DNA of 64,000 nucleotides from positions 1 through 64,000 of the IMG/VR virus record IMGVR_UViG_3300030107_004423. One strand, 5' to 3'. Position 1 is the first letter of the stretch. Every line of letters starts with the position of its first letter. This DNA comes from a virus. The translations under genes were made by a program, and so were the position numbers. This document shows positions 1 to 64,000 of this stretch, in pieces. The notes under the pieces were generated by a model. The model did not search any database, was not told the origin of the DNA, and was given only the letters and a program-made list of their open reading frames with translations.

Positions 1-623
1 AAGCACCTCCTAAATCTATGAAAACAATGTTCTTACAGAATATAGTAAATATGTTCAAAAGAAACACTTATTTTGTAGAAATGGAGATGAGTCCACGTCA
101 AATGTGGATGAGATTTGTAATGATGGAGAATAATTGGGATGAAGAACAGTTAAAAGCACATTATAGTCAGTATGCTAATGGTATAAGTCAGCAATTTGAC
201 TGGTTAACTGTAGATTATAACAGTTGTTTCCCACATGAATTACAAAAACGTATAATGTTACTACCAAGAAAGCCTGAGATAGTTGTTATAGACCATATGG
301 GCTTGTTAAGAAGTCAAAAATCAGATAATAACATGAAAGTAGAGGAAGCTTCTCAAGCATTAATGGAGCTTGCTGTAAAGAATAACATTATCGTATTTGC
401 TGTATCTGAAATAACTAAATCAGCTTTTCAAGAAGGTATGAATATAGCTTCAGCGAAAGGTTCATTTAGAGTAGCTTATAACGCTAACAAAGTACTATCT
501 ATAACTCCATTTAAAGAAAAAGAGAGCAATCTTATTAGATCTTTAAGAATAGAAAGCACTGCAAATAGAGAGAAAGAACATCTTGATGTTAATCTTCCAG
601 TTAGAGGAGCTAAAATAGGATGA
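1..623 (+). CDS. C-terminal part of primase-helicase (SF4/DnaB-like helicase domain), variant A; truncated by window edge
   Basis: Differs by only 5 of 201 aa from the C-terminus of 53465..55216; Walker B IVVIDH. Confidence 0.85.
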   Translation, partial: APPKSMKTMFLQNIVNMFKRNTYFVEMEMSPRQMWMRFVMMENNWDEEQLKAHYSQYANGISQQFDWLTVDYNSCFPHELQKRIMLLPRKPEIVVIDHMGLLRSQKSDNNMKVEEASQALMELAVKNNIIVFAVSEITKSAFQEGMNIASAKGSFRVAYNANKVLSITPFKEKESNLIRSLRIESTANREKEHLDVNLPVRGAKIG

Positions 624-799
624 TACAGATAACAAAATGGATAAATGTCAATGAAAGGATATGGTATAGGGGAAACCTTATACCTGCCTTTGATTGGCTA
701 ACTAAGGAAAAGGTTAGATTAGAAAAACTTACACAAAAAAAGTGTGAAATTAGAACTGATAAAGGGCATATAGCTCTATTCAGAGAAAGGTTAAAATGA
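620..799 (+). CDS. Small hypothetical protein (59 aa, MIQITKW...LFRERLK)
   Basis: ATGA overlaps on both sides; conserved copy at 55213..55392. Confidence 0.75.
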   Translation: MIQITKWINVNERIWYRGNLIPAFDWLTKEKVRLEKLTQKKCEIRTDKGHIALFRERLK

Positions 800-1578
800 A
801 GAACCCATACGCAGAAATACGCAAAGTACCTTTAAATTATCAAGGTATAGAATCTTCTGCTTATTCTGTCCAGTATAGAGAAGAAAATGACTGGAAAGAG
901 GCAGGAGTTGTAGGTAGTAAATATATGTTATTACCTAATAGCAAAGTAAAAGAAGCTGCAGATCAAGTAGCTAATGCTTCAAATATACAATTTGAGCAAG
1001 ATAAAACATTCTTTGATGGTAGAAGATATATATATTCTTTAAAATCAAATAGTGTAGTTGGAAATATAAAGCAAGGTGATGACCTAGCATTAGGTATTCA
1101 GTTTTGGAATAGCTATGATGGTAGCAAATCATTTGGATTTTCAATGTTATTATATAGATTAATATGTACCAATGGAATGATGAGCAAGAAATTCTTTAAT
1201 ACCTTTAGATTTAAGCACGAACCTAATAGTGAAGGCTGGGAAGAAAATCTAGATAAGGTTATTAATATTGTAAATTCTACTTCTGAAGGTAGTTTAAACA
1301 GTATGATAGGAAATCTAAGAAAATTAGATGACTTAAGAATTACTATGAAAGGACTGGGAACGATAAGACATGATCATCTTTCAGATATACCTTCTGGTAT
1401 ATGGGGAAATATCGTAGATAAATTCTCCGATCCTCATGGACAATATCATTCAGAAACTAGTGGTTGGGGATTATTGAATGCTGCAACAGATATATTGTGG
1501 CATAAAGATAAACCTACAATAGCTAGTTACAATCAGAATGCATCTATAGTAGATGGATTATGTAGAGCTGTATCATAA
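796..1578 (+). CDS. DUF932-family protein, variant A
   Basis: WNSYDGSKS and YRLICTNG motifs; C-terminal WGLLNAAT. Confidence 0.8.
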   Translation: MKNPYAEIRKVPLNYQGIESSAYSVQYREENDWKEAGVVGSKYMLLPNSKVKEAADQVANASNIQFEQDKTFFDGRRYIYSLKSNSVVGNIKQGDDLALGIQFWNSYDGSKSFGFSMLLYRLICTNGMMSKKFFNTFRFKHEPNSEGWEENLDKVINIVNSTSEGSLNSMIGNLRKLDDLRITMKGLGTIRHDHLSDIPSGIWGNIVDKFSDPHGQYHSETSGWGLLNAATDILWHKDKPTIASYNQNASIVDGLCRAVS

Positions 1579-1589
1579 ATTGGTACCAA

Positions 1590-1659
1590 AGGACTGGCGG
1601 GAGACTGGCGTAATTAACCTCAGATAATATGCATGACGTATACCAGCATATCCAGTCCT
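1590..1659 (+). other. Stem-closed intergenic element present only in variant A
   Basis: aggactgg/ccagtcct 8-bp stem with inner ctgg/ccag; absent after the DUF932 stop in copy B. Confidence 0.5.
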
Positions 1660-1672
1660 ATAACTTTCACAC

Positions 1673-1739
1673 GAGCAGGTACGCTTCATACCTTAAAGCA
1701 CATAATAAGTATAGCAACTTACCTAATAGCTGCCTGCTC
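1673..1739 (+). ncRNA. Candidate conserved structured cis-RNA, copy A
   Basis: gagcaggta/tgcctgctc stem plus taagt/actta hairpin; stems identical in 56185..56250. Confidence 0.5.
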
Positions 1740-1758
1740 AAATTTTAAAGGAGAATAA

Positions 1759-1986
1759 ATGGGAGTAAGACAAAGAGAGTATAGAGATAAAATAGGTGAT
1801 TGGGAAGATAAGTGTGATAACTATGAAGCAGGATTAAAAAACTTAAGAGAAAGAGTAGATACACTTGAAGAAAGATTAGCTCAAGCAGAGAGTATATTAA
1901 AGCTCATTCATTATGAATCTAATCCAGCTTATTTAGAAGGACTTAAAAATAAATACGATGAAATGTACGGAGTAGATGATGAGTAG
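1759..1986 (+). CDS. Hypothetical coiled-coil protein
   Basis: aaggag SD; ortholog at 56270..56497 (IHYESNPAYLEGLK). Confidence 0.8.
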   Translation: MGVRQREYRDKIGDWEDKCDNYEAGLKNLRERVDTLEERLAQAESILKLIHYESNPAYLEGLKNKYDEMYGVDDE

Positions 1987-2212
1987 AAATGTATTTAAAG
2001 GAGAAGTTTCATCTTCTGAAAGAAAACCTAAGCATAGATATACTAAAGAAAAGATATACACCAAAGAATATTCAGGATGCAAAGATGCTTCATCTAGATT
2101 TATAAAGATGGCTAATAATGCATCTGACAATGGTAGATGTTGGTGGATATACAATTACATAATGGCTAATTCAAAATATAAAGGATATGGTAATGGAAAT
2201 AATAGGAGATAG
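1976..2212 (+). CDS. Hypothetical protein
   Basis: Ortholog at 56478..56708 (ASDNGRCWWIYNYIMANSKY). Confidence 0.75.
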   Translation: MMSRNVFKGEVSSSERKPKHRYTKEKIYTKEYSGCKDASSRFIKMANNASDNGRCWWIYNYIMANSKYKGYGNGNNRR

Positions 2213-2564
2213 AATAGCAATAATGAAGAAGAAAAGAAACACAGACGTGGAAGAAGAATATCCAAGAATGTGTGACTCATTTGAATCTATAACCGATGAA
2301 ATGTTTGAGCTGTTTAAGAAGAAACAATCAGACTATGGACCTACCAATATAGGTATGGGTAGTCGTACTATAGAAACAGATGGAGATGTAGAGAGATCAA
2401 TGATAGGATTAACAGTTAGAATGAATGATAAAGTTCAAAGACTAATGAATCTTATTCTTGATAATAAAGACCCTCAAAATGAATCTATAGAAGATACATT
2501 AATAGATATAGCTAATTATGCTGTAATGGCAAAACTAGTTATAAATAAGGAATGGGGAAAATGA
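2187..2564 (+). CDS. DUF1599 / nucleotide-modification-associated domain 1 (Nmad1)-like protein
   Basis: KKQSDYG...RMNDKVQRL...ESIEDTLIDIANYA. Confidence 0.8.
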   Translation: MVMEIIGDRIAIMKKKRNTDVEEEYPRMCDSFESITDEMFELFKKKQSDYGPTNIGMGSRTIETDGDVERSMIGLTVRMNDKVQRLMNLILDNKDPQNESIEDTLIDIANYAVMAKLVINKEWGK

Positions 2565-2785
2565 AGATAGTAGCAAAACTATCTAAAGAGTATTATAATT
2601 GCTACATGTGTTCTTTTTCAGGTTTTGCAGATAGATATATTGTAGTCCCACATATAGTAGATACGGATAAAGAGTATACAATATGTACTTCATGCGCTAA
2701 AAGAGAACATGGTAGTAAAAATAAAGTTAAACTAATAGATGTCATAGAAGAAAGGACTAAAATATGGCTACAAAAGAAGCAATAA
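2552..2785 (+). CDS. Small Zn-finger protein (2x CxxC)
   Basis: CYMC...CTSC; ortholog at 57060..57293. Confidence 0.7.
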   Translation: MGKMKIVAKLSKEYYNCYMCSFSGFADRYIVVPHIVDTDKEYTICTSCAKREHGSKNKVKLIDVIEERTKIWLQKKQ

Positions 2786-3042
2786 AAAAGATACAAGATA
2801 AAGCTACAGAAGATTACAAAGGTAGAACTGAAGATCTTTACAATAAGAGTGCAATGCTAGAAGAAAAGATTATCAATGTAACAATATCATTAGATGCTGT
2901 TTCAAATAAAGTTAATAATCTAGATATTGATGGACTTAACAAATCTATTGAAGAGGTTAAATCTAGGATAGATGAAGTAGAAAAAATATTACGTGAACAT
3001 AGTCCATTAATTACTCAATTAAGAGGAAGGATTGGAATATGA
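2764..3042 (+). CDS. Coiled-coil hypothetical protein
   Basis: Heptad-rich; termini match 57272..57493. Confidence 0.7.
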   Translation: MATKEAIKKIQDKATEDYKGRTEDLYNKSAMLEEKIINVTISLDAVSNKVNNLDIDGLNKSIEEVKSRIDEVEKILREHSPLITQLRGRIGI

Positions 3043-3254
3043 AGCAAAAGAAACCTACTAACAATGAGATAAAAACTGTTATTAGTAATATATTAATAGA
3101 ATTATCTCAAATGTCTGAATTTCTAAAAGGTTTAGATACATCATTTGCAGCTTATTTAGAGATGAAAGGTGATGCAGATAAATTAAATATATTCATCAAA
3201 GATAAAATAAAGGAGGCTAAAGATGCCCAGCAAAAGCAAAGCGAAGGGAAATAG
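3039..3254 (+). CDS. Hypothetical protein
   Basis: ATGA coupling; ortholog at 57490..57708. Confidence 0.75.
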   Translation: MKQKKPTNNEIKTVISNILIELSQMSEFLKGLDTSFAAYLEMKGDADKLNIFIKDKIKEAKDAQQKQSEGK

Positions 3255-3549
3255 ATTCGAAAGAGAAATAGTTAAGATAGCTAAAGACAGAGGATTTGAA
3301 TCTCAAAGAGCGTGGGGATCTAATGGTCAAGCGTTAGGAATGCATGAAGAAGTAGATTTGACTTTAGGCGTAAATCCTAAAATGAAAATACAAGCTAAAT
3401 GCAGAAAGAGTATAGCTTCTTATCTTATACCTACAGAGCATGTAGATGCCGTAGTATGTAAAGAAGATAGAGGAGAGCCTTTAATAATAATGAGATTTTC
3501 CGATTGGCTTGATATGCATTGGGGAAATTGTATGGTGGAGGATAGATGA
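3223..3549 (+). CDS. Holliday junction resolvase-like PD-(D/E)XK nuclease (Hjc type)
   Basis: SKAKGNRFERE...VD...IQAKCR; aggagg SD. Confidence 0.75.
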   Translation: MPSKSKAKGNRFEREIVKIAKDRGFESQRAWGSNGQALGMHEEVDLTLGVNPKMKIQAKCRKSIASYLIPTEHVDAVVCKEDRGEPLIIMRFSDWLDMHWGNCMVEDR

Positions 3550-3674
3550 ATAAAGTACAGCTCTATAGTATAAAGAAAAAACGACACGACAATAACAATA
3601 CTAACAGATTGGATTGGAAGATTGATAAGCTTCTAATTGCAGTCGATAAACTCCTAAGAAGACTAGGTGGTTAG
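3546..3674 (+). CDS. Small hypothetical protein (42 aa)
   Basis: ggagg SD; ATGA overlap with the resolvase. Confidence 0.55.
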   Translation: MNKVQLYSIKKKRHDNNNTNRLDWKIDKLLIAVDKLLRRLGG

Positions 3675-3690
3675 TTAATTAAAGTGAAAT

Positions 3691-3713
3691 AGGGGGGAGC
3701 ATTGCTTCCCTCT
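3691..3713. terminator. Hairpin at the convergence of the early and late arms
   Basis: aggggggagc-att-gcttccctct between convergent genes; analogous hairpin at 58221..58246. Confidence 0.55.
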
Positions 3714-6700
3714 ATGTTATTAAACTAGACATTGCTTCCATAGCTGCTTGTCTTTCAAATTCATCAAGTCCTTTGAATTTATCTCTTTTCTTTCTTTTCT
3801 TATCCTTAACACCAAAGAATTTTTTAATAGGCTTTGGAATCTTACCTCTTGCAATTTTACTCATATTTCTTTGATCTTTATCTGGAAATAATCCTAATTC
3901 TAAGAATGCTAAATCGGTAAAGCTACTGCCTTGTAAGAATGAAGGAATTGTATATGCAACAGTCCTGGCTAATTGAGCATTTATTATATTTAATTTAGAA
4001 TAAAGCTCCTCTCTTCTGTCTCCAGTCATATGTTTAAATGCAGTGTCAAAAGCTTCTTCTGTTCTAGGATCTACATTGCCATCTAAATTTGCTTTTGCAA
4101 CAAGTTCATATGCACTCATAATCATTGGAGCATTAGGACCAAGAAAATATTTACCTTTCTGTCCAAATGTTTGTCTTACATATTTCTTTATTATATCACC
4201 ATGTTCCATCTTTAAATGAGCTTTTCTACTCTTGTCATCAATTATAGTCTGTATTTGCTCTTCAGTTATTTTGCCTGAATGTAACATAGCTTGTATTTCA
4301 GCATGTAATAATAATGTCTCTCCTGTTTCTAAAACATCATTAGGCATTAATTTGGGAAGATTAACTTTACCAGCTATAGTAGCACCCCATATAAGGGCTT
4401 GTAACATACCAAATCTCATAGGCCTCATAAATTCTTCACTAGTAAAATCACCAGCTCTAGCAGAAAGTCCAGCTTCTTTTCCCCATTTATACATTAGATC
4501 TGTCATACTAAATCTATAATGAGCAAATTGACCTAATCCCATTTTAGCCATCATTGTGGCTTTACTTTCTTTTCCAGTAACACGTATAGCTTTAGCCTTA
4601 TTCCATTTAGCATATTCAAAATGCAAATCTAACACTCCAGAATAAGCTAATTCGCCAGCTTTATTTTCTATCCAATTAGACATTACTTTATCTGCATCTT
4701 TTCCATATCTTTCAACTAAATCTTTTTCAGTTATTATATAGTCATCACCTTTTTTACTTTTAATATCTGATTCATATCTTTTTAAGATTTGTTGCGCTCT
4801 CCAAGTAGAGCTAGTCTGTTCTAAATTACCATGAGCTAAGGCAAAACCCACATCAAATGTTCTTCCTCTATTCCAATCCTCAACCACTCTATGCATTCCA
4901 CCTGCAGATTTAGCTATATTACTAGAAACTCTAGCAGTAAATGCAGGATAACTATCTCCATGCTTAACTTGTAAATTTCCTTTTTCATCTACGAACATTT
5001 CATTATTATTCATATATGAATCTTCTAAAGCTCCCCTACTAGCTTCACTTATCTTTACATTCTCACCTTTTAAAGAATCAAAAGCGTTTGATGTCATATT
5101 TTTTCCATTAAACCATTGCAACCCATATTTAACTTTCTGTCTATTTACTTTAACTTGATTGCTTTCTGCTCCACCTACATTTTTATAAAATCTAGCAGAA
5201 TCACCAACAAAAGGAGCAGCAGCTTTAAATCCAAAATGAACCCACTCATATGCTCTTTGAGTACCATTTCTAGCGGCAGATCTTATATTTCCTCCCATTA
5301 ATCTAAAATATGTAACAGCTTGCATTGTTCTCATTATATTTTCTACTGTACTATCCCTTCTAGGATCTATTGTATACACATCATTATAAACATCTTCCAT
5401 TAATTGCAACATATCCATAGATGCTTCTTCCAGATCTTTTCTCCCAGCCTCTCTTGCAGGATTTAAATGCTCGTCTATAATTTTATTAGCAGCATTATTA
5501 AAATTGTCTTTAACATGTAATCTATAATTAAATATACCTACATCGCTTGCATATTTTTTAAGAAAGAAGTAAGGATCGTTATTGTATATATTATTCATTA
5601 AAGCAGTTCTAGGCTTTGCTACATTAACTATTCCATCCCAACTATCTAATTCATTTTTAATCTTAACATCTAAAGACATATCACCTCTATCTATAGAAGT
5701 TTCAATTTTTTGCAATGTTTTTATCATTCCAAGAGTATAATGAGACATATAATGAGGAGAGAAAGCTACTTTTTTATTAGTAGATATATCTTTAACATCA
5801 AATCCCATTCCTATAAAGTCTCTATTGCTTTGCATATCCTTATAGTCTATAGTTCTATTATTCTCATCTATATTCTTTTGAAATTCTATAGATTTTATCA
5901 AAGCAGATACCTTATCTATAGTACCATCAACCCATTTTAAATTTTCTTTATCTTTGGCCATTGATTTGATTTTTTGCAATCCCCTTACAAGACTAACAGA
6001 TGTAGATTTTCTTATCTGAATATAATTAGATTTCATTTTTTCTAAAGCTATTCTTTGTTTTGGCTTTAAATTGGGTATTGTAGCAATATCAGCGCCTTGT
6101 AATACATCATTCATTAACTCAAAAGCTTTACCTGATCCATCTTTATAAAATTTTTGAATCTCTAATTGATTCGCTCTTAATTTTGCTGCTACAGATGTTT
6201 TAGTTTTAAGATTCTCAGTGCTTAACCATTGATCGGATAAAGCATCGTATTCTTTTTGAAGTCTTGCTAATTTTTTTTGACCTCCAGATTTAAAAGATTT
6301 GCCTATTAAAGACTCTTCTCCTAAAGAAAGAGACAATACTTTCATATTTTGAAGAAATTCATTGATATTTTTATTAGCATTTGTACTAAAATCTCTATAA
6401 AATGAAGTTTCATCTACTAACCTTTTTTCAAATTTAGCTAATTCTGGGATATTTCTCATAGTTGCTCTAGGTAAATGAAATTTAGATGCAAAAATACCTT
6501 TTGGCTTTGATACTAATGAATCATAATATTTCAATCCTAATTCAAATTTTCTTATATGTCTATAATTTATAGGAAATTCAGATGGATCTAATGCTGGTAA
6601 ATGGGTGTATTTTTTCCAAAGCCATTCAAATGTTTCAAAATTATTCCAATTAGCATCTTTAACATTCTTATATTTACCTTTATCCCAATCGTAAGATATT

Positions 6701-6816
6701 TTATCAAGTCTATTGGCTATTATATCTTTGTCTTTTTGCTTTAATTTACTAAACCACTGATCATCACCCTCTAGTTTTTTAGCAAATGCATTTAATCCAC
6801 ATAAAAAAGCACTCAT
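3712..6816 (-). CDS. Large internal virion/ejection protein (1034 aa), variant A
   Basis: Last gene of the late arm; helical with a C-terminal hydrophobic segment; motif-level homolog of 58242..60959. Confidence 0.6.
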   Translation of the reverse strand: MSAFLCGLNAFAKKLEGDDQWFSKLKQKDKDIIANRLDKISYDWDKGKYKNVKDANWNNFETFEWLWKKYTHLPALDPSEFPINYRHIRKFELGLKYYDSLVSKPKGIFASKFHLPRATMRNIPELAKFEKRLVDETSFYRDFSTNANKNINEFLQNMKVLSLSLGEESLIGKSFKSGGQKKLARLQKEYDALSDQWLSTENLKTKTSVAAKLRANQLEIQKFYKDGSGKAFELMNDVLQGADIATIPNLKPKQRIALEKMKSNYIQIRKSTSVSLVRGLQKIKSMAKDKENLKWVDGTIDKVSALIKSIEFQKNIDENNRTIDYKDMQSNRDFIGMGFDVKDISTNKKVAFSPHYMSHYTLGMIKTLQKIETSIDRGDMSLDVKIKNELDSWDGIVNVAKPRTALMNNIYNNDPYFFLKKYASDVGIFNYRLHVKDNFNNAANKIIDEHLNPAREAGRKDLEEASMDMLQLMEDVYNDVYTIDPRRDSTVENIMRTMQAVTYFRLMGGNIRSAARNGTQRAYEWVHFGFKAAAPFVGDSARFYKNVGGAESNQVKVNRQKVKYGLQWFNGKNMTSNAFDSLKGENVKISEASRGALEDSYMNNNEMFVDEKGNLQVKHGDSYPAFTARVSSNIAKSAGGMHRVVEDWNRGRTFDVGFALAHGNLEQTSSTWRAQQILKRYESDIKSKKGDDYIITEKDLVERYGKDADKVMSNWIENKAGELAYSGVLDLHFEYAKWNKAKAIRVTGKESKATMMAKMGLGQFAHYRFSMTDLMYKWGKEAGLSARAGDFTSEEFMRPMRFGMLQALIWGATIAGKVNLPKLMPNDVLETGETLLLHAEIQAMLHSGKITEEQIQTIIDDKSRKAHLKMEHGDIIKKYVRQTFGQKGKYFLGPNAPMIMSAYELVAKANLDGNVDPRTEEAFDTAFKHMTGDRREELYSKLNIINAQLARTVAYTIPSFLQGSSFTDLAFLELGLFPDKDQRNMSKIARGKIPKPIKKFFGVKDKKRKKRDKFKGLDEFERQAAMEAMSSLIT

Positions 6817-9800
6817 TTATTTGCTCCTATAACAATCTATTAAATTTCTTACTCTTTGTTGAGTATTTTCTTGTACTCCGCCACGATCACCTAAGTCTTG
6901 TCGTCTTAAAGCGTCTCGCTCACTAACAAACAACTTCTTCACTCCATATTGCCTTACATTTCCATCTTCAGTAGTAGCATATTCAGCTGTACCCCACTGT
7001 CTGTCTACAGGCAGTACAGGTTCTAATGCTTTTTGAGCTTTATATAATATAACAGGATCTATAAGTTTATCAGTAGTTGCATATTCTATCATAACTCTAG
7101 CTGCATTTTTTTGCATATCATTTCCAGCTTCTCTTATATCAAATACATCTTGAGTTAAATATGTTTCTTTTGTCATATGCCCATCTATACTAGCAGGCTC
7201 TGTATACATTCTAGATGTAAGTATTTGAGCATCTATATTTGGATTTTGAACCTTAGTATAATGAGCTGTTTTTAAATAGTTTATATCATCTAAAACATCT
7301 TTTGCATAATCATTATATCCACCATCAGGCCTATATTCACCTGTAGACAAGCTAGAAAGCAATCCAAGTACAGGTTCACTTAATCCATTTTCATAAAATA
7401 CATAGTCATATACAGCTTTCTTTTGATTTCCATCATTAACGCTTCTCATTGATACAATTTTATTAGATATATTAGGTATTAACATCCTCATTATCAAAGC
7501 TTTTCTTTTTATATCTGTCATCTCAGGATCATTAAATAGTCTATCATACAACAAAGCTCTTCTTTGTATCACAAAATCTTCTATTCCATACCTACCAACT
7601 TCTTTTGCATTACCTAATTCTATAAGCTCTTTTTGAATACTTTTATATTCACCTTTTATTCCATTATTAAGTTCATAGGAAGAAAGTGTTTTTATCATAG
7701 CTTCATCACCTGTTCCTTCTCTTATAGTAGGTAATCCAGCAAAAGCTTCAAATAAAGTTCTTAATCCTTTTTGTTCTTCACCATTAGTAGCTTCAAATCT
7801 TCTACCATTTTGTATTACTTTATCTTTAAATGATATATTTTGAATATTATATTTTCCTGGCCTTATAACTTCTTTTATCTTGCCATCAGCGCCTATAACT
7901 ACAAAAGGTTTTTTACTGTTATTCTTAAATGCTCCTGATTTTTCTGCTCTTTTTTGTAAAATAGGAATATTAGGCTTAATTGGATCTTCCCCCATCATAT
8001 ATGAAATAGATTCTTCCATCCCTATTCTTAACTCTTCTATATTAGATAGCCTTGCCCTCATACTTTTTAAATTTTCAGACTCTTCAACACTTTTTTCAAA
8101 TTTCTTAGACTTATCTATCTCAAATTTCAAATCTCTTTCTTGCTTTTTAAGCTCTAAAACTTTTAAAAATCTTGCCTCATCTCCAACATATTCTCTTAAA
8201 GCAGCATTAAATAATCTATTGTGTTTTTCAGCATCAGTTTTTCCTTGAACAGCAGCATATCCATTATCTATAAAATCAATTATTTGGTCTTGAATAGAGA
8301 ACCCTTTTCCATAAGCTCCTTGCCCTTTTAAAGTATTTAAATCTTCATAAGTTCTATGAAGTTCTTGCATAGCAATGTCATATGAATTTTTAGAATTATT
8401 AAAATAATTTCTAGCAGCTATTAAACTAGGCTCCATATTAATAGAAGGAGGTATTCCCCAATTCTTACTAGGATCTAATGTCATTCTATATAAATTAACA
8501 AAAGCATTATTATAACTTGATAATTTTGCAGATCTATCAACACCAGTAGCATCTGTCTCTACTCCTTGATTGTATTTTAAATATTTATTTAGAGGATCTA
8601 TTATCCTTGCTCTTATAGCATTTATAGCTGGTTGAAATCTAGAATCCATCATATCGACTTTATCTAAAAGCGTGAACATTCCAGGAGTATCTTCGTATCC
8701 AACTTGGAATAAACCATCCTTACCAAACCATACTTGATTTTGAATCTCTCTTATTTGCTTAACATTAGCTTTGGATGGAAGTCTTTTGTAAACATCTATA
8801 AACATTTTTGCAAGATTAGATATATTATCAACAGTAGCTACATAGTTATACTTAGAATTAAATCTTATTTGTATATTTGTCTTTGCCGCTTTGAACATTT
8901 TAGTTTCTTGAGTCAATATTACTGGATTTTCTCTAAACATATTTGCTAAATAAGTAGCTGTTTGATGCATTTTTATAAATTGACCCCTAGCCATATTAAC
9001 TTCATTCAATATCATATCATTTGTATATTCACCTTCAAATAGATTAGGCAATGTTTTTGCAAATTCACCTATTCCTACATTAGGATCAAATATTTTATTT
9101 AGAACACTAGAAGGATTTGTTTGTGATCCTGTAATATGTCCAGACAATTTATTTGCTTCTCTCCAAAATTTACCAGGAGCTGCAACATAATTAAATGATT
9201 TATCAAAATCAAAATCTGCGTCTTGTGGAGTTATAGCATCTGAATGATTCATTCTACTAACATTTCCAGCTTCTCTATCAACATATGATCTCATGTCATT
9301 GCCTTCTCCAGTGACTGCCATCTTGCTTATAACTATATCACCCATCATATTTCTAGGCTGTCTACTATTTAACATTCCTATTGCCATATCTTTATCATAA
9401 TTTTTTATAACTAGATTAGCATCATTTATTGTTGTATGGTTATCTATCAAATAATCATCGCCTGTTTTTAAGTTGTATACAGCATCTTCCTTAGAAACAG
9501 CTTTATTATATGTATTTTTAAGTGATTCTGATTTAGCTAAAATTCTACCATCATCAATGTCTATGTATTCACCCTTACTATTAATATATCTTCCTTCTAC
9601 TTGTAAAAATCTTTCTCCTTTTATATTTACAAGAAATCCATCTGCTACTCTTTTACCTACTATAAATTCACTAGCAGGTTCATATTCAACTCTTTGTATT
9701 ATAACATTATGAACTCCATTTAATTCAGGCTTAGTGCTATGAATAAATTTCTTCTGAGAGGCATAATAAGAAGGTAAAAATTCACCAAAAAACTGAACTA

Positions 9801-12800
9801 CAGGCCTATCATTTAGATCAGATCTAACTGTAATATCTAAATCTCCCATATCAGCAGTCATAACATCTAAAGAACCATCCTTAACTATACCACCAGCTAT
9901 AGAGCCATTATTTAGGTAGTATCCGATAAGATTATCTTCTAGCCTCCTTTGAGCCCAAGGTTCAATAACAAGGCCACCTCTAGTCAATATAGAGCTTATA
10001 GCGCTATTAACAACGGAAGGATCTCCTGTTTCTGCCTTAGCTCCTAATACTTTTTGAGCTAAACCAGTTCTATAATATGCATTGCTATACATATGAGATA
10101 CGCCTTGTCTATAATTTGCAAGTTTCTTTTCCACACCTATCCATTCAGATACTCCAGAATCATTAGACATATGCACTGCTGCATTTGCTCCAACCAAAGG
10201 ATCTTTTTGCTTAGATATAGTTCTTAAACTCATAGCATCAAGGGGAATTTCTGTTATTCTATTTGCATTTGTAATTCTACCAGCTTGACTTATATATTCA
10301 TGCCAAGGCTTATTAACATCAGTAGTGCCAGCAACTCCTGCATACCTATCTTCATATTGATCATTTTTACTACCTTTATAAGCATTTATTTTATTAGCAG
10401 ATTTAAATGTAAGAGCATCTATTCCTAAATCTGAAAGTATATCATCTAGTAATGGATTATATTTAAAGGCTGTTTTTGCAAACCATTCTTCAACCTTTCC
10501 ATAATCACTACTATTTGCATCTTCATAGGATACCTTAGAATGTGTTATTGTAGGCTTTATTGCTCCTGATTTAAAGCCTGTAACCTTTCCATTCATATCT
10601 GTCATAACCATATCAGGATGTAGACCTATCATAGCCATAGATGCTAAATAGAAATCTTTAGATACATACATTTCTCCATCTACTATTGATTTTGTAGTCT
10701 GCTCTATTCGTTCTATTTCTTTATCTCTATGAGTATCATCTATTAAGCCATCATTAAATTTCTTTTCTAATTGAGCTCTAGATCTATCTAATGAACTAAA
10801 TATATTTCCTATTATATTATCATTATTGTCTCTTAATACAGCCTCGTCATCTATAGAAAGAACTTTTAATTTTTTAAATTCTCCATTAGCTTGAGGCTCT
10901 AACCAATCTTTAACATCTTCATATACATTTTTAAATAAATCTGATTGAGATGTTCTATACATCATAGCTGTTTTTTCTCTATTGCTATCAGTTGGAACAT
11001 AACCATTTTTGGTTTCATTTAGCTTGTCTCTTTTAAATCTATCTTTAATATAGTCATGATCTAAATCTATAGCACCTTTGCCTACTACACGCTCTATAGC
11101 AGAAGGCATATTTAATATCATTCTTGCAAGCTTTATACCTTCTACTAAAGCATTGTCTCCAGAAACATCTCTTATTTGAGAAAGCTTATCATTTATAGCT
11201 CTATATTTATCTTGTGTAATATCTCCATCTAATATAGCTTCTAGAATTTTAAATAATCTACCATCAGCACTAAATTGAGCTTTAATATTTTCATGTAATG
11301 ATCCTGGATATTTATCTGTTCTAACTATTATAGATGTAGATTCATTCATAGGTATAGCTGTATATGTTTCATGCTGAGAAGGGGGATCATAATTTGTATC
11401 GTGTATTTTTGTATTATCTTGATATTTATACCAATCAGCTTTTCCTTGAGGATTAACAATTCTCATATTACCACTATCTAACGATGCATTAATATCATTT
11501 AATCCAAATCCGTTTATATTTCTTATAACATTTCCATCAGAATTTATAGCACTAGTTTCAGCTAAATAAATAAAGCTTTGATTAGGATCTAATGCTTTTA
11601 TAAGCCCTGTAAATCCTCTATTGTCAGTTTCTCCAACTACTTTATATCCTTGTATTAATCTAGGTCTCCCCTTAGTCAAATCTATTTTAAGAGTTTTTAT
11701 TGGCATCTTAGAAAAATAATTAGATGTTATGGCATAAACATCGCTATCTATCATATCTAAGCCAGGTTTATTTTCTGGTTTCAAATCATCTATAGCTATT
11801 TGCATTCTAAACTTCAAAGGATCAACTACAAATTTTTCAAAGTTTTTAACATCTAAAACAACTTCTCCTTGTTGATTTTCCAATGTTCTTATCATTTTTA
11901 ATACATTGGCTTTCAATCCAGGATTTTTAATATTATCAGGAGTAATTGCATATTCTCCTAATATTTCATTGACCAATGCTTTTAAGTCTTTAGCTTCTTT
12001 TTTGCCCATTCTATCTATAGCAAAAATTTCATCTAAACTCTTTGTTGGTATTTTATATTTAGATGCAAATTGAGCTGTAGTTATTTTCATTATTTTATCA
12101 TTTACATCTTTTTCGTGTATTTTATCAGCATACTTTGCTAATTCTTCTTTAACGAAGTCTTGAATATTGGATTCGTTTATAACTATTTTTTGTGCTTCAG
12201 ATTTTATATCTTCATTAACCCTAATAAGTTCTTCCATATAAGACATTCTATCTGAATTTCTAGGATTATAAGCTACTCTATTAAATATATCATTTATATC
12301 GCCATCTTTTCTGCTAATAGCTCTTAATAGATATGGATCATTCTGATCTAGAGCACTTTTAATAGTTTGCTTTAAATTTATAGTAACTTTTCGATCATCT
12401 AATAATTGCTGCAATTCTTTTTCGTATTTAGTTCTAGCTTTATCTGATATATTATCAACACCAAGTTCTATATTCTTAATTATGCCTATTTTTTGATCCA
12501 TATTAGATAGATATCCATCTAAATTCATAATCATAGATTTAGCTCTTGGTTGAGCCCAATCAGTCATAGCTACCTCTCCTGCAGCTAATGATTTTTGCAA
12601 AGAAGTTATCCAATCATCTGTAGTTGTTTCTACTAAATTATCCTTAAATTCTACTGGATGTTTTGATTTAGATATATTATCTACTAATTGCTTGTAGTGT
12701 TTATCTAAAGCATTGTACATAGATTCACTTATTTTATTACCTTTATATGCAGAAAGTAATTTCCTAGAAACACTGCCATAGTTAGGCATTACAGGCTTCA

Positions 12801-15759
12801 ACCCATCTTCTTGATAATTAAAGGTTATATCTTGCATTAATGTGACTAAGCTAGCCTTGGTATCTACCCCACCTGCTAAATCATCCATTCCAAGCCTTCT
12901 TAATGACTTTTGAATTATATAATTATTAAATTCATCATGCATCTTCTTATCTGAAAATAAATCACCTGTAACTGATTTTACTTTCTCCACCAATGCTTGA
13001 GCTTTATCCATCTGAATAACTCTAGGATTTTTTGTATTCAAGTCAGGATATAAAGATTTCATTGAAGAGTTTAATCTTTTAATAAATAAAGCTATCTCTC
13101 CATAATTTTCAGCATCTCCTTCAGGTTTTAATACTTGTACTTCACCTTTAGTTAATATATTTGCATTTATAGCATTTAAAATATCTCTTGCATCGTTTTG
13201 AGGAGCTCCATGTTCTTTTCCACCAGTTAATAATTCATATGCATTTCTTCTTTGTTTATGCCTTAATACTCTATTATATGGTATAGCCCATGAATCACTT
13301 ACAAGTATAAATGGATCAAGCTCTTGATTTTTTTGCCAATTCTCTCCCCAACTATGACTCATCAATCTTTCTGACGCACCTTTCCATGAATCGTGAGCAA
13401 TAGCTATATTTTCTTGAGATAACATAGCTTTATCTACAGATATAGGATCTCCTGGTTGAATCCAATTATTTTTAAGTCCTTGTCCATATATAACTGATAT
13501 AGCTTCATCTACAACTCTATCTCCAAAATCAACAGAAGACAAATCAGGCATTCTTATTACGCCATTTTCATCGTTATAAGCTATGTCTAGCTTTTCCATT
13601 ACATCTATTAAAAAATCTCTTTGTATTTGTTGAGGAATGTTTATAGCTTGAGATAATCTTTTATCCATCCATTCTTCTAATTGATATGATAAATTGTTAG
13701 CTGTTAACTTAGTCCCATCAAACTTTATAGAAGATATTTTAGTTACTACTTCCATAGCTTGGTCAGGAGTTAAATTATTTATATTTATTCCTTCAGCACC
13801 ATTAGCATCATATTCTTTTAATATTTTCTCTGCAATTAGTAATTTCTCATAAAATGGTAAAGTTTCATCATAGCTTAATTTGCCATCCTTCACCAAGTCA
13901 GCCATTGCTTTATTGAACGATGTATTTAAATCAGCCCCTGCTACACCACCATCATCTGGGAATTTAGACATAATTTCTTTTATTTCTGAAAACTCTTTAC
14001 TGCCATCTAAGGTTGTTTTTATTACATTTTTACCTTCAGCATAATTATCTAGCTTAGAATTTCCATAAGCATTTACTATTTCATTCAAACCAATAGGATC
14101 ATCTATTCCAAATGTCTTAAGACTTCCTACTATTTCTTTTAATTGTTGAGATTTAAATTTACTATATCTTTCTATATTACCTGTTTCAAATAATTTGTTA
14201 AAGTATTTCCCATCCATTTTAGCATGAAAACTATGAGGCTTTCTGGTAAAGAACATTGCTGTCCATATATTGGCTACTTGTTCTTCCCTTGTAGCTCCTA
14301 ATGCTTCTGAGGCATTGTCCATAGACCATCCTTTTTGATTAAAAGACATGGCCATTCTAGGAGCATTCATAGCTACTACACCAGCAGACATTCTAGGTAA
14401 AGATGCAATCATATCAGTAGTAAATTCTCTAGCCCAATATGCAGGAGCTTTTAATACAAATTCTGATCTAGCAGCACTTAACATTTCTCTCATTGCTTTT
14501 GTGCTTTCTTCATCAGTCGCATCTACCCACCATTGTTTACCACCTCCTCCAGCAGCATTCTTTGTAAATTTCTTACCCAAATTAGTACTTAGATATTTTC
14601 CTGATATTTCATCCATAGCAGTTAATTGATATCTTAATTCTTTATTTGTGTAATCCTTTATAGGCTTCCAATATGATTTGAATGAATTTCTAACCAAGCT
14701 GCCAAGCCTACCTAAATGACTAGCTTGAGTACCACCTTTTAAGAATGATATAGGACCCATTGCAGAGTAATACATACTTTCTGTTATAGCTTCATTATAC
14801 CATGCATTAAAAGATTTTCCTGCATCTATATCGTAATCACCAGTATAATAAGGTTGCTGATTTTCATTAAAATCTACTCCAAACATTTTAGTTTGAGCCA
14901 TTTTAGATGCAGCTCTAACTGAAGCCATTCCAAATCCAATAGCCGCATCATATGCCGCTGCTCCTAATATAGCACCTGTTTTAGGTCCTGCTCCTGGGAT
15001 TTTCCTTCCAAGCATCTGTAATATAGCAAATGCATCATCAGGATTATTCTTCATTACTATATCTACAGTCTCTTTAGCAATACCCTCTACTAATTCTTCA
15101 TCTCCAAGTTTTAATATATCTGTTATATTTTCTTTTATACCCTCTTTAAATACATCTTTATATACTTCTCTAGAAACATTACCTTCTATAGCATTTATTA
15201 CATTAGAATCAGATTGAACATCATAAGCATCATCTATTATTTTTCTAGTTTTATTCTTTGTAAGGGTTTCGGTTAAATTTATACCTTTCTTTGAAGGCAT
15301 TTTAGATGCAATACCTATTAAATCTTCAACAGAAGTTGCCTTTGCTAGCCCAGGAACATTCATAAGTAATTTACTTCCACCTCTTATTCCTGCACTAACT
15401 GTTTTAGCAGCTAATGTTAATGGACTTAACATACCTGCAACTTGACCTACGGTTGCACCAGCTCTAGCGGCTCCTGTCATTTCTTCGTATTCAACTCCAG
15501 GAGATAATCCTAAAGAAAACATATCCTCCATAGTTGTTACATCTTCACCTTTATATATTTCTTCTTTTGCAACGTCAGATGCTCCAGGTATACCAAGTAA
15601 AGCTTCATCAGCAGCCTTCCAAAGCGCTTGTCCTAAGAAGTCATATACTGCACTGCCTGTAGTAGTTCTTTTTATTTCAGGAGCAATCTCTTCTCTATTT
15701 AATCTTTCTTGTATTACTTCCCAAGTTATATCATCTCTACTTTTATCTTGACTGCTCAT
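6817..15759 (-). CDS. Giant virion protein (2980 aa) with a putative double-psi-beta-barrel RNA polymerase (crAss-like virion RNAP)
   Basis: VDGEMY, AIKPTIT, FAKTAF and GIDALTFKSANK (beta-like barrel lysines), then NSRQP...QDADFDFD (DxDxD at 9202..9222); lies in the ejection cluster. Confidence 0.75.
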   Translation of the reverse strand: MSSQDKSRDDITWEVIQERLNREEIAPEIKRTTTGSAVYDFLGQALWKAADEALLGIPGASDVAKEEIYKGEDVTTMEDMFSLGLSPGVEYEEMTGAARAGATVGQVAGMLSPLTLAAKTVSAGIRGGSKLLMNVPGLAKATSVEDLIGIASKMPSKKGINLTETLTKNKTRKIIDDAYDVQSDSNVINAIEGNVSREVYKDVFKEGIKENITDILKLGDEELVEGIAKETVDIVMKNNPDDAFAILQMLGRKIPGAGPKTGAILGAAAYDAAIGFGMASVRAASKMAQTKMFGVDFNENQQPYYTGDYDIDAGKSFNAWYNEAITESMYYSAMGPISFLKGGTQASHLGRLGSLVRNSFKSYWKPIKDYTNKELRYQLTAMDEISGKYLSTNLGKKFTKNAAGGGGKQWWVDATDEESTKAMREMLSAARSEFVLKAPAYWAREFTTDMIASLPRMSAGVVAMNAPRMAMSFNQKGWSMDNASEALGATREEQVANIWTAMFFTRKPHSFHAKMDGKYFNKLFETGNIERYSKFKSQQLKEIVGSLKTFGIDDPIGLNEIVNAYGNSKLDNYAEGKNVIKTTLDGSKEFSEIKEIMSKFPDDGGVAGADLNTSFNKAMADLVKDGKLSYDETLPFYEKLLIAEKILKEYDANGAEGININNLTPDQAMEVVTKISSIKFDGTKLTANNLSYQLEEWMDKRLSQAINIPQQIQRDFLIDVMEKLDIAYNDENGVIRMPDLSSVDFGDRVVDEAISVIYGQGLKNNWIQPGDPISVDKAMLSQENIAIAHDSWKGASERLMSHSWGENWQKNQELDPFILVSDSWAIPYNRVLRHKQRRNAYELLTGGKEHGAPQNDARDILNAINANILTKGEVQVLKPEGDAENYGEIALFIKRLNSSMKSLYPDLNTKNPRVIQMDKAQALVEKVKSVTGDLFSDKKMHDEFNNYIIQKSLRRLGMDDLAGGVDTKASLVTLMQDITFNYQEDGLKPVMPNYGSVSRKLLSAYKGNKISESMYNALDKHYKQLVDNISKSKHPVEFKDNLVETTTDDWITSLQKSLAAGEVAMTDWAQPRAKSMIMNLDGYLSNMDQKIGIIKNIELGVDNISDKARTKYEKELQQLLDDRKVTINLKQTIKSALDQNDPYLLRAISRKDGDINDIFNRVAYNPRNSDRMSYMEELIRVNEDIKSEAQKIVINESNIQDFVKEELAKYADKIHEKDVNDKIMKITTAQFASKYKIPTKSLDEIFAIDRMGKKEAKDLKALVNEILGEYAITPDNIKNPGLKANVLKMIRTLENQQGEVVLDVKNFEKFVVDPLKFRMQIAIDDLKPENKPGLDMIDSDVYAITSNYFSKMPIKTLKIDLTKGRPRLIQGYKVVGETDNRGFTGLIKALDPNQSFIYLAETSAINSDGNVIRNINGFGLNDINASLDSGNMRIVNPQGKADWYKYQDNTKIHDTNYDPPSQHETYTAIPMNESTSIIVRTDKYPGSLHENIKAQFSADGRLFKILEAILDGDITQDKYRAINDKLSQIRDVSGDNALVEGIKLARMILNMPSAIERVVGKGAIDLDHDYIKDRFKRDKLNETKNGYVPTDSNREKTAMMYRTSQSDLFKNVYEDVKDWLEPQANGEFKKLKVLSIDDEAVLRDNNDNIIGNIFSSLDRSRAQLEKKFNDGLIDDTHRDKEIERIEQTTKSIVDGEMYVSKDFYLASMAMIGLHPDMVMTDMNGKVTGFKSGAIKPTITHSKVSYEDANSSDYGKVEEWFAKTAFKYNPLLDDILSDLGIDALTFKSANKINAYKGSKNDQYEDRYAGVAGTTDVNKPWHEYISQAGRITNANRITEIPLDAMSLRTISKQKDPLVGANAAVHMSNDSGVSEWIGVEKKLANYRQGVSHMYSNAYYRTGLAQKVLGAKAETGDPSVVNSAISSILTRGGLVIEPWAQRRLEDNLIGYYLNNGSIAGGIVKDGSLDVMTADMGDLDITVRSDLNDRPVVQFFGEFLPSYYASQKKFIHSTKPELNGVHNVIIQRVEYEPASEFIVGKRVADGFLVNIKGERFLQVEGRYINSKGEYIDIDDGRILAKSESLKNTYNKAVSKEDAVYNLKTGDDYLIDNHTTINDANLVIKNYDKDMAIGMLNSRQPRNMMGDIVISKMAVTGEGNDMRSYVDREAGNVSRMNHSDAITPQDADFDFDKSFNYVAAPGKFWREANKLSGHITGSQTNPSSVLNKIFDPNVGIGEFAKTLPNLFEGEYTNDMILNEVNMARGQFIKMHQTATYLANMFRENPVILTQETKMFKAAKTNIQIRFNSKYNYVATVDNISNLAKMFIDVYKRLPSKANVKQIREIQNQVWFGKDGLFQVGYEDTPGMFTLLDKVDMMDSRFQPAINAIRARIIDPLNKYLKYNQGVETDATGVDRSAKLSSYNNAFVNLYRMTLDPSKNWGIPPSINMEPSLIAARNYFNNSKNSYDIAMQELHRTYEDLNTLKGQGAYGKGFSIQDQIIDFIDNGYAAVQGKTDAEKHNRLFNAALREYVGDEARFLKVLELKKQERDLKFEIDKSKKFEKSVEESENLKSMRARLSNIEELRIGMEESISYMMGEDPIKPNIPILQKRAEKSGAFKNNSKKPFVVIGADGKIKEVIRPGKYNIQNISFKDKVIQNGRRFEATNGEEQKGLRTLFEAFAGLPTIREGTGDEAMIKTLSSYELNNGIKGEYKSIQKELIELGNAKEVGRYGIEDFVIQRRALLYDRLFNDPEMTDIKRKALIMRMLIPNISNKIVSMRSVNDGNQKKAVYDYVFYENGLSEPVLGLLSSLSTGEYRPDGGYNDYAKDVLDDINYLKTAHYTKVQNPNIDAQILTSRMYTEPASIDGHMTKETYLTQDVFDIREAGNDMQKNAARVMIEYATTDKLIDPVILYKAQKALEPVLPVDRQWGTAEYATTEDGNVRQYGVKKLFVSERDALRRQDLGDRGGVQENTQQRVRNLIDCYRSK

Positions 15760-16556
15760 TTAGCCCCTTCTTCTAAATATTTAACTAATTGTTCATGCGT
15801 TAAAAGGTTGTTTTTTAATACTTTCCCTACGCCAGATTCTTTATGCAATATAGTACCAAGTTCTGCTTGTTTGTTAATTAGAGCATTATACTCTTCTTTG
15901 GCTTCTATTTCAGGTGCATATTCATAGCTCGTTGAATCTCTTGAATCATAAGCCTTTCTTAATAATTCCTTTGTTTCTTTTATACCTTCATTTGCAAATC
16001 CAAATTCTTGGTTTTCTGGATCCCAATACCAATCTCTATTTTCTATATTTTCAAGACCTTTTAAAGCAAATATATCTGTCAACCCAAGAATTGCTTGTGC
16101 TGGAGCTCCTGGGATAATATTAAAAAGTGAATATTTACTTCTTTCATCAAACTCTTTTCTTTGTTGTGTTATAGCATCAGTTAAATTGGCTATTTTTAAA
16201 GAATCTAATGATTTTTGCTGTTGATACTCATCCATATTTAAAGCTAAAGTTTCATCATTAAACCTTGATAATGCTTTTTCATTTTCAGAAAATTGCCTTA
16301 GTGTTTCTAATAATTTAGCATCTGTATGTTTAGTGGATACACTGAAAGCTTTTGATTCTGGATTTCCATATTCTATAGCAACAGTTTCTAATAAATGCTG
16401 ATTTATAATTTCTTTAGATCCTGGCACCATATCAATATATTCTTTTACAGGCATCTTGCTTTTAGCACCCAAAGTACCTGATTCTAAAAATTCAATCTTC
16501 TTGTCATAAGATGAAATATTTTGAAATCTTTTTAATAAAGCTGTTATATTATCCAT
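15756..16556 (-). CDS. Putative internal virion protein
   Basis: Coupled ORF in the ejection cluster. Confidence 0.5.
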   Translation of the reverse strand: MDNITALLKRFQNISSYDKKIEFLESGTLGAKSKMPVKEYIDMVPGSKEIINQHLLETVAIEYGNPESKAFSVSTKHTDAKLLETLRQFSENEKALSRFNDETLALNMDEYQQQKSLDSLKIANLTDAITQQRKEFDERSKYSLFNIIPGAPAQAILGLTDIFALKGLENIENRDWYWDPENQEFGFANEGIKETKELLRKAYDSRDSTSYEYAPEIEAKEEYNALINKQAELGTILHKESGVGKVLKNNLLTHEQLVKYLEEGAK

Positions 16557-17770
16557 TATTCAGCTCCTAAATTTCCAATTATTCTATCAAATTCATCTTC
16601 TTGTATTGTATCATCAACTTGGCCTTCATCTAAAATTCCTTCATTTCTAAAGTCATATAATAATGATTGTGTATATAATACATTTTCTGCTTCTGCAAAG
16701 TTTTTAAATAAGCCATTGAATCCAAAGATCCTTTGAGCTACTTGCTGTATTTCATCTTTGTTATCAGCCTTACTGTAATGTTCGTATGCTTTTTGTACTC
16801 CCTCATGATAAGCTGTAAAATCTCCTGGAGTATATTTGCCTTCCATTTTAGATCCTGCTGCCAATTTAAACATCATATCATATTCATCATATAGAGAATC
16901 GCTAATAGGCACTCCATATAATACTGATAAGTCTTGCATAATATCTGCTTTAAGCGTTGCAGATTGCATTAATGGTTCATTTTGATTAGCAGGAAGATCA
17001 TCATACTTTTCATCATTAGCAGCAAAATTATATGCATCAACCATTGATTTACCACTAGTTGTTTTGGCACTTGAAATTCTTTGTTTGTACCAATCACGTG
17101 ATTTGTCTGGTCCAGATCCTTCAGTTTTTCCTTTATAGTAATTATATTTTTGCTCACTTATTTTTTGTTTATAGTCTGTAGATTGCAAAGTAGATAAAGC
17201 TGTTTGGATAGATCCTGGATTAGCTTGGAAATATTCTTCTACCTGTGGAGTTACAGCATCTTCTCCATAAAATGCTTTAAAAGCATCGATATTAATATCT
17301 TGAACATCCCATCCAGTAAGATCAGAACCTCCTGTAGGCCCAGCTCCACCTGCCATTATATTCTTAGCTTTTCTTACATCATCAACTAATACACCACTCA
17401 TAATATCAGTTTTAGTAGCAAAATTCATAGCTTGATCGCTATAATAGTCAGCCCTAGCTGCATAATCATCTGCTTTAACTGTACTAATATCATCTAATAC
17501 TTTTAATGATTTATTTGTTTTAAACATATCATTTAATTTTTCAAGACTTAATCCAGTCTCTAGATATTTTTGTCTAGTCTCATTATAAAGTCTTTCATTT
17601 CTTATTGATTCTGTTTTTGCATCTTGATATAAAGATAGGTTAGCTTGATACTCTCTTTCATCTTCTCTTATCTGCTTGTTATGTTCTAATTGAGCCATTG
17701 CAATGCTATATTGTTGCATTAGCTTAGGAAGATCATCTATCAGTTCTTTTAAATCACTTTTATAGCCCAT
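16556..17770 (-). CDS. Putative internal virion/ejection protein
   Basis: N-terminal coiled coil; gene position. Confidence 0.55.
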   Translation of the reverse strand: MGYKSDLKELIDDLPKLMQQYSIAMAQLEHNKQIREDEREYQANLSLYQDAKTESIRNERLYNETRQKYLETGLSLEKLNDMFKTNKSLKVLDDISTVKADDYAARADYYSDQAMNFATKTDIMSGVLVDDVRKAKNIMAGGAGPTGGSDLTGWDVQDINIDAFKAFYGEDAVTPQVEEYFQANPGSIQTALSTLQSTDYKQKISEQKYNYYKGKTEGSGPDKSRDWYKQRISSAKTTSGKSMVDAYNFAANDEKYDDLPANQNEPLMQSATLKADIMQDLSVLYGVPISDSLYDEYDMMFKLAAGSKMEGKYTPGDFTAYHEGVQKAYEHYSKADNKDEIQQVAQRIFGFNGLFKNFAEAENVLYTQSLLYDFRNEGILDEGQVDDTIQEDEFDRIIGNLGAE

Positions 17771-17782
17771 ATTAATGTATCC

Positions 17783-18955
17783 TTAATCTTTCATATTTCT
17801 TTTGAAGTTTTTATATGCTTTGTCCGTTCCATCTATTTTAGTAATAATATTTCTATATTCATCTAATATGAATCTAGGATTAGATTTAAATTTAGCAGCT
17901 AATTTCATACATTTACTATAATTTAATGCAAATCCAATAACACTTGTATATTCTACAAAGAACTTTGTTATTCTATGAGACTTTTTTCCTTTAATAACAT
18001 TTATCCATTTATCTAAAATAAATCGCTTTATTAATTTTGCAAATCGCTTATTTTTCAACATAAGATTTGCCACAGGTTTCCAAGTCATTTGATAGCCTAA
18101 CCATTTAACATTACCTAAAAATTCCTTGTGTTGTGTTTTTAATCTCCAAGATACAAATTGCATCATTTGACTAGAGCTAATTAATCCTTGTTTATATGCT
18201 GCAGTGGAAAGAACGCAAGTTCCACCACCACCACCGCCACCATCATCAGCAGATTCGCTTTCTAATGCTGTTCTAATATCTGTATAAAATTTATCTAATT
18301 GAGTATCTTTTTCACCAGCAATAAAATCTTCTAATGTAATTCTTGCTGTATCCGCCCTAGTTTCTAATCCTGGCCCTATATCTCTTTCTTTACCAGCAAT
18401 ATTAATAGCACTAGTTTTCATTTTTTCGCCATAATCCCCTAACAAACTATCTTTTGCTTGATCTAGATATTCTAATACTCCCCCTGTTTTCGCCATACCA
18501 CTTTCAGTATATACTGTATCTAAAGTCGATCTGTAATTTTTCCATTCTGTACCAAAGTCAGTTTGTGTGCCTTCTCTTTGAAATAATAATTTATTTAAAT
18601 CTCCAACATAAGTTTGTCTATCTAATTCAATTCCTTCTAATTGCTCTCCATATAAATCTTCTTTAGCTGCCCACATAGTAGGATCTAATGGTTTTATAGG
18701 ATGGTCACCTTCTATACCCCATGATTTAAGAAATTCATCTAAAGTACCTTCTTCCTGTCTTTTATATATTGCTTCCCAATTTTCATATGGCATATTTGCA
18801 TCCATAGTTCCAGTTTCTATATAGCCTGATATAGCATCTATATATTGTTGCATATTTGCACCAGTAAGCGGATTTGGTAAATTTGAACCTCCTCCCCAAT
18901 TAGGGTCAGTATAATCTCCACCACCTCCAGGATCTATATCGTAATTCATATTCAT
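17783..18955 (-). CDS. Putative ejection protein with a C-terminal CFI-box-CTERM-like domain
   Basis: GGGGGGGTCVLSTAAY followed by a basic helical tail; ggagg SD. Confidence 0.6.
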   Translation of the reverse strand: MNMNYDIDPGGGGDYTDPNWGGGSNLPNPLTGANMQQYIDAISGYIETGTMDANMPYENWEAIYKRQEEGTLDEFLKSWGIEGDHPIKPLDPTMWAAKEDLYGEQLEGIELDRQTYVGDLNKLLFQREGTQTDFGTEWKNYRSTLDTVYTESGMAKTGGVLEYLDQAKDSLLGDYGEKMKTSAINIAGKERDIGPGLETRADTARITLEDFIAGEKDTQLDKFYTDIRTALESESADDGGGGGGGTCVLSTAAYKQGLISSSQMMQFVSWRLKTQHKEFLGNVKWLGYQMTWKPVANLMLKNKRFAKLIKRFILDKWINVIKGKKSHRITKFFVEYTSVIGFALNYSKCMKLAAKFKSNPRFILDEYRNIITKIDGTDKAYKNFKRNMKD

Positions 18956-18966
18956 TTTAGGCCTCC

Positions 18967-19614
18967 TTAATATATATCTTTTTTAAATTTTATTAAATCT
19001 TTTGTTGATTCGTTCCCTCTAACAGGCAGCATTCCGCTAAATTTAATATTTTCATTAGCTCCTGATATTCTATCTGCTACATTCATTGCAGTATCAGTAG
19101 TTAAAGGTAATCTATCTACATCTATATTTCCACCCTTACCAAATATAGACATCAAATCTTCTTTTATATTTGACACCTTCTTAAGTTCTAGAGGGCCTGG
19201 TGCTTCACCTGTTAACTCGCTCATATATTTAGAAGTCATCCCTTTTCCAACTCCTTTTATACTAGAGCCTATTAAGCTTTCTGTACTCAAAGGATCTAAA
19301 GAGCTTTCATAAGTAGATTGCAAATCTTGTCTAAATCTAGGGTCTTTAGGCATATCACCAGCAAATAGATTTCCTATTGATTTTCCAAGAACATCACCAC
19401 CAGCTTGTTTAACTCCTTGAGCAATAAAACCTCCACCAGGAATAAGATAATTTAAAGCTAGTGTAGTAAATAAACTCCCTGCAGATTGGAATAATCCTGC
19501 ATTCTCTATATAATCTTGTAGCTTTTGAAAATAATCTATTTTATCTGAAGTATGTTTTGTTTTCTTAGCATAATATTGACCGCTAGACTTTCTTTCATAT
19601 TTATTCCCTGCCAT
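18967..19614 (-). CDS. Putative small ejection protein
   Basis: Gly/Ala-rich hydrophobic segment; follows the nozzle gene as in P22/T7-like gene order. Confidence 0.5.
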   Translation of the reverse strand: MAGNKYERKSSGQYYAKKTKHTSDKIDYFQKLQDYIENAGLFQSAGSLFTTLALNYLIPGGGFIAQGVKQAGGDVLGKSIGNLFAGDMPKDPRFRQDLQSTYESSLDPLSTESLIGSSIKGVGKGMTSKYMSELTGEAPGPLELKKVSNIKEDLMSIFGKGGNIDVDRLPLTTDTAMNVADRISGANENIKFSGMLPVRGNESTKDLIKFKKDIY

Positions 19615-19626
19615 TGTAACCTCTCT

Positions 19627-20346
19627 TTAAAATGTTCTATTGCTTGTATTTAATTCTGGATCTTGAGCTGATACAGAGCCCCTTGTCTTTATTGTCTCAG
19701 CTATATTCCATCTATATACTACTGTTATATTAGTATCATCCATATTATCAGGAGTTGTAAGTTTTACAGAATATATCTTTCCCTTTGTTAATGCATTAGT
19801 ACCTGAATCCATAGTACCTAATTTCATTTCATGTACTGTGTTTGCAGCCAAATCTACAATCTCTTGTTTTGTACAAACAGGAGACTTAGCTACAGGCAAT
19901 TCAGTGCCATCACTTTGCTCAAATATTTCGTATTTTAATGGAGTAGTACCATCCGATATAGCATTCTCTGATCTAAACAATATCTTCATTATATGACCAT
20001 TGTATGGAGCTAATAAAGTCAAATGTTCATTAGCACCTGTTAGTGCTGTTCCTTCTGAAGTAGTTTGACTACTTAAAGGAATATAAGCAGTAGTACCAGC
20101 TCTATTAAAATTACATGTATGTACTCCATAAGTATATATAGGTTTAATCATACCTCTATCTCTAGTCACTTTATTATAATTTCTTTTGTATATAGTATTT
20201 TCAACTCTAACATATTCAACTAAACCTTCTTTAGTTACTCTTAACTCTGGAACTCCAATAGATAAATCAGAAAGACTAGGAACTCCTCTTCTTATTACTA
20301 GTTTATCTTGCTTTCTTTTTAACTTATTTCTTAAAGTTTTATCCAT
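19627..20346 (-). CDS. Tail-associated structural protein (hypothetical)
   Basis: Coupled to the nozzle gene; beta-rich C-terminal domain. Confidence 0.5.
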   Translation of the reverse strand: MDKTLRNKLKRKQDKLVIRRGVPSLSDLSIGVPELRVTKEGLVEYVRVENTIYKRNYNKVTRDRGMIKPIYTYGVHTCNFNRAGTTAYIPLSSQTTSEGTALTGANEHLTLLAPYNGHIMKILFRSENAISDGTTPLKYEIFEQSDGTELPVAKSPVCTKQEIVDLAANTVHEMKLGTMDSGTNALTKGKIYSVKLTTPDNMDDTNITVVYRWNIAETIKTRGSVSAQDPELNTSNRTF

Positions 20347-23300
20347 TAAATATTTTTCAACCTGTAAACTATAGATATATCATGTATTTTAAATGTACTT
20401 GGAACTTTAACAGATCCAGATTCTATTTTAAATCTTATAGAATAAGCATTAGTTATTTTAGCAGAAGGCTTTAATACAGCTATATGATCTCCTGCAGCAC
20501 CTTCTAAATTACTATCAAATTGCAACCAACTACCAGTATTATTTACCATATAAACTACATCTGCATTTAAACTTGTACCTCCAGAATAAGCTATTATTAA
20601 TTTGTATATATTCTTTCTTACTCCTGGAAATCCTAAATCATAATCTTTTGTTCTTATATCTAAATCACCTACTATAACATGCTGAGAATCATCAGTCCAT
20701 TTAAAAACACTAGTATCACTAGTTGCTGTAGTGTTGCTAGTTTGAGTTATAAGCATTGTATTTGCACCATAAACTAGATCACTATTACCATCTACAACAA
20801 AATTAGTCTTATATGCATCTACAACTCTTGTTTCTTCTAATGATTGCTGAGATCCTCTTGTCCATGATTTACTTATTGTATCATAAATAAAGCATCTTGG
20901 GTCTGTTGTACTACCACTAGATATATCATCATAAACTATTATATGTGGACCTTTTGGAAAGAATCCTACCATAGGTGTTAATTCTGTTTCACCACTACCT
21001 GAATCTGATTTGTCTGCAACTAAAAAATCTTTCCATGTAGATAAGTCTATAACTCTTCCACCTTCTTCTCCTTCTTTGACAAATAAATCTTTTACATCTT
21101 CTCCATTATAATTAAATACTCCTAAATTATTTGCCCATGTAACTCCAAGAGAAGTTCTTGCTACACTAGCAGAATGCTTTACTCCCTTATACATAATAGT
21201 ATCTTCCATAGTGGTTTTACCATCTGCATCTATACTTAATATATGTAGCTTATTCTTTTTAAATTGTAATATTCTATCCCCATAAGATTCTAAATGTACT
21301 ACCTCATCTCCATCTTGGATAGAAGCTTCATCTATCATATTTGAAGTAAATACATCATACCTATTAGGCCTAGATTTAATCATAGCATCAGGCATTTGAG
21401 TTTCATTACCTTCTCTATCTTTTATAGTAACATTACCTATAACAACTCTTCTACCTAATATAGCTGCTGTTTTAAATTTTATTTCTAGATTTGGGTCTAC
21501 TATATCATAACCAGTATTATCTTCATATGTTATTAATTCTGAGGGAGTAAATAAAGGCTCAGTCTCAGTATATAAAACTTCAGGATTAGTTTGCTCGGCT
21601 CCATTTGAATATCCTATAGCATGTTGCCATCCTTTAGTTGCATAAGTACCAGTAGACATATCCTTTATGCCTTTGTATAAATCAACTTCAGCTTGTAAAT
21701 ACCAAGTACTTGTACCAGCTTCTCTCATATATATATTTACACCTGTAATTCTATCATTCCAATACTTCAATTCATTGACACCTGTATACACACGTATAGA
21801 TGCTTTATTACTAGTAAAGTTTCCATTCATTATATTGCCTAATTCATTACTAGTACCAAGACTTCCAGCTGTATCTCCATCGAAATTAAAGTGTGGATCT
21901 CCACTACTATTTTGAATAACATGCAAAGAAGATTCTTGTCCAGTAGGATTTTCATTATCATATATCAAACTATAAGCACAATTCCATACTCTATCCCATC
22001 CAGCTCCTTCGTCATTTTCAGTAGTATATAAAGCTATATCATCAGCATCTCCATTAGCACTATATAGCCTTACATGTATAGCATGTTTTTCAGAAGGCAC
22101 ACTTCCGTAATTTGTTGCAGTACTACTTCCACCTGATCCATCTAAATCTGTCCCTGGATGTGTATTGCCACCTGATCCTGTTGATCTTGCAAGTACTGTA
22201 AATTCTGAGCTATGATCATTAGTCAATAACTCAGAAGGCCCTTTTACTTCTGCATCACCAGTATGCCAACCTTCAATTTTATATGATTGATCTACAGGAT
22301 AAGGACTTCCACTTCCTTTATCTGTTGTATAATTAGTGCTAGATGCTGCGTGTCTATTCCCTGTATAATATCTTTCTTTATTTATGTATCCTAACCATTG
22401 TGTTGTATTAGAACCTGATGCATCTGAACATCTTATAGCTCCATCCATATTATAATATACATGCTTAGCACCTGCAGTAGATCCCATGTCTAATACATTT
22501 GTGGATGACCAACTACTTAAGCTGTTATCATCAAAATACTTACTATGAACAAAGCTATCTGCATCCCCACTTGCATCACCTAGTATTAAATAATCATCTG
22601 TAGTATTAGTTTGATCTACAATTCTTAAATCTAAAGCTTCCATTATAAAAGATGGTCCAAATGTCAATGTTTGATTTGAGTTCGTTGCTGTAGTATCTGC
22701 ACTTACTTTAAATAAAGTTGCACTTATTATTTTTATAATAGTGCTGCCTGCTGCTATTCCTGTACCACTAACTGTCATACCTACAGCTAAATTTGCTGTG
22801 CTGTCACATTGAACTACATGAGGATCACTTCCAAAAGTATCTTCAGAGCTTAAAGCTGAAGAATTAGTATCACAAGTAGCATCTGTAAATGAAGTGCTAG
22901 TTGCTGTTATTTTAAAATCACAACTACCATCATTAACATCAGCATGAGATGTAACTAATACTTGATGAGTTCCAGGGGTACTTTTTCCAGCTAAAGCTAC
23001 ATTATCAGCAGCAAAAAATCCTGCACCACCAGCTAATACTAATGTATCTATTGTTCCTGCTACTTGTCTTAATTGATATGTAAAGAGATATGTAACACCA
23101 CCAGTTGGTGTCTTTGTCCATTTACCATCTATATCTTGTACTATTGTATTAGCACTAGCATTATGTTGATATAATATTTGAGTAGAGCTCCTACTAAATC
23201 CATTAGCAACAACCCAATCAGTGCCATTATCAAAACTTGAATAGCTATTAATAAGCATATTTCCTATAGAAAGATTTGCATATCTTTTATCATGAGGAAA

Positions 23301-23786
23301 TCTATGTAAACCATATCCTGGATTTATAGTAACTGTTGGTACTGTAGAATTAGCACCTTGTAAAGTAGCTACAACTAAATCAGCTGTATTAGATGTACTG
23401 CCAGGATCAGTAAATCTTATAGCTTCATCTACAACATACCCATTGCCTGGATTTGCTATTTCAAATGTAGGAATACCAGAAACATTTGTTGTTACCTTTA
23501 CACGTAAGCCAACTCCACTACCACTAGTACTTGTTTGTAAAAATGCTGTATGAGTTTGACTAGCCTGCCAAAGCCCGCTAGGAGTTGGAGTCAAATCATC
23601 TACAGTAAGTACACCAGTATCGCTAGAGCTATGAGCAATAGTACCACCCATAGTTCTGATTGTACCTTTCCTATCTACCATTATATCATCAGCTTTATAT
23701 AATTCATTTTCAGCTAAATCTCTAATGTTAGTATGGGTATTTAATCCACCAGAAAAATCTATTTGCTTAAATATATCTTTAGGCAT
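20346..23786 (-). CDS. Tail nozzle/stabilisation protein (podovirus tail tubular B-like)
   Basis: N-terminal DFSGGLN; C-terminal RTKDYDLGFPGVRKNIYK...IHDISIVYR; position after the adaptors. Confidence 0.7.
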   Translation of the reverse strand: MPKDIFKQIDFSGGLNTHTNIRDLAENELYKADDIMVDRKGTIRTMGGTIAHSSSDTGVLTVDDLTPTPSGLWQASQTHTAFLQTSTSGSGVGLRVKVTTNVSGIPTFEIANPGNGYVVDEAIRFTDPGSTSNTADLVVATLQGANSTVPTVTINPGYGLHRFPHDKRYANLSIGNMLINSYSSFDNGTDWVVANGFSRSSTQILYQHNASANTIVQDIDGKWTKTPTGGVTYLFTYQLRQVAGTIDTLVLAGGAGFFAADNVALAGKSTPGTHQVLVTSHADVNDGSCDFKITATSTSFTDATCDTNSSALSSEDTFGSDPHVVQCDSTANLAVGMTVSGTGIAAGSTIIKIISATLFKVSADTTATNSNQTLTFGPSFIMEALDLRIVDQTNTTDDYLILGDASGDADSFVHSKYFDDNSLSSWSSTNVLDMGSTAGAKHVYYNMDGAIRCSDASGSNTTQWLGYINKERYYTGNRHAASSTNYTTDKGSGSPYPVDQSYKIEGWHTGDAEVKGPSELLTNDHSSEFTVLARSTGSGGNTHPGTDLDGSGGSSTATNYGSVPSEKHAIHVRLYSANGDADDIALYTTENDEGAGWDRVWNCAYSLIYDNENPTGQESSLHVIQNSSGDPHFNFDGDTAGSLGTSNELGNIMNGNFTSNKASIRVYTGVNELKYWNDRITGVNIYMREAGTSTWYLQAEVDLYKGIKDMSTGTYATKGWQHAIGYSNGAEQTNPEVLYTETEPLFTPSELITYEDNTGYDIVDPNLEIKFKTAAILGRRVVIGNVTIKDREGNETQMPDAMIKSRPNRYDVFTSNMIDEASIQDGDEVVHLESYGDRILQFKKNKLHILSIDADGKTTMEDTIMYKGVKHSASVARTSLGVTWANNLGVFNYNGEDVKDLFVKEGEEGGRVIDLSTWKDFLVADKSDSGSGETELTPMVGFFPKGPHIIVYDDISSGSTTDPRCFIYDTISKSWTRGSQQSLEETRVVDAYKTNFVVDGNSDLVYGANTMLITQTSNTTATSDTSVFKWTDDSQHVIVGDLDIRTKDYDLGFPGVRKNIYKLIIAYSGGTSLNADVVYMVNNTGSWLQFDSNLEGAAGDHIAVLKPSAKITNAYSIRFKIESGSVKVPSTFKIHDISIVYRLKNI

Positions 23787-23804
23787 TCTTCTTCCTTAAA
23801 ATTA

Positions 23805-23895
23805 TACTGGATGGGGTATATTCAACAATGATAGACCCACATGAACTTAAAGGAGTAGTGAACTTTTGCGGTTCAGTACATACCCCATACCAGTA
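23805..23895 (-). promoter_or_regulatory. Long inverted-repeat leader upstream of the nozzle gene
   Basis: tactgg-atggggtat / ataccccat-accagta enclosing ~60 nt. Confidence 0.5.
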
Positions 23896-23905
23896 ATATT
23901 TAAGT

Positions 23906-24085
23906 TTACTTGAGGATGACACCTTTAACCACAGCCTCAACTGATTCATAAATAGCTTCTATTATCTTTCCTTCAGTTTTTTCATTGATAATAGGTATAT
24001 TTATATTCTCATTTAACTCTTTAACCATTTTAGCTTTCATTTCATCATTAAAGATGTAGTTTGCTATCATATCCTTCATGTCCAT
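23906..24085 (-). CDS. Small hypothetical protein (59 aa, MDMKDMIANY...)
   Basis: aggag SD; open frame read manually. Confidence 0.7.
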   Translation of the reverse strand: MDMKDMIANYIFNDEMKAKMVKELNENINIPIINEKTEGKIIEAIYESVEAVVKGVILK

Positions 24086-24095
24086 TTAACTTCTC

Positions 24096-24200
24096 CTATT
24101 TGCTTGACCATTCTCGCCATTTAATCTTAACAGCTATATAGCATATCCATATAGGTATTGATATAAATATACTCTTCACTATAGCTATTAATAATTCCAT
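24096..24200 (-). CDS. Small membrane peptide (34 aa)
   Basis: MELLIAIVKSIFISIPIWICYIAVKIKW; TAATG coupling. Confidence 0.5.
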   Translation of the reverse strand: MELLIAIVKSIFISIPIWICYIAVKIKWREWSSK

Positions 24201-24430
24201 TATTGATTCTTCCAATATCTTTTTCTAGCCTTTGCTTCAAAATAATTATCAGTAGAATCTTCTGGAGCTAAGATGTATTTATCATTTATTAAATAAAAAT
24301 CATCTTCTTCCCAACTACACACTAATCCTTCACTATCGTAATGCTCTTCAATCCTTGGATACATACAATTTAATCCTTCACCAATAATAGTAAAGGATAT
24401 TGCATATGTAAGATAAGTAGTAAAATCCAT
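24200..24430 (-). CDS. Hypothetical protein with N-terminal hydrophobic segment
   Basis: Coupled ORF. Confidence 0.6.
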   Translation of the reverse strand: MDFTTYLTYAISFTIIGEGLNCMYPRIEEHYDSEGLVCSWEEDDFYLINDKYILAPEDSTDNYFEAKARKRYWKNQ

Positions 24431-24891
24431 TACTTTTTACCTCTTTTTAATGGTTTGTCGCTTCCCCATACTGCATCTTTATCAGTCTGTAATTCACACG
24501 TAGTTCCACCATCTCCACCAACTTCAACAACTTTATCATTTAATTTAACTTTCATTGGAGCTTTAGTTAAAACATAGTCCATTAATTTTTCTAGAGAATG
24601 GTTTGCAGCTTCATTAGCTTTAGCAGCATCTGATGGCTTTTCAGGTGGTGCAGTCATTTGTTGCAATACATTTATAAGACCTAAAGTAACAGTTGAAACT
24701 AAACCAGTAACTACAGCTAAAGCCTCAGACTTAAGGTAATAAGCAGAACCTACAAGAACTCCAACCATAATCATAATAGCTGGTACTGATTGTATTCCTA
24801 CATAATATCGTAGTGAATCAGCCATCATCCTTTTCTTAACTGCCCTCTCTTTTTTAATCTTATCTATTTCTTCTTTACTTAACTGAGCCAT
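24430..24891 (-). CDS. Membrane protein with 2 TM helices (holin-like candidate)
   Basis: Two hydrophobic helices after a basic N-terminus. Confidence 0.55.
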   Translation of the reverse strand: MAQLSKEEIDKIKKERAVKKRMMADSLRYYVGIQSVPAIMIMVGVLVGSAYYLKSEALAVVTGLVSTVTLGLINVLQQMTAPPEKPSDAAKANEAANHSLEKLMDYVLTKAPMKVKLNDKVVEVGGDGGTTCELQTDKDAVWGSDKPLKRGKK

Positions 24892-25666
24892 TTATCATTT
24901 CTCCCCATACGCTAGTTTTACCTTTTATTATTTCTACTACCTCTACTTTGAAATCACCATTCTTAAACCAATCAACTATAGCAAATGCATGATTCCAATT
25001 ATGTAAATTACCTTTAAGCCATGTATTAGCTTCTGACTTCATATCCTTTAAACATCCAAGACTCCATGCTGACTGAGTACCACCTAATCCAGTCTCTGTA
25101 AATCTCTGTAAATCATGTGTATGTCCATATATAATATTTTCCTTATACGCTGATAAATGCTTTTTAGCGTGATGTATAGGAACATAATCACCATGTGTAA
25201 AGTTTAATTTGCCTATTTTGAGCTTATTAGTGCTTATATAGGGCCAATACTCATAACCTCTATCATCTAGCCTTAAAGCCTTTTTAGTCTCATATTGCGG
25301 CAAATATGGATGTTTATGTACAAAGTTATCCAACCATACTTCATGATTACCTTGTATGAAATGCCTTTCAGTACAATTTACTTTATTCAAAGAGCTGTCT
25401 ATAATATCCATACCTTTGTTAACCTGTCTCACTTCTTTGTTTAACATTGGTATTAAAACTTCTAATGGAGGTTTTTCTTTGTGCCTCCAGTGATGCGGAC
25501 TGAATGTTTCCCATTCACCTGTATCACCTAAATCTATATAGATATCGGGTCCTACTAACTCTATTGCTTTACATACTACATTTATTGCTTTTTTATCGTG
25601 TAACGGGAAATGCTTATCTGGTGTAACTATAGCTCTTTTTATTACACCATTTTTAACATTAGGCAT
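24875..25666 (-). CDS. Calcineurin-like metallophosphoesterase
   Basis: DxH (PDKH), GD (DLGD), GNHE, HG and GHTH motifs. Confidence 0.9.
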   Translation of the reverse strand: MPNVKNGVIKRAIVTPDKHFPLHDKKAINVVCKAIELVGPDIYIDLGDTGEWETFSPHHWRHKEKPPLEVLIPMLNKEVRQVNKGMDIIDSSLNKVNCTERHFIQGNHEVWLDNFVHKHPYLPQYETKKALRLDDRGYEYWPYISTNKLKIGKLNFTHGDYVPIHHAKKHLSAYKENIIYGHTHDLQRFTETGLGGTQSAWSLGCLKDMKSEANTWLKGNLHNWNHAFAIVDWFKNGDFKVEVVEIIKGKTSVWGEMINGSVK

Positions 25667-25674
25667 ATAGCCTC

Positions 25675-25821
25675 CTATTTTATCTCTTTAAATATCTTTA
25701 TACACATATAGATAAATGTTGCAACCCCAACTAGTAAGCTTACCACTGGTGGTACCATTTCCATAAAAGATATCCAAAAACCTCCCATTCCAACTCCTGC
25801 TGTTCTTAATGTATCTGCCAT
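25675..25821 (-). CDS. Small membrane protein (48 aa), holin-like
   Basis: MADTLRTAGVGMGGFWISFMEMVPPVVSLLVGVATFIYMCIKIFKEIK. Confidence 0.6.
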   Translation of the reverse strand: MADTLRTAGVGMGGFWISFMEMVPPVVSLLVGVATFIYMCIKIFKEIK

Positions 25822-26954
25822 TATCTTATTCCTACTTTAGGAGCTTGTATTTGCCTTATAGTCTTAATTAAACTCCCATCGTACTTATCTATTTTCTTAT
25901 AAAATTCTTTCATATAATATTCTTTAGCCTTAAACTCTCCTTGATCTTCCATAGCCCTAGCTTTCATATAGCATATTATAGCTCTACAAAGATATGGTGG
26001 TAAATCTAAATCAAAGTCCTCATCTTCCATTACATTTACATCACTAACTAAATAACAATGATCTCTATATGCGCCATATATTAAAGCGCTAGAATTAGCA
26101 ACTGCTGTAGTGTTAGGACTAGTATCAACATATTCTTCTTCTACGCTTGTAATGCCTGCAGATTCATCTAATACTATAGGAACATAAACTTTATTTTTTA
26201 TATACATTTGATGTTCTTCTTCTTGAGATCCATCTCCAACATCTATTGAATGTACTTGCCATAATCCTGCATTTAAAGTTGTAGTATTGTATATATAAAT
26301 ATAATCACCAGCCTCAAATATATTACCAAGCCATATATTGCTAGCATTATTTGCATTAATCTTAGATAAAACAACTCCGCTTGTAGATAATGCTTCAGCT
26401 CCTATGTCTATATTAGAAGATCCTGTAACACCTGCTACTGTTTGGTTTACTTTTGTATAAGTTTGTATTAATCCGCCATTATCTACAGCTTGTACTTTAT
26501 GAATACCATTCCATCTTGTGCTGTTTTTAATAAGTATATTTTCATTTACTGCTACTGCGCTATAAGGAGAGGATCCCCAATTAGGAGCAGTAGAAAGATG
26601 ACTTCTAATAAATGAAAGGTATCCATCCTTTACAGTCCATCCATTTAACCAGAATTTATTAGACATATTTTTTAATTCATCGCTTACCCAATATGTAGGA
26701 GAATAAGCATATTCTATTTCTAAGCCATTTGTAATAGTCTCTAAAGGACTTTGCCATTCTTCAAAAGAACCTATAGAGCTACCACCACTACTTGGTATCC
26801 ATTGACCGCCAGCAGCTTCACAAGCATCTTTAGTTGTATGGCTTCCTACAGTACAATGAGCTACAGCTTTAAATCCAGAAGATGATCTACTTTCAGATTC
26901 TACTATAGCAAGTTTATTACCTCTTATATAATATGCATATTTTTTAAATGCCAT
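25821..26954 (-). CDS. Head-tail adaptor/ring protein, C-terminal-half-like, with a large insertion
   Basis: aggag SD before ATG 26954; YAYYIRGNKL, LEIEYAYSP, DLPPYLCRAIICY motifs. Confidence 0.55.
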   Translation of the reverse strand: MAFKKYAYYIRGNKLAIVESESRSSSGFKAVAHCTVGSHTTKDACEAAGGQWIPSSGGSSIGSFEEWQSPLETITNGLEIEYAYSPTYWVSDELKNMSNKFWLNGWTVKDGYLSFIRSHLSTAPNWGSSPYSAVAVNENILIKNSTRWNGIHKVQAVDNGGLIQTYTKVNQTVAGVTGSSNIDIGAEALSTSGVVLSKINANNASNIWLGNIFEAGDYIYIYNTTTLNAGLWQVHSIDVGDGSQEEEHQMYIKNKVYVPIVLDESAGITSVEEEYVDTSPNTTAVANSSALIYGAYRDHCYLVSDVNVMEDEDFDLDLPPYLCRAIICYMKARAMEDQGEFKAKEYYMKEFYKKIDKYDGSLIKTIRQIQAPKVGIR

Positions 26955-27225
26955 CATTATCTCCTCTAGCAGGCTTATAAATACTTCTAGGTATACTTTC
27001 GTATTCATTTTCTGAATTATTTTGATTTTTACATCTAATATCTATAATTTTAATAGCATTATGAGGTATATCATAATATCTTTGATCTTTTTTTAAATCT
27101 TGTCTTTCTACTTCAATATGGGTCTCGCTTTTTAAATTTATTTCTTCCAAAGCATCTTCAATATAAGCTATAGCTAGTCCAGTTTGATTCATACCAGCTC
27201 TTTCCATTAATTTTTGAACTTTCAT
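26944..27225 (-). CDS. Head-tail adaptor N-terminal-half-like protein
   Basis: IEDALEEIN...DQRYYDIP...IIDI pattern. Confidence 0.5.
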   Translation of the reverse strand: MKVQKLMERAGMNQTGLAIAYIEDALEEINLKSETHIEVERQDLKKDQRYYDIPHNAIKIIDIRCKNQNNSENEYESIPRSIYKPARGDNDGI

Positions 27226-27926
27226 TATCTACCGCCTCTTTGTTGTTTTTGTTGTGGAGGTTTTCCAAAAGAATTGCTATAGTCTGCTTTTAAAGATTCT
27301 AAATGAGTATTTAAAGTTCTTGCCAATTCACTATCTTCCTCTGTTATGTTAATTTCTGCAATCTTAGCTTCTATTGATCTTATAGCTGCAAAAGTAACTA
27401 CTAAATATACCATTTCTGCAGGAAAATACTTAACATCATCATGAGTATTATTTAAAGCTACACCATTACCATCTACTGGACTATTATTAATATAGTACAC
27501 TTCAATACCATTATTACTACTTGGAACAGGATATACATTTACAATACCAGTATCATCTAATACATAAGCAGGATGATATTGAGATGCATAATGTATGCTA
27601 TCTTTATCTACTACTCTTGATTGTAGAGCTACACTTACTTTTCTACACTCTCTCCATGCAGTAGATCCATCTGAACTTCCATCAGCTCCAGCTTCCCTTA
27701 AAACTGTAAGTATCTTTGCTCTACCTATTTCTATTCCTTGAGAATCACTTGCAGTTTTTCTTATAAAAAGATCAGCATCTTGAGGTCTTGATGCTATAAT
27801 TTTATTAGTAACATCTATAACACCATCTCTTAAGAATTGACTTAATTCTGTATTGTCTGGAGTAGTACCACTATCAGATATTGTTATTCCTGTTAAAGCT
27901 GATACTTGTGAATTAAAATTTGCCAT
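27225..27926 (-). CDS. Head-tail adaptor/ring protein
   Basis: LSQFLRDG...VNVYPVP...IEVYY...FPAEMVYLVV; position after the capsid genes. Confidence 0.6.
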   Translation of the reverse strand: MANFNSQVSALTGITISDSGTTPDNTELSQFLRDGVIDVTNKIIASRPQDADLFIRKTASDSQGIEIGRAKILTVLREAGADGSSDGSTAWRECRKVSVALQSRVVDKDSIHYASQYHPAYVLDDTGIVNVYPVPSSNNGIEVYYINNSPVDGNGVALNNTHDDVKYFPAEMVYLVVTFAAIRSIEAKIAEINITEEDSELARTLNTHLESLKADYSNSFGKPPQQKQQRGGR

Positions 27927-27940
27927 TTATCTCCTAAGGC

Positions 27941-27984
27941 GCCCGCCCTCCTAGAAGAACCCATATCATTCCAGGAGAGCGAGC
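27941..27984 (-). promoter_or_regulatory. 16-bp RNA hairpin after the capsid genes (terminator or processing site)
   Basis: gctcgctctcctggaa/ttctaggagggcgggc; G-U pairs favour the minus-strand RNA. Confidence 0.6.
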
Positions 27985-28015
27985 TTTTTAGTTTGTTAGT
28001 TAACTGTTATGCATC

Positions 28016-28612
28016 CTATGTTGTTGCAAATGCCCCTGTAGCCGCTGAACCACCATTACCTTGGTTGCCCCCTACGCATTCTACATGCCATTTACTACCA
28101 TTGAAAACAAACGTTAGTTTGGTGCCAATTCCCCAGCCGCCATTTGTAGCGCCTGTTAAATTCAAGAAATCGTCACCAGTTCCGTCTGCTATATCTATAG
28201 TATATCCAGCACCAGCAGCAACTGCTGTTTGCTTTAATACATATGATGTAGCAGCAAAGAACTCACCTGCTGTTCCATACTTATGAACTGCCGAATCAGC
28301 TAAAGCTGCGATATATAATACTACTATCTTATCGCCAACTGTAGAACTAGCAGCTGCAGGCAGTGTATATGCCGCAGCATCTGTATCATTTAGATGATAT
28401 GTTGTATTTGCTGCTAATGCTCCTGCAGCTGTTAATGCAGTTACGCTAGTATGAATACCAACACCTTTATTGATTTCATTAGCAGTAACTGTTAAATCAC
28501 TAACTACACCAAAATCAGTTTCTGATATTGTCGCAAGCTCTTTAACTTCATCATAGGTAATCTCAGAGTCTGAGTGACCAGCTAACCAGTATTTTCCTTT
28601 ACTTTGAGCCAT
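28016..28612 (-). CDS. Auxiliary capsid/decoration protein
   Basis: YTLPAAA motif; Gly/Ala/Thr-rich; follows the MCP. Confidence 0.55.
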   Translation of the reverse strand: MAQSKGKYWLAGHSDSEITYDEVKELATISETDFGVVSDLTVTANEINKGVGIHTSVTALTAAGALAANTTYHLNDTDAAAYTLPAAASSTVGDKIVVLYIAALADSAVHKYGTAGEFFAATSYVLKQTAVAAGAGYTIDIADGTGDDFLNLTGATNGGWGIGTKLTFVFNGSKWHVECVGGNQGNGGSAATGAFATT

Positions 28613-28626
28613 TGTCTACCTCCTTA

Positions 28627-29244
28627 TTATACTGTTGAGAATGCAAGTGAACCATTAACTGATCCGTCACCAAGTTCAACGCCTCTAAAAGCAGGTGTCC
28701 AAACGCCTTCTTCTTCGCAAAAGAAAGCCCATTCTGCACCAGTCATTGTTTGATTATTAGTTGCACTACCTGCATAAGTAAGAGTATTATTCCCAAATGC
28801 TATATTTACAATAGTGCCGCCTGCCATACCTACAGTTGGAGTATTGACAGAGTGGTAATTAGGAGACATTACAGTTCCTGCACCAGCTCCACCAGCAGCA
28901 ACATTCAAGTTCCCAGCTTTGAATGTTTCTCCTGAAGCGCATGATATAACGTGATTCTGACCGCCATCAAATTGAGCAGCATGTCTGTATACAGTCAATC
29001 CGCCTACTTTAGCAGCAGGAAGAGTTGTTGCAGCAGCACCTGTGTCAGCTACACCAAGAGACTCGCAGAGTTGACCATCAACTAATGTTATTCCACTTCT
29101 TGATTTGGCTTCTGTTGTATCAGCAGCTAATTGTATAGTTAGGTGTCCAAAATTCCAAGAATTTAAAGCAAGTTTATTTTCCCAAAACTTAGCACTAACC
29201 ATATGGCCATCAAATGAATTTTGTCCGTATAATGGATTTGCCAT
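28627..29244 (-). CDS. Auxiliary capsid/decoration protein
   Basis: MANPLYGQN start; TTLPAA motif; directly after the MCP. Confidence 0.55.
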   Translation of the reverse strand: MANPLYGQNSFDGHMVSAKFWENKLALNSWNFGHLTIQLAADTTEAKSRSGITLVDGQLCESLGVADTGAAATTLPAAKVGGLTVYRHAAQFDGGQNHVISCASGETFKAGNLNVAAGGAGAGTVMSPNYHSVNTPTVGMAGGTIVNIAFGNNTLTYAGSATNNQTMTGAEWAFFCEEEGVWTPAFRGVELGDGSVNGSLAFSTV

Positions 29245-29259
29245 TTTAAACCTCCTTTA

Positions 29260-30819
29260 TTAAGTCCAGATAGAATGAGTCTCAGGACAGCACCATTCCA
29301 TTCCAGCTTCAGTTAAGATTTGATCTACTCTACGATCGACCCCAGAGTTCTCTAATGTTTGAACTCCTACGTAGACTGATGTATCTCTATTAAGACCGTT
29401 ACCAACTAATGGTCTGTATGCACAATATTTCATATTAATACCAAGCATTTTAACTTGAGTACCATCTAAATGAACATTACGTGCAACATTAATATCTCCA
29501 TATACAGTTGATATAGTAGTAACATCAATACCGAATACTTTTTTCTTATTAGCTATTGAAAAATCAGCTCTATAGTTAGAAGAAAGCTCTAGATTATTTC
29601 TAAAGTATCCAGATAATTTATGCATCCAATTAAATACTTCTGTAGAACAGAAGAAGATAGTTGAAGAAGCATTATTATATCTAGGATCTAACATTGCTGA
29701 AAGATCATCTAAGAAATCATCTTGAGTTTTAGTTGCTATTGCAAGGCTAAAAGTATTACCATATGTTGAAATATAGTTTACAGCACCTTCAGTAGTATTA
29801 TATGTACTATTTTGACTACCAAAAAGCATTGCATTTTCAATATCCCATTTATGTTCAATCAGCTTTTCTTTCCAGATACGTGCCCACTCATTACCTTCAT
29901 ACTTAAGAACTGTAGCTCTATCAGTATTGTTCATCACACATGATGTTTTGAAGATTTGAGTTTGGCCTGTAGCTGTTACATAAGGCTGATCTTGCCATGT
30001 TTCGGGATATCCACTACCAGCTGCAAAAGCACTACCAACAACATATGATTTAAAGCCTTCCATATATTCAGTACTCTTAGCTACTGTAGTAACACTAGCA
30101 TCTGCACCCAATCCAGCGCCAGTAGGACTATCTGCTGAAGTATCATCAGTAGTACCTGCTGCAGATGTAAATACTATACTTGAAGCACCCTTAACACAAG
30201 TAACATTTAATATAGCTTTATTAATTACACTTGAATTTGCTGTTGCAGAATCAGGATGAGAATCCAAATCAACTGAATTTACTTTCCATAAAGTGTATCC
30301 TGAAACAGTACCAGCTGTTGAATTTCCTGTGCTAGAAGCATGAGGAACTTTGATTATTTGACCAGGAATAAAGAACAATGGTTGTGTACCTTTAGCTCCT
30401 TCATGATAATCAACTGTTTTTCCATATATATTACCTTGATTACCGTTATTATTATAATCAGTAAAAAAGCTCATAGTATATACATTACCTTCAGCTGGAG
30501 ATAATGCTCCATTATTAGCTGATGTTGTAGGTATAGCTGCTGATGTTGTACTTAAATCAGCTAAATAGCCATACCTTTTAGTGTATGAAGATCTCTTCTC
30601 TGTAAATTTAAAAGAAGGATCATCAGTAGGCTTCTTAGAAACCTTACTCAAGAAACGGAAAAACGGATCTTGCGCTAAAGAAAGTTCTGATACCATATCA
30701 CCGAAGTTATACTTTCTTCGTAAAGCACCAGTACTTAAACTAGTAGCGGATCCAGTTCTGCCGTCATTATAAGTACCAGAAGTATAATTACTTCCAGTTA
30801 CGTTTAGAATGTCAGACAT
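29260..30819 (-). CDS. Major capsid protein (DUF5309/SU10-like HK97 fold)
   Basis: TQIFKT, EHKWDIENAMLFG, TVYGDINV motifs; follows portal and scaffold. Confidence 0.85.
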   Translation of the reverse strand: MSDILNVTGSNYTSGTYNDGRTGSATSLSTGALRRKYNFGDMVSELSLAQDPFFRFLSKVSKKPTDDPSFKFTEKRSSYTKRYGYLADLSTTSAAIPTTSANNGALSPAEGNVYTMSFFTDYNNNGNQGNIYGKTVDYHEGAKGTQPLFFIPGQIIKVPHASSTGNSTAGTVSGYTLWKVNSVDLDSHPDSATANSSVINKAILNVTCVKGASSIVFTSAAGTTDDTSADSPTGAGLGADASVTTVAKSTEYMEGFKSYVVGSAFAAGSGYPETWQDQPYVTATGQTQIFKTSCVMNNTDRATVLKYEGNEWARIWKEKLIEHKWDIENAMLFGSQNSTYNTTEGAVNYISTYGNTFSLAIATKTQDDFLDDLSAMLDPRYNNASSTIFFCSTEVFNWMHKLSGYFRNNLELSSNYRADFSIANKKKVFGIDVTTISTVYGDINVARNVHLDGTQVKMLGINMKYCAYRPLVGNGLNRDTSVYVGVQTLENSGVDRRVDQILTEAGMEWCCPETHSIWT

Positions 30820-30821
30820 TT

Positions 30822-30852
30822 GTCTATCTCCTTTGTTAAGTTCGAGATAGAC
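30822..30852 (-). promoter_or_regulatory. Hairpin overlapping the MCP ribosome-binding site
   Basis: gtctatctc/gagatagac perfect 9-bp stem that includes part of AAGGAG. Confidence 0.6.
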
Positions 30853-30869
30853 TTAATTATTATATAAGC

Positions 30870-31796
30870 CTACCCAAACAAGTTATCAACTTTATTATCA
30901 AAGCCTAAGATATTATCAAAGACATCTCTGTCTACTGATTGATCTTTACTACCTTGATTATTTGCTCCTGATGCGGTTGTAGGCATATTTCTAACATTTT
31001 GCATTTGATTTAACATATCTTGCTTAGTAGCATTTGCTACATTAGCATTTGTCTTGTCTTTATTTAATAAATAATGTATATCATCTAAAGTCATAGTATG
31101 TTTTTTTGCATCTTCTTTAAACTGTGCAAATTGTTCATCAGACATATTATTCTTTTGCTTAAATTCTTGCTCTTGTTGAACTTTTATTCTTTGTTGTCCA
31201 GCTTGTACAGCTTTTGTTTGTTCAGTTTTGATCATTTGCTGAACTCTGTTTTGAACCATACCGTCAACATGGGCATTCATAAGCTTAGCACTGTCTGAAT
31301 CTGGATTTGACATAGCTTCTTGTGCATCAAATACAAAATCCTCTTCGAGATCTAATTTTTGTTGTATAGTTTGAGAAGGCTTACCTCCACTAACTAAATA
31401 ATCTCTAACATGCTCTACTAAACCACCATCTTTTTTCATAGCTTCAAGAACAGGTACGAAAGCTTCTACTTCCTTATACTGATCTCTCCACTTAACAGCT
31501 TCTCTGCTACTATCTTTGTAGCGTGTTTCCCAGTCTGTGCTGTTATCAGGCTGAGCACTTTCCACATTATCGGAGCCAACTTGTTGATTATCGTAGGTTA
31601 CCTGTGCGGGGCTACTATCTTGTTGGGTTGCCTCAGTGTTGTCTATAATGCCGCCATTAACGACATTTTCTAGTTCATTAAAGAAATCGCTGGAGCCTGA
31701 AGTAGATTCTGGTACTGCTGATTCTGCTTGTTCAAATGAATCAGCTTGCATTCCTATTTCAGGGTTACCTTGACTTTCTTGTTGGTTGTCTATCAT
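30870..31796 (-). CDS. Scaffolding protein
   Basis: Acidic N-terminus; WETRYKDSSREA coiled coil; between portal and MCP. Confidence 0.75.
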   Translation of the reverse strand: MIDNQQESQGNPEIGMQADSFEQAESAVPESTSGSSDFFNELENVVNGGIIDNTEATQQDSSPAQVTYDNQQVGSDNVESAQPDNSTDWETRYKDSSREAVKWRDQYKEVEAFVPVLEAMKKDGGLVEHVRDYLVSGGKPSQTIQQKLDLEEDFVFDAQEAMSNPDSDSAKLMNAHVDGMVQNRVQQMIKTEQTKAVQAGQQRIKVQQEQEFKQKNNMSDEQFAQFKEDAKKHTMTLDDIHYLLNKDKTNANVANATKQDMLNQMQNVRNMPTTASGANNQGSKDQSVDRDVFDNILGFDNKVDNLFG

Positions 31797-31831
31797 TTAT
31801 TCTCCTTTTGGATAAATTAAACCATTGTAGT

Positions 31832-34135
31832 TTAATCATTCTTTTTGCTATTTTGCAAATTGTTTTTCATATTCTGTAATATATCGCCTTGTCTTGCTTT
31901 ATTTAACTCGGCATTATTGCTCATTACATTCTGCAGAAGTTTTTGTTTTGCTTCTGTTTCTGTGAATTGCTTGCCCATTTGAGATTTAACTTCTTCTTTC
32001 TTTTTATTTATCTCAACATCGGCTTGCATTACTTTTTGTTTGATACCAGCTTGTACCAACTGCCTTTCAAGCGTCTCAATAGTGCCATCTTTGTCTTTAA
32101 CAGCTTCGGATAATTGTTGTATCTGTCCTTGAAGTTGCGCATATAATGATTTCCTTTTTACTATATTTTCTTTGTTTTTAATATCAGTTTCAGCTAATAC
32201 AGCAATATCATCAACAACTCCAAGTTGCATTAATTGCTTTAGCTCTTCTAAATAAGCCCATCTATTAACAGGCATAGTAGAACCTGATACTATTCTTATA
32301 TCAAATTTCTGAGCACTGATATCCATAGATTTTCCTATAGCTTCTCCCATATCATTATATATTGGAATATTAATTTCTTGATTCTTTCCTTCTTGTATTG
32401 CAGAAGGTTGTATTATTCTAAATCTTTTATTTGCAGTATAAACAGATTGACACATCTGGACAACTATATCACCTAATTGTTTTAATGCAGGTTCAATAGA
32501 TGTATGCATCCATTGTTTAATCCTTCTTGTTCCGTATTCATCTAAAGCTAACATACCTCTATATGTTTCACTAGCTCCTCCAGAATCTCCCATCATAGAG
32601 CTATATATACCTGCTAAATATTCCATATCACCTTTACCTTCTTGTACTATTTGAAAGAAAGCATTTGCTAATGGTGCAGGCATAACAGGTGTTGGTTTTT
32701 CTACTCCTGGCCTAATAGGTAACAAAGCTCCTGGACTTGCAGAATATTTTTCCCATATATCTGCATCTAAAGAACCTTCTTCATACATCCATCTTAATGA
32801 TGATCCTAATGAGGCATTATGAACCATTATTTGATGAGCCTTATTAATTTCTTGTTGCTTTCCTATCAAAGGAGCTACAGCACTTATAGGAAATGGTGTC
32901 CCTGTCCATTTAAAATGGAATGGAACTATAGGATATTCTTTAATAGTATCAGGTAAAATATATTCATATAACAATTTGTCACTAGCTGTACAAGTTTGCT
33001 TTATTCTAGTATCATAAAATTGAATAGTATCTACTATATTTTCTGCTATAGTAGGGTCTTTTAATAGTATTTTATATTCTTTTTCACTTATAATCTGATT
33101 TTCTATTTTAGATGCTTCTGCTTGCAATTTACTCATACATTCTTTTTGAAATGCTTGTATTTGATCCTGCATAAGTTTTTTAGCTTTTTCCATTTCTAAA
33201 TTGTATCTTTCAGGAAGCATTTGACCAGACTGAACTGCTTGTTCCATTTTAGCTTGTTGTTCCATTAATTGAACTTGCATTTCATTGGCCATTTCTTTGA
33301 CCATAACCTCACATTGTTGCTTTATAGCTTCTAACTCTTGTTTATTAGGTGGTATTCTATAAAATAAATTTATATAGGATATCTTGACTTTCTCATATGT
33401 TTCAAAAAATTCTACAAGTTGTTCCATCTCACCATCAGAAGTTATACCAAATGAATTTTGCTCATTATGATCATTATGCATAAATAATTTTTGATCATCA
33501 TCTCCCAAAGGTCTTTCTGTATAAGTATTATTATTATCTTCAGCAGATGCTTGTAATATTTTTCTTTTTGATCCTGGAAATAGTTTTATTAAATGAGATT
33601 TAGGCAATACTTTTCTTATCATAATAAAAGAAGCATCTTTAAATAGCATATCTCTAGACTTAGGATCTACAAATAAATCAAATGGCTCTGGTTGTTGTAT
33701 GATTACTTCTCCCATTCCATTATCTGCATCTTTATCTACAGATACTAACATATAGCCTACACCTTTTGTAATACTATCATTTATGGCATTGTTATAAAGT
33801 GTCCCTCCATTAGAATAATCCCATACATAATCAGTTAAATCAGAAACGACAGAAGCAACATCAGTATCGCTCCCTTCAGTTCCTATAGCTTGCCATCTAG
33901 GATTATTATCAGTAGCATAAAAATTTAACATTTCAACTACAGGTAATATCCTATTAATAGTAAATGTAGGCATACCTTGTTCTTCTAATAACTCTTTTTC
34001 ATTATGAGTTAATTGTTCATCATGAGCAAATTCATAACCTTTTTGGTTAATATTCTCCCATTGTTTTCTAGTAAAGTTATTAGCTAGATTATATAAAGAC
34101 CTTATTTCACCTACTCTTTTATTTTGCTTTGCCAT
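31832..34135 (-). CDS. Portal protein (P22-like)
   Basis: PTFTINRILP, FDLFVDP, YPIVPF, QQEINK motifs; C-terminal coiled-coil barrel. Confidence 0.9.
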   Translation of the reverse strand: MAKQNKRVGEIRSLYNLANNFTRKQWENINQKGYEFAHDEQLTHNEKELLEEQGMPTFTINRILPVVEMLNFYATDNNPRWQAIGTEGSDTDVASVVSDLTDYVWDYSNGGTLYNNAINDSITKGVGYMLVSVDKDADNGMGEVIIQQPEPFDLFVDPKSRDMLFKDASFIMIRKVLPKSHLIKLFPGSKRKILQASAEDNNNTYTERPLGDDDQKLFMHNDHNEQNSFGITSDGEMEQLVEFFETYEKVKISYINLFYRIPPNKQELEAIKQQCEVMVKEMANEMQVQLMEQQAKMEQAVQSGQMLPERYNLEMEKAKKLMQDQIQAFQKECMSKLQAEASKIENQIISEKEYKILLKDPTIAENIVDTIQFYDTRIKQTCTASDKLLYEYILPDTIKEYPIVPFHFKWTGTPFPISAVAPLIGKQQEINKAHQIMVHNASLGSSLRWMYEEGSLDADIWEKYSASPGALLPIRPGVEKPTPVMPAPLANAFFQIVQEGKGDMEYLAGIYSSMMGDSGGASETYRGMLALDEYGTRRIKQWMHTSIEPALKQLGDIVVQMCQSVYTANKRFRIIQPSAIQEGKNQEINIPIYNDMGEAIGKSMDISAQKFDIRIVSGSTMPVNRWAYLEELKQLMQLGVVDDIAVLAETDIKNKENIVKRKSLYAQLQGQIQQLSEAVKDKDGTIETLERQLVQAGIKQKVMQADVEINKKKEEVKSQMGKQFTETEAKQKLLQNVMSNNAELNKARQGDILQNMKNNLQNSKKND

Positions 34136-34395
34136 GTGTTATCCTTTTTAAAGTTCCAATAAACGTAGTGATTACATATAGTATCGCTATCGCATATAAA
34201 TTCAATATTGTGTGCATAATGCACATGATCAGCACTGCAATAATCAGGACAAAAGTAGGAGCTGCTCCAAGGATGTACAACAGTGACCATTTCACCAAGC
34301 CTATTGTTTCCTTTAAAAGGCTTATCCTTGATTTTATGCTGAACATATCCTGCCACATATGCTAAAACTCCTAATATTACAAATTGCTTAATCAC
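34111..34395 (-). CDS. Membrane-anchored Cys/His-rich protein after the endolysin
   Basis: GTG overlaps the endolysin stop; N-terminal TM; CPDYCSADHVH. Confidence 0.5.
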   Translation of the reverse strand: MIKQFVILGVLAYVAGYVQHKIKDKPFKGNNRLGEMVTVVHPWSSSYFCPDYCSADHVHYAHNIEFICDSDTICNHYVYWNFKKDNTWQSKIKE

Positions 34396-34780
34396 GTATT
34401 TCGAAATGTGGAAAGTCATCAAACTTATTATCCTGCACTTCAAAATCTTGGTCCCAATCTCCACCCCAGCGAAGATTTACACCCATACTTTTTCCTATTC
34501 CAATGACAAAGCCCGCAAAAAGAGTTTGACGCTCCCTGTCAGCCCAATCAACAGGATAAGGAGTAATGTCCACAGCCCTAGATGGATCAGCATTATGGCG
34601 ACCATTTGGGTACTTGACTTTAGTCTTACCTTCTTCAAATAATTTATCTTGTCTTTCTTGGCTTCTATGCCCTTCGAGTACTGAGCAATCCACGTGTTTA
34701 ATAACTTCATTCATTACATCCTGTAATTTTTGGTCGCATGTTGCTAACCTTTCTTTTGATCTTTTTCCAAATTTAGGCAT
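34388..34780 (-). CDS. Endolysin, M15-family L-Ala-D-Glu peptidase (T5-lys-like)
   Basis: EGHRSQERQ, RHN, AVD, WGGDW and DFPHFE motifs. Confidence 0.9.
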   Translation of the reverse strand: MPKFGKRSKERLATCDQKLQDVMNEVIKHVDCSVLEGHRSQERQDKLFEEGKTKVKYPNGRHNADPSRAVDITPYPVDWADRERQTLFAGFVIGIGKSMGVNLRWGGDWDQDFEVQDNKFDDFPHFEIRD

Positions 34781-34863
34781 TAATACCCTCCATATTTCCT
34801 AGTTCTTTTACTTGTTGTTGTCTTTTTTTTCTTTGGTTTCGATGCCTTTCTTTTGTAAGCCAT
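34780..34863 (-). CDS. Tiny highly basic peptide (27 aa)
   Basis: MAYKRKASKPKKKKTTTSKRTRKYGGY; aggag SD. Confidence 0.5.
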   Translation of the reverse strand: MAYKRKASKPKKKKTTTSKRTRKYGGY

Positions 34864-34932
34864 TGAATATTCTCCTATAGTTTTCTTCAAAATCTTTTGA
34901 CCATTTTACTCTATACTTATCACCTTTACCAT

Positions 34933-35088
34933 TCATATTTTGTCTATAACCTTTTTCATTATTATTTTACCTACCCATAATATAGCTATAACTCCTACCA
35001 CAGTTACAACATCTAATGTATGATTCCCGCTATCACTTTTTATAGATCCTACTGGAGTTTCTATACTGAATTGTCTTTCCTCTGTCAT
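34933..35088 (-). CDS. Small single-TM protein (51 aa), holin candidate
   Basis: ATGA overlap with the terL stop; VVTVVGVIAILWVGKII. Confidence 0.55.
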   Translation of the reverse strand: MTEERQFSIETPVGSIKSDSGNHTLDVVTVVGVIAILWVGKIIMKKVIDKI

Positions 35089-36638
35089 GCTGTAACCCAG
35101 CTTCTTGCTTTTGGTTTTTTCTTATACCAACCTTCCTTAGACTCTTTATAATCTTGTGGAGGATGCGCATACTTACACGCATAGGCCAAAGCGTCAATCG
35201 TATCGTCATGTGCCATCCTCGGACCAAAAGTAATAATTTCCCTATGTAAATCATACTGAGACTTTTTAATATGAACTTGCCCCACTGCAAACCTTTGTGC
35301 AAGTATTTCTTGAATCCTGTCCCGCTTTGACATACGAGTTCCAGGCTTTTCTTCTTTAAACGGTATAATAAATTCATTTCTCCTCCTCATTTCAGCTCTG
35401 ATAGCTTGAAAGATAGGCTTTGACATAGTTGTATCTTCAATAGTAAATAAAGTAGGATTATAAAATTTAGCATATTCAAATATATAATCAACTATTCCTT
35501 TTTTGCCAGTACCTGGTACTCCCAATACAGGTAATGTTCTATTTCTGATATAATCTAAAACATATAAATTATTGTCTGGAGTGACTGCAACAACGATGAT
35601 AACACTGAAATCCGAATTACGCCTTGCTGAATCAGTTGCTGGATCAACACCAACAAATATATTACATGGTTTTGCATCATCCCCATCTGGTATAATAAAT
35701 TTAAGCCCACTTTCATCCTCCTGAATAAATTGTCCGTCCCAATATTTAATATGATCTCTTGTGAAAATAGAATCTTCTTCACTTTGGACTTCCATCATAT
35801 ATTCTTGATAAAACTTTTGAGGCTGACCAGAGTCTTGGTAAAATTTCTTTTTTCTCTCCATTTCTTCATGACCAAACCAAGAAGGCCAAAGAGGTGTTCC
35901 ATCATCTTGTAAAGCTTTATATGTTATAACTTTCCAAGCAAAATCCTCTTTTTCTTTCTTAGCTTTTTCATGACCTATTAAAATCTTTTGTATAAAAGCA
36001 TCAAAATGCACAGGAGTTCCATTTATACGCAATCTCCCTGTTTTAGGTTCAAGTGCGGGGAATACCACAGCTGTAACAAGATTGCTTATTTTAGACCTTG
36101 ATTCTGGCGTAATTGTATTATTTTCATCTTCAAAGTCATCAAGTATAATAAGATCATATCTTTTATGTAGCTTAGCCCCGCCACGAATACCTGATAAATT
36201 AGATTTACTAATAAGCTTACAGTTATTCTTAAGTTCGATATCATCTTCTGTCCATTTCCTGCCTTTTAAATTTCCAAAATAATATTTTATTTTATCATTA
36301 TATTCCAAATGATATTTGATATAATCTAGGTTGGGGACTGATATTTTAGAACTAGCAGCCACCCAACCATAGAATAAGGGTTCTTGTGTAAAGCAAAAGT
36401 CTTGCATTATATTACACTTAGTTAATACTGTTTTGCCGTGTCCTCTTGGCAATATAACAGCTAACTGTCTAACACTAGTATCAGATAAAGAATCAGCTAC
36501 TTCATAATGAAAGAATGGACTTTCAGATCTCATAAAATCTTCAGGTAAAAATAATTTACCAAAAGCTATAAGATCTTTACTAGCTAGCCTTAAATCTTCT
36601 TCAGCCTTACTAACGTTATGTGTATTAATATTACTCAA
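35085..36638 (-). CDS. terL: Terminase large subunit
   Basis: Walker A LPRGHGKT; Walker B IILDDFE; nuclease GVDPA and HDDTIDALAY. Confidence 0.95.
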   Translation of the reverse strand: MSNINTHNVSKAEEDLRLASKDLIAFGKLFLPEDFMRSESPFFHYEVADSLSDTSVRQLAVILPRGHGKTVLTKCNIMQDFCFTQEPLFYGWVAASSKISVPNLDYIKYHLEYNDKIKYYFGNLKGRKWTEDDIELKNNCKLISKSNLSGIRGGAKLHKRYDLIILDDFEDENNTITPESRSKISNLVTAVVFPALEPKTGRLRINGTPVHFDAFIQKILIGHEKAKKEKEDFAWKVITYKALQDDGTPLWPSWFGHEEMERKKKFYQDSGQPQKFYQEYMMEVQSEEDSIFTRDHIKYWDGQFIQEDESGLKFIIPDGDDAKPCNIFVGVDPATDSARRNSDFSVIIVVAVTPDNNLYVLDYIRNRTLPVLGVPGTGKKGIVDYIFEYAKFYNPTLFTIEDTTMSKPIFQAIRAEMRRRNEFIIPFKEEKPGTRMSKRDRIQEILAQRFAVGQVHIKKSQYDLHREIITFGPRMAHDDTIDALAYACKYAHPPQDYKESKEGWYKKKPKARSWVTA

Positions 36639-36849
36639 CTATTTCTGCTTCTTCCTCTTTTTCAGATGTTTCTTCACCAATAAGTCCTTGAAGAACTTCT
36701 ATAGCTCCTAAACATCTTTTAGCTAACTCATCTGCAGCCGCTCTATCTTGAATAGCTTTATTATATTGAGTTACTACAGATTCAAGCTCAGGCTTTAAAT
36801 CTTCTTTTTTTATAATATCTTCTACTTGTGGGTCTTGTTTTTTACTCAT
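36631..36849 (-). CDS. Small acidic protein (tail-fibre accessory-like)
   Basis: RCLGAIEVLQ helix; follows the fibre gene. Confidence 0.55.
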   Translation of the reverse strand: MSKKQDPQVEDIIKKEDLKPELESVVTQYNKAIQDRAAADELAKRCLGAIEVLQGLIGEETSEKEEEAEIVE

Positions 36850-37109
36850 AGTGCTTTTATATCCTTTATTATTTCTGTTAATGCATCTTTTTTTGTTGTT
36901 AATTCAGAAATTTCAGCTTCAATACTTGCTTTATCTGATTCATAATGATGAAGCTCTACTTCAGACTTATTATCAGCTAAAGCAGTGCCTGTTTCACTAT
37001 CCCATCTTTTTTGTGTTAGATAGTAACGAGTAATTCCATCACTATCATCAGCTTTACTAAAACTTACTGCTGATTTACTTTTTAAACTTACATAGTTTTT
37101 TATATTCAT
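36846..37109 (-). CDS. Hypothetical protein after the tail fibre
   Basis: ATGA coupling; C-terminal coiled coil. Confidence 0.6.
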   Translation of the reverse strand: MNIKNYVSLKSKSAVSFSKADDSDGITRYYLTQKRWDSETGTALADNKSEVELHHYESDKASIEAEISELTTKKDALTEIIKDIKAL

Positions 37110-40100
37110 TTCAATCTCCTTTTTAATTCATTAACTTCTTTAGATAATTCTTGCACTGCTTTAATAAGAGGCACAACTAATGCTGAATATTGTATTCCTT
37201 GTTTTCCATTTGCATCTTCTGACCAACCACTAAAACTTGTACCACTTTTTTCTATTGTTTCTTTTACTTCTTGTGCAATTAATCCGTCCCAAACCTTTTC
37301 ATCATCAAACTCATCTCTAACACCATCTTCATATCTTTTTTCTCGTATCTCTTTATCCCAATCGGCAGGGTGTAATTTTTTATATTTTCTTGGCTTTAAA
37401 TCATTTATAAAATCTAATCCTAATGTATTATTTTCTATATCTTTTTTAATTCTTTTATCTGAATCTATAGTCCAATCTACTTGGATATTAGCATTAGCAA
37501 TAGAAGCATTACCTATTTTAACACTATTTAATGCTGTTGTTGTTGCTTGATAGCCTATACAAATTTGATTATCAGCATCTGCATCAAAAGCTACATCTGA
37601 ACCAACACCTGTATTATTTGCACCTGTAGTAATTCCATCACCTGCTTGATATCCTACCATCGTATTTTCATTGCCTGTAGTTAATGTATCTAATGCTTCA
37701 TCACCTATTCCAACATTTTTATCACCTGATAAATTCATATATCCTGCTTTAGTACCAATTAAAACATTTTGATTAGCAGTACAATGTCCTGCATCAGCAC
37801 CTACATTGCCTGACATAGCGTTCCAACCTAATATTACATTTTCATAACCTGTATTACTATCTGCATCATCACTTTCACCATTTCTAAAAGCTGAAGAACC
37901 TATTGCTATATTTCTACCTGCACCACTTGCTCCTGTTGATTTGTATCTTCCTGCTTGATAGCCAATATATACATTATCATTTGATGTAGTGTTTTCATAT
38001 CCTGCTGTATATCCTAAAAAGAAATTATATTGCCCTGTTGTATTTTTATAACCTGCATCAGAACCTATACCTGTATTAAAACTTGCTGTAGATGTGTACA
38101 ATGCTCTGCGACCCATTGCTACATTGTAGCCACCTGTTACATTAGTACTTAACGATTTTGGACCAACTGCTGTATTGTAATTTCCTGTAGTGATATTTTG
38201 CCCTGCCTCATCTCCTACTAATGTATTACCTACACCATATGTTAAATCAACACCTGCATTATATCCGATTGCTACTTGTCTATCTGTTTCGCTTAATGTA
38301 GCATTTACTACTACTACTGCTGTATTTGATGTACCTGCGTGTGGGTCTGTAAATGTTAATTCATCATCTGATTTATATCCGTACCCTGCTGTATTAACTG
38401 TAAATGTAGGATTTCCTGAACCATCAGTTTCTATATCAAATGTTGCTCCTGTTCCATTTACCGAATCATCACTTGTTGCTGGTATATTTGTATGTGATTG
38501 ACCTGGTTCCCAAGCATCTGATGGTGTTGGAGTGGTATCATCTACTGTACTTATTCCACCACTTACTCTTAAATTTTTAAATGCTCCTACTCCTATAGCA
38601 ACACAACCTGTTTGACCACTATAAGAACCCATAGCATTACCTATAGCTACTACATTACTTGCATTAAATACATTACTACCAGCACCACTACCAATCATGG
38701 TATTTAAATTACCTAATACATTTCCACCTGCACCTGCACCTATTAAAGTATTTTGTTTAGCAGTAGTCATATCAGTACCTGCATAAGCACCAATTACAGT
38801 ATTGTTGTATGATGATGCTGATGTTCCAAGTATTAATGTATCTGAAGAAGCTATATAATTACTTAAACTATATAATGCTCTATATCCAATAGCAATATTT
38901 CTTTCACCTGAATATGCAGCCATTCCACCACCATCACCATAACCTCTTAATCTATTAGCACCCTTACCTGCACCAAGCGTTTCGTAACCTAATGCAATGT
39001 TATTATTAGCAGTTGTTACATATTTACCTGCTGATTGACCAAGAAAAAATGAAAATTGCGTAGACGTAGCACTTTCACCTGCACTATTACCTATACATAC
39101 ATTATACCCACTTCCATCATAATTTTGAAGTTTTAATGAGTTTTTTCCAATCGCTATATTATCACTACCTGTATCTTCTGTCTTTAGTGCTTCATATCCT
39201 ATAGCAATATTATTTGAACCTGTTAAATTTTTACTTAATGTACTACTTCCAATCCCTATATTTTTTTCTGCTGTAAAATTAACAGCCGATTCAGAACCTG
39301 TAGCAAAATTATCTCCCATTGATTTGTAACCAAAAGCAATATTATCTGATGCGCTTAATGTAGCTGAAGCATAATTAGTAGCTTCGTGATAAGTTCCATT
39401 GACAAAAGCATAAGCACCCATAGCAATATTATAATTACCTGTCTTGTGATTTTGACCTGCAAAAGTACCACAATAAAAATTATCTGCACCTGTTGTTGTG
39501 CTTCTACCTGCTTGGCTACCAAGCGCTGTATTTCTATTCCCTGTAGTTAAATCATTTAAAGCATAATTACCTATAGCAGTGCAATTCATATAATTAGAAG
39601 CAGTTGTTCCATATAATGAACCGTGTCCTATACTTATATTTCCTCTATTACTTGAGCCTGTATTATCTCCTAAAGTGCCATAATTATATCCTGCACTATT
39701 GCCTATATGTATATAATCTGCTGAATAGTTACCATATGCAGTTTGCCAACCTACTGCTACAGTTCCACGAGCATTTAAAGCATTCCTACCTGCTTCATAT
39801 CCTAATGCTGTCGATTTAAAAGGCACTCCATCTCCTTTTGTGTTGCTATGCCCTTTTAATGAATAATAGCCTACTGCTGTATTACTATGCCCTGTTGTTG
39901 TAGTGTCGCCTGAATATGCTCCTATATATGTATTTCCATCTGCTGTTGTTATTTCTTCACCTGAATATGCCCCTAAAAATACATTTTTTTCCCCTGTAGA
40001 TAAAGAAGTCCCTGAATAAGAACCAACAGCAACATTTTTATCTGCTGTAAATGCTGTAGATGTTCCAACATTATCAGAATGTCCTAAACTTTTATATCCA

Positions 40101-42574
40101 ACAGCCACATTATCAGATGCATCATTATCTGCCCAACCTACACTACCATCTCCATTAGGGTCTTCTGTATTATAGCCACCTCTCATTGCTTCGTTGCCTA
40201 TAATTGTATTTCTTGCACCACCTCCTAAATATGCTCCTGCAAAATATCCTATACCTGTACTTGTTGCTCCTGACCTATATAAAGCATAATTACCTATAGC
40301 AGTACCACCTGTTTGTGTTGTTATAGCACCTAATGCAGATTTACCAATACACATATTACCAGAACCTGAAGTGATTAATGCTCCTGCTCCTGCTCCTAAT
40401 GCTACATTTTGTGAGCCACTTGATATATCTCCTAATGCAACCTTACCAATAGCTGTATTTTCTCCACCTGTAAATGCACTTGAATTTGCAGTTCCCATAG
40501 CACTGTACCCTAAAGCTACATTACCACTGCAATTATTATCTCCATAACTATTAGCACTTGTTCCGTTTCTACCTGCTCTTGCACCTACAAAAACATTATA
40601 TCCTAATTGTGAAGCACCTGAATATCCCCAAGTTTCTCCTGCTTTATCTCCAATAAAAACATTCCAACCTGTATTTGAACCACCTCTTACTTGATATCCT
40701 GCTTGATATCCAATAGCTACTGTACCATAATCACTTCGACTTGCAGTCATATTTACTAAAGATTCATACCCTATTGATACATTTCTTGAACCTGTTAAAT
40801 TTTCACTTAATGCTTTAGTACCTATAGCAACATTCTTTTCTCCTGTAAAATTAGCTACATCATCTCCATAATTATGTCCCATTGCATAATGACCAATAGC
40901 AATATTATCTTCGCCTGTATTATTACCTTTATCATCTGATTCACCATTTATTAAAGCATAATTTCCTATAGATATATTCCAATCTGATGCAGTTCTATAT
41001 CTACCTGATACATAGCCAATAGCAATATTATCATCTCCTGATTGCATATCTATCATAGAATGAGTACCAATAGCTGTACATCTATGAGCATCTTGAATAT
41101 GTTGCATAGATGTATTTCCAATAGCTATGCTGTTTTGTGCTGTAAAATTAGTTTCACCTTGCCCTTGCATAGAAGCATAACCAATAGCTACATTTTGATA
41201 TCCTGTATTATTAGCAGGTGCTGTACTATGTCCGTGTGTCATAGAAAATACACCAATAGCTACATTATATGAGCCAAGATTTATATCACTTGTTCTATCT
41301 GCACCACCTAAATATCTACCTGCTTGTTTCCCTAAAAAGAAATTAGCATCTCCATATTGACATTGATATCCTGCTTGATATCCTATTGCTACATTACCAA
41401 ATGTTTGCTGATTATTTCCTGACGACTCTGTACCTGCATCAAGCAATGCTTGATAACCTATAGCAACATTAGAATTAGAATATCTATTGTCTTTTAATGT
41501 TTCATAGCCTAAAGCCATATTATAACTTGCAGTGATTGCATTTAATAATGATGATTGACCTATAGCTACATTACTTGTGCCTGTAATAAAAGCATTCACA
41601 CCTTGCGAATTATCAGAATCATATAATGCCTTTTGGTAACCATACATAGCTTGGTCGCCAATAGCTACATTACTACCTGCTCCTCTTAAATTTCCTAATG
41701 TTTGAAATCCTATAGCTACATTTTTATCATCAGCACCATCATTAGCATTCATCAATGCACCCCTACCAATAGCTACATTTCGTTCAGGGTCTGTATCTCC
41801 TGTCATTACAGAATGCATAGCTTGATAGCCTATTATTACGCTACTTTGTCTTGCTAAAGAAATATTATTATATTGACCTAATTCTAAATATTGATTTCCT
41901 GATACTCCGTGTACAGTTAATGCTACATTTGCAGTATTTTTATCTCTTAAATAAATAGAATTTGCACCAATACCAAATTGCCAAGTATCATATGTATCTC
42001 TTGCTATTTCAAATGGTCTTGCTAAACTCGATGTTCCACTTATCTGTACTTCGCCATCTTCATATACTATAAGCCTATTATTTCCACCACTCATTAATGT
42101 TAATTGTATAGCATTGCCTGATGTATAATCAGTTAAATTAATTCTACCTCTTGATGTTGCATTAGCAAATATACTTACATTGACTGCTTGTGCATCACCT
42201 GTAAATGCTAAATTTTGATAATCACCACCAGCAGCTTTTGATATAGCAACAGATCCTCCAAATGTAGTTGTGTTAGTACTTGGGTCCATTGCCATAAGTA
42301 CACTTGAAGTTAATGCAGAACCATTAGATATTTTTAATATATCTGAATCACTATTATCTACACCTACAGACCAAGATTCATCAGCTGTTTTCATTTCAAT
42401 AGCTGCATCACCAGAACCTGTTTGTTCTACTTTTAGGGAGGGTACAGTACTATCATTAGACTTTAATACATCTAATATATAATCTGTATCTACAGCTGTT
42501 TTACCAACAGCAATAGCCTTCTGTCCACTTACGGGACTAGGAGTGCTTATAAATCCGCCACCAATTAACGCCAT
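37106..42574 (-). CDS. Long tail fibre with Gly-rich NxAIGyxA repeats and a C-terminal peptidase-S74 intramolecular chaperone
   Basis: Dozens of ~14-aa NVAIGYQA repeats; SDKRIKKDI...GLIAQEV...YSALVVPLIKAVQEL. Confidence 0.9.
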   Translation of the reverse strand: MALIGGGFISTPSPVSGQKAIAVGKTAVDTDYILDVLKSNDSTVPSLKVEQTGSGDAAIEMKTADESWSVGVDNSDSDILKISNGSALTSSVLMAMDPSTNTTTFGGSVAISKAAGGDYQNLAFTGDAQAVNVSIFANATSRGRINLTDYTSGNAIQLTLMSGGNNRLIVYEDGEVQISGTSSLARPFEIARDTYDTWQFGIGANSIYLRDKNTANVALTVHGVSGNQYLELGQYNNISLARQSSVIIGYQAMHSVMTGDTDPERNVAIGRGALMNANDGADDKNVAIGFQTLGNLRGAGSNVAIGDQAMYGYQKALYDSDNSQGVNAFITGTSNVAIGQSSLLNAITASYNMALGYETLKDNRYSNSNVAIGYQALLDAGTESSGNNQQTFGNVAIGYQAGYQCQYGDANFFLGKQAGRYLGGADRTSDINLGSYNVAIGVFSMTHGHSTAPANNTGYQNVAIGYASMQGQGETNFTAQNSIAIGNTSMQHIQDAHRCTAIGTHSMIDMQSGDDNIAIGYVSGRYRTASDWNISIGNYALINGESDDKGNNTGEDNIAIGHYAMGHNYGDDVANFTGEKNVAIGTKALSENLTGSRNVSIGYESLVNMTASRSDYGTVAIGYQAGYQVRGGSNTGWNVFIGDKAGETWGYSGASQLGYNVFVGARAGRNGTSANSYGDNNCSGNVALGYSAMGTANSSAFTGGENTAIGKVALGDISSGSQNVALGAGAGALITSGSGNMCIGKSALGAITTQTGGTAIGNYALYRSGATSTGIGYFAGAYLGGGARNTIIGNEAMRGGYNTEDPNGDGSVGWADNDASDNVAVGYKSLGHSDNVGTSTAFTADKNVAVGSYSGTSLSTGEKNVFLGAYSGEEITTADGNTYIGAYSGDTTTTGHSNTAVGYYSLKGHSNTKGDGVPFKSTALGYEAGRNALNARGTVAVGWQTAYGNYSADYIHIGNSAGYNYGTLGDNTGSSNRGNISIGHGSLYGTTASNYMNCTAIGNYALNDLTTGNRNTALGSQAGRSTTTGADNFYCGTFAGQNHKTGNYNIAMGAYAFVNGTYHEATNYASATLSASDNIAFGYKSMGDNFATGSESAVNFTAEKNIGIGSSTLSKNLTGSNNIAIGYEALKTEDTGSDNIAIGKNSLKLQNYDGSGYNVCIGNSAGESATSTQFSFFLGQSAGKYVTTANNNIALGYETLGAGKGANRLRGYGDGGGMAAYSGERNIAIGYRALYSLSNYIASSDTLILGTSASSYNNTVIGAYAGTDMTTAKQNTLIGAGAGGNVLGNLNTMIGSGAGSNVFNASNVVAIGNAMGSYSGQTGCVAIGVGAFKNLRVSGGISTVDDTTPTPSDAWEPGQSHTNIPATSDDSVNGTGATFDIETDGSGNPTFTVNTAGYGYKSDDELTFTDPHAGTSNTAVVVVNATLSETDRQVAIGYNAGVDLTYGVGNTLVGDEAGQNITTGNYNTAVGPKSLSTNVTGGYNVAMGRRALYTSTASFNTGIGSDAGYKNTTGQYNFFLGYTAGYENTTSNDNVYIGYQAGRYKSTGASGAGRNIAIGSSAFRNGESDDADSNTGYENVILGWNAMSGNVGADAGHCTANQNVLIGTKAGYMNLSGDKNVGIGDEALDTLTTGNENTMVGYQAGDGITTGANNTGVGSDVAFDADADNQICIGYQATTTALNSVKIGNASIANANIQVDWTIDSDKRIKKDIENNTLGLDFINDLKPRKYKKLHPADWDKEIREKRYEDGVRDEFDDEKVWDGLIAQEVKETIEKSGTSFSGWSEDANGKQGIQYSALVVPLIKAVQELSKEVNELKRRLK

Positions 42575-42583
42575 ATTATTCCT

Positions 42584-42913
42584 TTAACAAAGTATCATTC
42601 GCACAGTAGCATTGGTAGAGCCATCTCTTCTCCAATGCAAATAAATAGTCTTACCCAATCCTTTAGGTATTTTCATAGATGATATACCTAATGGTATCTT
42701 TAAATCATTAGTATCACTGCAATTAGTAGTAGCTTGATTGTCAAATAATATATCTATAGGAGATGAAGCATCTATTATTGCTATATGATGATTAGAAACA
42801 TCTACATGTTGTGTAGTAGTATCTGTAGTAGTAACTGCTGTTTGTACATCCCATATAGCTGAAGTATCTACATTAACTGCTTCTTGTGTTGAATATTTTC
42901 CAAGTACACTCAT
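42584..42913 (-). CDS. Small beta-rich virion protein (KYSTQEAVN)
   Basis: aggag SD; N-terminal motif shared with 43399..43698. Confidence 0.65.
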   Translation of the reverse strand: MSVLGKYSTQEAVNVDTSAIWDVQTAVTTTDTTTQHVDVSNHHIAIIDASSPIDILFDNQATTNCSDTNDLKIPLGISSMKIPKGLGKTIYLHWRRDGSTNATVRMILC

Positions 42914-42922
42914 TAATACTCC

Positions 42923-43396
42923 TTATTGTAATATATGTATATAACAATTAGTAAATCCTGTTATAGTAGTATCTTTGTCTCCTGAAAATATATCTCTGAT
43001 TACTAATCTAGTAAATGCAGTATTTGCAGCTGCCATATGATAGGCACCTACTGTATTTCCAGAATCAGTATATACAGTTAAAACACTATTAGTTCCTCCG
43101 CCATCTGTTTGAGATGATAAAAATACTCCAATATTTCCACCAGACTCTATTGAATTTATATTAAAATCATAAGTAACTACAATTTGCTCTGCATGACTTG
43201 GTATTGTAAATGCATCTGAATATACCATCCAATCATCATCATTATCGATAACATCCCAACCTAATCCTCCACTAACTTCAGAAAATGTATCTACATCGCT
43301 TTGACTCCAACTTGAAAAAGCTGTAAGATCTATAGTATTGATAAGTTTAAATGGAGTATTTCTTTGATTAATTGCGCTACTACTTAATCCTAACAT
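42923..43396 (-). CDS. Hypothetical beta-sandwich virion protein (MLGLSSS start)
   Basis: ORF in the tail cluster. Confidence 0.6.
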   Translation of the reverse strand: MLGLSSSAINQRNTPFKLINTIDLTAFSSWSQSDVDTFSEVSGGLGWDVIDNDDDWMVYSDAFTIPSHAEQIVVTYDFNINSIESGGNIGVFLSSQTDGGGTNSVLTVYTDSGNTVGAYHMAAANTAFTRLVIRDIFSGDKDTTITGFTNCYIHILQ

Positions 43397-43398
43397 AA

Positions 43399-43698
43399 TT
43401 AACCTCTATATACTATTGCTGCATCACCACTTCCAACAGTAACTCCAGACCATCTACCATATATAGTAACTCCTGCTGGAACTTCTATTGTACTGCATGT
43501 ATCCCAATAATCTGTATCTTCCGATGTTAAAGTTAAAGTTGCAGCACCAACTCCAGATGTAGTTCCAAGACTAGTAACTGCTATATATGTATTAGCATTT
43601 ACAGTAGCATTAGTTACATAATCGTAACCTGATTGACCTAGACCTATGTTTTGAGATTCTTGTACAGTATACTTCTGCATACCTTTTGCGTAAGCCAT
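43399..43698 (-). CDS. Small virion protein (KYTVQESQN...TIYGRW)
   Basis: aggagg SD preceded by a gccc/gggc, gcac/gtgc hairpin. Confidence 0.65.
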   Translation of the reverse strand: MAYAKGMQKYTVQESQNIGLGQSGYDYVTNATVNANTYIAVTSLGTTSGVGAATLTLTSEDTDYWDTCSTIEVPAGVTIYGRWSGVTVGSGDAAIVYRG

Positions 43699-43756
43699 AT
43701 TATCCTCCTGCCCTAAGCACTGGCTGTGCGTGAATGGGCTTGTTTGTTGTTATTAA

Positions 43757-44233
43757 CTATACCTTTAAAAACTGTAAAGGTTTTCTAAATTCTTCTAAAG
43801 TCATATCTTTATTAAAAGATTTAAACTTGCCTGACTTAATTAAATCTATAGCTATCTTATTATTCCATATACTAGTAGCTTTTGCTTCATCATCATCCCA
43901 TGGAATATTTTCACTATCTTTTTTATGGTACTCTTCTAACCAATTAGCTAGCTTAGGACCAAATACATTATACAGCTCTAATAATCCATAATAGGATTTA
44001 AGAGCTTCTTTCTCTCCTTCAGGCATACTATCATATAATTTAAGATGATCTTCTACATCCTTTACAGGATCCATCTCCATCATCTTGTCATTTAAAAATG
44101 CAAGCAATGCTTGACTTGAATCTTTTTCTTCAGCTACAGGTTCTTCTTTAACTTCTTCTTTAAATATATCTAAGTCCATATCATCTTTAGTAGCTTCATT
44201 CATTTGATTAAATGCAGATACATTTGCGTCCAT
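43757..44233 (-). CDS. Hypothetical acidic protein
   Basis: 158-aa ORF in the late arm. Confidence 0.65.
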   Translation of the reverse strand: MDANVSAFNQMNEATKDDMDLDIFKEEVKEEPVAEEKDSSQALLAFLNDKMMEMDPVKDVEDHLKLYDSMPEGEKEALKSYYGLLELYNVFGPKLANWLEEYHKKDSENIPWDDDEAKATSIWNNKIAIDLIKSGKFKSFNKDMTLEEFRKPLQFLKV

Positions 44234-44237
44234 TTAT

Positions 44238-44999
44238 TTAATATCCTGCTTCTTCTATTTCTGGTAATAAAAAAGGAGCTGCTCTGCCTAACCTTTTATT
44301 AGGATTTAATTGCTCTGCAATTTTTTGAGGAAACGGTTTAAGTGGATTTAATTGCTCTGCAATTTCTTGAGGAAATGGTTTAAGTTTTCCAAGATCTTTT
44401 ATATTTGGAACTCTGCCTATTGTTTCAACCCATTGATTTCTTAACAGTTCTGTTTCTATTATATCTGCCTCTCTTCTAAGATTTTCAATATCTTTATATT
44501 TACCCGCCAAAGGACTTCTAAGGCTTCCTGGTCTTCCAAAAGCATCTGACATCCTACCTTTATTTGTCATTTCTATAGCTAAATCATCAGCTTTTTTTAG
44601 TCTATCTAAATAAGATTTTTGCATCATCCCAACTTCTTTTTTACTATATAAAGCAGGCTTTTTAGACATTCCAGTTGCCATTTTCATAATATCATCTTTA
44701 GACATTTTTTGAGCTACAGGCAAATATGATTTTAAAAGGTTTTTTATATTATTTATTTTAGTTGCTTGATTTACAGCTTTAGCAGCGCTTCCTCCTCCAG
44801 CCAAAGAAAGTATCATATTTAGAGCTTCTCCTGAATATTCTGGCATTTGTAAAGCATCATCGAATATTTCTGGGAATAATCTTCCACCTTCTGGAAACCA
44901 AGCATTATCAGATGTAGTTCCCCATTCCCCTTGGTTATCTTCTGCTCCAGCAGTCATTTGCCCAAATGCATATTTATTTACTTCATTAGTCATTTCCAA
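44238..44999 (-). CDS. Hypothetical protein with an internal 14-aa duplication
   Basis: 253-aa ORF; ggag SD. Confidence 0.6.
   Translation of the reverse strand: MEMTNEVNKYAFGQMTAGAEDNQGEWGTTSDNAWFPEGGRLFPEIFDDALQMPEYSGEALNMILSLAGGGSAAKAVNQATKINNIKNLLKSYLPVAQKMSKDDIMKMATGMSKKPALYSKKEVGMMQKSYLDRLKKADDLAIEMTNKGRMSDAFGRPGSLRSPLAGKYKDIENLRREADIIETELLRNQWVETIGRVPNIKDLGKLKPFPQEIAEQLNPLKPFPQKIAEQLNPNKRLGRAAPFLLPEIEEAGY
44302..44385. repeat. 42-bp tandem duplication (2 copies, 2 mismatches)
   Basis: ggatttaattgctctgcaatttYttgaggaaaYggtttaagt x2. Confidence 0.9.
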
Positions 45000-45007
45000 C
45001 TCCCTAT

Positions 45008-45610
45008 CTATTTTTTTCTATTAGGAACATTATGTAAAAATTCAATTATATCTCTTTCTTTAATTTTTAATGCATCTGCAGGATTTTCTGTTCCTAACAC
45101 TCTTTTAGCAAAATCCTTTCTTGCTTGACTTTCCTTTTTTAGTCGTTCATCTATTTCTTTTTTTCTAAGATTAGCATCTGAGATAGTATATATAATCTGC
45201 ATAATATTATCTTGTGCTTGATATCCCTCTTCCCTAGCTTTGTATAAATAATCGTCTAAATCTTTAGCTAAAGTTGCGTACATCATATCACCAACATTAG
45301 CTTTTTTAGCTCTATCTACAGCTTTTTTATCTTTAATATCATAATAATCATCAGATTCAGAATCCCAATAATCTTTAAGAAGACTTTGAGTTGTAGCAGA
45401 GCCTTCTCCATAATCTTGTCTATATCTATCAGTAGCTAATTGATTTGCACCTACTCCCCAACCCATTAAATCTAAAAATCTTTCGTCATATTTAGGATAT
45501 CCAGGTATTTTGTCTATTTCCATATCTAAGGGATAACCATGTTTCATGTTAAATAATCGTGACTCTAACGATTCTTTATTATTTTTATACTCATCATAAT
45601 CATTAGCCAT
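45008..45610 (-). CDS. Hypothetical protein
   Basis: 200-aa ORF; aaggag SD. Confidence 0.65.
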   Translation of the reverse strand: MANDYDEYKNNKESLESRLFNMKHGYPLDMEIDKIPGYPKYDERFLDLMGWGVGANQLATDRYRQDYGEGSATTQSLLKDYWDSESDDYYDIKDKKAVDRAKKANVGDMMYATLAKDLDDYLYKAREEGYQAQDNIMQIIYTISDANLRKKEIDERLKKESQARKDFAKRVLGTENPADALKIKERDIIEFLHNVPNRKK

Positions 45611-46340
45611 TTCCTAACTCCTTTGGTCTTTCTGCCGCTTCTAGAGTATCATCTGAAAAACCCTTAAATACAGCACCTGTTAATTGAGTAACTTGCGTCT
45701 TATTCTTATCTTCCATATCCATAATATCAGCAAGCTTAAATAAAGCTTTCAACTTAGTATCATCCTTAGCCTCTTCTTTATCTATTACTCCCTTTATCTC
45801 TCTTAGTATATAACCTTCGTCTATACCTAATTCTTCCATATGGGGTTTTAATTCTTCTTTCATACTACTTAATATCCTCGTTGTTTTCATTAATTTAGTG
45901 GCCTTCATACCTGCATAATGTGGATCATTAGTAGGAAAAGCCTCTAAATAAGCTTTCTTTGGATCCATACCTTTACTCACATATTGCACAAATAAGGCCT
46001 CTTTACCAGATAAGGTCTGTCTTTTCTCTACTCTTTCATTACGTTCTAGGTTTCCACCTATACTATATATATTTACTCTTTTAGAGCTATCCAGCTTCTT
46101 CTTATCTGATACTATAAATGTCCCAGTACATGTCCCTATATAATGGACACACCTATCAGCACCACGTGCCTTCATCATCTTACCTTTACGTAAGATCTGA
46201 AGTACCGCACCATCATCAGCTAACACCCAGTCACCTATAATACCATCTCTCCAATTACGTAGATAAACAAAGTCATCTGGTAATTCGTCAATGGAATCAA
46301 ATACTGTGTGTTCTATTTTCCTTATTCTGTAGTTTCTCAT
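45603..46340 (-). CDS. terS: Terminase small subunit with N-terminal extension
   Basis: FVQYVSKGMDPKKAYLEAFP...ATKLMK HTH-like region; KLKALFKLA oligomerisation helix. Confidence 0.6.
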   Translation of the reverse strand: MRNYRIRKIEHTVFDSIDELPDDFVYLRNWRDGIIGDWVLADDGAVLQILRKGKMMKARGADRCVHYIGTCTGTFIVSDKKKLDSSKRVNIYSIGGNLERNERVEKRQTLSGKEALFVQYVSKGMDPKKAYLEAFPTNDPHYAGMKATKLMKTTRILSSMKEELKPHMEELGIDEGYILREIKGVIDKEEAKDDTKLKALFKLADIMDMEDKNKTQVTQLTGAVFKGFSDDTLEAAERPKELGNG

Positions 46341-46371
46341 AGGCTCAAGGCCGCCAGGCCTTGGTAAATAA

Positions 46372-46551
46372 TTAAGCTAATCCCAGAATATTGCTATCAA
46401 GTTCTAATAACATTCTTGCCATCTCTTCTGGGCATAAAACATCTTTATCATCTATTGTAAATATAAGCTCTTCTTCATCAAGATATTCATCAATCTCACA
46501 ACCATCTCCATTATCATCATATTTAATAGTCAGATTATATTCCTTCTTCAT
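46372..46551 (-). CDS. Small acidic protein (59 aa, MKKEYNLTIKY...)
   Basis: aggagg SD; first gene of the late arm. Confidence 0.7.
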   Translation of the reverse strand: MKKEYNLTIKYDDNGDGCEIDEYLDEEELIFTIDDKDVLCPEEMARMLLELDSNILGLA

Positions 46552-46660
46552 AAGTCCTCCTGGATATAGTTCTCCCTGAGAGTTTCAAACTTTTAACTTT
46601 AAATTTCCTCTAGAGCCAGTCATATCTCCCTTACTCTAGATTTATATTAAAGCAGTTTTT

Positions 46661-46784
46661 ATCGGTTATTGGGGACCCCTCAGTTAACTATATTGATAAC
46701 CTACAACCCAACTTCTGACCCTACCAGCAGAACGATTCTCACGTGTACCTTAAGGGTGATAACTATATTTCAATAATTACCGAT
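46661..46784 (-). ncRNA. Candidate structured RNA in the late-arm leader
   Basis: Bulged 11-bp closing stem with internal hairpins, just downstream of a sigma70-like promoter. Confidence 0.45.
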
Positions 46785-46788
46785 GCGA

Positions 46789-46820
46789 TAATATAATCTT
46801 TGATATTGGTATTTTACAAA
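46789..46820 (-). promoter_or_regulatory. sigma70-like promoter for the late arm
   Basis: TTGTAA-N18-TATATT(AT) on the minus strand. Confidence 0.45.
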
Positions 46821-46894
46821 TGATATTTTTGGAATTGTAATAAAGGTTTTAAAAAATGTGGCATTTTGGTGTGTGGTCTTTTATATAGAGGTAC

Positions 46895-46913
46895 CCCCTT
46901 ATCAGGGGTTTTT
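46895..46913 (+). other. Short GC hairpin plus T-run in the divergent intergenic region
   Basis: cccct-tatc-agggg-ttttt. Confidence 0.4.
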
Positions 46914-46985
46914 CGTTATCACGATTTCGTTATTTTTCATTTGTATTTTTTTTGATTAATTAATTCATAAGAATAAGGAGAGCCA

Positions 46986-47267
46986 ATGGCACTAGAAAAT
47001 GAAGTAGAAGTTGTAGAAGATAACAAGTATGCTAATGCTTTAGATAGTCAGCTGCATAGAGAGTATGATGATGGTAAGGCTGAGTATAAGCAAGCTATTA
47101 AGTTATGTCATAGTAAAGCAGAACGTAGAAGAGTTACTAATCTATACATGGAAGACTTGATGGATCTAGCAATAGATGCACAAGAAGAGCAAGATTGGGA
47201 ACTTAGAGCTACTATTAATCTAAGGATTAAAGCTTTACAACGTAGGGTTTATGCTGGTAATAGGTAA
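46986..47267 (+). CDS. Early hypothetical protein
   Basis: taaggag SD; first plus-strand gene. Confidence 0.75.
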   Translation: MALENEVEVVEDNKYANALDSQLHREYDDGKAEYKQAIKLCHSKAERRRVTNLYMEDLMDLAIDAQEEQDWELRATINLRIKALQRRVYAGNR

Positions 47268-47472
47268 TGGTATAGGGGAATATTCATTTATTCCCTTTAT
47301 ACTTCTTATTCATATGGTTAGCGTGGACATGATAATGACGCACACATTAGTTATTATTACACCAACTTATACCACACATATACACATTAATAAGCACTTC
47401 CATGCAATTATCTTAGGCAACCAATAAGAACATAAAAAGATAGCCATTAATAATAAGATAAGGAGATGTAAT

Positions 47473-47685
47473 ATGTATTTGTATGAGGTGTTTATGATAG
47501 TTGAGTCAACTGCTCTTACTGCAATATTAAACACTAAGTTAGTCAAAGTGGCAAATGTCATGGCGAAGAACTCAAGTTATGCTTGTCGTAGAGCTAGGTT
47601 ACATTATGATATTGAATCTGAACAGCAATTAGTTGCCTATCAGAGGGTGAGATATAATCATCCAATCATAGATGATGATGACTAA
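47473..47685 (+). CDS. Early hypothetical protein
   Basis: aggag SD. Confidence 0.6.
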   Translation: MYLYEVFMIVESTALTAILNTKLVKVANVMAKNSSYACRRARLHYDIESEQQLVAYQRVRYNHPIIDDDD

Positions 47686-47752
47686 ATTAACTCCTTGGGG
47701 GATGGAGAGAAATTCCCCCCTTAATTATTAATTAAAAGAAAAGGAGTAGTAA

Positions 47753-48031
47753 ATGTTCGTAAAATTACAAGTAAATAAGTTTTATAACTTAAATGAAATA
47801 AGATCAGTTGAGATAGTACCATTTGATAGTCTAGGTACAGATTTAAATAGATCATACATAGCAATATATTATGTAGAAAGACATCCTGATGGTGAATTAA
47901 ATGACACATTATATTATGGTGATGATTGTAAGCATGATAATAATCAGTTTAGAAAGGACGTTGAAGAGATTTATAGAGCTACACACACTAAGATGTGGAC
48001 AGCTGATCGCCAAGCATTTAAATTTGAATAA
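47753..48031 (+). CDS. Early hypothetical protein
   Basis: aaggag SD. Confidence 0.7.
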   Translation: MFVKLQVNKFYNLNEIRSVEIVPFDSLGTDLNRSYIAIYYVERHPDGELNDTLYYGDDCKHDNNQFRKDVEEIYRATHTKMWTADRQAFKFE

Positions 48032-48645
48032 TAGTAGCCTGTGAGCTATCTTCAAGGGAGAGTGAGGTAAGTACGATTGCTCCTTTCGCTTACCTCCTCC
48101 TGCAGTTTTAATATTATCTACCATAATAGATATTTGAATCATAGACTTTTGGGGAAAGGTTGGTGATCTAGTATTGTGTTCTGACCGAAGATTATGGTAG
48201 TAATAAAGCCCTCTTAATAGCCAAGTGTTGTATGAATAGATATTGGAGTGTCTATAAGTACAAATTTACCACAAAGCCGTGACTTGAGAGGGTATAATTT
48301 AAGGGCATAAGAATATCTACAAAATGTTATTATAAAGACATTTATAATGGGCTAGTAGATAACACCATACTGATGAGTATGTGGCTCTTATGTCCTAAAC
48401 ATTACACTCTAGAGCTAAGAGTGGAGTAGGTTAATGGCACAAGCTCTGATGGTTGAATCCTGGGATATATATTGATCAACTTATGAATGCTGTTAGCTAG
48501 GGTATGTAAATGTATTAATAACAATGCAATAGGCGGAAGGACAACACGAGAGTGATAACAAATACCGATGAGCAACAATGAACATAAATTTCACAGGTTA
48601 TCCTCCATTAATACAGCCTGTGATGTACATAGAAAAGAGGTAGCA
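48032..48645 (+). ncRNA. ~600-nt non-coding, hairpin-dense region (candidate ncRNA or sRNA cluster)
   Basis: At least five stem systems with G-U pairs on the plus strand; no convincing ORF. Confidence 0.5.
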
Positions 48646-48798
48646 ATGAATAAAGATAGATGGTATGAGTATTGTGATGATATTGGTTGTATATGTCAAG
48701 GCCGTGATTATGAAATAATTAAACATAACATGCTAGACGGATGGTCAAGAGAAATGTCTGAAGCATTGTTAGGTGAACATAAATATGGAGGTATGTAA
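48646..48798 (+). CDS. Small hypothetical protein (MNKDRWYEYC...)
   Basis: gaggt SD before ATG 48646. Confidence 0.55.
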   Translation: MNKDRWYEYCDDIGCICQGRDYEIIKHNMLDGWSREMSEALLGEHKYGGM

Positions 48799-48901
48799 TG
48801 ACAGATGCAATGTATGATTTATTATATATTATAGATATAGTATCGCAATGTGTATTAAGTGGGAGTATTATGATGTATGTTGTATATCATATAATAAAGA
48901 A

Positions 48902-49174
48902 ATGAATAAATTAGATAATGTTAGTAAATATTATTTATTAATGGATTACTATTTATTAAGCTTTATGTTCGCTGACTATAAGAATGATAATAGATACTCA
49001 CTGATAGTTAAAGAGCTAAATAGGAGATATAATATGATACCCTGCAAATGTATACAATGTGATATAGATATAGAGGATGCAACAGAAGCATTTTGTGAGA
49101 AATGTTTAAAGCGTGGTCCTAAAGATAAACTTAAAAAACTAATAAGAAAGGGAGTAGTTAATGAAAGAAGATAG
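48902..49174 (+). CDS. Hypothetical protein with a Zn-ribbon
   Basis: CIQC...CEKC. Confidence 0.5.
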   Translation: MNKLDNVSKYYLLMDYYLLSFMFADYKNDNRYSLIVKELNRRYNMIPCKCIQCDIDIEDATEAFCEKCLKRGPKDKLKKLIRKGVVNERR

Positions 49175-49475
49175 AGTATATTGGCTGCAAGGCTGGGAAG
49201 GTAGAGTAATTCAAGGTGGTTTATATCGTAGTGATATAGCTGCAGTAATTAAACTACAAGAACAACATATAAATGGTCATGTAGTAGGTATTAAAATAAG
49301 TGAGAAAGAATCAGGTAAAGATAATTATACAATTCAATTTATAATAAATACCGAAGATCAAATAGCTACTAATTATGAAAACAAAAAAGAGATGAATAAG
49401 CAATACGATGATAAACATAGAACTACTGAATTTACAGAAGGCAAGTTATTTAAAGAGGATGATGATAATGTATAA
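49161..49475 (+). CDS. Hypothetical protein
   Basis: gggag SD. Confidence 0.7.
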   Translation: MKEDRVYWLQGWEGRVIQGGLYRSDIAAVIKLQEQHINGHVVGIKISEKESGKDNYTIQFIINTEDQIATNYENKKEMNKQYDDKHRTTEFTEGKLFKEDDDNV

Positions 49476-49617
49476 AAAAGATAACGAAAAATGGGAAGAA
49501 GTACCAATGGAAGATTTATGGGAAGATGGTGAATTAACTGAACAAGAGGTAGCAACTACATTATTTGTAAGAGTAAGGAATCAAGGTATTTGGAAAATAA
49601 TAAGGAGAATACAATGA
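49468..49617 (+). CDS. Small acidic hypothetical protein
   Basis: gagg SD; coupled to neighbouring ORFs. Confidence 0.5.
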   Translation: MYKKDNEKWEEVPMEDLWEDGELTEQEVATTLFVRVRNQGIWKIIRRIQ

Positions 49618-49910
49618 GTTATTACAATACTAACAAGTTGATGGGTAAAGATCTAGAAACAGCTATTAATAAAGCTAAATCACAGGAATCACAGCTAGAG
49701 CTACACATGAAAGTTAACTCTAATAATAGCTACACACCATTTCAATTACAAGAAGCATTTATTACAGATTATAATATAATATTTCCTATAACATCTGTAC
49801 GTAGAGCTTTAACTAACCTTACTAATAATAATATTCTTATTAAAAGTGAGAAAACAGTCATTGGTGATTATGGTAGTCCTAATCATACATGGCAATATAA
49901 GGAGAAATAA
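49614..49910 (+). CDS. Winged-helix DNA-binding protein
   Basis: TPFQLQ...PITSVRRALTNL...wing GDYGSPNHTW; aaggag SD before ATG 49614. Confidence 0.65.
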   Translation: MSYYNTNKLMGKDLETAINKAKSQESQLELHMKVNSNNSYTPFQLQEAFITDYNIIFPITSVRRALTNLTNNNILIKSEKTVIGDYGSPNHTWQYKEK

Positions 49911-50095
49911 TGGCACTTGGAGAAGTTAGAAAGCGTACTATTACTATGTACGATAAAATGATTAAATATTATAAAAATAACATTGGAGAGATAAGTGAAT
50001 ATGGCAATACTGTTATTACTGAAGATCTAATAAAGAATATTGAAAAGAGAAGATCTGAATTGTCTGAAACTTATGATAGCCGATGGGTAAGATAA
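49910..50095 (+). CDS. Hypothetical protein
   Basis: aaggag SD; TAATG coupling. Confidence 0.65.
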   Translation: MALGEVRKRTITMYDKMIKYYKNNIGEISEYGNTVITEDLIKNIEKRRSELSETYDSRWVR

Positions 50096-50194
50096 AATCT
50101 TATTACTGGAAAGAAAGCATATCATTTGATGATAGTTTAAATGACTATTTATATTATATGCATGTTAAAGAACAACAAGAAAAAGGAGAACGTA

Positions 50195-50626
50195 GTGAAG
50201 CAAAAATACGTAAAGTATCAACAAGGAGATGTGTTGATGTTAAGAATAAATGATAATGAAGAAATGATGGACTCATTTATTAAGTTTAATGGTAAAAGTA
50301 CCATTCATAGTAGAAAAAATCCAAAAGAATCATCTGTTGCTACATTAGCATTGGGTGAGGCAACTGGACATCATCATTCTATAGATGTAATGCATGATGA
50401 AAATAAAGATGTAGAAGTTACTAGACACTTTAATAATTGGGGATGGAATAATAGAAATAATCAAGGCTTAGGTCGAGTTCCTGAATATTTTGAAGTATCT
50501 GGCTCTGAAGCAACTATTAAGCATCAAGAACATGAAGCTATTACATTACCAGAAGGTGTTTATAGAGTTAGAATAGTTAAAGAATATGATCCATTCTCTA
50601 ACACAGTAAGTGGGGTAGCAGACTAA
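50195..50626 (+). CDS. His-rich QGDV / GExTGHxH beta-rich protein
   Basis: YQQGDV, LALGEATGHHH, HQEH, LPEGVYRV...EYDP...VAD; aaggag SD with GTG start. Confidence 0.75.
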   Translation: MKQKYVKYQQGDVLMLRINDNEEMMDSFIKFNGKSTIHSRKNPKESSVATLALGEATGHHHSIDVMHDENKDVEVTRHFNNWGWNNRNNQGLGRVPEYFEVSGSEATIKHQEHEAITLPEGVYRVRIVKEYDPFSNTVSGVAD

Positions 50627-51651
50627 TGTATAAAAATATAAAAACACTTATGAGGCATGGTAAAGTAAATGAAGCTCTTATCTGTAGAGGTGGTGCTAAA
50701 TTCATGTATAATATGTTTTATTTTGTCAAAATGGCTAAAAATAAGATAAATGTATACAAAGGCAATACATGGCAACAAGGAAAGTATGTAAAAACTCCTG
50801 TAGCTAAATTAACCAATGAATATATTATGTTATGTCCAAGAACTGCTTCTGAAAGATATAATAGACCTCCTGATGAAGCTCAAATAGCTAGAAAATGGGA
50901 TATCTGGGATATTGGATCATTCTTATCTCTTAATCTATTATATAATACTTATACTAGATATAGCAGAGGATATGACATAGTACATGCAAATGGTAATGAG
51001 TTTATTCCATTTTCAAATAAAATGAAGTTTGATTGGAATGGAAAGCTAATATCTAAAATACCTAAATGGGCTAATGAAAAGTATAATCAATATTTAGATG
51101 AAGATAAGTCTATTAGAAATAATGGTGCTAAAGCTAGATATCATGATAAGAAAGCTATTGAAAGATATGAGGCTTCTGAAGGTAATTTTGAATATATACC
51201 TATTGATGATGTATTTAAGCATCGTAATTCAGATAGAAGGCGTAGATTAATAAATCACTTTGGTATAGAACAAGTATTGTCTCCATATAAGCAAAATGTA
51301 TTAGATAAAGCTACTGTTAATGGACTACCATATGAATTGGTACAAATAACAATACCATTATCATGGAGTGAATGGTCAGGACAATCACAAACAGTTCATC
51401 CAGACAAAGTATGTACATATCTTAAAATGACCAATCCTAGTACAGGAGAGTATCATTTAGAAGGTGTTGCTACTAAAGCTGATAATAACTGGGATCATAT
51501 AGCTGATCTTACTGTTAAATCTGCTCTTGCATGGAGAGATGGTGAAAATGAAAATACTAGATTCACCCCACTTGATATGCCTGATGGAGTAGCTGAACAT
51601 GATGGTGGATTGTCTGATTATGCTTATGTAGAGCCTACAACATTAACCTAA
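50626..51651 (+). CDS. Protein with a DUF6745-like C-terminal region
   Basis: NSDRRRRLI...G.E...LKMTNPSTGEYHLEGV...ALAW. Confidence 0.55.
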   Translation: MYKNIKTLMRHGKVNEALICRGGAKFMYNMFYFVKMAKNKINVYKGNTWQQGKYVKTPVAKLTNEYIMLCPRTASERYNRPPDEAQIARKWDIWDIGSFLSLNLLYNTYTRYSRGYDIVHANGNEFIPFSNKMKFDWNGKLISKIPKWANEKYNQYLDEDKSIRNNGAKARYHDKKAIERYEASEGNFEYIPIDDVFKHRNSDRRRRLINHFGIEQVLSPYKQNVLDKATVNGLPYELVQITIPLSWSEWSGQSQTVHPDKVCTYLKMTNPSTGEYHLEGVATKADNNWDHIADLTVKSALAWRDGENENTRFTPLDMPDGVAEHDGGLSDYAYVEPTTLT

Positions 51652-51661
51652 GGAGGGTTAC

Positions 51662-51826
51662 ATGACAGAGGAGATGATGATAACTGATAATAAAGATGGT
51701 GTTATTGCAACACGTAATCGCATATCAGTTACTGTTGATAGAGAGAGCAACGTAGTTTCAATGAAAGACCTAGAGTATACTTTTGAAGATATATTTGCTT
51801 TGGCAGATAAACTTAAAAACATTTAG
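51662..51826 (+). CDS. Small hypothetical protein (54 aa)
   Basis: aaggagg SD. Confidence 0.65.
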   Translation: MTEEMMITDNKDGVIATRNRISVTVDRESNVVSMKDLEYTFEDIFALADKLKNI

Positions 51827-51850
51827 AGGTAATTTGAATTGAAGCTACAT

Positions 51851-51896
51851 GGGAGGTGTAATAAAGGTTGTAAAAAACCCTGCACCTCCCCCTTTT
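51851..51896 (+). terminator. Terminator-like hairpin
   Basis: gggaggtgta/tgcacctccc stem, inner ggtt/aacc, followed by a T-rich tail. Confidence 0.6.
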
Positions 51897-51900
51897 CTCT

Positions 51901-51930
51901 TTGATAGATATCATGAAAGTATTATATTAT
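51901..51930 (+). promoter_or_regulatory. sigma70-like promoter
   Basis: TTGATA-N16-TATATT(AT). Confidence 0.45.
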
Positions 51931-51934
51931 GCAG

Positions 51935-52096
51935 ATGGAAAACAACCAAGAATATAATATTGATGATGAAATTATAAAGGTCTATTTAAAAGTTTATTTA
52001 AATGCTTTAGAACTAAAAAAAGACCCTAAAGTCATAAACATTATTCAAAAGAGAATGATGTTTTTAGTAAAAAGAAAAAGAATAGATAATAATTAA
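51935..52096 (+). CDS. Small protein (53 aa), possibly on a leaderless mRNA
   Basis: ATG 6 nt after the -10 box; no SD. Confidence 0.5.
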   Translation: MENNQEYNIDDEIIKVYLKVYLNALELKKDPKVINIIQKRMMFLVKRKRIDNN

Positions 52097-52098
52097 AT

Positions 52099-52159
52099 CC
52101 AGTATGGGAATCCATGCTATAAGGAACTAGACATCCATAGAAGATTCCGTCTAGGCTGG
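52099..52159 (+). promoter_or_regulatory. Structured leader upstream of erf-ssb
   Basis: ccagt/gctgg, atgg/ccat and ctagac/gtctag stems; ggaatc/gattcc cross-pairing. Confidence 0.45.
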
Positions 52160-52191
52160 TATATTATCTAATTTCACAACAGGAGAACCCA

Positions 52192-52656
52192 ATGGAAGAA
52201 CAATCGCAAGAAGTAATTCCTGCTGTCCAACAGGTCCCGCCAGAAAACACGAACTCTGAGTGGAAATCTGACCAAATCGACAAGCTAGCAGGAGCTTTAG
52301 CAAAGGCACAGTCTGAAATAAGAGGTGCAGCTAAGAAAAGTAAAAATCCATTCTTTAATAGTAATTATGCTGATTTACATACAGTAATAGAATCTTGTAT
52401 GCCACAATTAAGCAAGAATGGTATATCTGTAGTTCAAGGAACTGATTTCAATAGAACAGATGGATGGTTTGTAACAACAATGTTGATGCATTCATCAGGA
52501 CAATGGATAAAGAGTAGTTGTAAGATCATATTAGGCCCAAAGCAGGATATTCAAGCATTAGGTAGCGCAATAACATATGGTAGAAGATATGGATTGTCAT
52601 CTATAGCTGGTATAGGTCAATTTGATGATGATGGTAATAGTATTTCAAAAAAATAA
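52192..52656 (+). CDS. erf: ERF-family ssDNA-annealing recombinase
   Basis: ALAKAQ, NPFFNSNYADL, HSSGQWI, GSAITYGRRYGL, DDDGN. Confidence 0.92.
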   Translation: MEEQSQEVIPAVQQVPPENTNSEWKSDQIDKLAGALAKAQSEIRGAAKKSKNPFFNSNYADLHTVIESCMPQLSKNGISVVQGTDFNRTDGWFVTTMLMHSSGQWIKSSCKIILGPKQDIQALGSAITYGRRYGLSSIAGIGQFDDDGNSISKK

Positions 52657-52667
52657 AGGAGAGCTAA

Positions 52668-53216
52668 ATGGCTATTAAGACAATGTCTGCCTCAACTGGA
52701 GGTGGAAGTAAATATTCTGAAGGGTGGCATGAAGCTACTATATCTAAAGCAGAATATGGTGACTGGAATGGTAAAAAGTATCTAGAAGTATGGTTTGATG
52801 GTTATGGTGAGTACCAAACTATGAAAGTTTGGGAAACTATAAGTTCAAAAGATAATGAAGAATTTGCTATAGCTAGAGTATTTAAATATGCTCAAGCAGG
52901 CATTATAGCAGTTCTTGATGATCCTACTGGCAAAAGACCAATAATTCAATTTGACGATGAGGCTCAAGGATTAGTAGGTAAGAATGTATCTATATACTTA
53001 TATCCTGATCCAAAGAAACCTCAGTATAATAGAATATCTAGTGAATGTGCACCTATTCCAGGAAAATATGAGCATATGACATTCAGTGAAGACATTTGTA
53101 ATAGTATTCAAACTGGTGCAGCTAAGAGATTAGAAACATATTTAGCTAAAAAAGCTAATAATGTTACAGTCCCAGTTACAGAAACTAATACACAATCAGC
53201 TGATATCCCTTTCTAA
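52668..53216 (+). CDS. ssb: Single-stranded DNA-binding protein (phage OB-fold type)
   Basis: EGWHEATI N-terminus; C-terminal ADIPF tail; follows erf. Confidence 0.7.
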   Translation: MAIKTMSASTGGGSKYSEGWHEATISKAEYGDWNGKKYLEVWFDGYGEYQTMKVWETISSKDNEEFAIARVFKYAQAGIIAVLDDPTGKRPIIQFDDEAQGLVGKNVSIYLYPDPKKPQYNRISSECAPIPGKYEHMTFSEDICNSIQTGAAKRLETYLAKKANNVTVPVTETNTQSADIPF

Positions 53217-53292
53217 AAGATATAAAGGTAAAGTAATTAGGGGATATAAGTTTTAGCCGACCCAATGTCCCCTTTTTACATTAAGGAGAATA

Positions 53293-53475
53293 ATGAAATT
53301 AAAAAAAGCAATAGAAAATCTATTAATTATGTATATGCCTGAAGAGAAAAGACACTTTGAAGAATCTTCTAAAATGGCTATGGATCATAATATAGATGTA
53401 GGTGAAAATGATCATATATATTTCTCCTTTTATAGACTAAAGATTGGTTTAGAGAGAGGAGAATTTGATGATTAA
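53293..53475 (+). CDS. Small hypothetical protein
   Basis: taaggag SD. Confidence 0.6.
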   Translation: MKLKKAIENLLIMYMPEEKRHFEESSKMAMDHNIDVGENDHIYFSFYRLKIGLERGEFDD

Positions 53476-55216
53476 AGAGTTTGCATTTGGATTATCAAAT
53501 AGACATCACTTTAGTGATTCAGCAGATATGGAGAAGTATGCTGGTATGGCTCAAGATACATTTATGTCACTGTATGATTATGATGCTCATGTGGTAGATT
53601 ATGTAAAGAAAAATCATACATTATCATCTTATGATGGGATGCTTTACATGCCTAATGAATATATATTAGATGTAGATGGTTCAAACTCAGAAGAAGCGAG
53701 ACAGGCAGCTATTGGTTTGACTATACTATTAGATGATATGTGCATACCATACCAGTTGTATTTCTCAGGAACAGGATTTCATTTAGGAATACCTGAAGCT
53801 GCATTTAGATGGAAACCATCACCTGATTTGCATTTAAAAGTAAAAGATGAGATGAAAGCACAAGGAATATATGAATATGCTGATGCATCGGTATCAGATA
53901 AAACAAGGCTTATTCGAATTGTCAATACTTTGAATAGTAAATCTAAGTTATGGAAAATACCATTAAAACCAAGTGAGTTACATGGAACTATAGATACTAT
54001 ATTAGAACTTGCAAAAACTAAACGCTCAACATATGAATGGAACACAGCTGTTAGAGATAATGACTGTGAACCAGTATTTGACGTATTGAAAAGAAAAACT
54101 GTAGCTAGTGATAAAACATTTGAAACAGTAACTCTTGGCAGAAACCCTGATCCTATATGGTATACTTGTGTACAAAAGATGGTAGCAGGTAGTGCTCAAG
54201 GATCAAGACATCAGATAGCTTTACGCATAGCAGCACATTTGCGTTGGAGATATCCAGAGCATATGGTAAGATTGGTAATGGAAGATTGGAGACAAAGAGT
54301 TGATCTTAAATCACACCCATTTACTAAAGCTGAAATGGATAAAATAGTTACTGATTGTTATGAAGGTCATAATGGTAATGGATATAACTATGGTTGTTCA
54401 GATATTTGGATGGATAAATATTGTAGTACTAATTGTAGGCTTTATAAGTCTAAGAAATCACAAAATACTATGGATGCTAAAGCCATGGAAAAGGAATTAG
54501 TTGATTTTCTTACTACAAATCATGATCCTATAAATATAGGCAAACCTTATGGACAAGATTTCCCTGTTTATCCAGGAGAAGTAGTAATTATACAGGCACC
54601 TCCTAAATCTATGAAAACAATGTTCTTACAGAATATAGTTAATATGTTCAAAAGAAACACTTATTTTGTAGAAATGGAGATGAGTCCACGTCAAATGTGG
54701 ATGAGATTTGTAATGATGGAGAATGATTGGGATGAAAAACAGTTAAAAGACCATTATAGTCAATATGCTAATGGTATAAGTCAGCAATTTGACTGGTTAA
54801 CTGTAGATTATAACAGTTGTTTTCCACATGAATTACAAAAACGTATAATGTTACTACCAAGAAAGCCTGAAATAGTAGTTATAGACCATATGGGCTTATT
54901 AAGAAGTCAAAAATCAGATAATAATATGAAAGTAGAGGAAGCTTCACAAGCATTAATGGAACTTGCTGTAAAAAATAATATTATCGTATTTGCTGTATCT
55001 GAAATAACTAAATCAGCTTTTCAAGAAGGTATGAATATAGCTTCAGCAAAAGGTTCATTTAGAGTAGCTTATAATGCAAATAAAGTGCTATCTATTACTC
55101 CATTTAAGGAGAAAGAGACTAATTTAATTAGATCTTTAAGGATAGAAAGTACAGCTAATAGAGAAAAAGAGCATCTTGATGTTAATTTACCTGTTAAAGG
55201 AGCTAAAATAGGATGA
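53465..55216 (+). CDS. AEP primase(-polymerase) fused to SF4 helicase
   Basis: ILDVD and FSGTGFH motifs; Cys-rich linker; P-loop QAPPKSMKT; Walker B IVVIDH. Confidence 0.85.
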   Translation: MMIKEFAFGLSNRHHFSDSADMEKYAGMAQDTFMSLYDYDAHVVDYVKKNHTLSSYDGMLYMPNEYILDVDGSNSEEARQAAIGLTILLDDMCIPYQLYFSGTGFHLGIPEAAFRWKPSPDLHLKVKDEMKAQGIYEYADASVSDKTRLIRIVNTLNSKSKLWKIPLKPSELHGTIDTILELAKTKRSTYEWNTAVRDNDCEPVFDVLKRKTVASDKTFETVTLGRNPDPIWYTCVQKMVAGSAQGSRHQIALRIAAHLRWRYPEHMVRLVMEDWRQRVDLKSHPFTKAEMDKIVTDCYEGHNGNGYNYGCSDIWMDKYCSTNCRLYKSKKSQNTMDAKAMEKELVDFLTTNHDPINIGKPYGQDFPVYPGEVVIIQAPPKSMKTMFLQNIVNMFKRNTYFVEMEMSPRQMWMRFVMMENDWDEKQLKDHYSQYANGISQQFDWLTVDYNSCFPHELQKRIMLLPRKPEIVVIDHMGLLRSQKSDNNMKVEEASQALMELAVKNNIIVFAVSEITKSAFQEGMNIASAKGSFRVAYNANKVLSITPFKEKETNLIRSLRIESTANREKEHLDVNLPVKGAKIG

Positions 55217-55392
55217 TACAGATAACAAAATGGATAGATCCACATGATAAGGTATGGCATAAAGGTAAACTTGTGCCTGCCTTTGATTGGCTAACAGATC
55301 TACAAGTAAAACTAGAAAAGTTAACTAAAAAAAGAGTAACAATAAGAACTGATGAAGGCAAAGTAGCTTTATTCAGAGAAAGGTTAAGATGA
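55213..55392 (+). CDS. Small hypothetical protein, variant B
   Basis: Ortholog of 620..799. Confidence 0.75.
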   Translation: MIQITKWIDPHDKVWHKGKLVPAFDWLTDLQVKLEKLTKKRVTIRTDEGKVALFRERLR

Positions 55393-56174
55393 AGAACCCA
55401 TACGCAGAAATGCGAAAAGTACCTTTGAATTATGAAGGTATTCAATCATCTGCTTACTCTGTTCAATACCAAGAATCTCTTGATGAATGGAAAGAGGCAG
55501 GAGTTGTAGGTAATAATTACATGTTATTACCAAATATTAAAGTAAAAGAAGCTGCTGATGAAGTAGCTTTATTATCAAATATCCCATTTGAACATGATAA
55601 AACATTCTTTGATGGCAAAAGATATGTATATTCATTAAGATCTACAAACATTATAGGTAATGTTAAACCAGGAGATGATATGGCATTAGGTATTCAATTC
55701 TGGAATAGCTATGACGGCAGTAGATCCTTTGGATTCTCTATGATGCTTTATAGATTAATATGTACTAATGGTATGCTAAGTAAACAATACTTTAATACTT
55801 TTAGATTTAAACATGAACCAAATAGCAATGGATGGGAAGAAAGCTTAAATCAAGTAGTCAATACTATTAATTCCACATCTCAAAATGGTCTTGATAGTAT
55901 GATAGGAAAATTAAAAAAGCTTGATAATCTTAAAATAACATCTAAAGAACTAGGTAGAATTAGACATAAACATCTTTCTGATATACCGTCTGGTTTATGG
56001 GGAAATATTATAGATAGATTCTTAGATCCTTCTAAAGAATATCATTCAGAAACTAGTGGATGGGGATTACTTAATGCTGCTACAGATATATTGTGGCATA
56101 AAGATAAACCTACAATAGCTAGCTATAATCAGAATGCATCTATAGTAGATGGATTGTGTAAAGCAATATCATAA
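55389..56174 (+). CDS. DUF932-family protein, variant B
   Basis: WNSYDGSRS and YRLICTNG motifs. Confidence 0.8.
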   Translation: MKNPYAEMRKVPLNYEGIQSSAYSVQYQESLDEWKEAGVVGNNYMLLPNIKVKEAADEVALLSNIPFEHDKTFFDGKRYVYSLRSTNIIGNVKPGDDMALGIQFWNSYDGSRSFGFSMMLYRLICTNGMLSKQYFNTFRFKHEPNSNGWEESLNQVVNTINSTSQNGLDSMIGKLKKLDNLKITSKELGRIRHKHLSDIPSGLWGNIIDRFLDPSKEYHSETSGWGLLNAATDILWHKDKPTIASYNQNASIVDGLCKAIS

Positions 56175-56184
56175 ACTTTCACAC

Positions 56185-56250
56185 GAGCAGGTACGCTTCT
56201 TATAAAACGCCAATAATAAGTATAGCAACTTACCTAATAGCTGCCTGCTC
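56185..56250 (+). ncRNA. Candidate conserved structured cis-RNA, copy B
   Basis: Same stems as 1673..1739. Confidence 0.5.
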
Positions 56251-56269
56251 AACAATTTAAAGGAGAACA

Positions 56270-56497
56270 ATGGGAGTACGTTTTAGAGAAACCAAAGATA
56301 AAATAGGTGATTATAAAGATAGTATGGATAATATTAACGAATCTATAAAAACCTTGAAAGAGAAAATAGAAATTCTTGAAGAAAGGTTAAGTAAGGCTGA
56401 AGGTATTATCAAAATTATTCATTATGAATCAAACCCAGCATATCTTGAAGGTTTAAAATTTAAATACGAAGAAATGTATGGAGACAAAAATGAGTAA
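56270..56497 (+). CDS. Hypothetical coiled-coil protein, variant B
   Basis: Ortholog of 1759..1986. Confidence 0.8.
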   Translation: MGVRFRETKDKIGDYKDSMDNINESIKTLKEKIEILEERLSKAEGIIKIIHYESNPAYLEGLKFKYEEMYGDKNE

Positions 56498-56708
56498 AAA
56501 TGTATTAAAAGGTGAAATGGATAATGTAGAAAGAAGATCTAGCGCCAGAAAAACATACAATAAGGAAAGAATATATAGTAAAGAATATGCTTCATGCAAA
56601 GATGCTAATACTAGATTTATGAAGATGGCTAATTTAGCTTCTGATAATGGTAGATGTTGGTGGATATATAACTATATAATGGCTAATTCAAAATACAAAG
56701 GAAAATAA
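56478..56708 (+). CDS. Hypothetical protein, variant B
   Basis: Ortholog of 1976..2212. Confidence 0.75.
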   Translation: METKMSKNVLKGEMDNVERRSSARKTYNKERIYSKEYASCKDANTRFMKMANLASDNGRCWWIYNYIMANSKYKGK

Positions 56709-56709
56709 T

Positions 56710-57072
56710 ATGGAAATAATAGGAGATGTTATAAAAAAACGTCAAAATCTAAGTGTAGAAGATGAATATCCCAGAATGTGTGATTCATTTGAACATATTA
56801 CTGATGAAATGTTTGAATTGTTTAAAAAGAAACAGTCAGACTACGGTCCTACAAATATAGGTATGGGTAATCGTACTATAGAAACAGATGAAGATGTTCA
56901 AAGATCAATGATAGGATTGGTTGTTAGAATGAATGATAAAGTTCAAAGACTAATGAATCTTGTTCTTGACCGTAAAGATCCACAAAATGAATCTGTAGAA
57001 GATACATTGATAGATATAGCTAATTATGCAGTAATGGCTAAATTAGTTATGGATAAAGAGTGGGGAAAATGA
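56710..57072 (+). CDS. DUF1599/Nmad1-like protein, variant B
   Basis: KKQSDYG...EDTLIDIANYA. Confidence 0.8.
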   Translation: MEIIGDVIKKRQNLSVEDEYPRMCDSFEHITDEMFELFKKKQSDYGPTNIGMGNRTIETDEDVQRSMIGLVVRMNDKVQRLMNLVLDRKDPQNESVEDTLIDIANYAVMAKLVMDKEWGK

Positions 57073-57293
57073 AGATAGTTGCTAAGCTATCTAAAGAGCA
57101 TTATAATTGTTATATGTGTTCTTTTTCAGGATATGCAGAAAGATATATTGTAGTTCCACATATAGTAGATACAGATAAAGAATATACAATATGTAGTGCA
57201 TGTGCTAAAAGAGAACATGGTAGTAAAAATAAAGTTAAATTATTAGATGTCATAGAAGAAAGGACAAAAACATGGCTACAAAAAAAGCAATAA
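57060..57293 (+). CDS. Small Zn-finger protein, variant B
   Basis: CYMC...CSAC. Confidence 0.7.
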   Translation: MGKMKIVAKLSKEHYNCYMCSFSGYAERYIVVPHIVDTDKEYTICSACAKREHGSKNKVKLLDVIEERTKTWLQKKQ

Positions 57294-57493
57294 AAGAAGT
57301 TCAAGAAAAAGCTGAAAAACACCATAAAAATAGAGTTGATCAACTTTTCACTATGTTTGAATCTCATGGTGAGATGCTTGCAGATCATATAGGCTATATA
57401 AATGATATAAATAAAAGAATTGATGAATTAGAGTCTGAATTAAATCAGAGTAAGGCATTAATTACCACTATGAGAGGAAGAATGGGAGTATGA
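57272..57493 (+). CDS. Coiled-coil hypothetical protein, variant B
   Basis: Termini match 2764..3042. Confidence 0.7.
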   Translation: MATKKAIKEVQEKAEKHHKNRVDQLFTMFESHGEMLADHIGYINDINKRIDELESELNQSKALITTMRGRMGV

Positions 57494-57708
57494 AGCAGAG
57501 AACAAAACCTACACGTAATGAGATAAAAACTGTATTAAATAATATGTTAATAGAAATGTCTCAAATGTCTGAATTTCTTAAAGGATTAGACACTTCATTT
57601 GCAGCTTATTTAGAGATGAAAGGTGATGGAGATAAATTAAATAAATTCATTAAAGCTAAGATAAAGGAGGCTAAGGATGCCCAGCAAGAGCAAAGCAAAG
57701 GGGAATAG
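57490..57708 (+). CDS. Hypothetical protein, variant B
   Basis: Ortholog of 3039..3254. Confidence 0.75.
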   Translation: MKQRTKPTRNEIKTVLNNMLIEMSQMSEFLKGLDTSFAAYLEMKGDGDKLNKFIKAKIKEAKDAQQEQSKGE

Positions 57709-58003
57709 GTTTGAAAGAGAAATAGTTAAGATAGCTAAGGAGCATGGATTTGAATCTAGAAGAGCATGGGGATCAAATGGTCAAGCTTTAGGAATGCATG
57801 AAGAAGTAGATCTAACTCTAGGTAAAAATCCTGAACTTAAAATACAGGCTAAATGTAGAAAGAGTATAGCTTCTTATCTTATCCCTAGTGAGCATGTAGA
57901 TGCAGTAGTTTGCAAGGAAGACAGAGGTGAACCCTTGATGATAATGAGATTAAATGATTGGCTCAATATGTTTTGGGTTAACTGTATGACGGAGGATAGA
58001 TGA
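57677..58003 (+). CDS. Holliday junction resolvase-like nuclease, variant B
   Basis: SKAKGNRFERE...IQAKCR. Confidence 0.75.
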   Translation: MPSKSKAKGNRFEREIVKIAKEHGFESRRAWGSNGQALGMHEEVDLTLGKNPELKIQAKCRKSIASYLIPSEHVDAVVCKEDRGEPLMIMRLNDWLNMFWVNCMTEDR

Positions 58004-58209
58004 AACAGCTGTTAAAATTAGGAGATCATACATTCTTTGGATTAAGTTTGTTAAAATTAGATTTAAGGCAAAATGTATATGTTCTTATGATAACATTGAT
58101 ATTTTTTACTTTTGATTTTTCATTTAGAAAATGGGGAGTAAGAATAGGAATGTCAAGTGGCGACTCTGAAGTATTTTTTAAAATACACTTAGGAGCTCAA
58201 TGGAGTTAA
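58000..58209 (+). CDS. Small hydrophobic/aromatic beta-rich protein
   Basis: ggagg SD; ATGA overlap; unrelated to 3546..3674. Confidence 0.6.
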   Translation: MKQLLKLGDHTFFGLSLLKLDLRQNVYVLMITLIFFTFDFSFRKWGVRIGMSSGDSEVFFKIHLGAQWS

Positions 58210-58220
58210 TTAATCAATTA

Positions 58221-58246
58221 AGTAGGGATAGTTATCTGTCCCTACT
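58221..58246. terminator. Hairpin at convergent gene ends, variant B
   Basis: agtagggata/tgtccctact. Confidence 0.55.
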
Positions 58247-60959
58247 TTCCTCTTAATTCTTCAGATAAAGCTATTAACTTTAAACTACCACTTTGATTTT
58301 TCTTTTTATTAAGCTTAAAAGGTTTAAATCCTAAGTACTCTTTAGATGCTTTATTTATAGCCTTTCTATTATCTTTTATCCAAGAACGTGGATATAAGCC
58401 TAATTCATGCCTAACTATATCCATACCTCTTCCATCACGTATAGCAGGCCCAGTTTTTGTCATCCACCTTGCAAACTCAGTATTTAATTTATTCCACATA
58501 TTTCTTTTTTCTACAGTATCTATTCTTTTCTTTGGGCCAACCCAATCAGGAACATCACCTTCTCCATAATAATCTATATAACCTGTAAGCATTCTTTGCC
58601 AATTTTCATCTGGCATTTTATATAGTTGAAGTGCATTTAACCCATATAATATATCGCCTACTAAAGGCCCTGTATAATCATTTATTAACCCTCTTTTTCC
58701 TTCTAGTTCTTTAGGGGGTTTTTTAGATTTTAACGTCTTTCTACCTTGAACATTTGCTTTAAATTCTTCTACTGGAAGAGTTAGATAATCTTTCATATCT
58801 CTAATTCTTCTTACAGTATCATTCTCTAATAAATTATTAAAATCTAAGTTAAATCCTACAGATAAAGCTTGTACAGCTGTATATATTCCTGCAAATCTTA
58901 AAGCTTGTCTTAATTCAGGAGCATCCCATTGAGCTGATAAGGCAGCATCTTTAGCTCCATGCAATATTTTAGATTGAAGATTTAAAAATGACATAGGATA
59001 ATGTAAAAATTGGAACACCATCTCACCAGTAGCAGTAGCATAATCTCTACCTTTCATTTTAGGAAGTCCATCAGGACCAATTTCACCTGCAGGAGCAGTA
59101 CCACCTATAGCTCTTGCTTTAGCATGTGATGCATATTCAAAAGCAAAAGCATTAACAGATTTTAATGCAAATCTAGTGGCCATTTGCTGTATTTTACGGT
59201 TATTAGCTGAATCTAATTTTTCTATAGCATTATAATCTGTAGGTTTTAATATATTATGATCTTTTAAAGATTCATAAGCTTGAACCCATGCAATTCTAAA
59301 CATCCATTTACGAGTAGCATTCTCAGTAAACCTATGGAATACCAAAGATTTACCTACTACATTATCTATCATAGGATCTAAAGTTTTTAAAACTCCTCTA
59401 TCTCTATATGTAACCTTATTTTTTACTGGATCAAATATAATATCACTTTGATTAACAGAAGAAGGTATTAATCCTTCAGCTACTAATTCTCTACCACCTT
59501 CTGCGAATTTAAATCCCTGCTCCGTTTCTATTTTAGTAAGCATAGATTCATAATGAGAATTATATTTTCCTATAGCAGCTGTAGCACTAGATATACCATT
59601 TTCTGCAAAGAAGTAGGCAGCACTAGCACCATTTCTTATAGCTCCTGTAACAGACAATCCCATAGATTTTAAAGTTTCAGCTGCCATTAAACCTCTAACC
59701 ATAGCATTTACATAATTAGGTCTTTCTAAGTTTCCTTTAGTAGCTACTTGAAAAGTATCCTCAAGATATCCTCTCATACTTCTTATAAATTCAGGATTAG
59801 TATCATCTTTTTGAAATTTTCTTATAGCTGGTAAATATTGTTCTTGTATAAAATTGATTTTATTAAAAGCTATTACATCTTTAGAGTAGTTAGTCAGTAT
59901 AAAGAATGGATTCTTACTCCATGAATTATTTAAAAGCTCGTTACGAGATTTAGCAGCATCTGGTATCATAGTTTCTATTTTATCAACCACAACTCCTAAA
60001 GCAGTGTCAGCCTCATTTCCTTTTTTTGCTTCTAATGCTTGCCTCATTTTATAATTAACCTCAACTATATTATCCATTATATAGTGAGGAAGATAACCAC
60101 CTTCTTTAATTCCCTTGCCTATCTTTTCTTTGGCTTGTCTGATTCTTTCTACATATTTTTGGCCTGTCTTAGGAAGTAACGGACTATCATAAACCATTTT
60201 AACTACATTTTCCATTCTATCTAATCCATTTATTAATACTTTTCCCATATTATCCAATAAAGATCTAGATTCTTTTACAGCTAAAATAACATTCCTATCA
60301 TATTTAGTGCCTCTTTGAGTATTTTTTAAGAAATTAGTATTATCCATCTCCATTAAAGATATATAATCATTAATTACTTCATCTCCATATTTAGTAAATA
60401 AATCGTTATATTCTTTTGTATATTCAGTGTTAACACCTTCATCACCTTCAACCATTATAAGTCTTTCCAGGTCAGCTAATCTTTTTTGGTATTTTTTTAC
60501 TTCTTTTTTAGATTTGCCTGTTTTTAATATTAAAGCATTTCTTATATGACTAGCTATAGATTTAGATGTTGTTAAATATTGATCTAAATTATTACGTTCA
60601 TAGTTAATAGCTTCATTTACTTTTTCATAAAATACTCTTGTTACTGGAGAATAGTTAGCTATAGCATCAGATACATAAAAATATCTTTTAAAAGTACCTA
60701 TTTTTCTATACTTGTAATTATATTCTATGTTATCTATTTCTTTTTTCATTCTATTTATCATACCTTCTGAGAAATTAAAATCACTGCTAAAAGGAATTTT
60801 AAATAAATGTTCAGATACATCATTTATATATAACTCAGCATTTCTATCATTAGGACTAGACCCACCTATTTTCCCAATACTTTTAGATAGCTTTTTGTTC
60901 CAATGACTAACGACATCTTCAAATCTTTTATTTGGTACACCGTAAAAACAATCTATCAT
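58242..60959 (-). CDS. Large internal virion/ejection protein (905 aa), variant B
   Basis: Motif homology to 3712..6816 (NPFFILTNYSKDV; FEYASHAKARAI; FQFLHY). Confidence 0.6.
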   Translation of the reverse strand: MIDCFYGVPNKRFEDVVSHWNKKLSKSIGKIGGSSPNDRNAELYINDVSEHLFKIPFSSDFNFSEGMINRMKKEIDNIEYNYKYRKIGTFKRYFYVSDAIANYSPVTRVFYEKVNEAINYERNNLDQYLTTSKSIASHIRNALILKTGKSKKEVKKYQKRLADLERLIMVEGDEGVNTEYTKEYNDLFTKYGDEVINDYISLMEMDNTNFLKNTQRGTKYDRNVILAVKESRSLLDNMGKVLINGLDRMENVVKMVYDSPLLPKTGQKYVERIRQAKEKIGKGIKEGGYLPHYIMDNIVEVNYKMRQALEAKKGNEADTALGVVVDKIETMIPDAAKSRNELLNNSWSKNPFFILTNYSKDVIAFNKINFIQEQYLPAIRKFQKDDTNPEFIRSMRGYLEDTFQVATKGNLERPNYVNAMVRGLMAAETLKSMGLSVTGAIRNGASAAYFFAENGISSATAAIGKYNSHYESMLTKIETEQGFKFAEGGRELVAEGLIPSSVNQSDIIFDPVKNKVTYRDRGVLKTLDPMIDNVVGKSLVFHRFTENATRKWMFRIAWVQAYESLKDHNILKPTDYNAIEKLDSANNRKIQQMATRFALKSVNAFAFEYASHAKARAIGGTAPAGEIGPDGLPKMKGRDYATATGEMVFQFLHYPMSFLNLQSKILHGAKDAALSAQWDAPELRQALRFAGIYTAVQALSVGFNLDFNNLLENDTVRRIRDMKDYLTLPVEEFKANVQGRKTLKSKKPPKELEGKRGLINDYTGPLVGDILYGLNALQLYKMPDENWQRMLTGYIDYYGEGDVPDWVGPKKRIDTVEKRNMWNKLNTEFARWMTKTGPAIRDGRGMDIVRHELGLYPRSWIKDNRKAINKASKEYLGFKPFKLNKKKNQSGSLKLIALSEELRGK

Positions 60960-63900
60960 TATCTACATGATCTCCTTCTATCTATTTGGTTTTCTTTCCA
61001 ATTTCTAAACATATTTCTTACTCTTTTTTGATCTACTTGACCCTCAGGAACAACTGTAGTTCTAACTGTTTGCCCTACACCAGCTTTTATAAGAGAAGCT
61101 TCCATGTCAGGAGTGATTATACCTGATAATATGTCAACTAGTGGTTGATTAGCTCCTTCTGGTAAAGCATAGTCTTTTAAAAATAAGGAACTTTTATTTA
61201 ATTTCCTAGTAGTTTCATTGCTTCTTCCAGATATAAAATCTTTATGTTCATTATACTCAGATACTATCATAGTAGCTTCATCATGATGTCCATTTTTATG
61301 CAAGTAATTAAACACTTCTGTAAATATCTTTTTATTCATTCTTAATATAGGCATAGGAGTATCGCCTTCTGCATACTCTCTAGCTATAATATCAGGTCTT
61401 AAAAGCATTTTAGCTTTATAATATATTAAAGAACCACTTTCGCCTAATTCTTTTATTATATATTGAGGTCCTAATACTTGTCCATTTAAGTCTGTAATAT
61501 TATTCTTAAAAAACTTAGATAGCTCTAATTCTTTTCTCATATGATAATTATTAAATATATCTTCAGCTAAAGCTCCTGTTTGTCTATATTCTCTTAAAGC
61601 ATTTTTCCAACCATCCATAATAGTTTTTCTAGTTTGAGCTGCCACAGATTCATATTTTCCATAAGTAGCTCTATCTACAAAATTCATAGGTAGAGAATTA
61701 TATGTAAAGTTCCAAGCATAACCATCTAAAGCTGAATCTCTAGTAATTCTTGTTCCTACTATTGGTTGTTGTAATATTAAATGCTTTCCTCTTAAATTTT
61801 TAGATCTTTGACCAGGAGAAACTGTTTGTACAAATTGCAATGCATCAAAATTTGGAACTCCATCAGTATATAATTTCCCTACTACTTTATATATAACATG
61901 ATCTTTATTATAATCTTGGTTATAATATTTAGGAGTTCTTCCATCTTTATTAGGTTTGAAGTCTTTTATGTATTTTTTCTGATTATCTTTGATATTCTTT
62001 AATACTTCATTTCCTCTTAAAGTCTCTATAATAGTCTTTGCACTTGATATATTATTTAATAAATCTGTAGTATGTTCTATTATAGCTCTATTACCTGACT
62101 TCATTCCCATGTGATAATTTAACTTGTTATGTAGGAAATTTTCTTCACTTATTAATAGATCATGCACTAATGAAGCTTTTTCAGCATTTCTAGGTAAGTA
62201 TCCTATTTCATCCAATTTTAACAATGTTTCTCCATTTGCTATCATTTCTGAATCTGTAATGCCTAGTACTCTCATCATAGCTATGTCATTTAAAAGCTTG
62301 TCTGTACCTATTTTATAATTACTGATATTAGGATTATCCCAAGCATTGTCAATTTCAGTAGATTTAAACATTTGTTTTTTTACTATCTCATCCATAACAA
62401 CGCCTATGTTGTTTTTTCTTATAGCTTCTGTAATACTTTTAGCGCCAAATTTTATAACATTATTTCTTGGTCTTATTTTCCCTTGTAATGCTAATATCTT
62501 TAACTCATCTATATCTCTAGCTGTTACATCTGATTTTTTTCCAGTTTTAGGATCTGCCTCAACTGAAAAGAAAAGAGGTACTAATTCATTAAGTTTATTG
62601 TTAATGTCTACATCAGCTCTTTTATACTTTCTTACCAAATTAGTAAAAACAACTTGATTAGGATTGCTAAAGAATCTTCTCATATCAGAATATCTTTGTT
62701 GTATATCCCAAGAAGTAGCTTTCTTAGGTCCCATATCTCCATATATTTGATTAAATATGGCTGCAGGTTGCTTTAATATATTTATAACTTCATATACTAT
62801 ATCTCTATGAACGCTATTTTCTGGATGATTAAACATCTTTCCTGTTAGATCAGTTTCACCATCACCATATATCATATAGTCTAACCCTTTATCACCAGCT
62901 ATTTTGTCGCTTAGATTTGCTATAAAGTCAACTACACTCTGATTACCTTTTTCTAATCTGTTAAACATACCTTTGTTATTGACTAGAGTATTTACATCAT
63001 AATCAAAATTATCTTTCATTCTTTTTCCATCTATGGAGAAATCATTTAGATACATCCATTCTATAGCACTTTGCATTCCAATTACTTTTCCAACTTGCAT
63101 AGAATCAAAATGTATTTTTTGTTTTAATTCTGATATATCATTAGAGCTAACAGTTCCTGCAGGTAATAATCTACCATCATTATCTTTTCCTATTCCATAT
63201 ATATTTGCTTTTCTAGGTGTAGATTCTAATACAGGATATTCCTCTTGAAAACTTGCCATCTTAAAAGAATGCTTTAAAAATTCTTTAGTTTCTTTAGTAG
63301 AATAATCATGAGTATGTCTTACATGATCCCCATCCCAATCACCTTGAGCATTAGCTCTAGAGTCATATGAATTTAATTTAAATGCTGTACCTATTCCTGA
63401 GTCTTGCTTTCTAACTCTTACAGGCATAAAATCAGAAGGACCTTTTCTAGGACCTCTTTCAACATTTATAACCAATCCAAAGTTGTTATTTTTCAATCCT
63501 TTCCATCCTTGTGTATTCATGGATTTTTGTATAAATTTTTGAACTCCTGCAATAGAAGGAGCTCCTCCTTCTCCACCCATAACAGCATGTATTTTTTGAC
63601 GAGATTTATTTTTAAATATAGCATCTAAATACTCTACAAATTCAGCTACTTTTTTAGGTACCTTAATATTTTTATCAGCATCTATAGATACTCTATTTCC
63701 ATCTTTGTCTAATACATTAGTTCTATAGCCCGCATCTTGATATTCCATTAAAGGATTATATATATTTGTAAATTTGCCATTCTCGTAATTAAATGTATAA
63801 TCTATATCGTTATCTCTAAATACAAAAGAAAGCTCTTTCATGCTATGCACAGGCATAAAATCAGCGTCTGCACCCATAACAGCTTCACCTAACTGTATTC

Positions 63901-64000
63901 TAGCAGTACTTTTCACATCTCCCGCTTGATCATATATATCTAATCCTATAGGATTTTTAGAATTTAAATCAGGTATTATAAATGGATATGCAAATTTAGG
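60959..64000 (-). CDS. C-terminal part of the giant virion RNA polymerase-like protein, variant B (frame open to the window edge)
   Basis: ERGPR...AQGDWDGD (63326..63343); same gene position as 6817..15759. Confidence 0.7.
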   Translation of the reverse strand, partial: PKFAYPFIIPDLNSKNPIGLDIYDQAGDVKSTARIQLGEAVMGADADFMPVHSMKELSFVFRDNDIDYTFNYENGKFTNIYNPLMEYQDAGYRTNVLDKDGNRVSIDADKNIKVPKKVAEFVEYLDAIFKNKSRQKIHAVMGGEGGAPSIAGVQKFIQKSMNTQGWKGLKNNNFGLVINVERGPRKGPSDFMPVRVRKQDSGIGTAFKLNSYDSRANAQGDWDGDHVRHTHDYSTKETKEFLKHSFKMASFQEEYPVLESTPRKANIYGIGKDNDGRLLPAGTVSSNDISELKQKIHFDSMQVGKVIGMQSAIEWMYLNDFSIDGKRMKDNFDYDVNTLVNNKGMFNRLEKGNQSVVDFIANLSDKIAGDKGLDYMIYGDGETDLTGKMFNHPENSVHRDIVYEVINILKQPAAIFNQIYGDMGPKKATSWDIQQRYSDMRRFFSNPNQVVFTNLVRKYKRADVDINNKLNELVPLFFSVEADPKTGKKSDVTARDIDELKILALQGKIRPRNNVIKFGAKSITEAIRKNNIGVVMDEIVKKQMFKSTEIDNAWDNPNISNYKIGTDKLLNDIAMMRVLGITDSEMIANGETLLKLDEIGYLPRNAEKASLVHDLLISEENFLHNKLNYHMGMKSGNRAIIEHTTDLLNNISSAKTIIETLRGNEVLKNIKDNQKKYIKDFKPNKDGRTPKYYNQDYNKDHVIYKVVGKLYTDGVPNFDALQFVQTVSPGQRSKNLRGKHLILQQPIVGTRITRDSALDGYAWNFTYNSLPMNFVDRATYGKYESVAAQTRKTIMDGWKNALREYRQTGALAEDIFNNYHMRKELELSKFFKNNITDLNGQVLGPQYIIKELGESGSLIYYKAKMLLRPDIIAREYAEGDTPMPILRMNKKIFTEVFNYLHKNGHHDEATMIVSEYNEHKDFISGRSNETTRKLNKSSLFLKDYALPEGANQPLVDILSGIITPDMEASLIKAGVGQTVRTTVVPEGQVDQKRVRNMFRNWKENQIDRRRSCR

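What the first reader, a model, noticed from the sequence alone, without database searches (positions are those of the whole stretch)
6817..15759. 2980-aa virion protein containing a single-chain multisubunit-type RNA polymerase with an atypical DFDFD active site
Seen: the motifs IVDGEMYVS, GAIKPTIT, WFAKTAF and GIDALTFKSANKI come first. About 350 aa later come LNSRQPR (9352-9372) and PQDADFDFDK (DADFDFD at 9202-9222). Established: two-barrel RNAPs have a lysine-bearing beta-type barrel followed by RxP and a DxDxD Mg loop (NADFDGD in beta', DYDGD in QDE-1, DFDID in the phi14:2 crAss-like virion RNAP). Here the usual Gly is Phe. The gene sits among the ejection proteins. Inference: an injected RNAP for early genes in a compact ~55-kb podovirus whose capsid and replication genes are not crAss-like, and so possibly an undescribed lineage with this transcription system. 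The ~1600-aa N-terminal part is unexplained and could serve translocation or autoinhibition.
Basis: partly seen in the sequence, partly recalled or inferred. Interest (0 to 1): 0.88.

Follow-up and report, generated by a model that had tools for sequence, protein, structure and literature searches.

The report
Injected two-barrel RNA polymerase, marine podophage
A 2980-residue late-gene protein of an uncultured ~55-kb marine phage has in its middle a predicted single-chain, cell-type (two-barrel) RNA polymerase most like the virion polymerase of crAss-like phages, so this unrelated and much smaller phage lineage probably also injects its own transcription enzyme.

Summary
ORF 6817-15759 (minus strand) encodes 2980 aa, and every quoted motif is at the stated place.

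A DxDxD motif alone is expected about 1.5 times by chance in a protein this size. The conservation is not chance:
- PQD[AS]D[FY]D[FLM]DKS and the upstream RxP are kept in all 62 homologues found by the first search, down to 24% identity.
- In a 46-row alignment, R2133, P2135, D2180, D2182, D2184, D2186 and K2187 are 7 of only 15 invariant columns.

An AlphaFold2 model of aa 1641-2500 (pLDDT 84.6, pTM 0.86) best matches phi14:2 gp66 (6VR4) by Foldseek. By VIA-align it matches QDE-1 and RDR2 at Z about 14 over both barrels.

No sequence or profile method links the protein to the crAss polymerase family. The capsid, portal and terminase proteins are not crAss-like either. It is therefore a new lineage of a known kind.

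Injection is inferred, not shown. The evidence is gene order, an almost cysteine-free four-gene block, and a conserved pair of terminal cysteines (Cys2976 here, Cys6 of the next protein). That pair mirrors a solved disulfide in the pre-ejectosome of phage A4.

The N-terminal 1150 aa are all-helical with no known fold.

The contig is about 1.5 copies of a 54.6-kb genome, taken from two variants.

This scan has reported the same kind of enzyme before on other DNA.

The parts
6817..15759 (-). Giant gene, 2980 aa (P0001): candidate virion RNA polymerase
   Evidence: The ORF is. There are 62 full-length-type homologues of about 3000 aa in marine metagenomes and 84 representatives at E<=1e-3. Pfam, PHROGs, PDB sequences and GenBank phages gave no hit.
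14200..15759 (-). N-terminal conserved region, aa 1-520. It is helical, with Gly/Ala-rich hydrophobic segments at about aa 107-125 and 263-281.
   Evidence: This is the best conserved part outside the polymerase. The first ~170 aa are the only stretch BLASTP aligns significantly with the second-variant giant protein (26% identity, E 9e-8). The model is all-alpha.
10840..14199 (-). Poorly conserved helical middle region, aa 521-1640; function unknown
   Evidence: The model of aa 1-1150 is all-alpha (pLDDT 74.8, pTM 0.47). Foldseek against the PDB gave nothing at E<=1e-3. aa 1151-1640 were not modelled.
10360..10692 (-). First (beta-like) barrel region, aa ~1690-1800, carrying the conserved lysines
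   Evidence: Beta-strands lie at model residues 57-155. K1735, P1736, K1762, T1763, F1785, S1787 and K1790 are at least 90% conserved. Trimmed hhalign lines GFKSGAIKP up with DGVKVGA..P of the crAss polymerases, but weakly (probability 30%).
9400..10359 (-). Connector and inserted domains between the barrels, aa 1801-2120
   Evidence: Model pLDDT here is mostly 84-97. The QDE-1 and RDR2 alignments span this region (model 12-840).
9160..9399 (-). Second (beta-prime-like) barrel, aa 2121-2200, with RQP and the metal loop
   Evidence: Strands lie at model 486-493, 502-507, 527-530 and 547-551, with the loop at 537-546. Pol I/II/III largest subunits align from model ~313 to ~710 at Z about 10.
9352..9372 (-). 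LNSRQPR: the N-x-R-x-P motif of the second barrel (R2133, P2135)
   Evidence: R2133 and P2135 are invariant in 46 of 46 rows. The most distant homologues have RTP, the second variant has RGP, and gp66 has RIP.
9202..9216 (-). DFDFD: proposed Mg-binding triad D2182, D2184, D2186
   Evidence: The triad is invariant. It aligns with DWDGD of the second-variant protein, whereas D2180 aligns with Gln there. The DFD-x-DK form is shared with gp66's DFDIDK.
8938..9021 (-). Long conserved helix, aa 2247-2274 (RGxFVKMHQ): candidate bridge helix
   Evidence: It is helix 607-634 of the model. R618 and H625 are at least 90% conserved. The assignment is an inference from its position after the second barrel; it was not checked residue by residue.
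6820..8259 (-). C-terminal region, aa 2501-2980; not modelled except for its start
   Evidence: It is conserved across the close relatives (51% mean column identity). The co-fold with the next protein's N-terminus gave weak support.
6832..6834 (-). Cys2976, the only cysteine in 2980 residues
   Evidence: Positions are. All 73 full-length family members have a Cys in the last 7 residues, against 0.17 expected.
3712..6816 (-). Downstream partner gene, 1034 aa, whose single cysteine is Cys6 (codon 6799-6801)
   Evidence: It always follows the giant gene in relatives, at 33-58% identity. Each relative has one Cys, at position 5-7. Pfam and PHROGs give no family and tblastn against GenBank phages no match. 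It has no HExxH, unlike phi14:2 gp65.
15756..17770 (-). Two upstream cysteine-free genes (266 aa and 404 aa): probable further internal or ejection proteins
   Evidence: Neither has any Cys. They are syntenic in relatives. Together with the giant gene and its partner the block has 2 Cys in 4684 aa, against 31 expected from the other late proteins (binomial P 1.4e-11).

Best explanation
The gene encodes a giant internal virion protein. Its central third, aa ~1690-2500, is a single-chain two-barrel (double-psi beta-barrel) DNA-dependent RNA polymerase of the QDE-1 / crAss-gp66 type.

Proposed layout of the polymerase:
- The first barrel (aa ~1690-1800) supplies conserved lysines.
- The second barrel (aa ~2121-2200) supplies the RQP motif and the Mg-binding triad D2182/D2184/D2186, in a DFDFDK loop.
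- A conserved long helix (aa 2247-2274) is the likely bridge helix.

Proposed mechanism (inferred):
1. The protein is made late and packed inside the capsid as part of the pre-ejectosome.
2. Its C-terminus is clasped to the N-terminus of the next protein (1034 aa), probably by a Cys2976-Cys6 disulfide.
3. It is threaded unfolded through the tail into the cell ahead of, or together with, the DNA.
4. There it refolds and transcribes the plus-strand early/replication genes independently of the host polymerase.
5. The host enzyme then probably transcribes the late operon.

Shown here: the ORF, its family, the invariant motifs, the predicted fold, the gene order and the cysteine pattern. Inferred: packaging, injection, template choice and timing.
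For: Fold:
- The AF2 model of aa 1641-2500 has pLDDT 84.6 and pTM 0.86.
- The top Foldseek PDB hit is 6vr4_A, phi14:2 gp66 (E 1.7e-4, probability 1.00, TMq 0.41). QDE-1, RDR2 and Pol I/II largest subunits follow.
- VIA-align gives Z 14.7-13.7 with RDR2 and QDE-1 (373-449 aligned residues, rmsd 4.8-7.0, model 12-840). It gives Z 10.5 with P32 gp64 and about 10 with Pol I/II/III and vaccinia largest subunits.
- BFVD gives 23 hits at E<=1e-3: first unnamed entries (accessions A0A516...; best E 3.5e-22, TMq 0.58), then crAss-like polymerases.

Catalytic residues:
- They are invariant across the family.
- They are kept in the colinear but very distant second-variant protein (hhalign probability 99.5%, E 3.8e-23; DFDFD aligns with DWDGD and RQP with RGP).

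Context:
- The gene is the penultimate gene of the late operon and is followed by a large protein. The same holds for phi14:2 g066/g065 and for A-4L gp27/gp26.
- Proteins known to be ejected are cysteine-free: N4 gp50, gp51 and gp52 have none. Here a four-gene block has 2 Cys in 4684 aa against 31 expected.
- Those two cysteines face each other across the gene junction in every relative. The same is seen in phi14:2 gp67/gp66/gp65.
- The same arrangement is a solved disulfide, gp27 Cys1715 to gp26 Cys5, in the pre-ejectosome of cyanopodophage A4 (PMC12002296).

Co-fold of the giant protein's last 380 aa with the partner's first 400 aa (my own alignments were used, so the calibration counts hold only roughly):
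- Verdict: weak support. Score 0.47; best of 3 controls 0.00.
- The mark was reached by 58 of 80 solved complexes and 2 of 110 mismatched pairs.
- At a score of 0.60 or under it was reached by only 7 of those 80 solved complexes, and by both mismatched pairs that passed.
- The runs agree in at least 24% of contacts, and the partner's pLDDT is at least 55.

Functional precedent: gp66 is a virion-packaged, rifampicin-resistant RNA polymerase for early genes (10.1101/2020.03.07.982082).
Against: - No sequence or profile method connects the protein to any RNA polymerase: Pfam, PHROGs and PDB by phmmer, a family profile against the PDB, and hhalign against gp66 and against a 22-row crAss alignment (probability about 1%). 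Trimmed barrels reach only 14-30% probability.
- The fold evidence rests on a predicted model. I could not inspect coordinates, so the position of the Asp triad and the lysines in the active site is not verified residue by residue.
- There are no proteomic, transcript or activity data for any member; none is cultured.
- No repeated early-promoter motif was found.
- In the gp66 crystal, a non-glycine DFDxD loop sits in an inactive conformation. Activity therefore cannot be read from the motif.
- Pfam did not identify a DNA polymerase in this genome, which leaves room for a replicative role.
Confidence: 0.72

Rival explanations
1. It is a real two-barrel RNA polymerase but is not injected. It would be made late and act inside the infected cell, for example on late genes, or be packaged without being ejected.
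For: Packaging and ejection were not tested. Phages such as P23-45 also have non-virion two-barrel polymerases; 8f72 is among the structural matches at Z 10.5.
Against: - The gene lies at the far end of the ~43-kb late operon, among unannotated cysteine-free proteins. A late-gene polymerase encoded there would arrive too late to transcribe that operon.
- A size of 2980 aa, 1640 helical N-terminal residues and the terminal cysteine clasp match ejected cargo proteins of crAss phages and of phage A4.
Confidence: 0.1
2. The two-barrel core has another nucleic-acid activity: a primase, an RNA-dependent polymerase, or a PolD-like DNA polymerase that serves replication.
For: - Pfam found a helicase, ERF, a resolvase and DUF932 but no DNA polymerase in the genome unit.
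- QDE-1 and RDR2, the best Z matches, also use RNA templates.
- PolD shares the two-barrel core (PMC7708050, listed).
Against: - The best Foldseek match is a DNA-dependent virion RNA polymerase, gp66.
- PolD does not appear in either top-50 list. That is an absence from a list, not an exclusion.
- The gene is in the structural/late operon, not the replication module.
Confidence: 0.06
3. It is chiefly a structural ejection or channel protein, and the polymerase core is an inactive relic.
For: - About 70% of the protein is not polymerase.
- The Gly-to-Phe/Met/Leu change in the metal loop might disable catalysis. In the gp66 crystal, the DFDID loop is in a conformation incompatible with catalysis.
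Against: - The Asp triad, RxP and the barrel lysines are the most conserved positions in proteins that have otherwise diverged to about 20% identity. That argues for selection on catalysis.
- gp66, with DFDID, is active, and each of its Asp is needed.
Confidence: 0.06
4. The motif is a chance DxDxD in a long, low-complexity ORF or a mis-assembled one.
For: About 1.5 DxDxD are expected by chance. The contig is a composite of two variants.
Against: Full-length homologues of 2950-3200 aa occur on dozens of independent contigs. The motifs are invariant and the fold prediction is confident. The gene also lies well inside one variant.
Confidence: 0.01

Closest known systems
Virion RNA polymerase gp66 of crAss-like Cellulophaga phage phi14:2 (PDB 6VR4) and its Crassvirales orthologues
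   Same: - A single chain with the beta-like barrel before the beta-prime-like barrel; it is the best Foldseek match.
- An R-x-P followed 39-49 aa later by DFD-[hydrophobic]-D-K, not DFDGD.
- A giant protein with long unexplained flanks.
- The penultimate gene of the late operon, followed by another large protein.
- Almost cysteine-free, with a conserved C-terminal Cys facing an N-terminal Cys of the next protein.
   Different: - No detectable sequence or profile similarity.
- 800 aa longer, with about 700 extra N-terminal residues before the first barrel.
- No N-terminal Cys and no large Cys-ended protein upstream, so the chain has two members rather than three.
- The partner lacks the HExxH zincin motif of gp65.
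- The genome unit is about 55 kb rather than about 100 kb.
- MCP, portal and TerL belong to other families.
QDE-1 (Neurospora) and plant RDR2, eukaryotic RNA-silencing polymerases
   Same: They give the highest VIA-align Z (14.7-13.7), over 373-449 residues covering both barrels and the connector. They too are single-chain two-barrel enzymes.
   Different: They are eukaryotic cellular enzymes of about 1000-1400 aa with DYDGD-type loops (from my own knowledge). They are not virion proteins. Identity over the aligned residues is 11-14%.
Coliphage N4 gp50 (Schitoviridae virion RNA polymerase)
   Same: The strategy is the same: a polymerase domain in the middle of a ~3000-3500-aa, cysteine-free protein encoded in a podophage structural region, and ejected with two further proteins (PMC13434306 abstract).
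   Different: N4's catalytic domain is of the T7-like single-subunit type (from my own knowledge). Here the predicted fold is two-barrel. N4 gp50, gp51 and gp52 have no terminal cysteines.
Cyanopodophage A4 (Anabaena phage A-4L) pre-ejectosome proteins gp27 and gp26 (PMC12002296)
   Same: - The same place in the gene order: the last two large late proteins before the opposite-strand replication genes.
- Each protein has one cysteine, near the C-terminus of the first (1715 of 1717) and at residue 5 of the second.
- The N-termini are MSKHCGL in A-4L and MSAFLCGL here.
- In A4 the two cysteines form a solved disulfide.
   Different: gp27 is 1717 aa, has no DxDxD and shows no profile similarity to this family. 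The paper never mentions an RNA polymerase (0 occurrences).
Thermus phage P23-45 gp96 (tape-measure-fused virion polymerase) and gp64/P32 gp64 (non-virion polymerase)
   Same: They are phage single-chain two-barrel RNA polymerases. P32 gp64 (8f72_B) matches at Z 10.5 over 369 residues.
   Different: gp96 is fused to a siphovirus tape measure (PMC10770324). The match is weaker than to QDE-1 or gp66.

Membership tests
Two-barrel (double-psi beta-barrel) RNA polymerase superfamily | Two double-psi beta-barrels forming one active site; here in one chain, beta-like barrel first | tested here: met
   Tested on a predicted model only (pLDDT 84.6). Foldseek's top hits are 6VR4, QDE-1 and RDR2. VIA-align gives Z about 14 over model 12-840. 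The psi-loop topology was not inspected by eye.
Two-barrel (double-psi beta-barrel) RNA polymerase superfamily | An invariant DxDxD metal-binding loop in the beta-prime-like barrel | tested here: met
   D2182, D2184 and D2186 are invariant in 46 of 46 aligned rows, and the motif is present in 62 of 62 homologues. It aligns with DWDGD in the second variant.
Two-barrel (double-psi beta-barrel) RNA polymerase superfamily | An R-x-P motif some 35-50 aa upstream of the Asp loop | tested here: met
   R2133 and P2135 are invariant and lie 49 aa before D2182. gp66 has RIP 39 aa before its loop.
Two-barrel (double-psi beta-barrel) RNA polymerase superfamily | Conserved basic residues in the beta-like barrel facing the active site | tested here: inconclusive
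   K1735, K1762 and K1790 are at least 90% conserved. Their position relative to the Asp loop could not be measured, because no coordinates were available.
Two-barrel (double-psi beta-barrel) RNA polymerase superfamily | A bridge helix and a trigger loop after the second barrel | tested here: inconclusive
   A long conserved helix lies at aa 2247-2274. The Pol II alignments run on to Rpb1 residues ~1100-1400. There is no residue-level check.
Two-barrel (double-psi beta-barrel) RNA polymerase superfamily | Mg-dependent, template-directed RNA synthesis | not testable with these tools
   This needs a biochemical assay.
crAss-like virion RNA polymerase family (gp66 orthologues) | Detectable sequence homology to gp66 orthologues | tested here: not met
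   - phmmer and a family profile against the PDB, which holds 6VR4, found nothing.
- The representative search of 1.84 billion proteins listed only proteins of about 3000 aa and shorter fragments, with none of the ~2000-2700-aa size class of gp66 orthologues; the library carries no names.
- hhalign against gp66 and against a 22-row crAss alignment gave probability about 1%.
- Trimmed barrels gave 14-30%.
crAss-like virion RNA polymerase family (gp66 orthologues) | A DFDxD loop with a non-glycine at position 4 | tested here: met
   This family has DFD[F/M/L]DK. The crAss consensus is DFDIDK.
crAss-like virion RNA polymerase family (gp66 orthologues) | The host genome belongs to Crassvirales (crAss-type MCP, portal, TerL) | tested here: not met
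   - BLASTP of MCP, portal and TerL against phi14:2 g091, g093 and g094 found no similarity.
- The families differ: here portal phrog_156, TerL phrog_38 and Pfam SU10_MCP; phi14:2 has phrog_6547, phrog_6681 and phrog_11589.
- No profile-profile or tree test was done.
crAss-like virion RNA polymerase family (gp66 orthologues) | Presence in the virion and delivery into the host | not testable with these tools
   Only indirect signs are available: gene order, cysteine depletion and the terminal cysteine pair.
N4-type virion RNA polymerase (T7-like single-subunit fold) | A T7-like right-hand polymerase domain | tested here: inconclusive
   Pfam gives no RNA polymerase hit. The central domain is predicted to be two-barrel. 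The N-terminal 1150 aa are all-alpha. aa 1151-1640 and 2501-2980 were not modelled.
Disulfide-clasped pre-ejectosome pair (phage A4 gp27-gp26 type) | A single Cys at the C-terminus of the first protein and at residue ~5 of the next; otherwise no cysteine | tested here: met
   Cys2976 of 2980 and Cys6 of 1034. The rule holds in all 9 relatives for which both proteins are on the locus and in the second variant. A-4L gp27 has Cys1715 and gp26 has Cys5.
Disulfide-clasped pre-ejectosome pair (phage A4 gp27-gp26 type) | An actual disulfide and a location in the capsid core | not testable with these tools
   The co-fold of the two termini gave weak support only: 0.47 against a best control of 0.00. 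The mark was reached by 58 of 80 solved complexes and 2 of 110 mismatched pairs; at 0.60 or under, by only 7 of those 80 and by both mismatches that passed. The runs agree in at least 24% of contacts and the partner's pLDDT is at least 55. My own alignments were used, so the counts hold only roughly. No interface was reported.

The most novel reading that the evidence does not exclude
This lineage shows how virion two-barrel polymerases are built and delivered. A QDE-1/gp66-type polymerase is embedded in the protein that occupies the 'gp27' position of a generic podophage pre-ejectosome. It is covalently clasped by a terminal disulfide to the next ejection protein, so the enzyme enters the cell as one link of a threaded protein chain.

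On this reading, the crAss cargo block (gp67-gp66-gp65), the phage A4 gp27-gp26 pair and this module are versions of one ancient ejection apparatus. The eukaryotic RNAi polymerase fold would then be spread far more widely among small marine phages than among Crassvirales alone.
Probability: 0.3. Interest if true: 0.82.

Novelty: new variant of a known kind. Interest (0 to 1): 0.68.

Why it matters
In the papers I read, single-chain two-barrel virion polymerases were demonstrated for crAss-like phages (about 100 kb) and for Thermus phage P23-45. My knowledge of the literature beyond those papers is limited.

A family of about 3000-aa proteins in ~55-kb marine podophage-like genomes has the same predicted fold and the same DFD-x-DK loop. 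It shows no detectable sequence similarity to the crAss enzymes and comes with unrelated capsid genes. Three things follow:

- **Distribution.** The 'bring your own cell-type polymerase' strategy appears to be much more widespread in ocean viruses than annotation shows. Neither Pfam nor PHROGs recognises this protein.
- **Origin of the fold.** The family gives a second, independent set of sequences for asking how the QDE-1-like fold arose and moved between phages and eukaryotes.
- **The Gly position.** Natural variation at position 4 of the loop (F/M/L in this family, G in the co-assembled second variant) could be used to test how the non-glycine loop is activated.

The terminal cysteine pair links the enzyme to a structurally solved ejection apparatus and is directly testable.

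Tried and rejected
Searches that found nothing:
- Pfam, PHROGs and PDB-sequence searches of the whole protein.
- tblastn and megablast against GenBank phages with the giant protein, the window DNA, the second-variant giant protein and the 1034-aa partner: no match.
- A family profile against PDB sequences gave only helical-repeat noise and a chance 14-residue match to Wza.
- hhalign of the family profile against gp66 and against a 22-row crAss alignment was not significant. Trimming to single barrels gave colinear but weak motif-level alignments (probability 14-30%), which I do not count as homology.

Other tests:
- The partner protein has no HExxH zincin motif of the gp65 kind.
- Roseobacter phage CRP-810 was one of only two cultured phages that the MCP search hit (24% identity). 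Its 2016-aa internal protein has no DxDxD.
- A-4L gp27 and gp26 show no profile similarity to this family and have no DxDxD.
- The model of the N-terminal 1150 aa found no PDB match at E<=1e-3.
- The ESM Atlas search with aa 1-560 gave only unnamed viral clusters. Its weak leads (LPD22, P22 gp16) score below 0.9.
- The repeat search for an early-promoter motif in 46300-58100 found nothing convincing, only one 26-nt pair.

Considered and rejected:
- A chance motif.
- An assembly artefact. The composite contig does not affect this gene.
Full report
**1. The observation**

The window has one ORF at 6817-15759 on the minus strand, 2980 aa. All six quoted motifs are present at the stated coordinates:
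- The group IVDGEMYVS / GAIKPTIT / WFAKTAF / GIDALTFKSANKI spans aa 1692-1791.
- LNSRQPR is at aa 2130-2136 (window 9352-9372).
- PQDADFDFDK is at aa 2178-2187, with DADFDFD at window 9202-9222.

With 7.9% Asp, about 1.5 DxDxD are expected by chance, and three occur. The motif by itself is therefore not evidence.

**2. The family**

Pfam, PHROGs, PDB sequences and GenBank phages give nothing.

The metagenome protein collection holds 62 homologues, nearly all of 2950-3110 aa and mostly from marine samples (Tara, JGI, ENA). An exhaustive HMMER search of 1.84 billion representatives finds 84 at E<=1e-3, again about 3000 aa or fragments of such proteins.

In all 62, the loop reads PQD[AS]D[FY]D[FLM]DKS. 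An RxP (RQP, or RTP in the most distant members) precedes it.

In a 46-row alignment with 22% mean column identity, only 15 columns of the 860-aa core are invariant. Seven of them are R2133, P2135, D2180, D2182, D2184, D2186 and K2187. In the first motif group, K1735, P1736, K1762, T1763, F1785, S1787 and K1790 are at least 90% conserved.

**3. The fold**

An AlphaFold2 model of aa 1641-2500, built on 37 rows, has pLDDT 84.6 and pTM 0.86.

- Foldseek against the PDB ranks phi14:2 gp66 (6vr4_A) first (E 1.7e-4, probability 1.00). QDE-1, RDR2 and the largest subunits of Pol I/II follow.
- VIA-align gives Z 14.7-13.7 with RDR2 and QDE-1 over 373-449 residues spanning model 12-840, which covers both barrels. 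It gives Z 10.5 with phage P32 gp64. It gives Z about 10 with Pol I/II/III and vaccinia largest subunits over model ~313-710, which covers the second barrel and the following helix.
- Against predicted viral structures (BFVD) there are 23 hits at E<=1e-3. Unnamed entries (accessions A0A516...) come first (E 3.5e-22, TMq 0.58), then crAss-like polymerases and phi14:2 itself.

The metal loop (model 537-546) lies between a short helix and a strand of the second barrel. I could not read coordinates, so the active-site geometry is not verified residue by residue.

**4. Which three Asp**

The record is 82,923 bp. It consists of about 1.5 units of a 54.6-kb genome taken from two variants. Positions 1-28 kb match 54.6-82.9 kb at 68-88% nucleotide identity in blocks, but 3.5-21 kb has no nucleotide match.

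The positional equivalent of the giant gene in the second variant (genome 60959-69451, 2830 aa) shares only 26% identity over the first ~170 aa by BLASTP. The family profile nevertheless aligns it colinearly end to end (hhalign probability 99.5%, E 3.8e-23). In that alignment RQP pairs with RGP and DFDFD pairs with DWDGD, while D2180 pairs with Gln.

The triad is therefore D2182/D2184/D2186. It survives divergence that has erased almost everything else, and the canonical Gly reappears in the sister lineage.

**5. Relation to crAss-like phages**

gp66 has the same local grammar: RIP, then 39 aa, then DFDIDK. The crAss consensus keeps Ile at position 4. The non-glycine position is thus the crAss signature and is not unique to this protein.

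Beyond that, the two families are not connected by sequence. The profile against the PDB and hhalign against gp66 or a 22-row crAss alignment (probability about 1%) find nothing. Single-barrel trims give only colinear, weak alignments (probability 14-30%).

The phage's other hallmark genes differ as well:
- MCP matches Pfam SU10_MCP.
- The portal is phrog_156 and TerL is phrog_38.
- phi14:2 falls in phrog_11589, phrog_6547 and phrog_6681.
- BLASTP between the pairs finds nothing.
- The nearest cultured relatives by MCP or portal are at 22-26% identity.

Related contigs of 52-59 kb fit a ~55-kb genome.

Gene order is nonetheless alike. The order is TerL, portal, one gene, MCP, several genes, a metallophosphoesterase, several genes, large proteins, the polymerase, and one more large protein, followed by the opposite-strand replication genes.

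**6. Is it injected?**

This is not shown, but three indirect lines point that way.

- **Synteny.** The order 404 aa, 266 aa, giant, 1034 aa, then an opposite-strand resolvase is conserved in the relatives.
- **Cysteine depletion.** These four proteins contain 2 Cys in 4684 aa. The phage's other late proteins predict 31 (P 1.4e-11). N4's ejected gp50, gp51 and gp52 have none.
- **Facing cysteines.** The two cysteines face each other across the gene junction: Cys2976 of 2980, and Cys6 of the next protein.
  - Every relative keeps exactly this arrangement.
  - All 73 full-length family members have a Cys in the last 7 residues, against 0.17 expected.
  - The second variant has Cys2829 of 2830 and Cys4.
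  - phi14:2 shows the same rule along gp67 (Cys1797, its last residue), gp66 (Cys3 and Cys2179) and gp65 (Cys3).

Earlier notes of this scan led me to a published precedent, which I then read. In cyanopodophage A4, the C-terminal helix of gp27 inserts into gp26 and is fixed by a Cys1715-Cys5 disulfide in the outer layer of the pre-ejectosome (PMC12002296).

I checked A-4L's sequences. gp27 has a single Cys at 1715 of 1717, and gp26 a single Cys at 5. Its N-terminus is MSKHCGL, against MSAFLCGL here, and the pair sits at the same place in the gene order. However, gp27 has no DxDxD and no profile similarity to this family.

A co-fold of the giant protein's last 380 aa with the partner's first 400 aa gave weak support only (my own alignments were used, so the calibration counts hold only roughly):
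- Score 0.47; best of three controls 0.00.
- The mark was reached by 58 of 80 solved complexes and 2 of 110 mismatched pairs.
- At 0.60 or under it was reached by only 7 of those 80, and by both mismatches that passed.
- The runs agree in at least 24% of contacts, and the partner's pLDDT is at least 55.

**7. The rest of the protein**

aa 1-1150 fold as all-alpha (pLDDT 74.8, pTM 0.47) with no PDB match.

The N-terminal ~520 aa are the best conserved part outside the polymerase. They contain two Gly/Ala-rich hydrophobic stretches. Their first ~170 aa are the only part that BLASTP aligns significantly with the second variant. A role in packaging or membrane passage is plausible but untested.

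aa 1151-1640 and 2501-2980 were not modelled.

**8. Mechanism, and what remains open**

The most likely reading is a late-made, capsid-stored enzyme clasped to its partner. It would be threaded into the host and transcribe the plus-strand early genes, as gp66 does in phi14:2, where the enzyme is rifampicin-resistant, Mg-dependent and needs each Asp.

Open points:
- No early-promoter motif was found.
- Pfam found no other RNA polymerase and no sigma factor in the ORFs scanned, so late transcription by the host enzyme is assumed.
- Pfam also found no DNA polymerase. That keeps a small probability for a replicative role of the two-barrel core.

**9. Novelty**

The kind is known: a virion single-chain two-barrel polymerase. 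This lineage is not described in the papers I could search. No family library recognises it, and it sits in a non-Crassvirales genome about half the size of a crAss genome.

This scan has reported the same kind on other DNA, for example a 3,018-aa protein in a 47.6-kb phage and a 3,505-aa protein in a 50-kb phage. It has also reported the terminal-cysteine rule many times in crAss-like phages. Those are unchecked AI notes, not independent evidence. No look-alike of this sequence was on file.

Noticed in passing
window 1-28000 versus genome 54596-82923 (L013, L014): The 82.9-kb record is about 1.5 units of a 54.6-kb genome from two variants. Replication genes and some structural genes are 68-88% identical at the nucleotide level, but 3.5-21 kb (the ejection and tail genes) has no nucleotide similarity. 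It is either an assembly chimera of co-occurring strains or a heterogeneous concatemer. CheckV's '100% complete' applies to the composite.
   Followed up: partly
genome 60959-69451 (L014:6959-15451, minus); the window holds 60959-64000: The second variant's giant protein (2830 aa) is a colinear but extremely distant homologue (hhalign probability 99.5%). It has RGP followed by DWDGD, that is, the canonical Gly. It too has no hit in PHROGs or GenBank phages.
   Followed up: partly
window 6799-6801 and 6832-6834; L002-L012; L015/L016 (phi14:2); L019 (A-4L): A terminal-cysteine rule holds. The giant protein's only Cys is near its C-terminus, and the next protein's only Cys is at residue 5-7. This is conserved in every relative, in phi14:2 gp67/gp66/gp65 and in A-4L gp27/gp26, where it is a solved disulfide. 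The N-terminal MS..CGL motif is shared by the 1034-aa protein and A-4L gp26.
   Followed up: yes
window 3712-17770: This is a cysteine-free block of four consecutive late proteins (404, 266, 2980 and 1034 aa), with 2 Cys against 31 expected. N4 gp50-52 and CRP-810 gp34-36 are likewise cysteine-free. This may be a usable compositional marker for ejected proteins.
   Followed up: partly
window 46831-46856 and 51852-51877: A 26-nt direct repeat, 88% identical (GGAATTGTAATAAAGGTTTTAAAAAA), lies upstream of two plus-strand early ORFs. It is a possible promoter or regulatory site. With only two copies it could be chance.
   Followed up: no
window 1-3549 and 46986-58003 (plus strand): The replication module has a DnaB-like helicase, ERF, DUF932, Nmad1 (DUF1599) and an Hjc-type resolvase. 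Pfam recognised no DNA polymerase in it.
   Followed up: no
window 24875-25666: A metallophosphoesterase (phrog_221) sits inside the structural operon, at the same relative place as g075 of phi14:2.
   Followed up: no
protein P0057: A 24%-identical family member is labelled by NCBI as coming from a Candidatus Marinimicrobia MAG and lies on a 222-kb contig. This could be a host hint, a prophage or a binning error.
   Followed up: no
window 37106-42574: An 1822-aa tail-spike-like protein gives many repeated matches to phrog_4636, phrog_6002 and phrog_23837. It contains internal repeats at 37690-41399.
   Followed up: no
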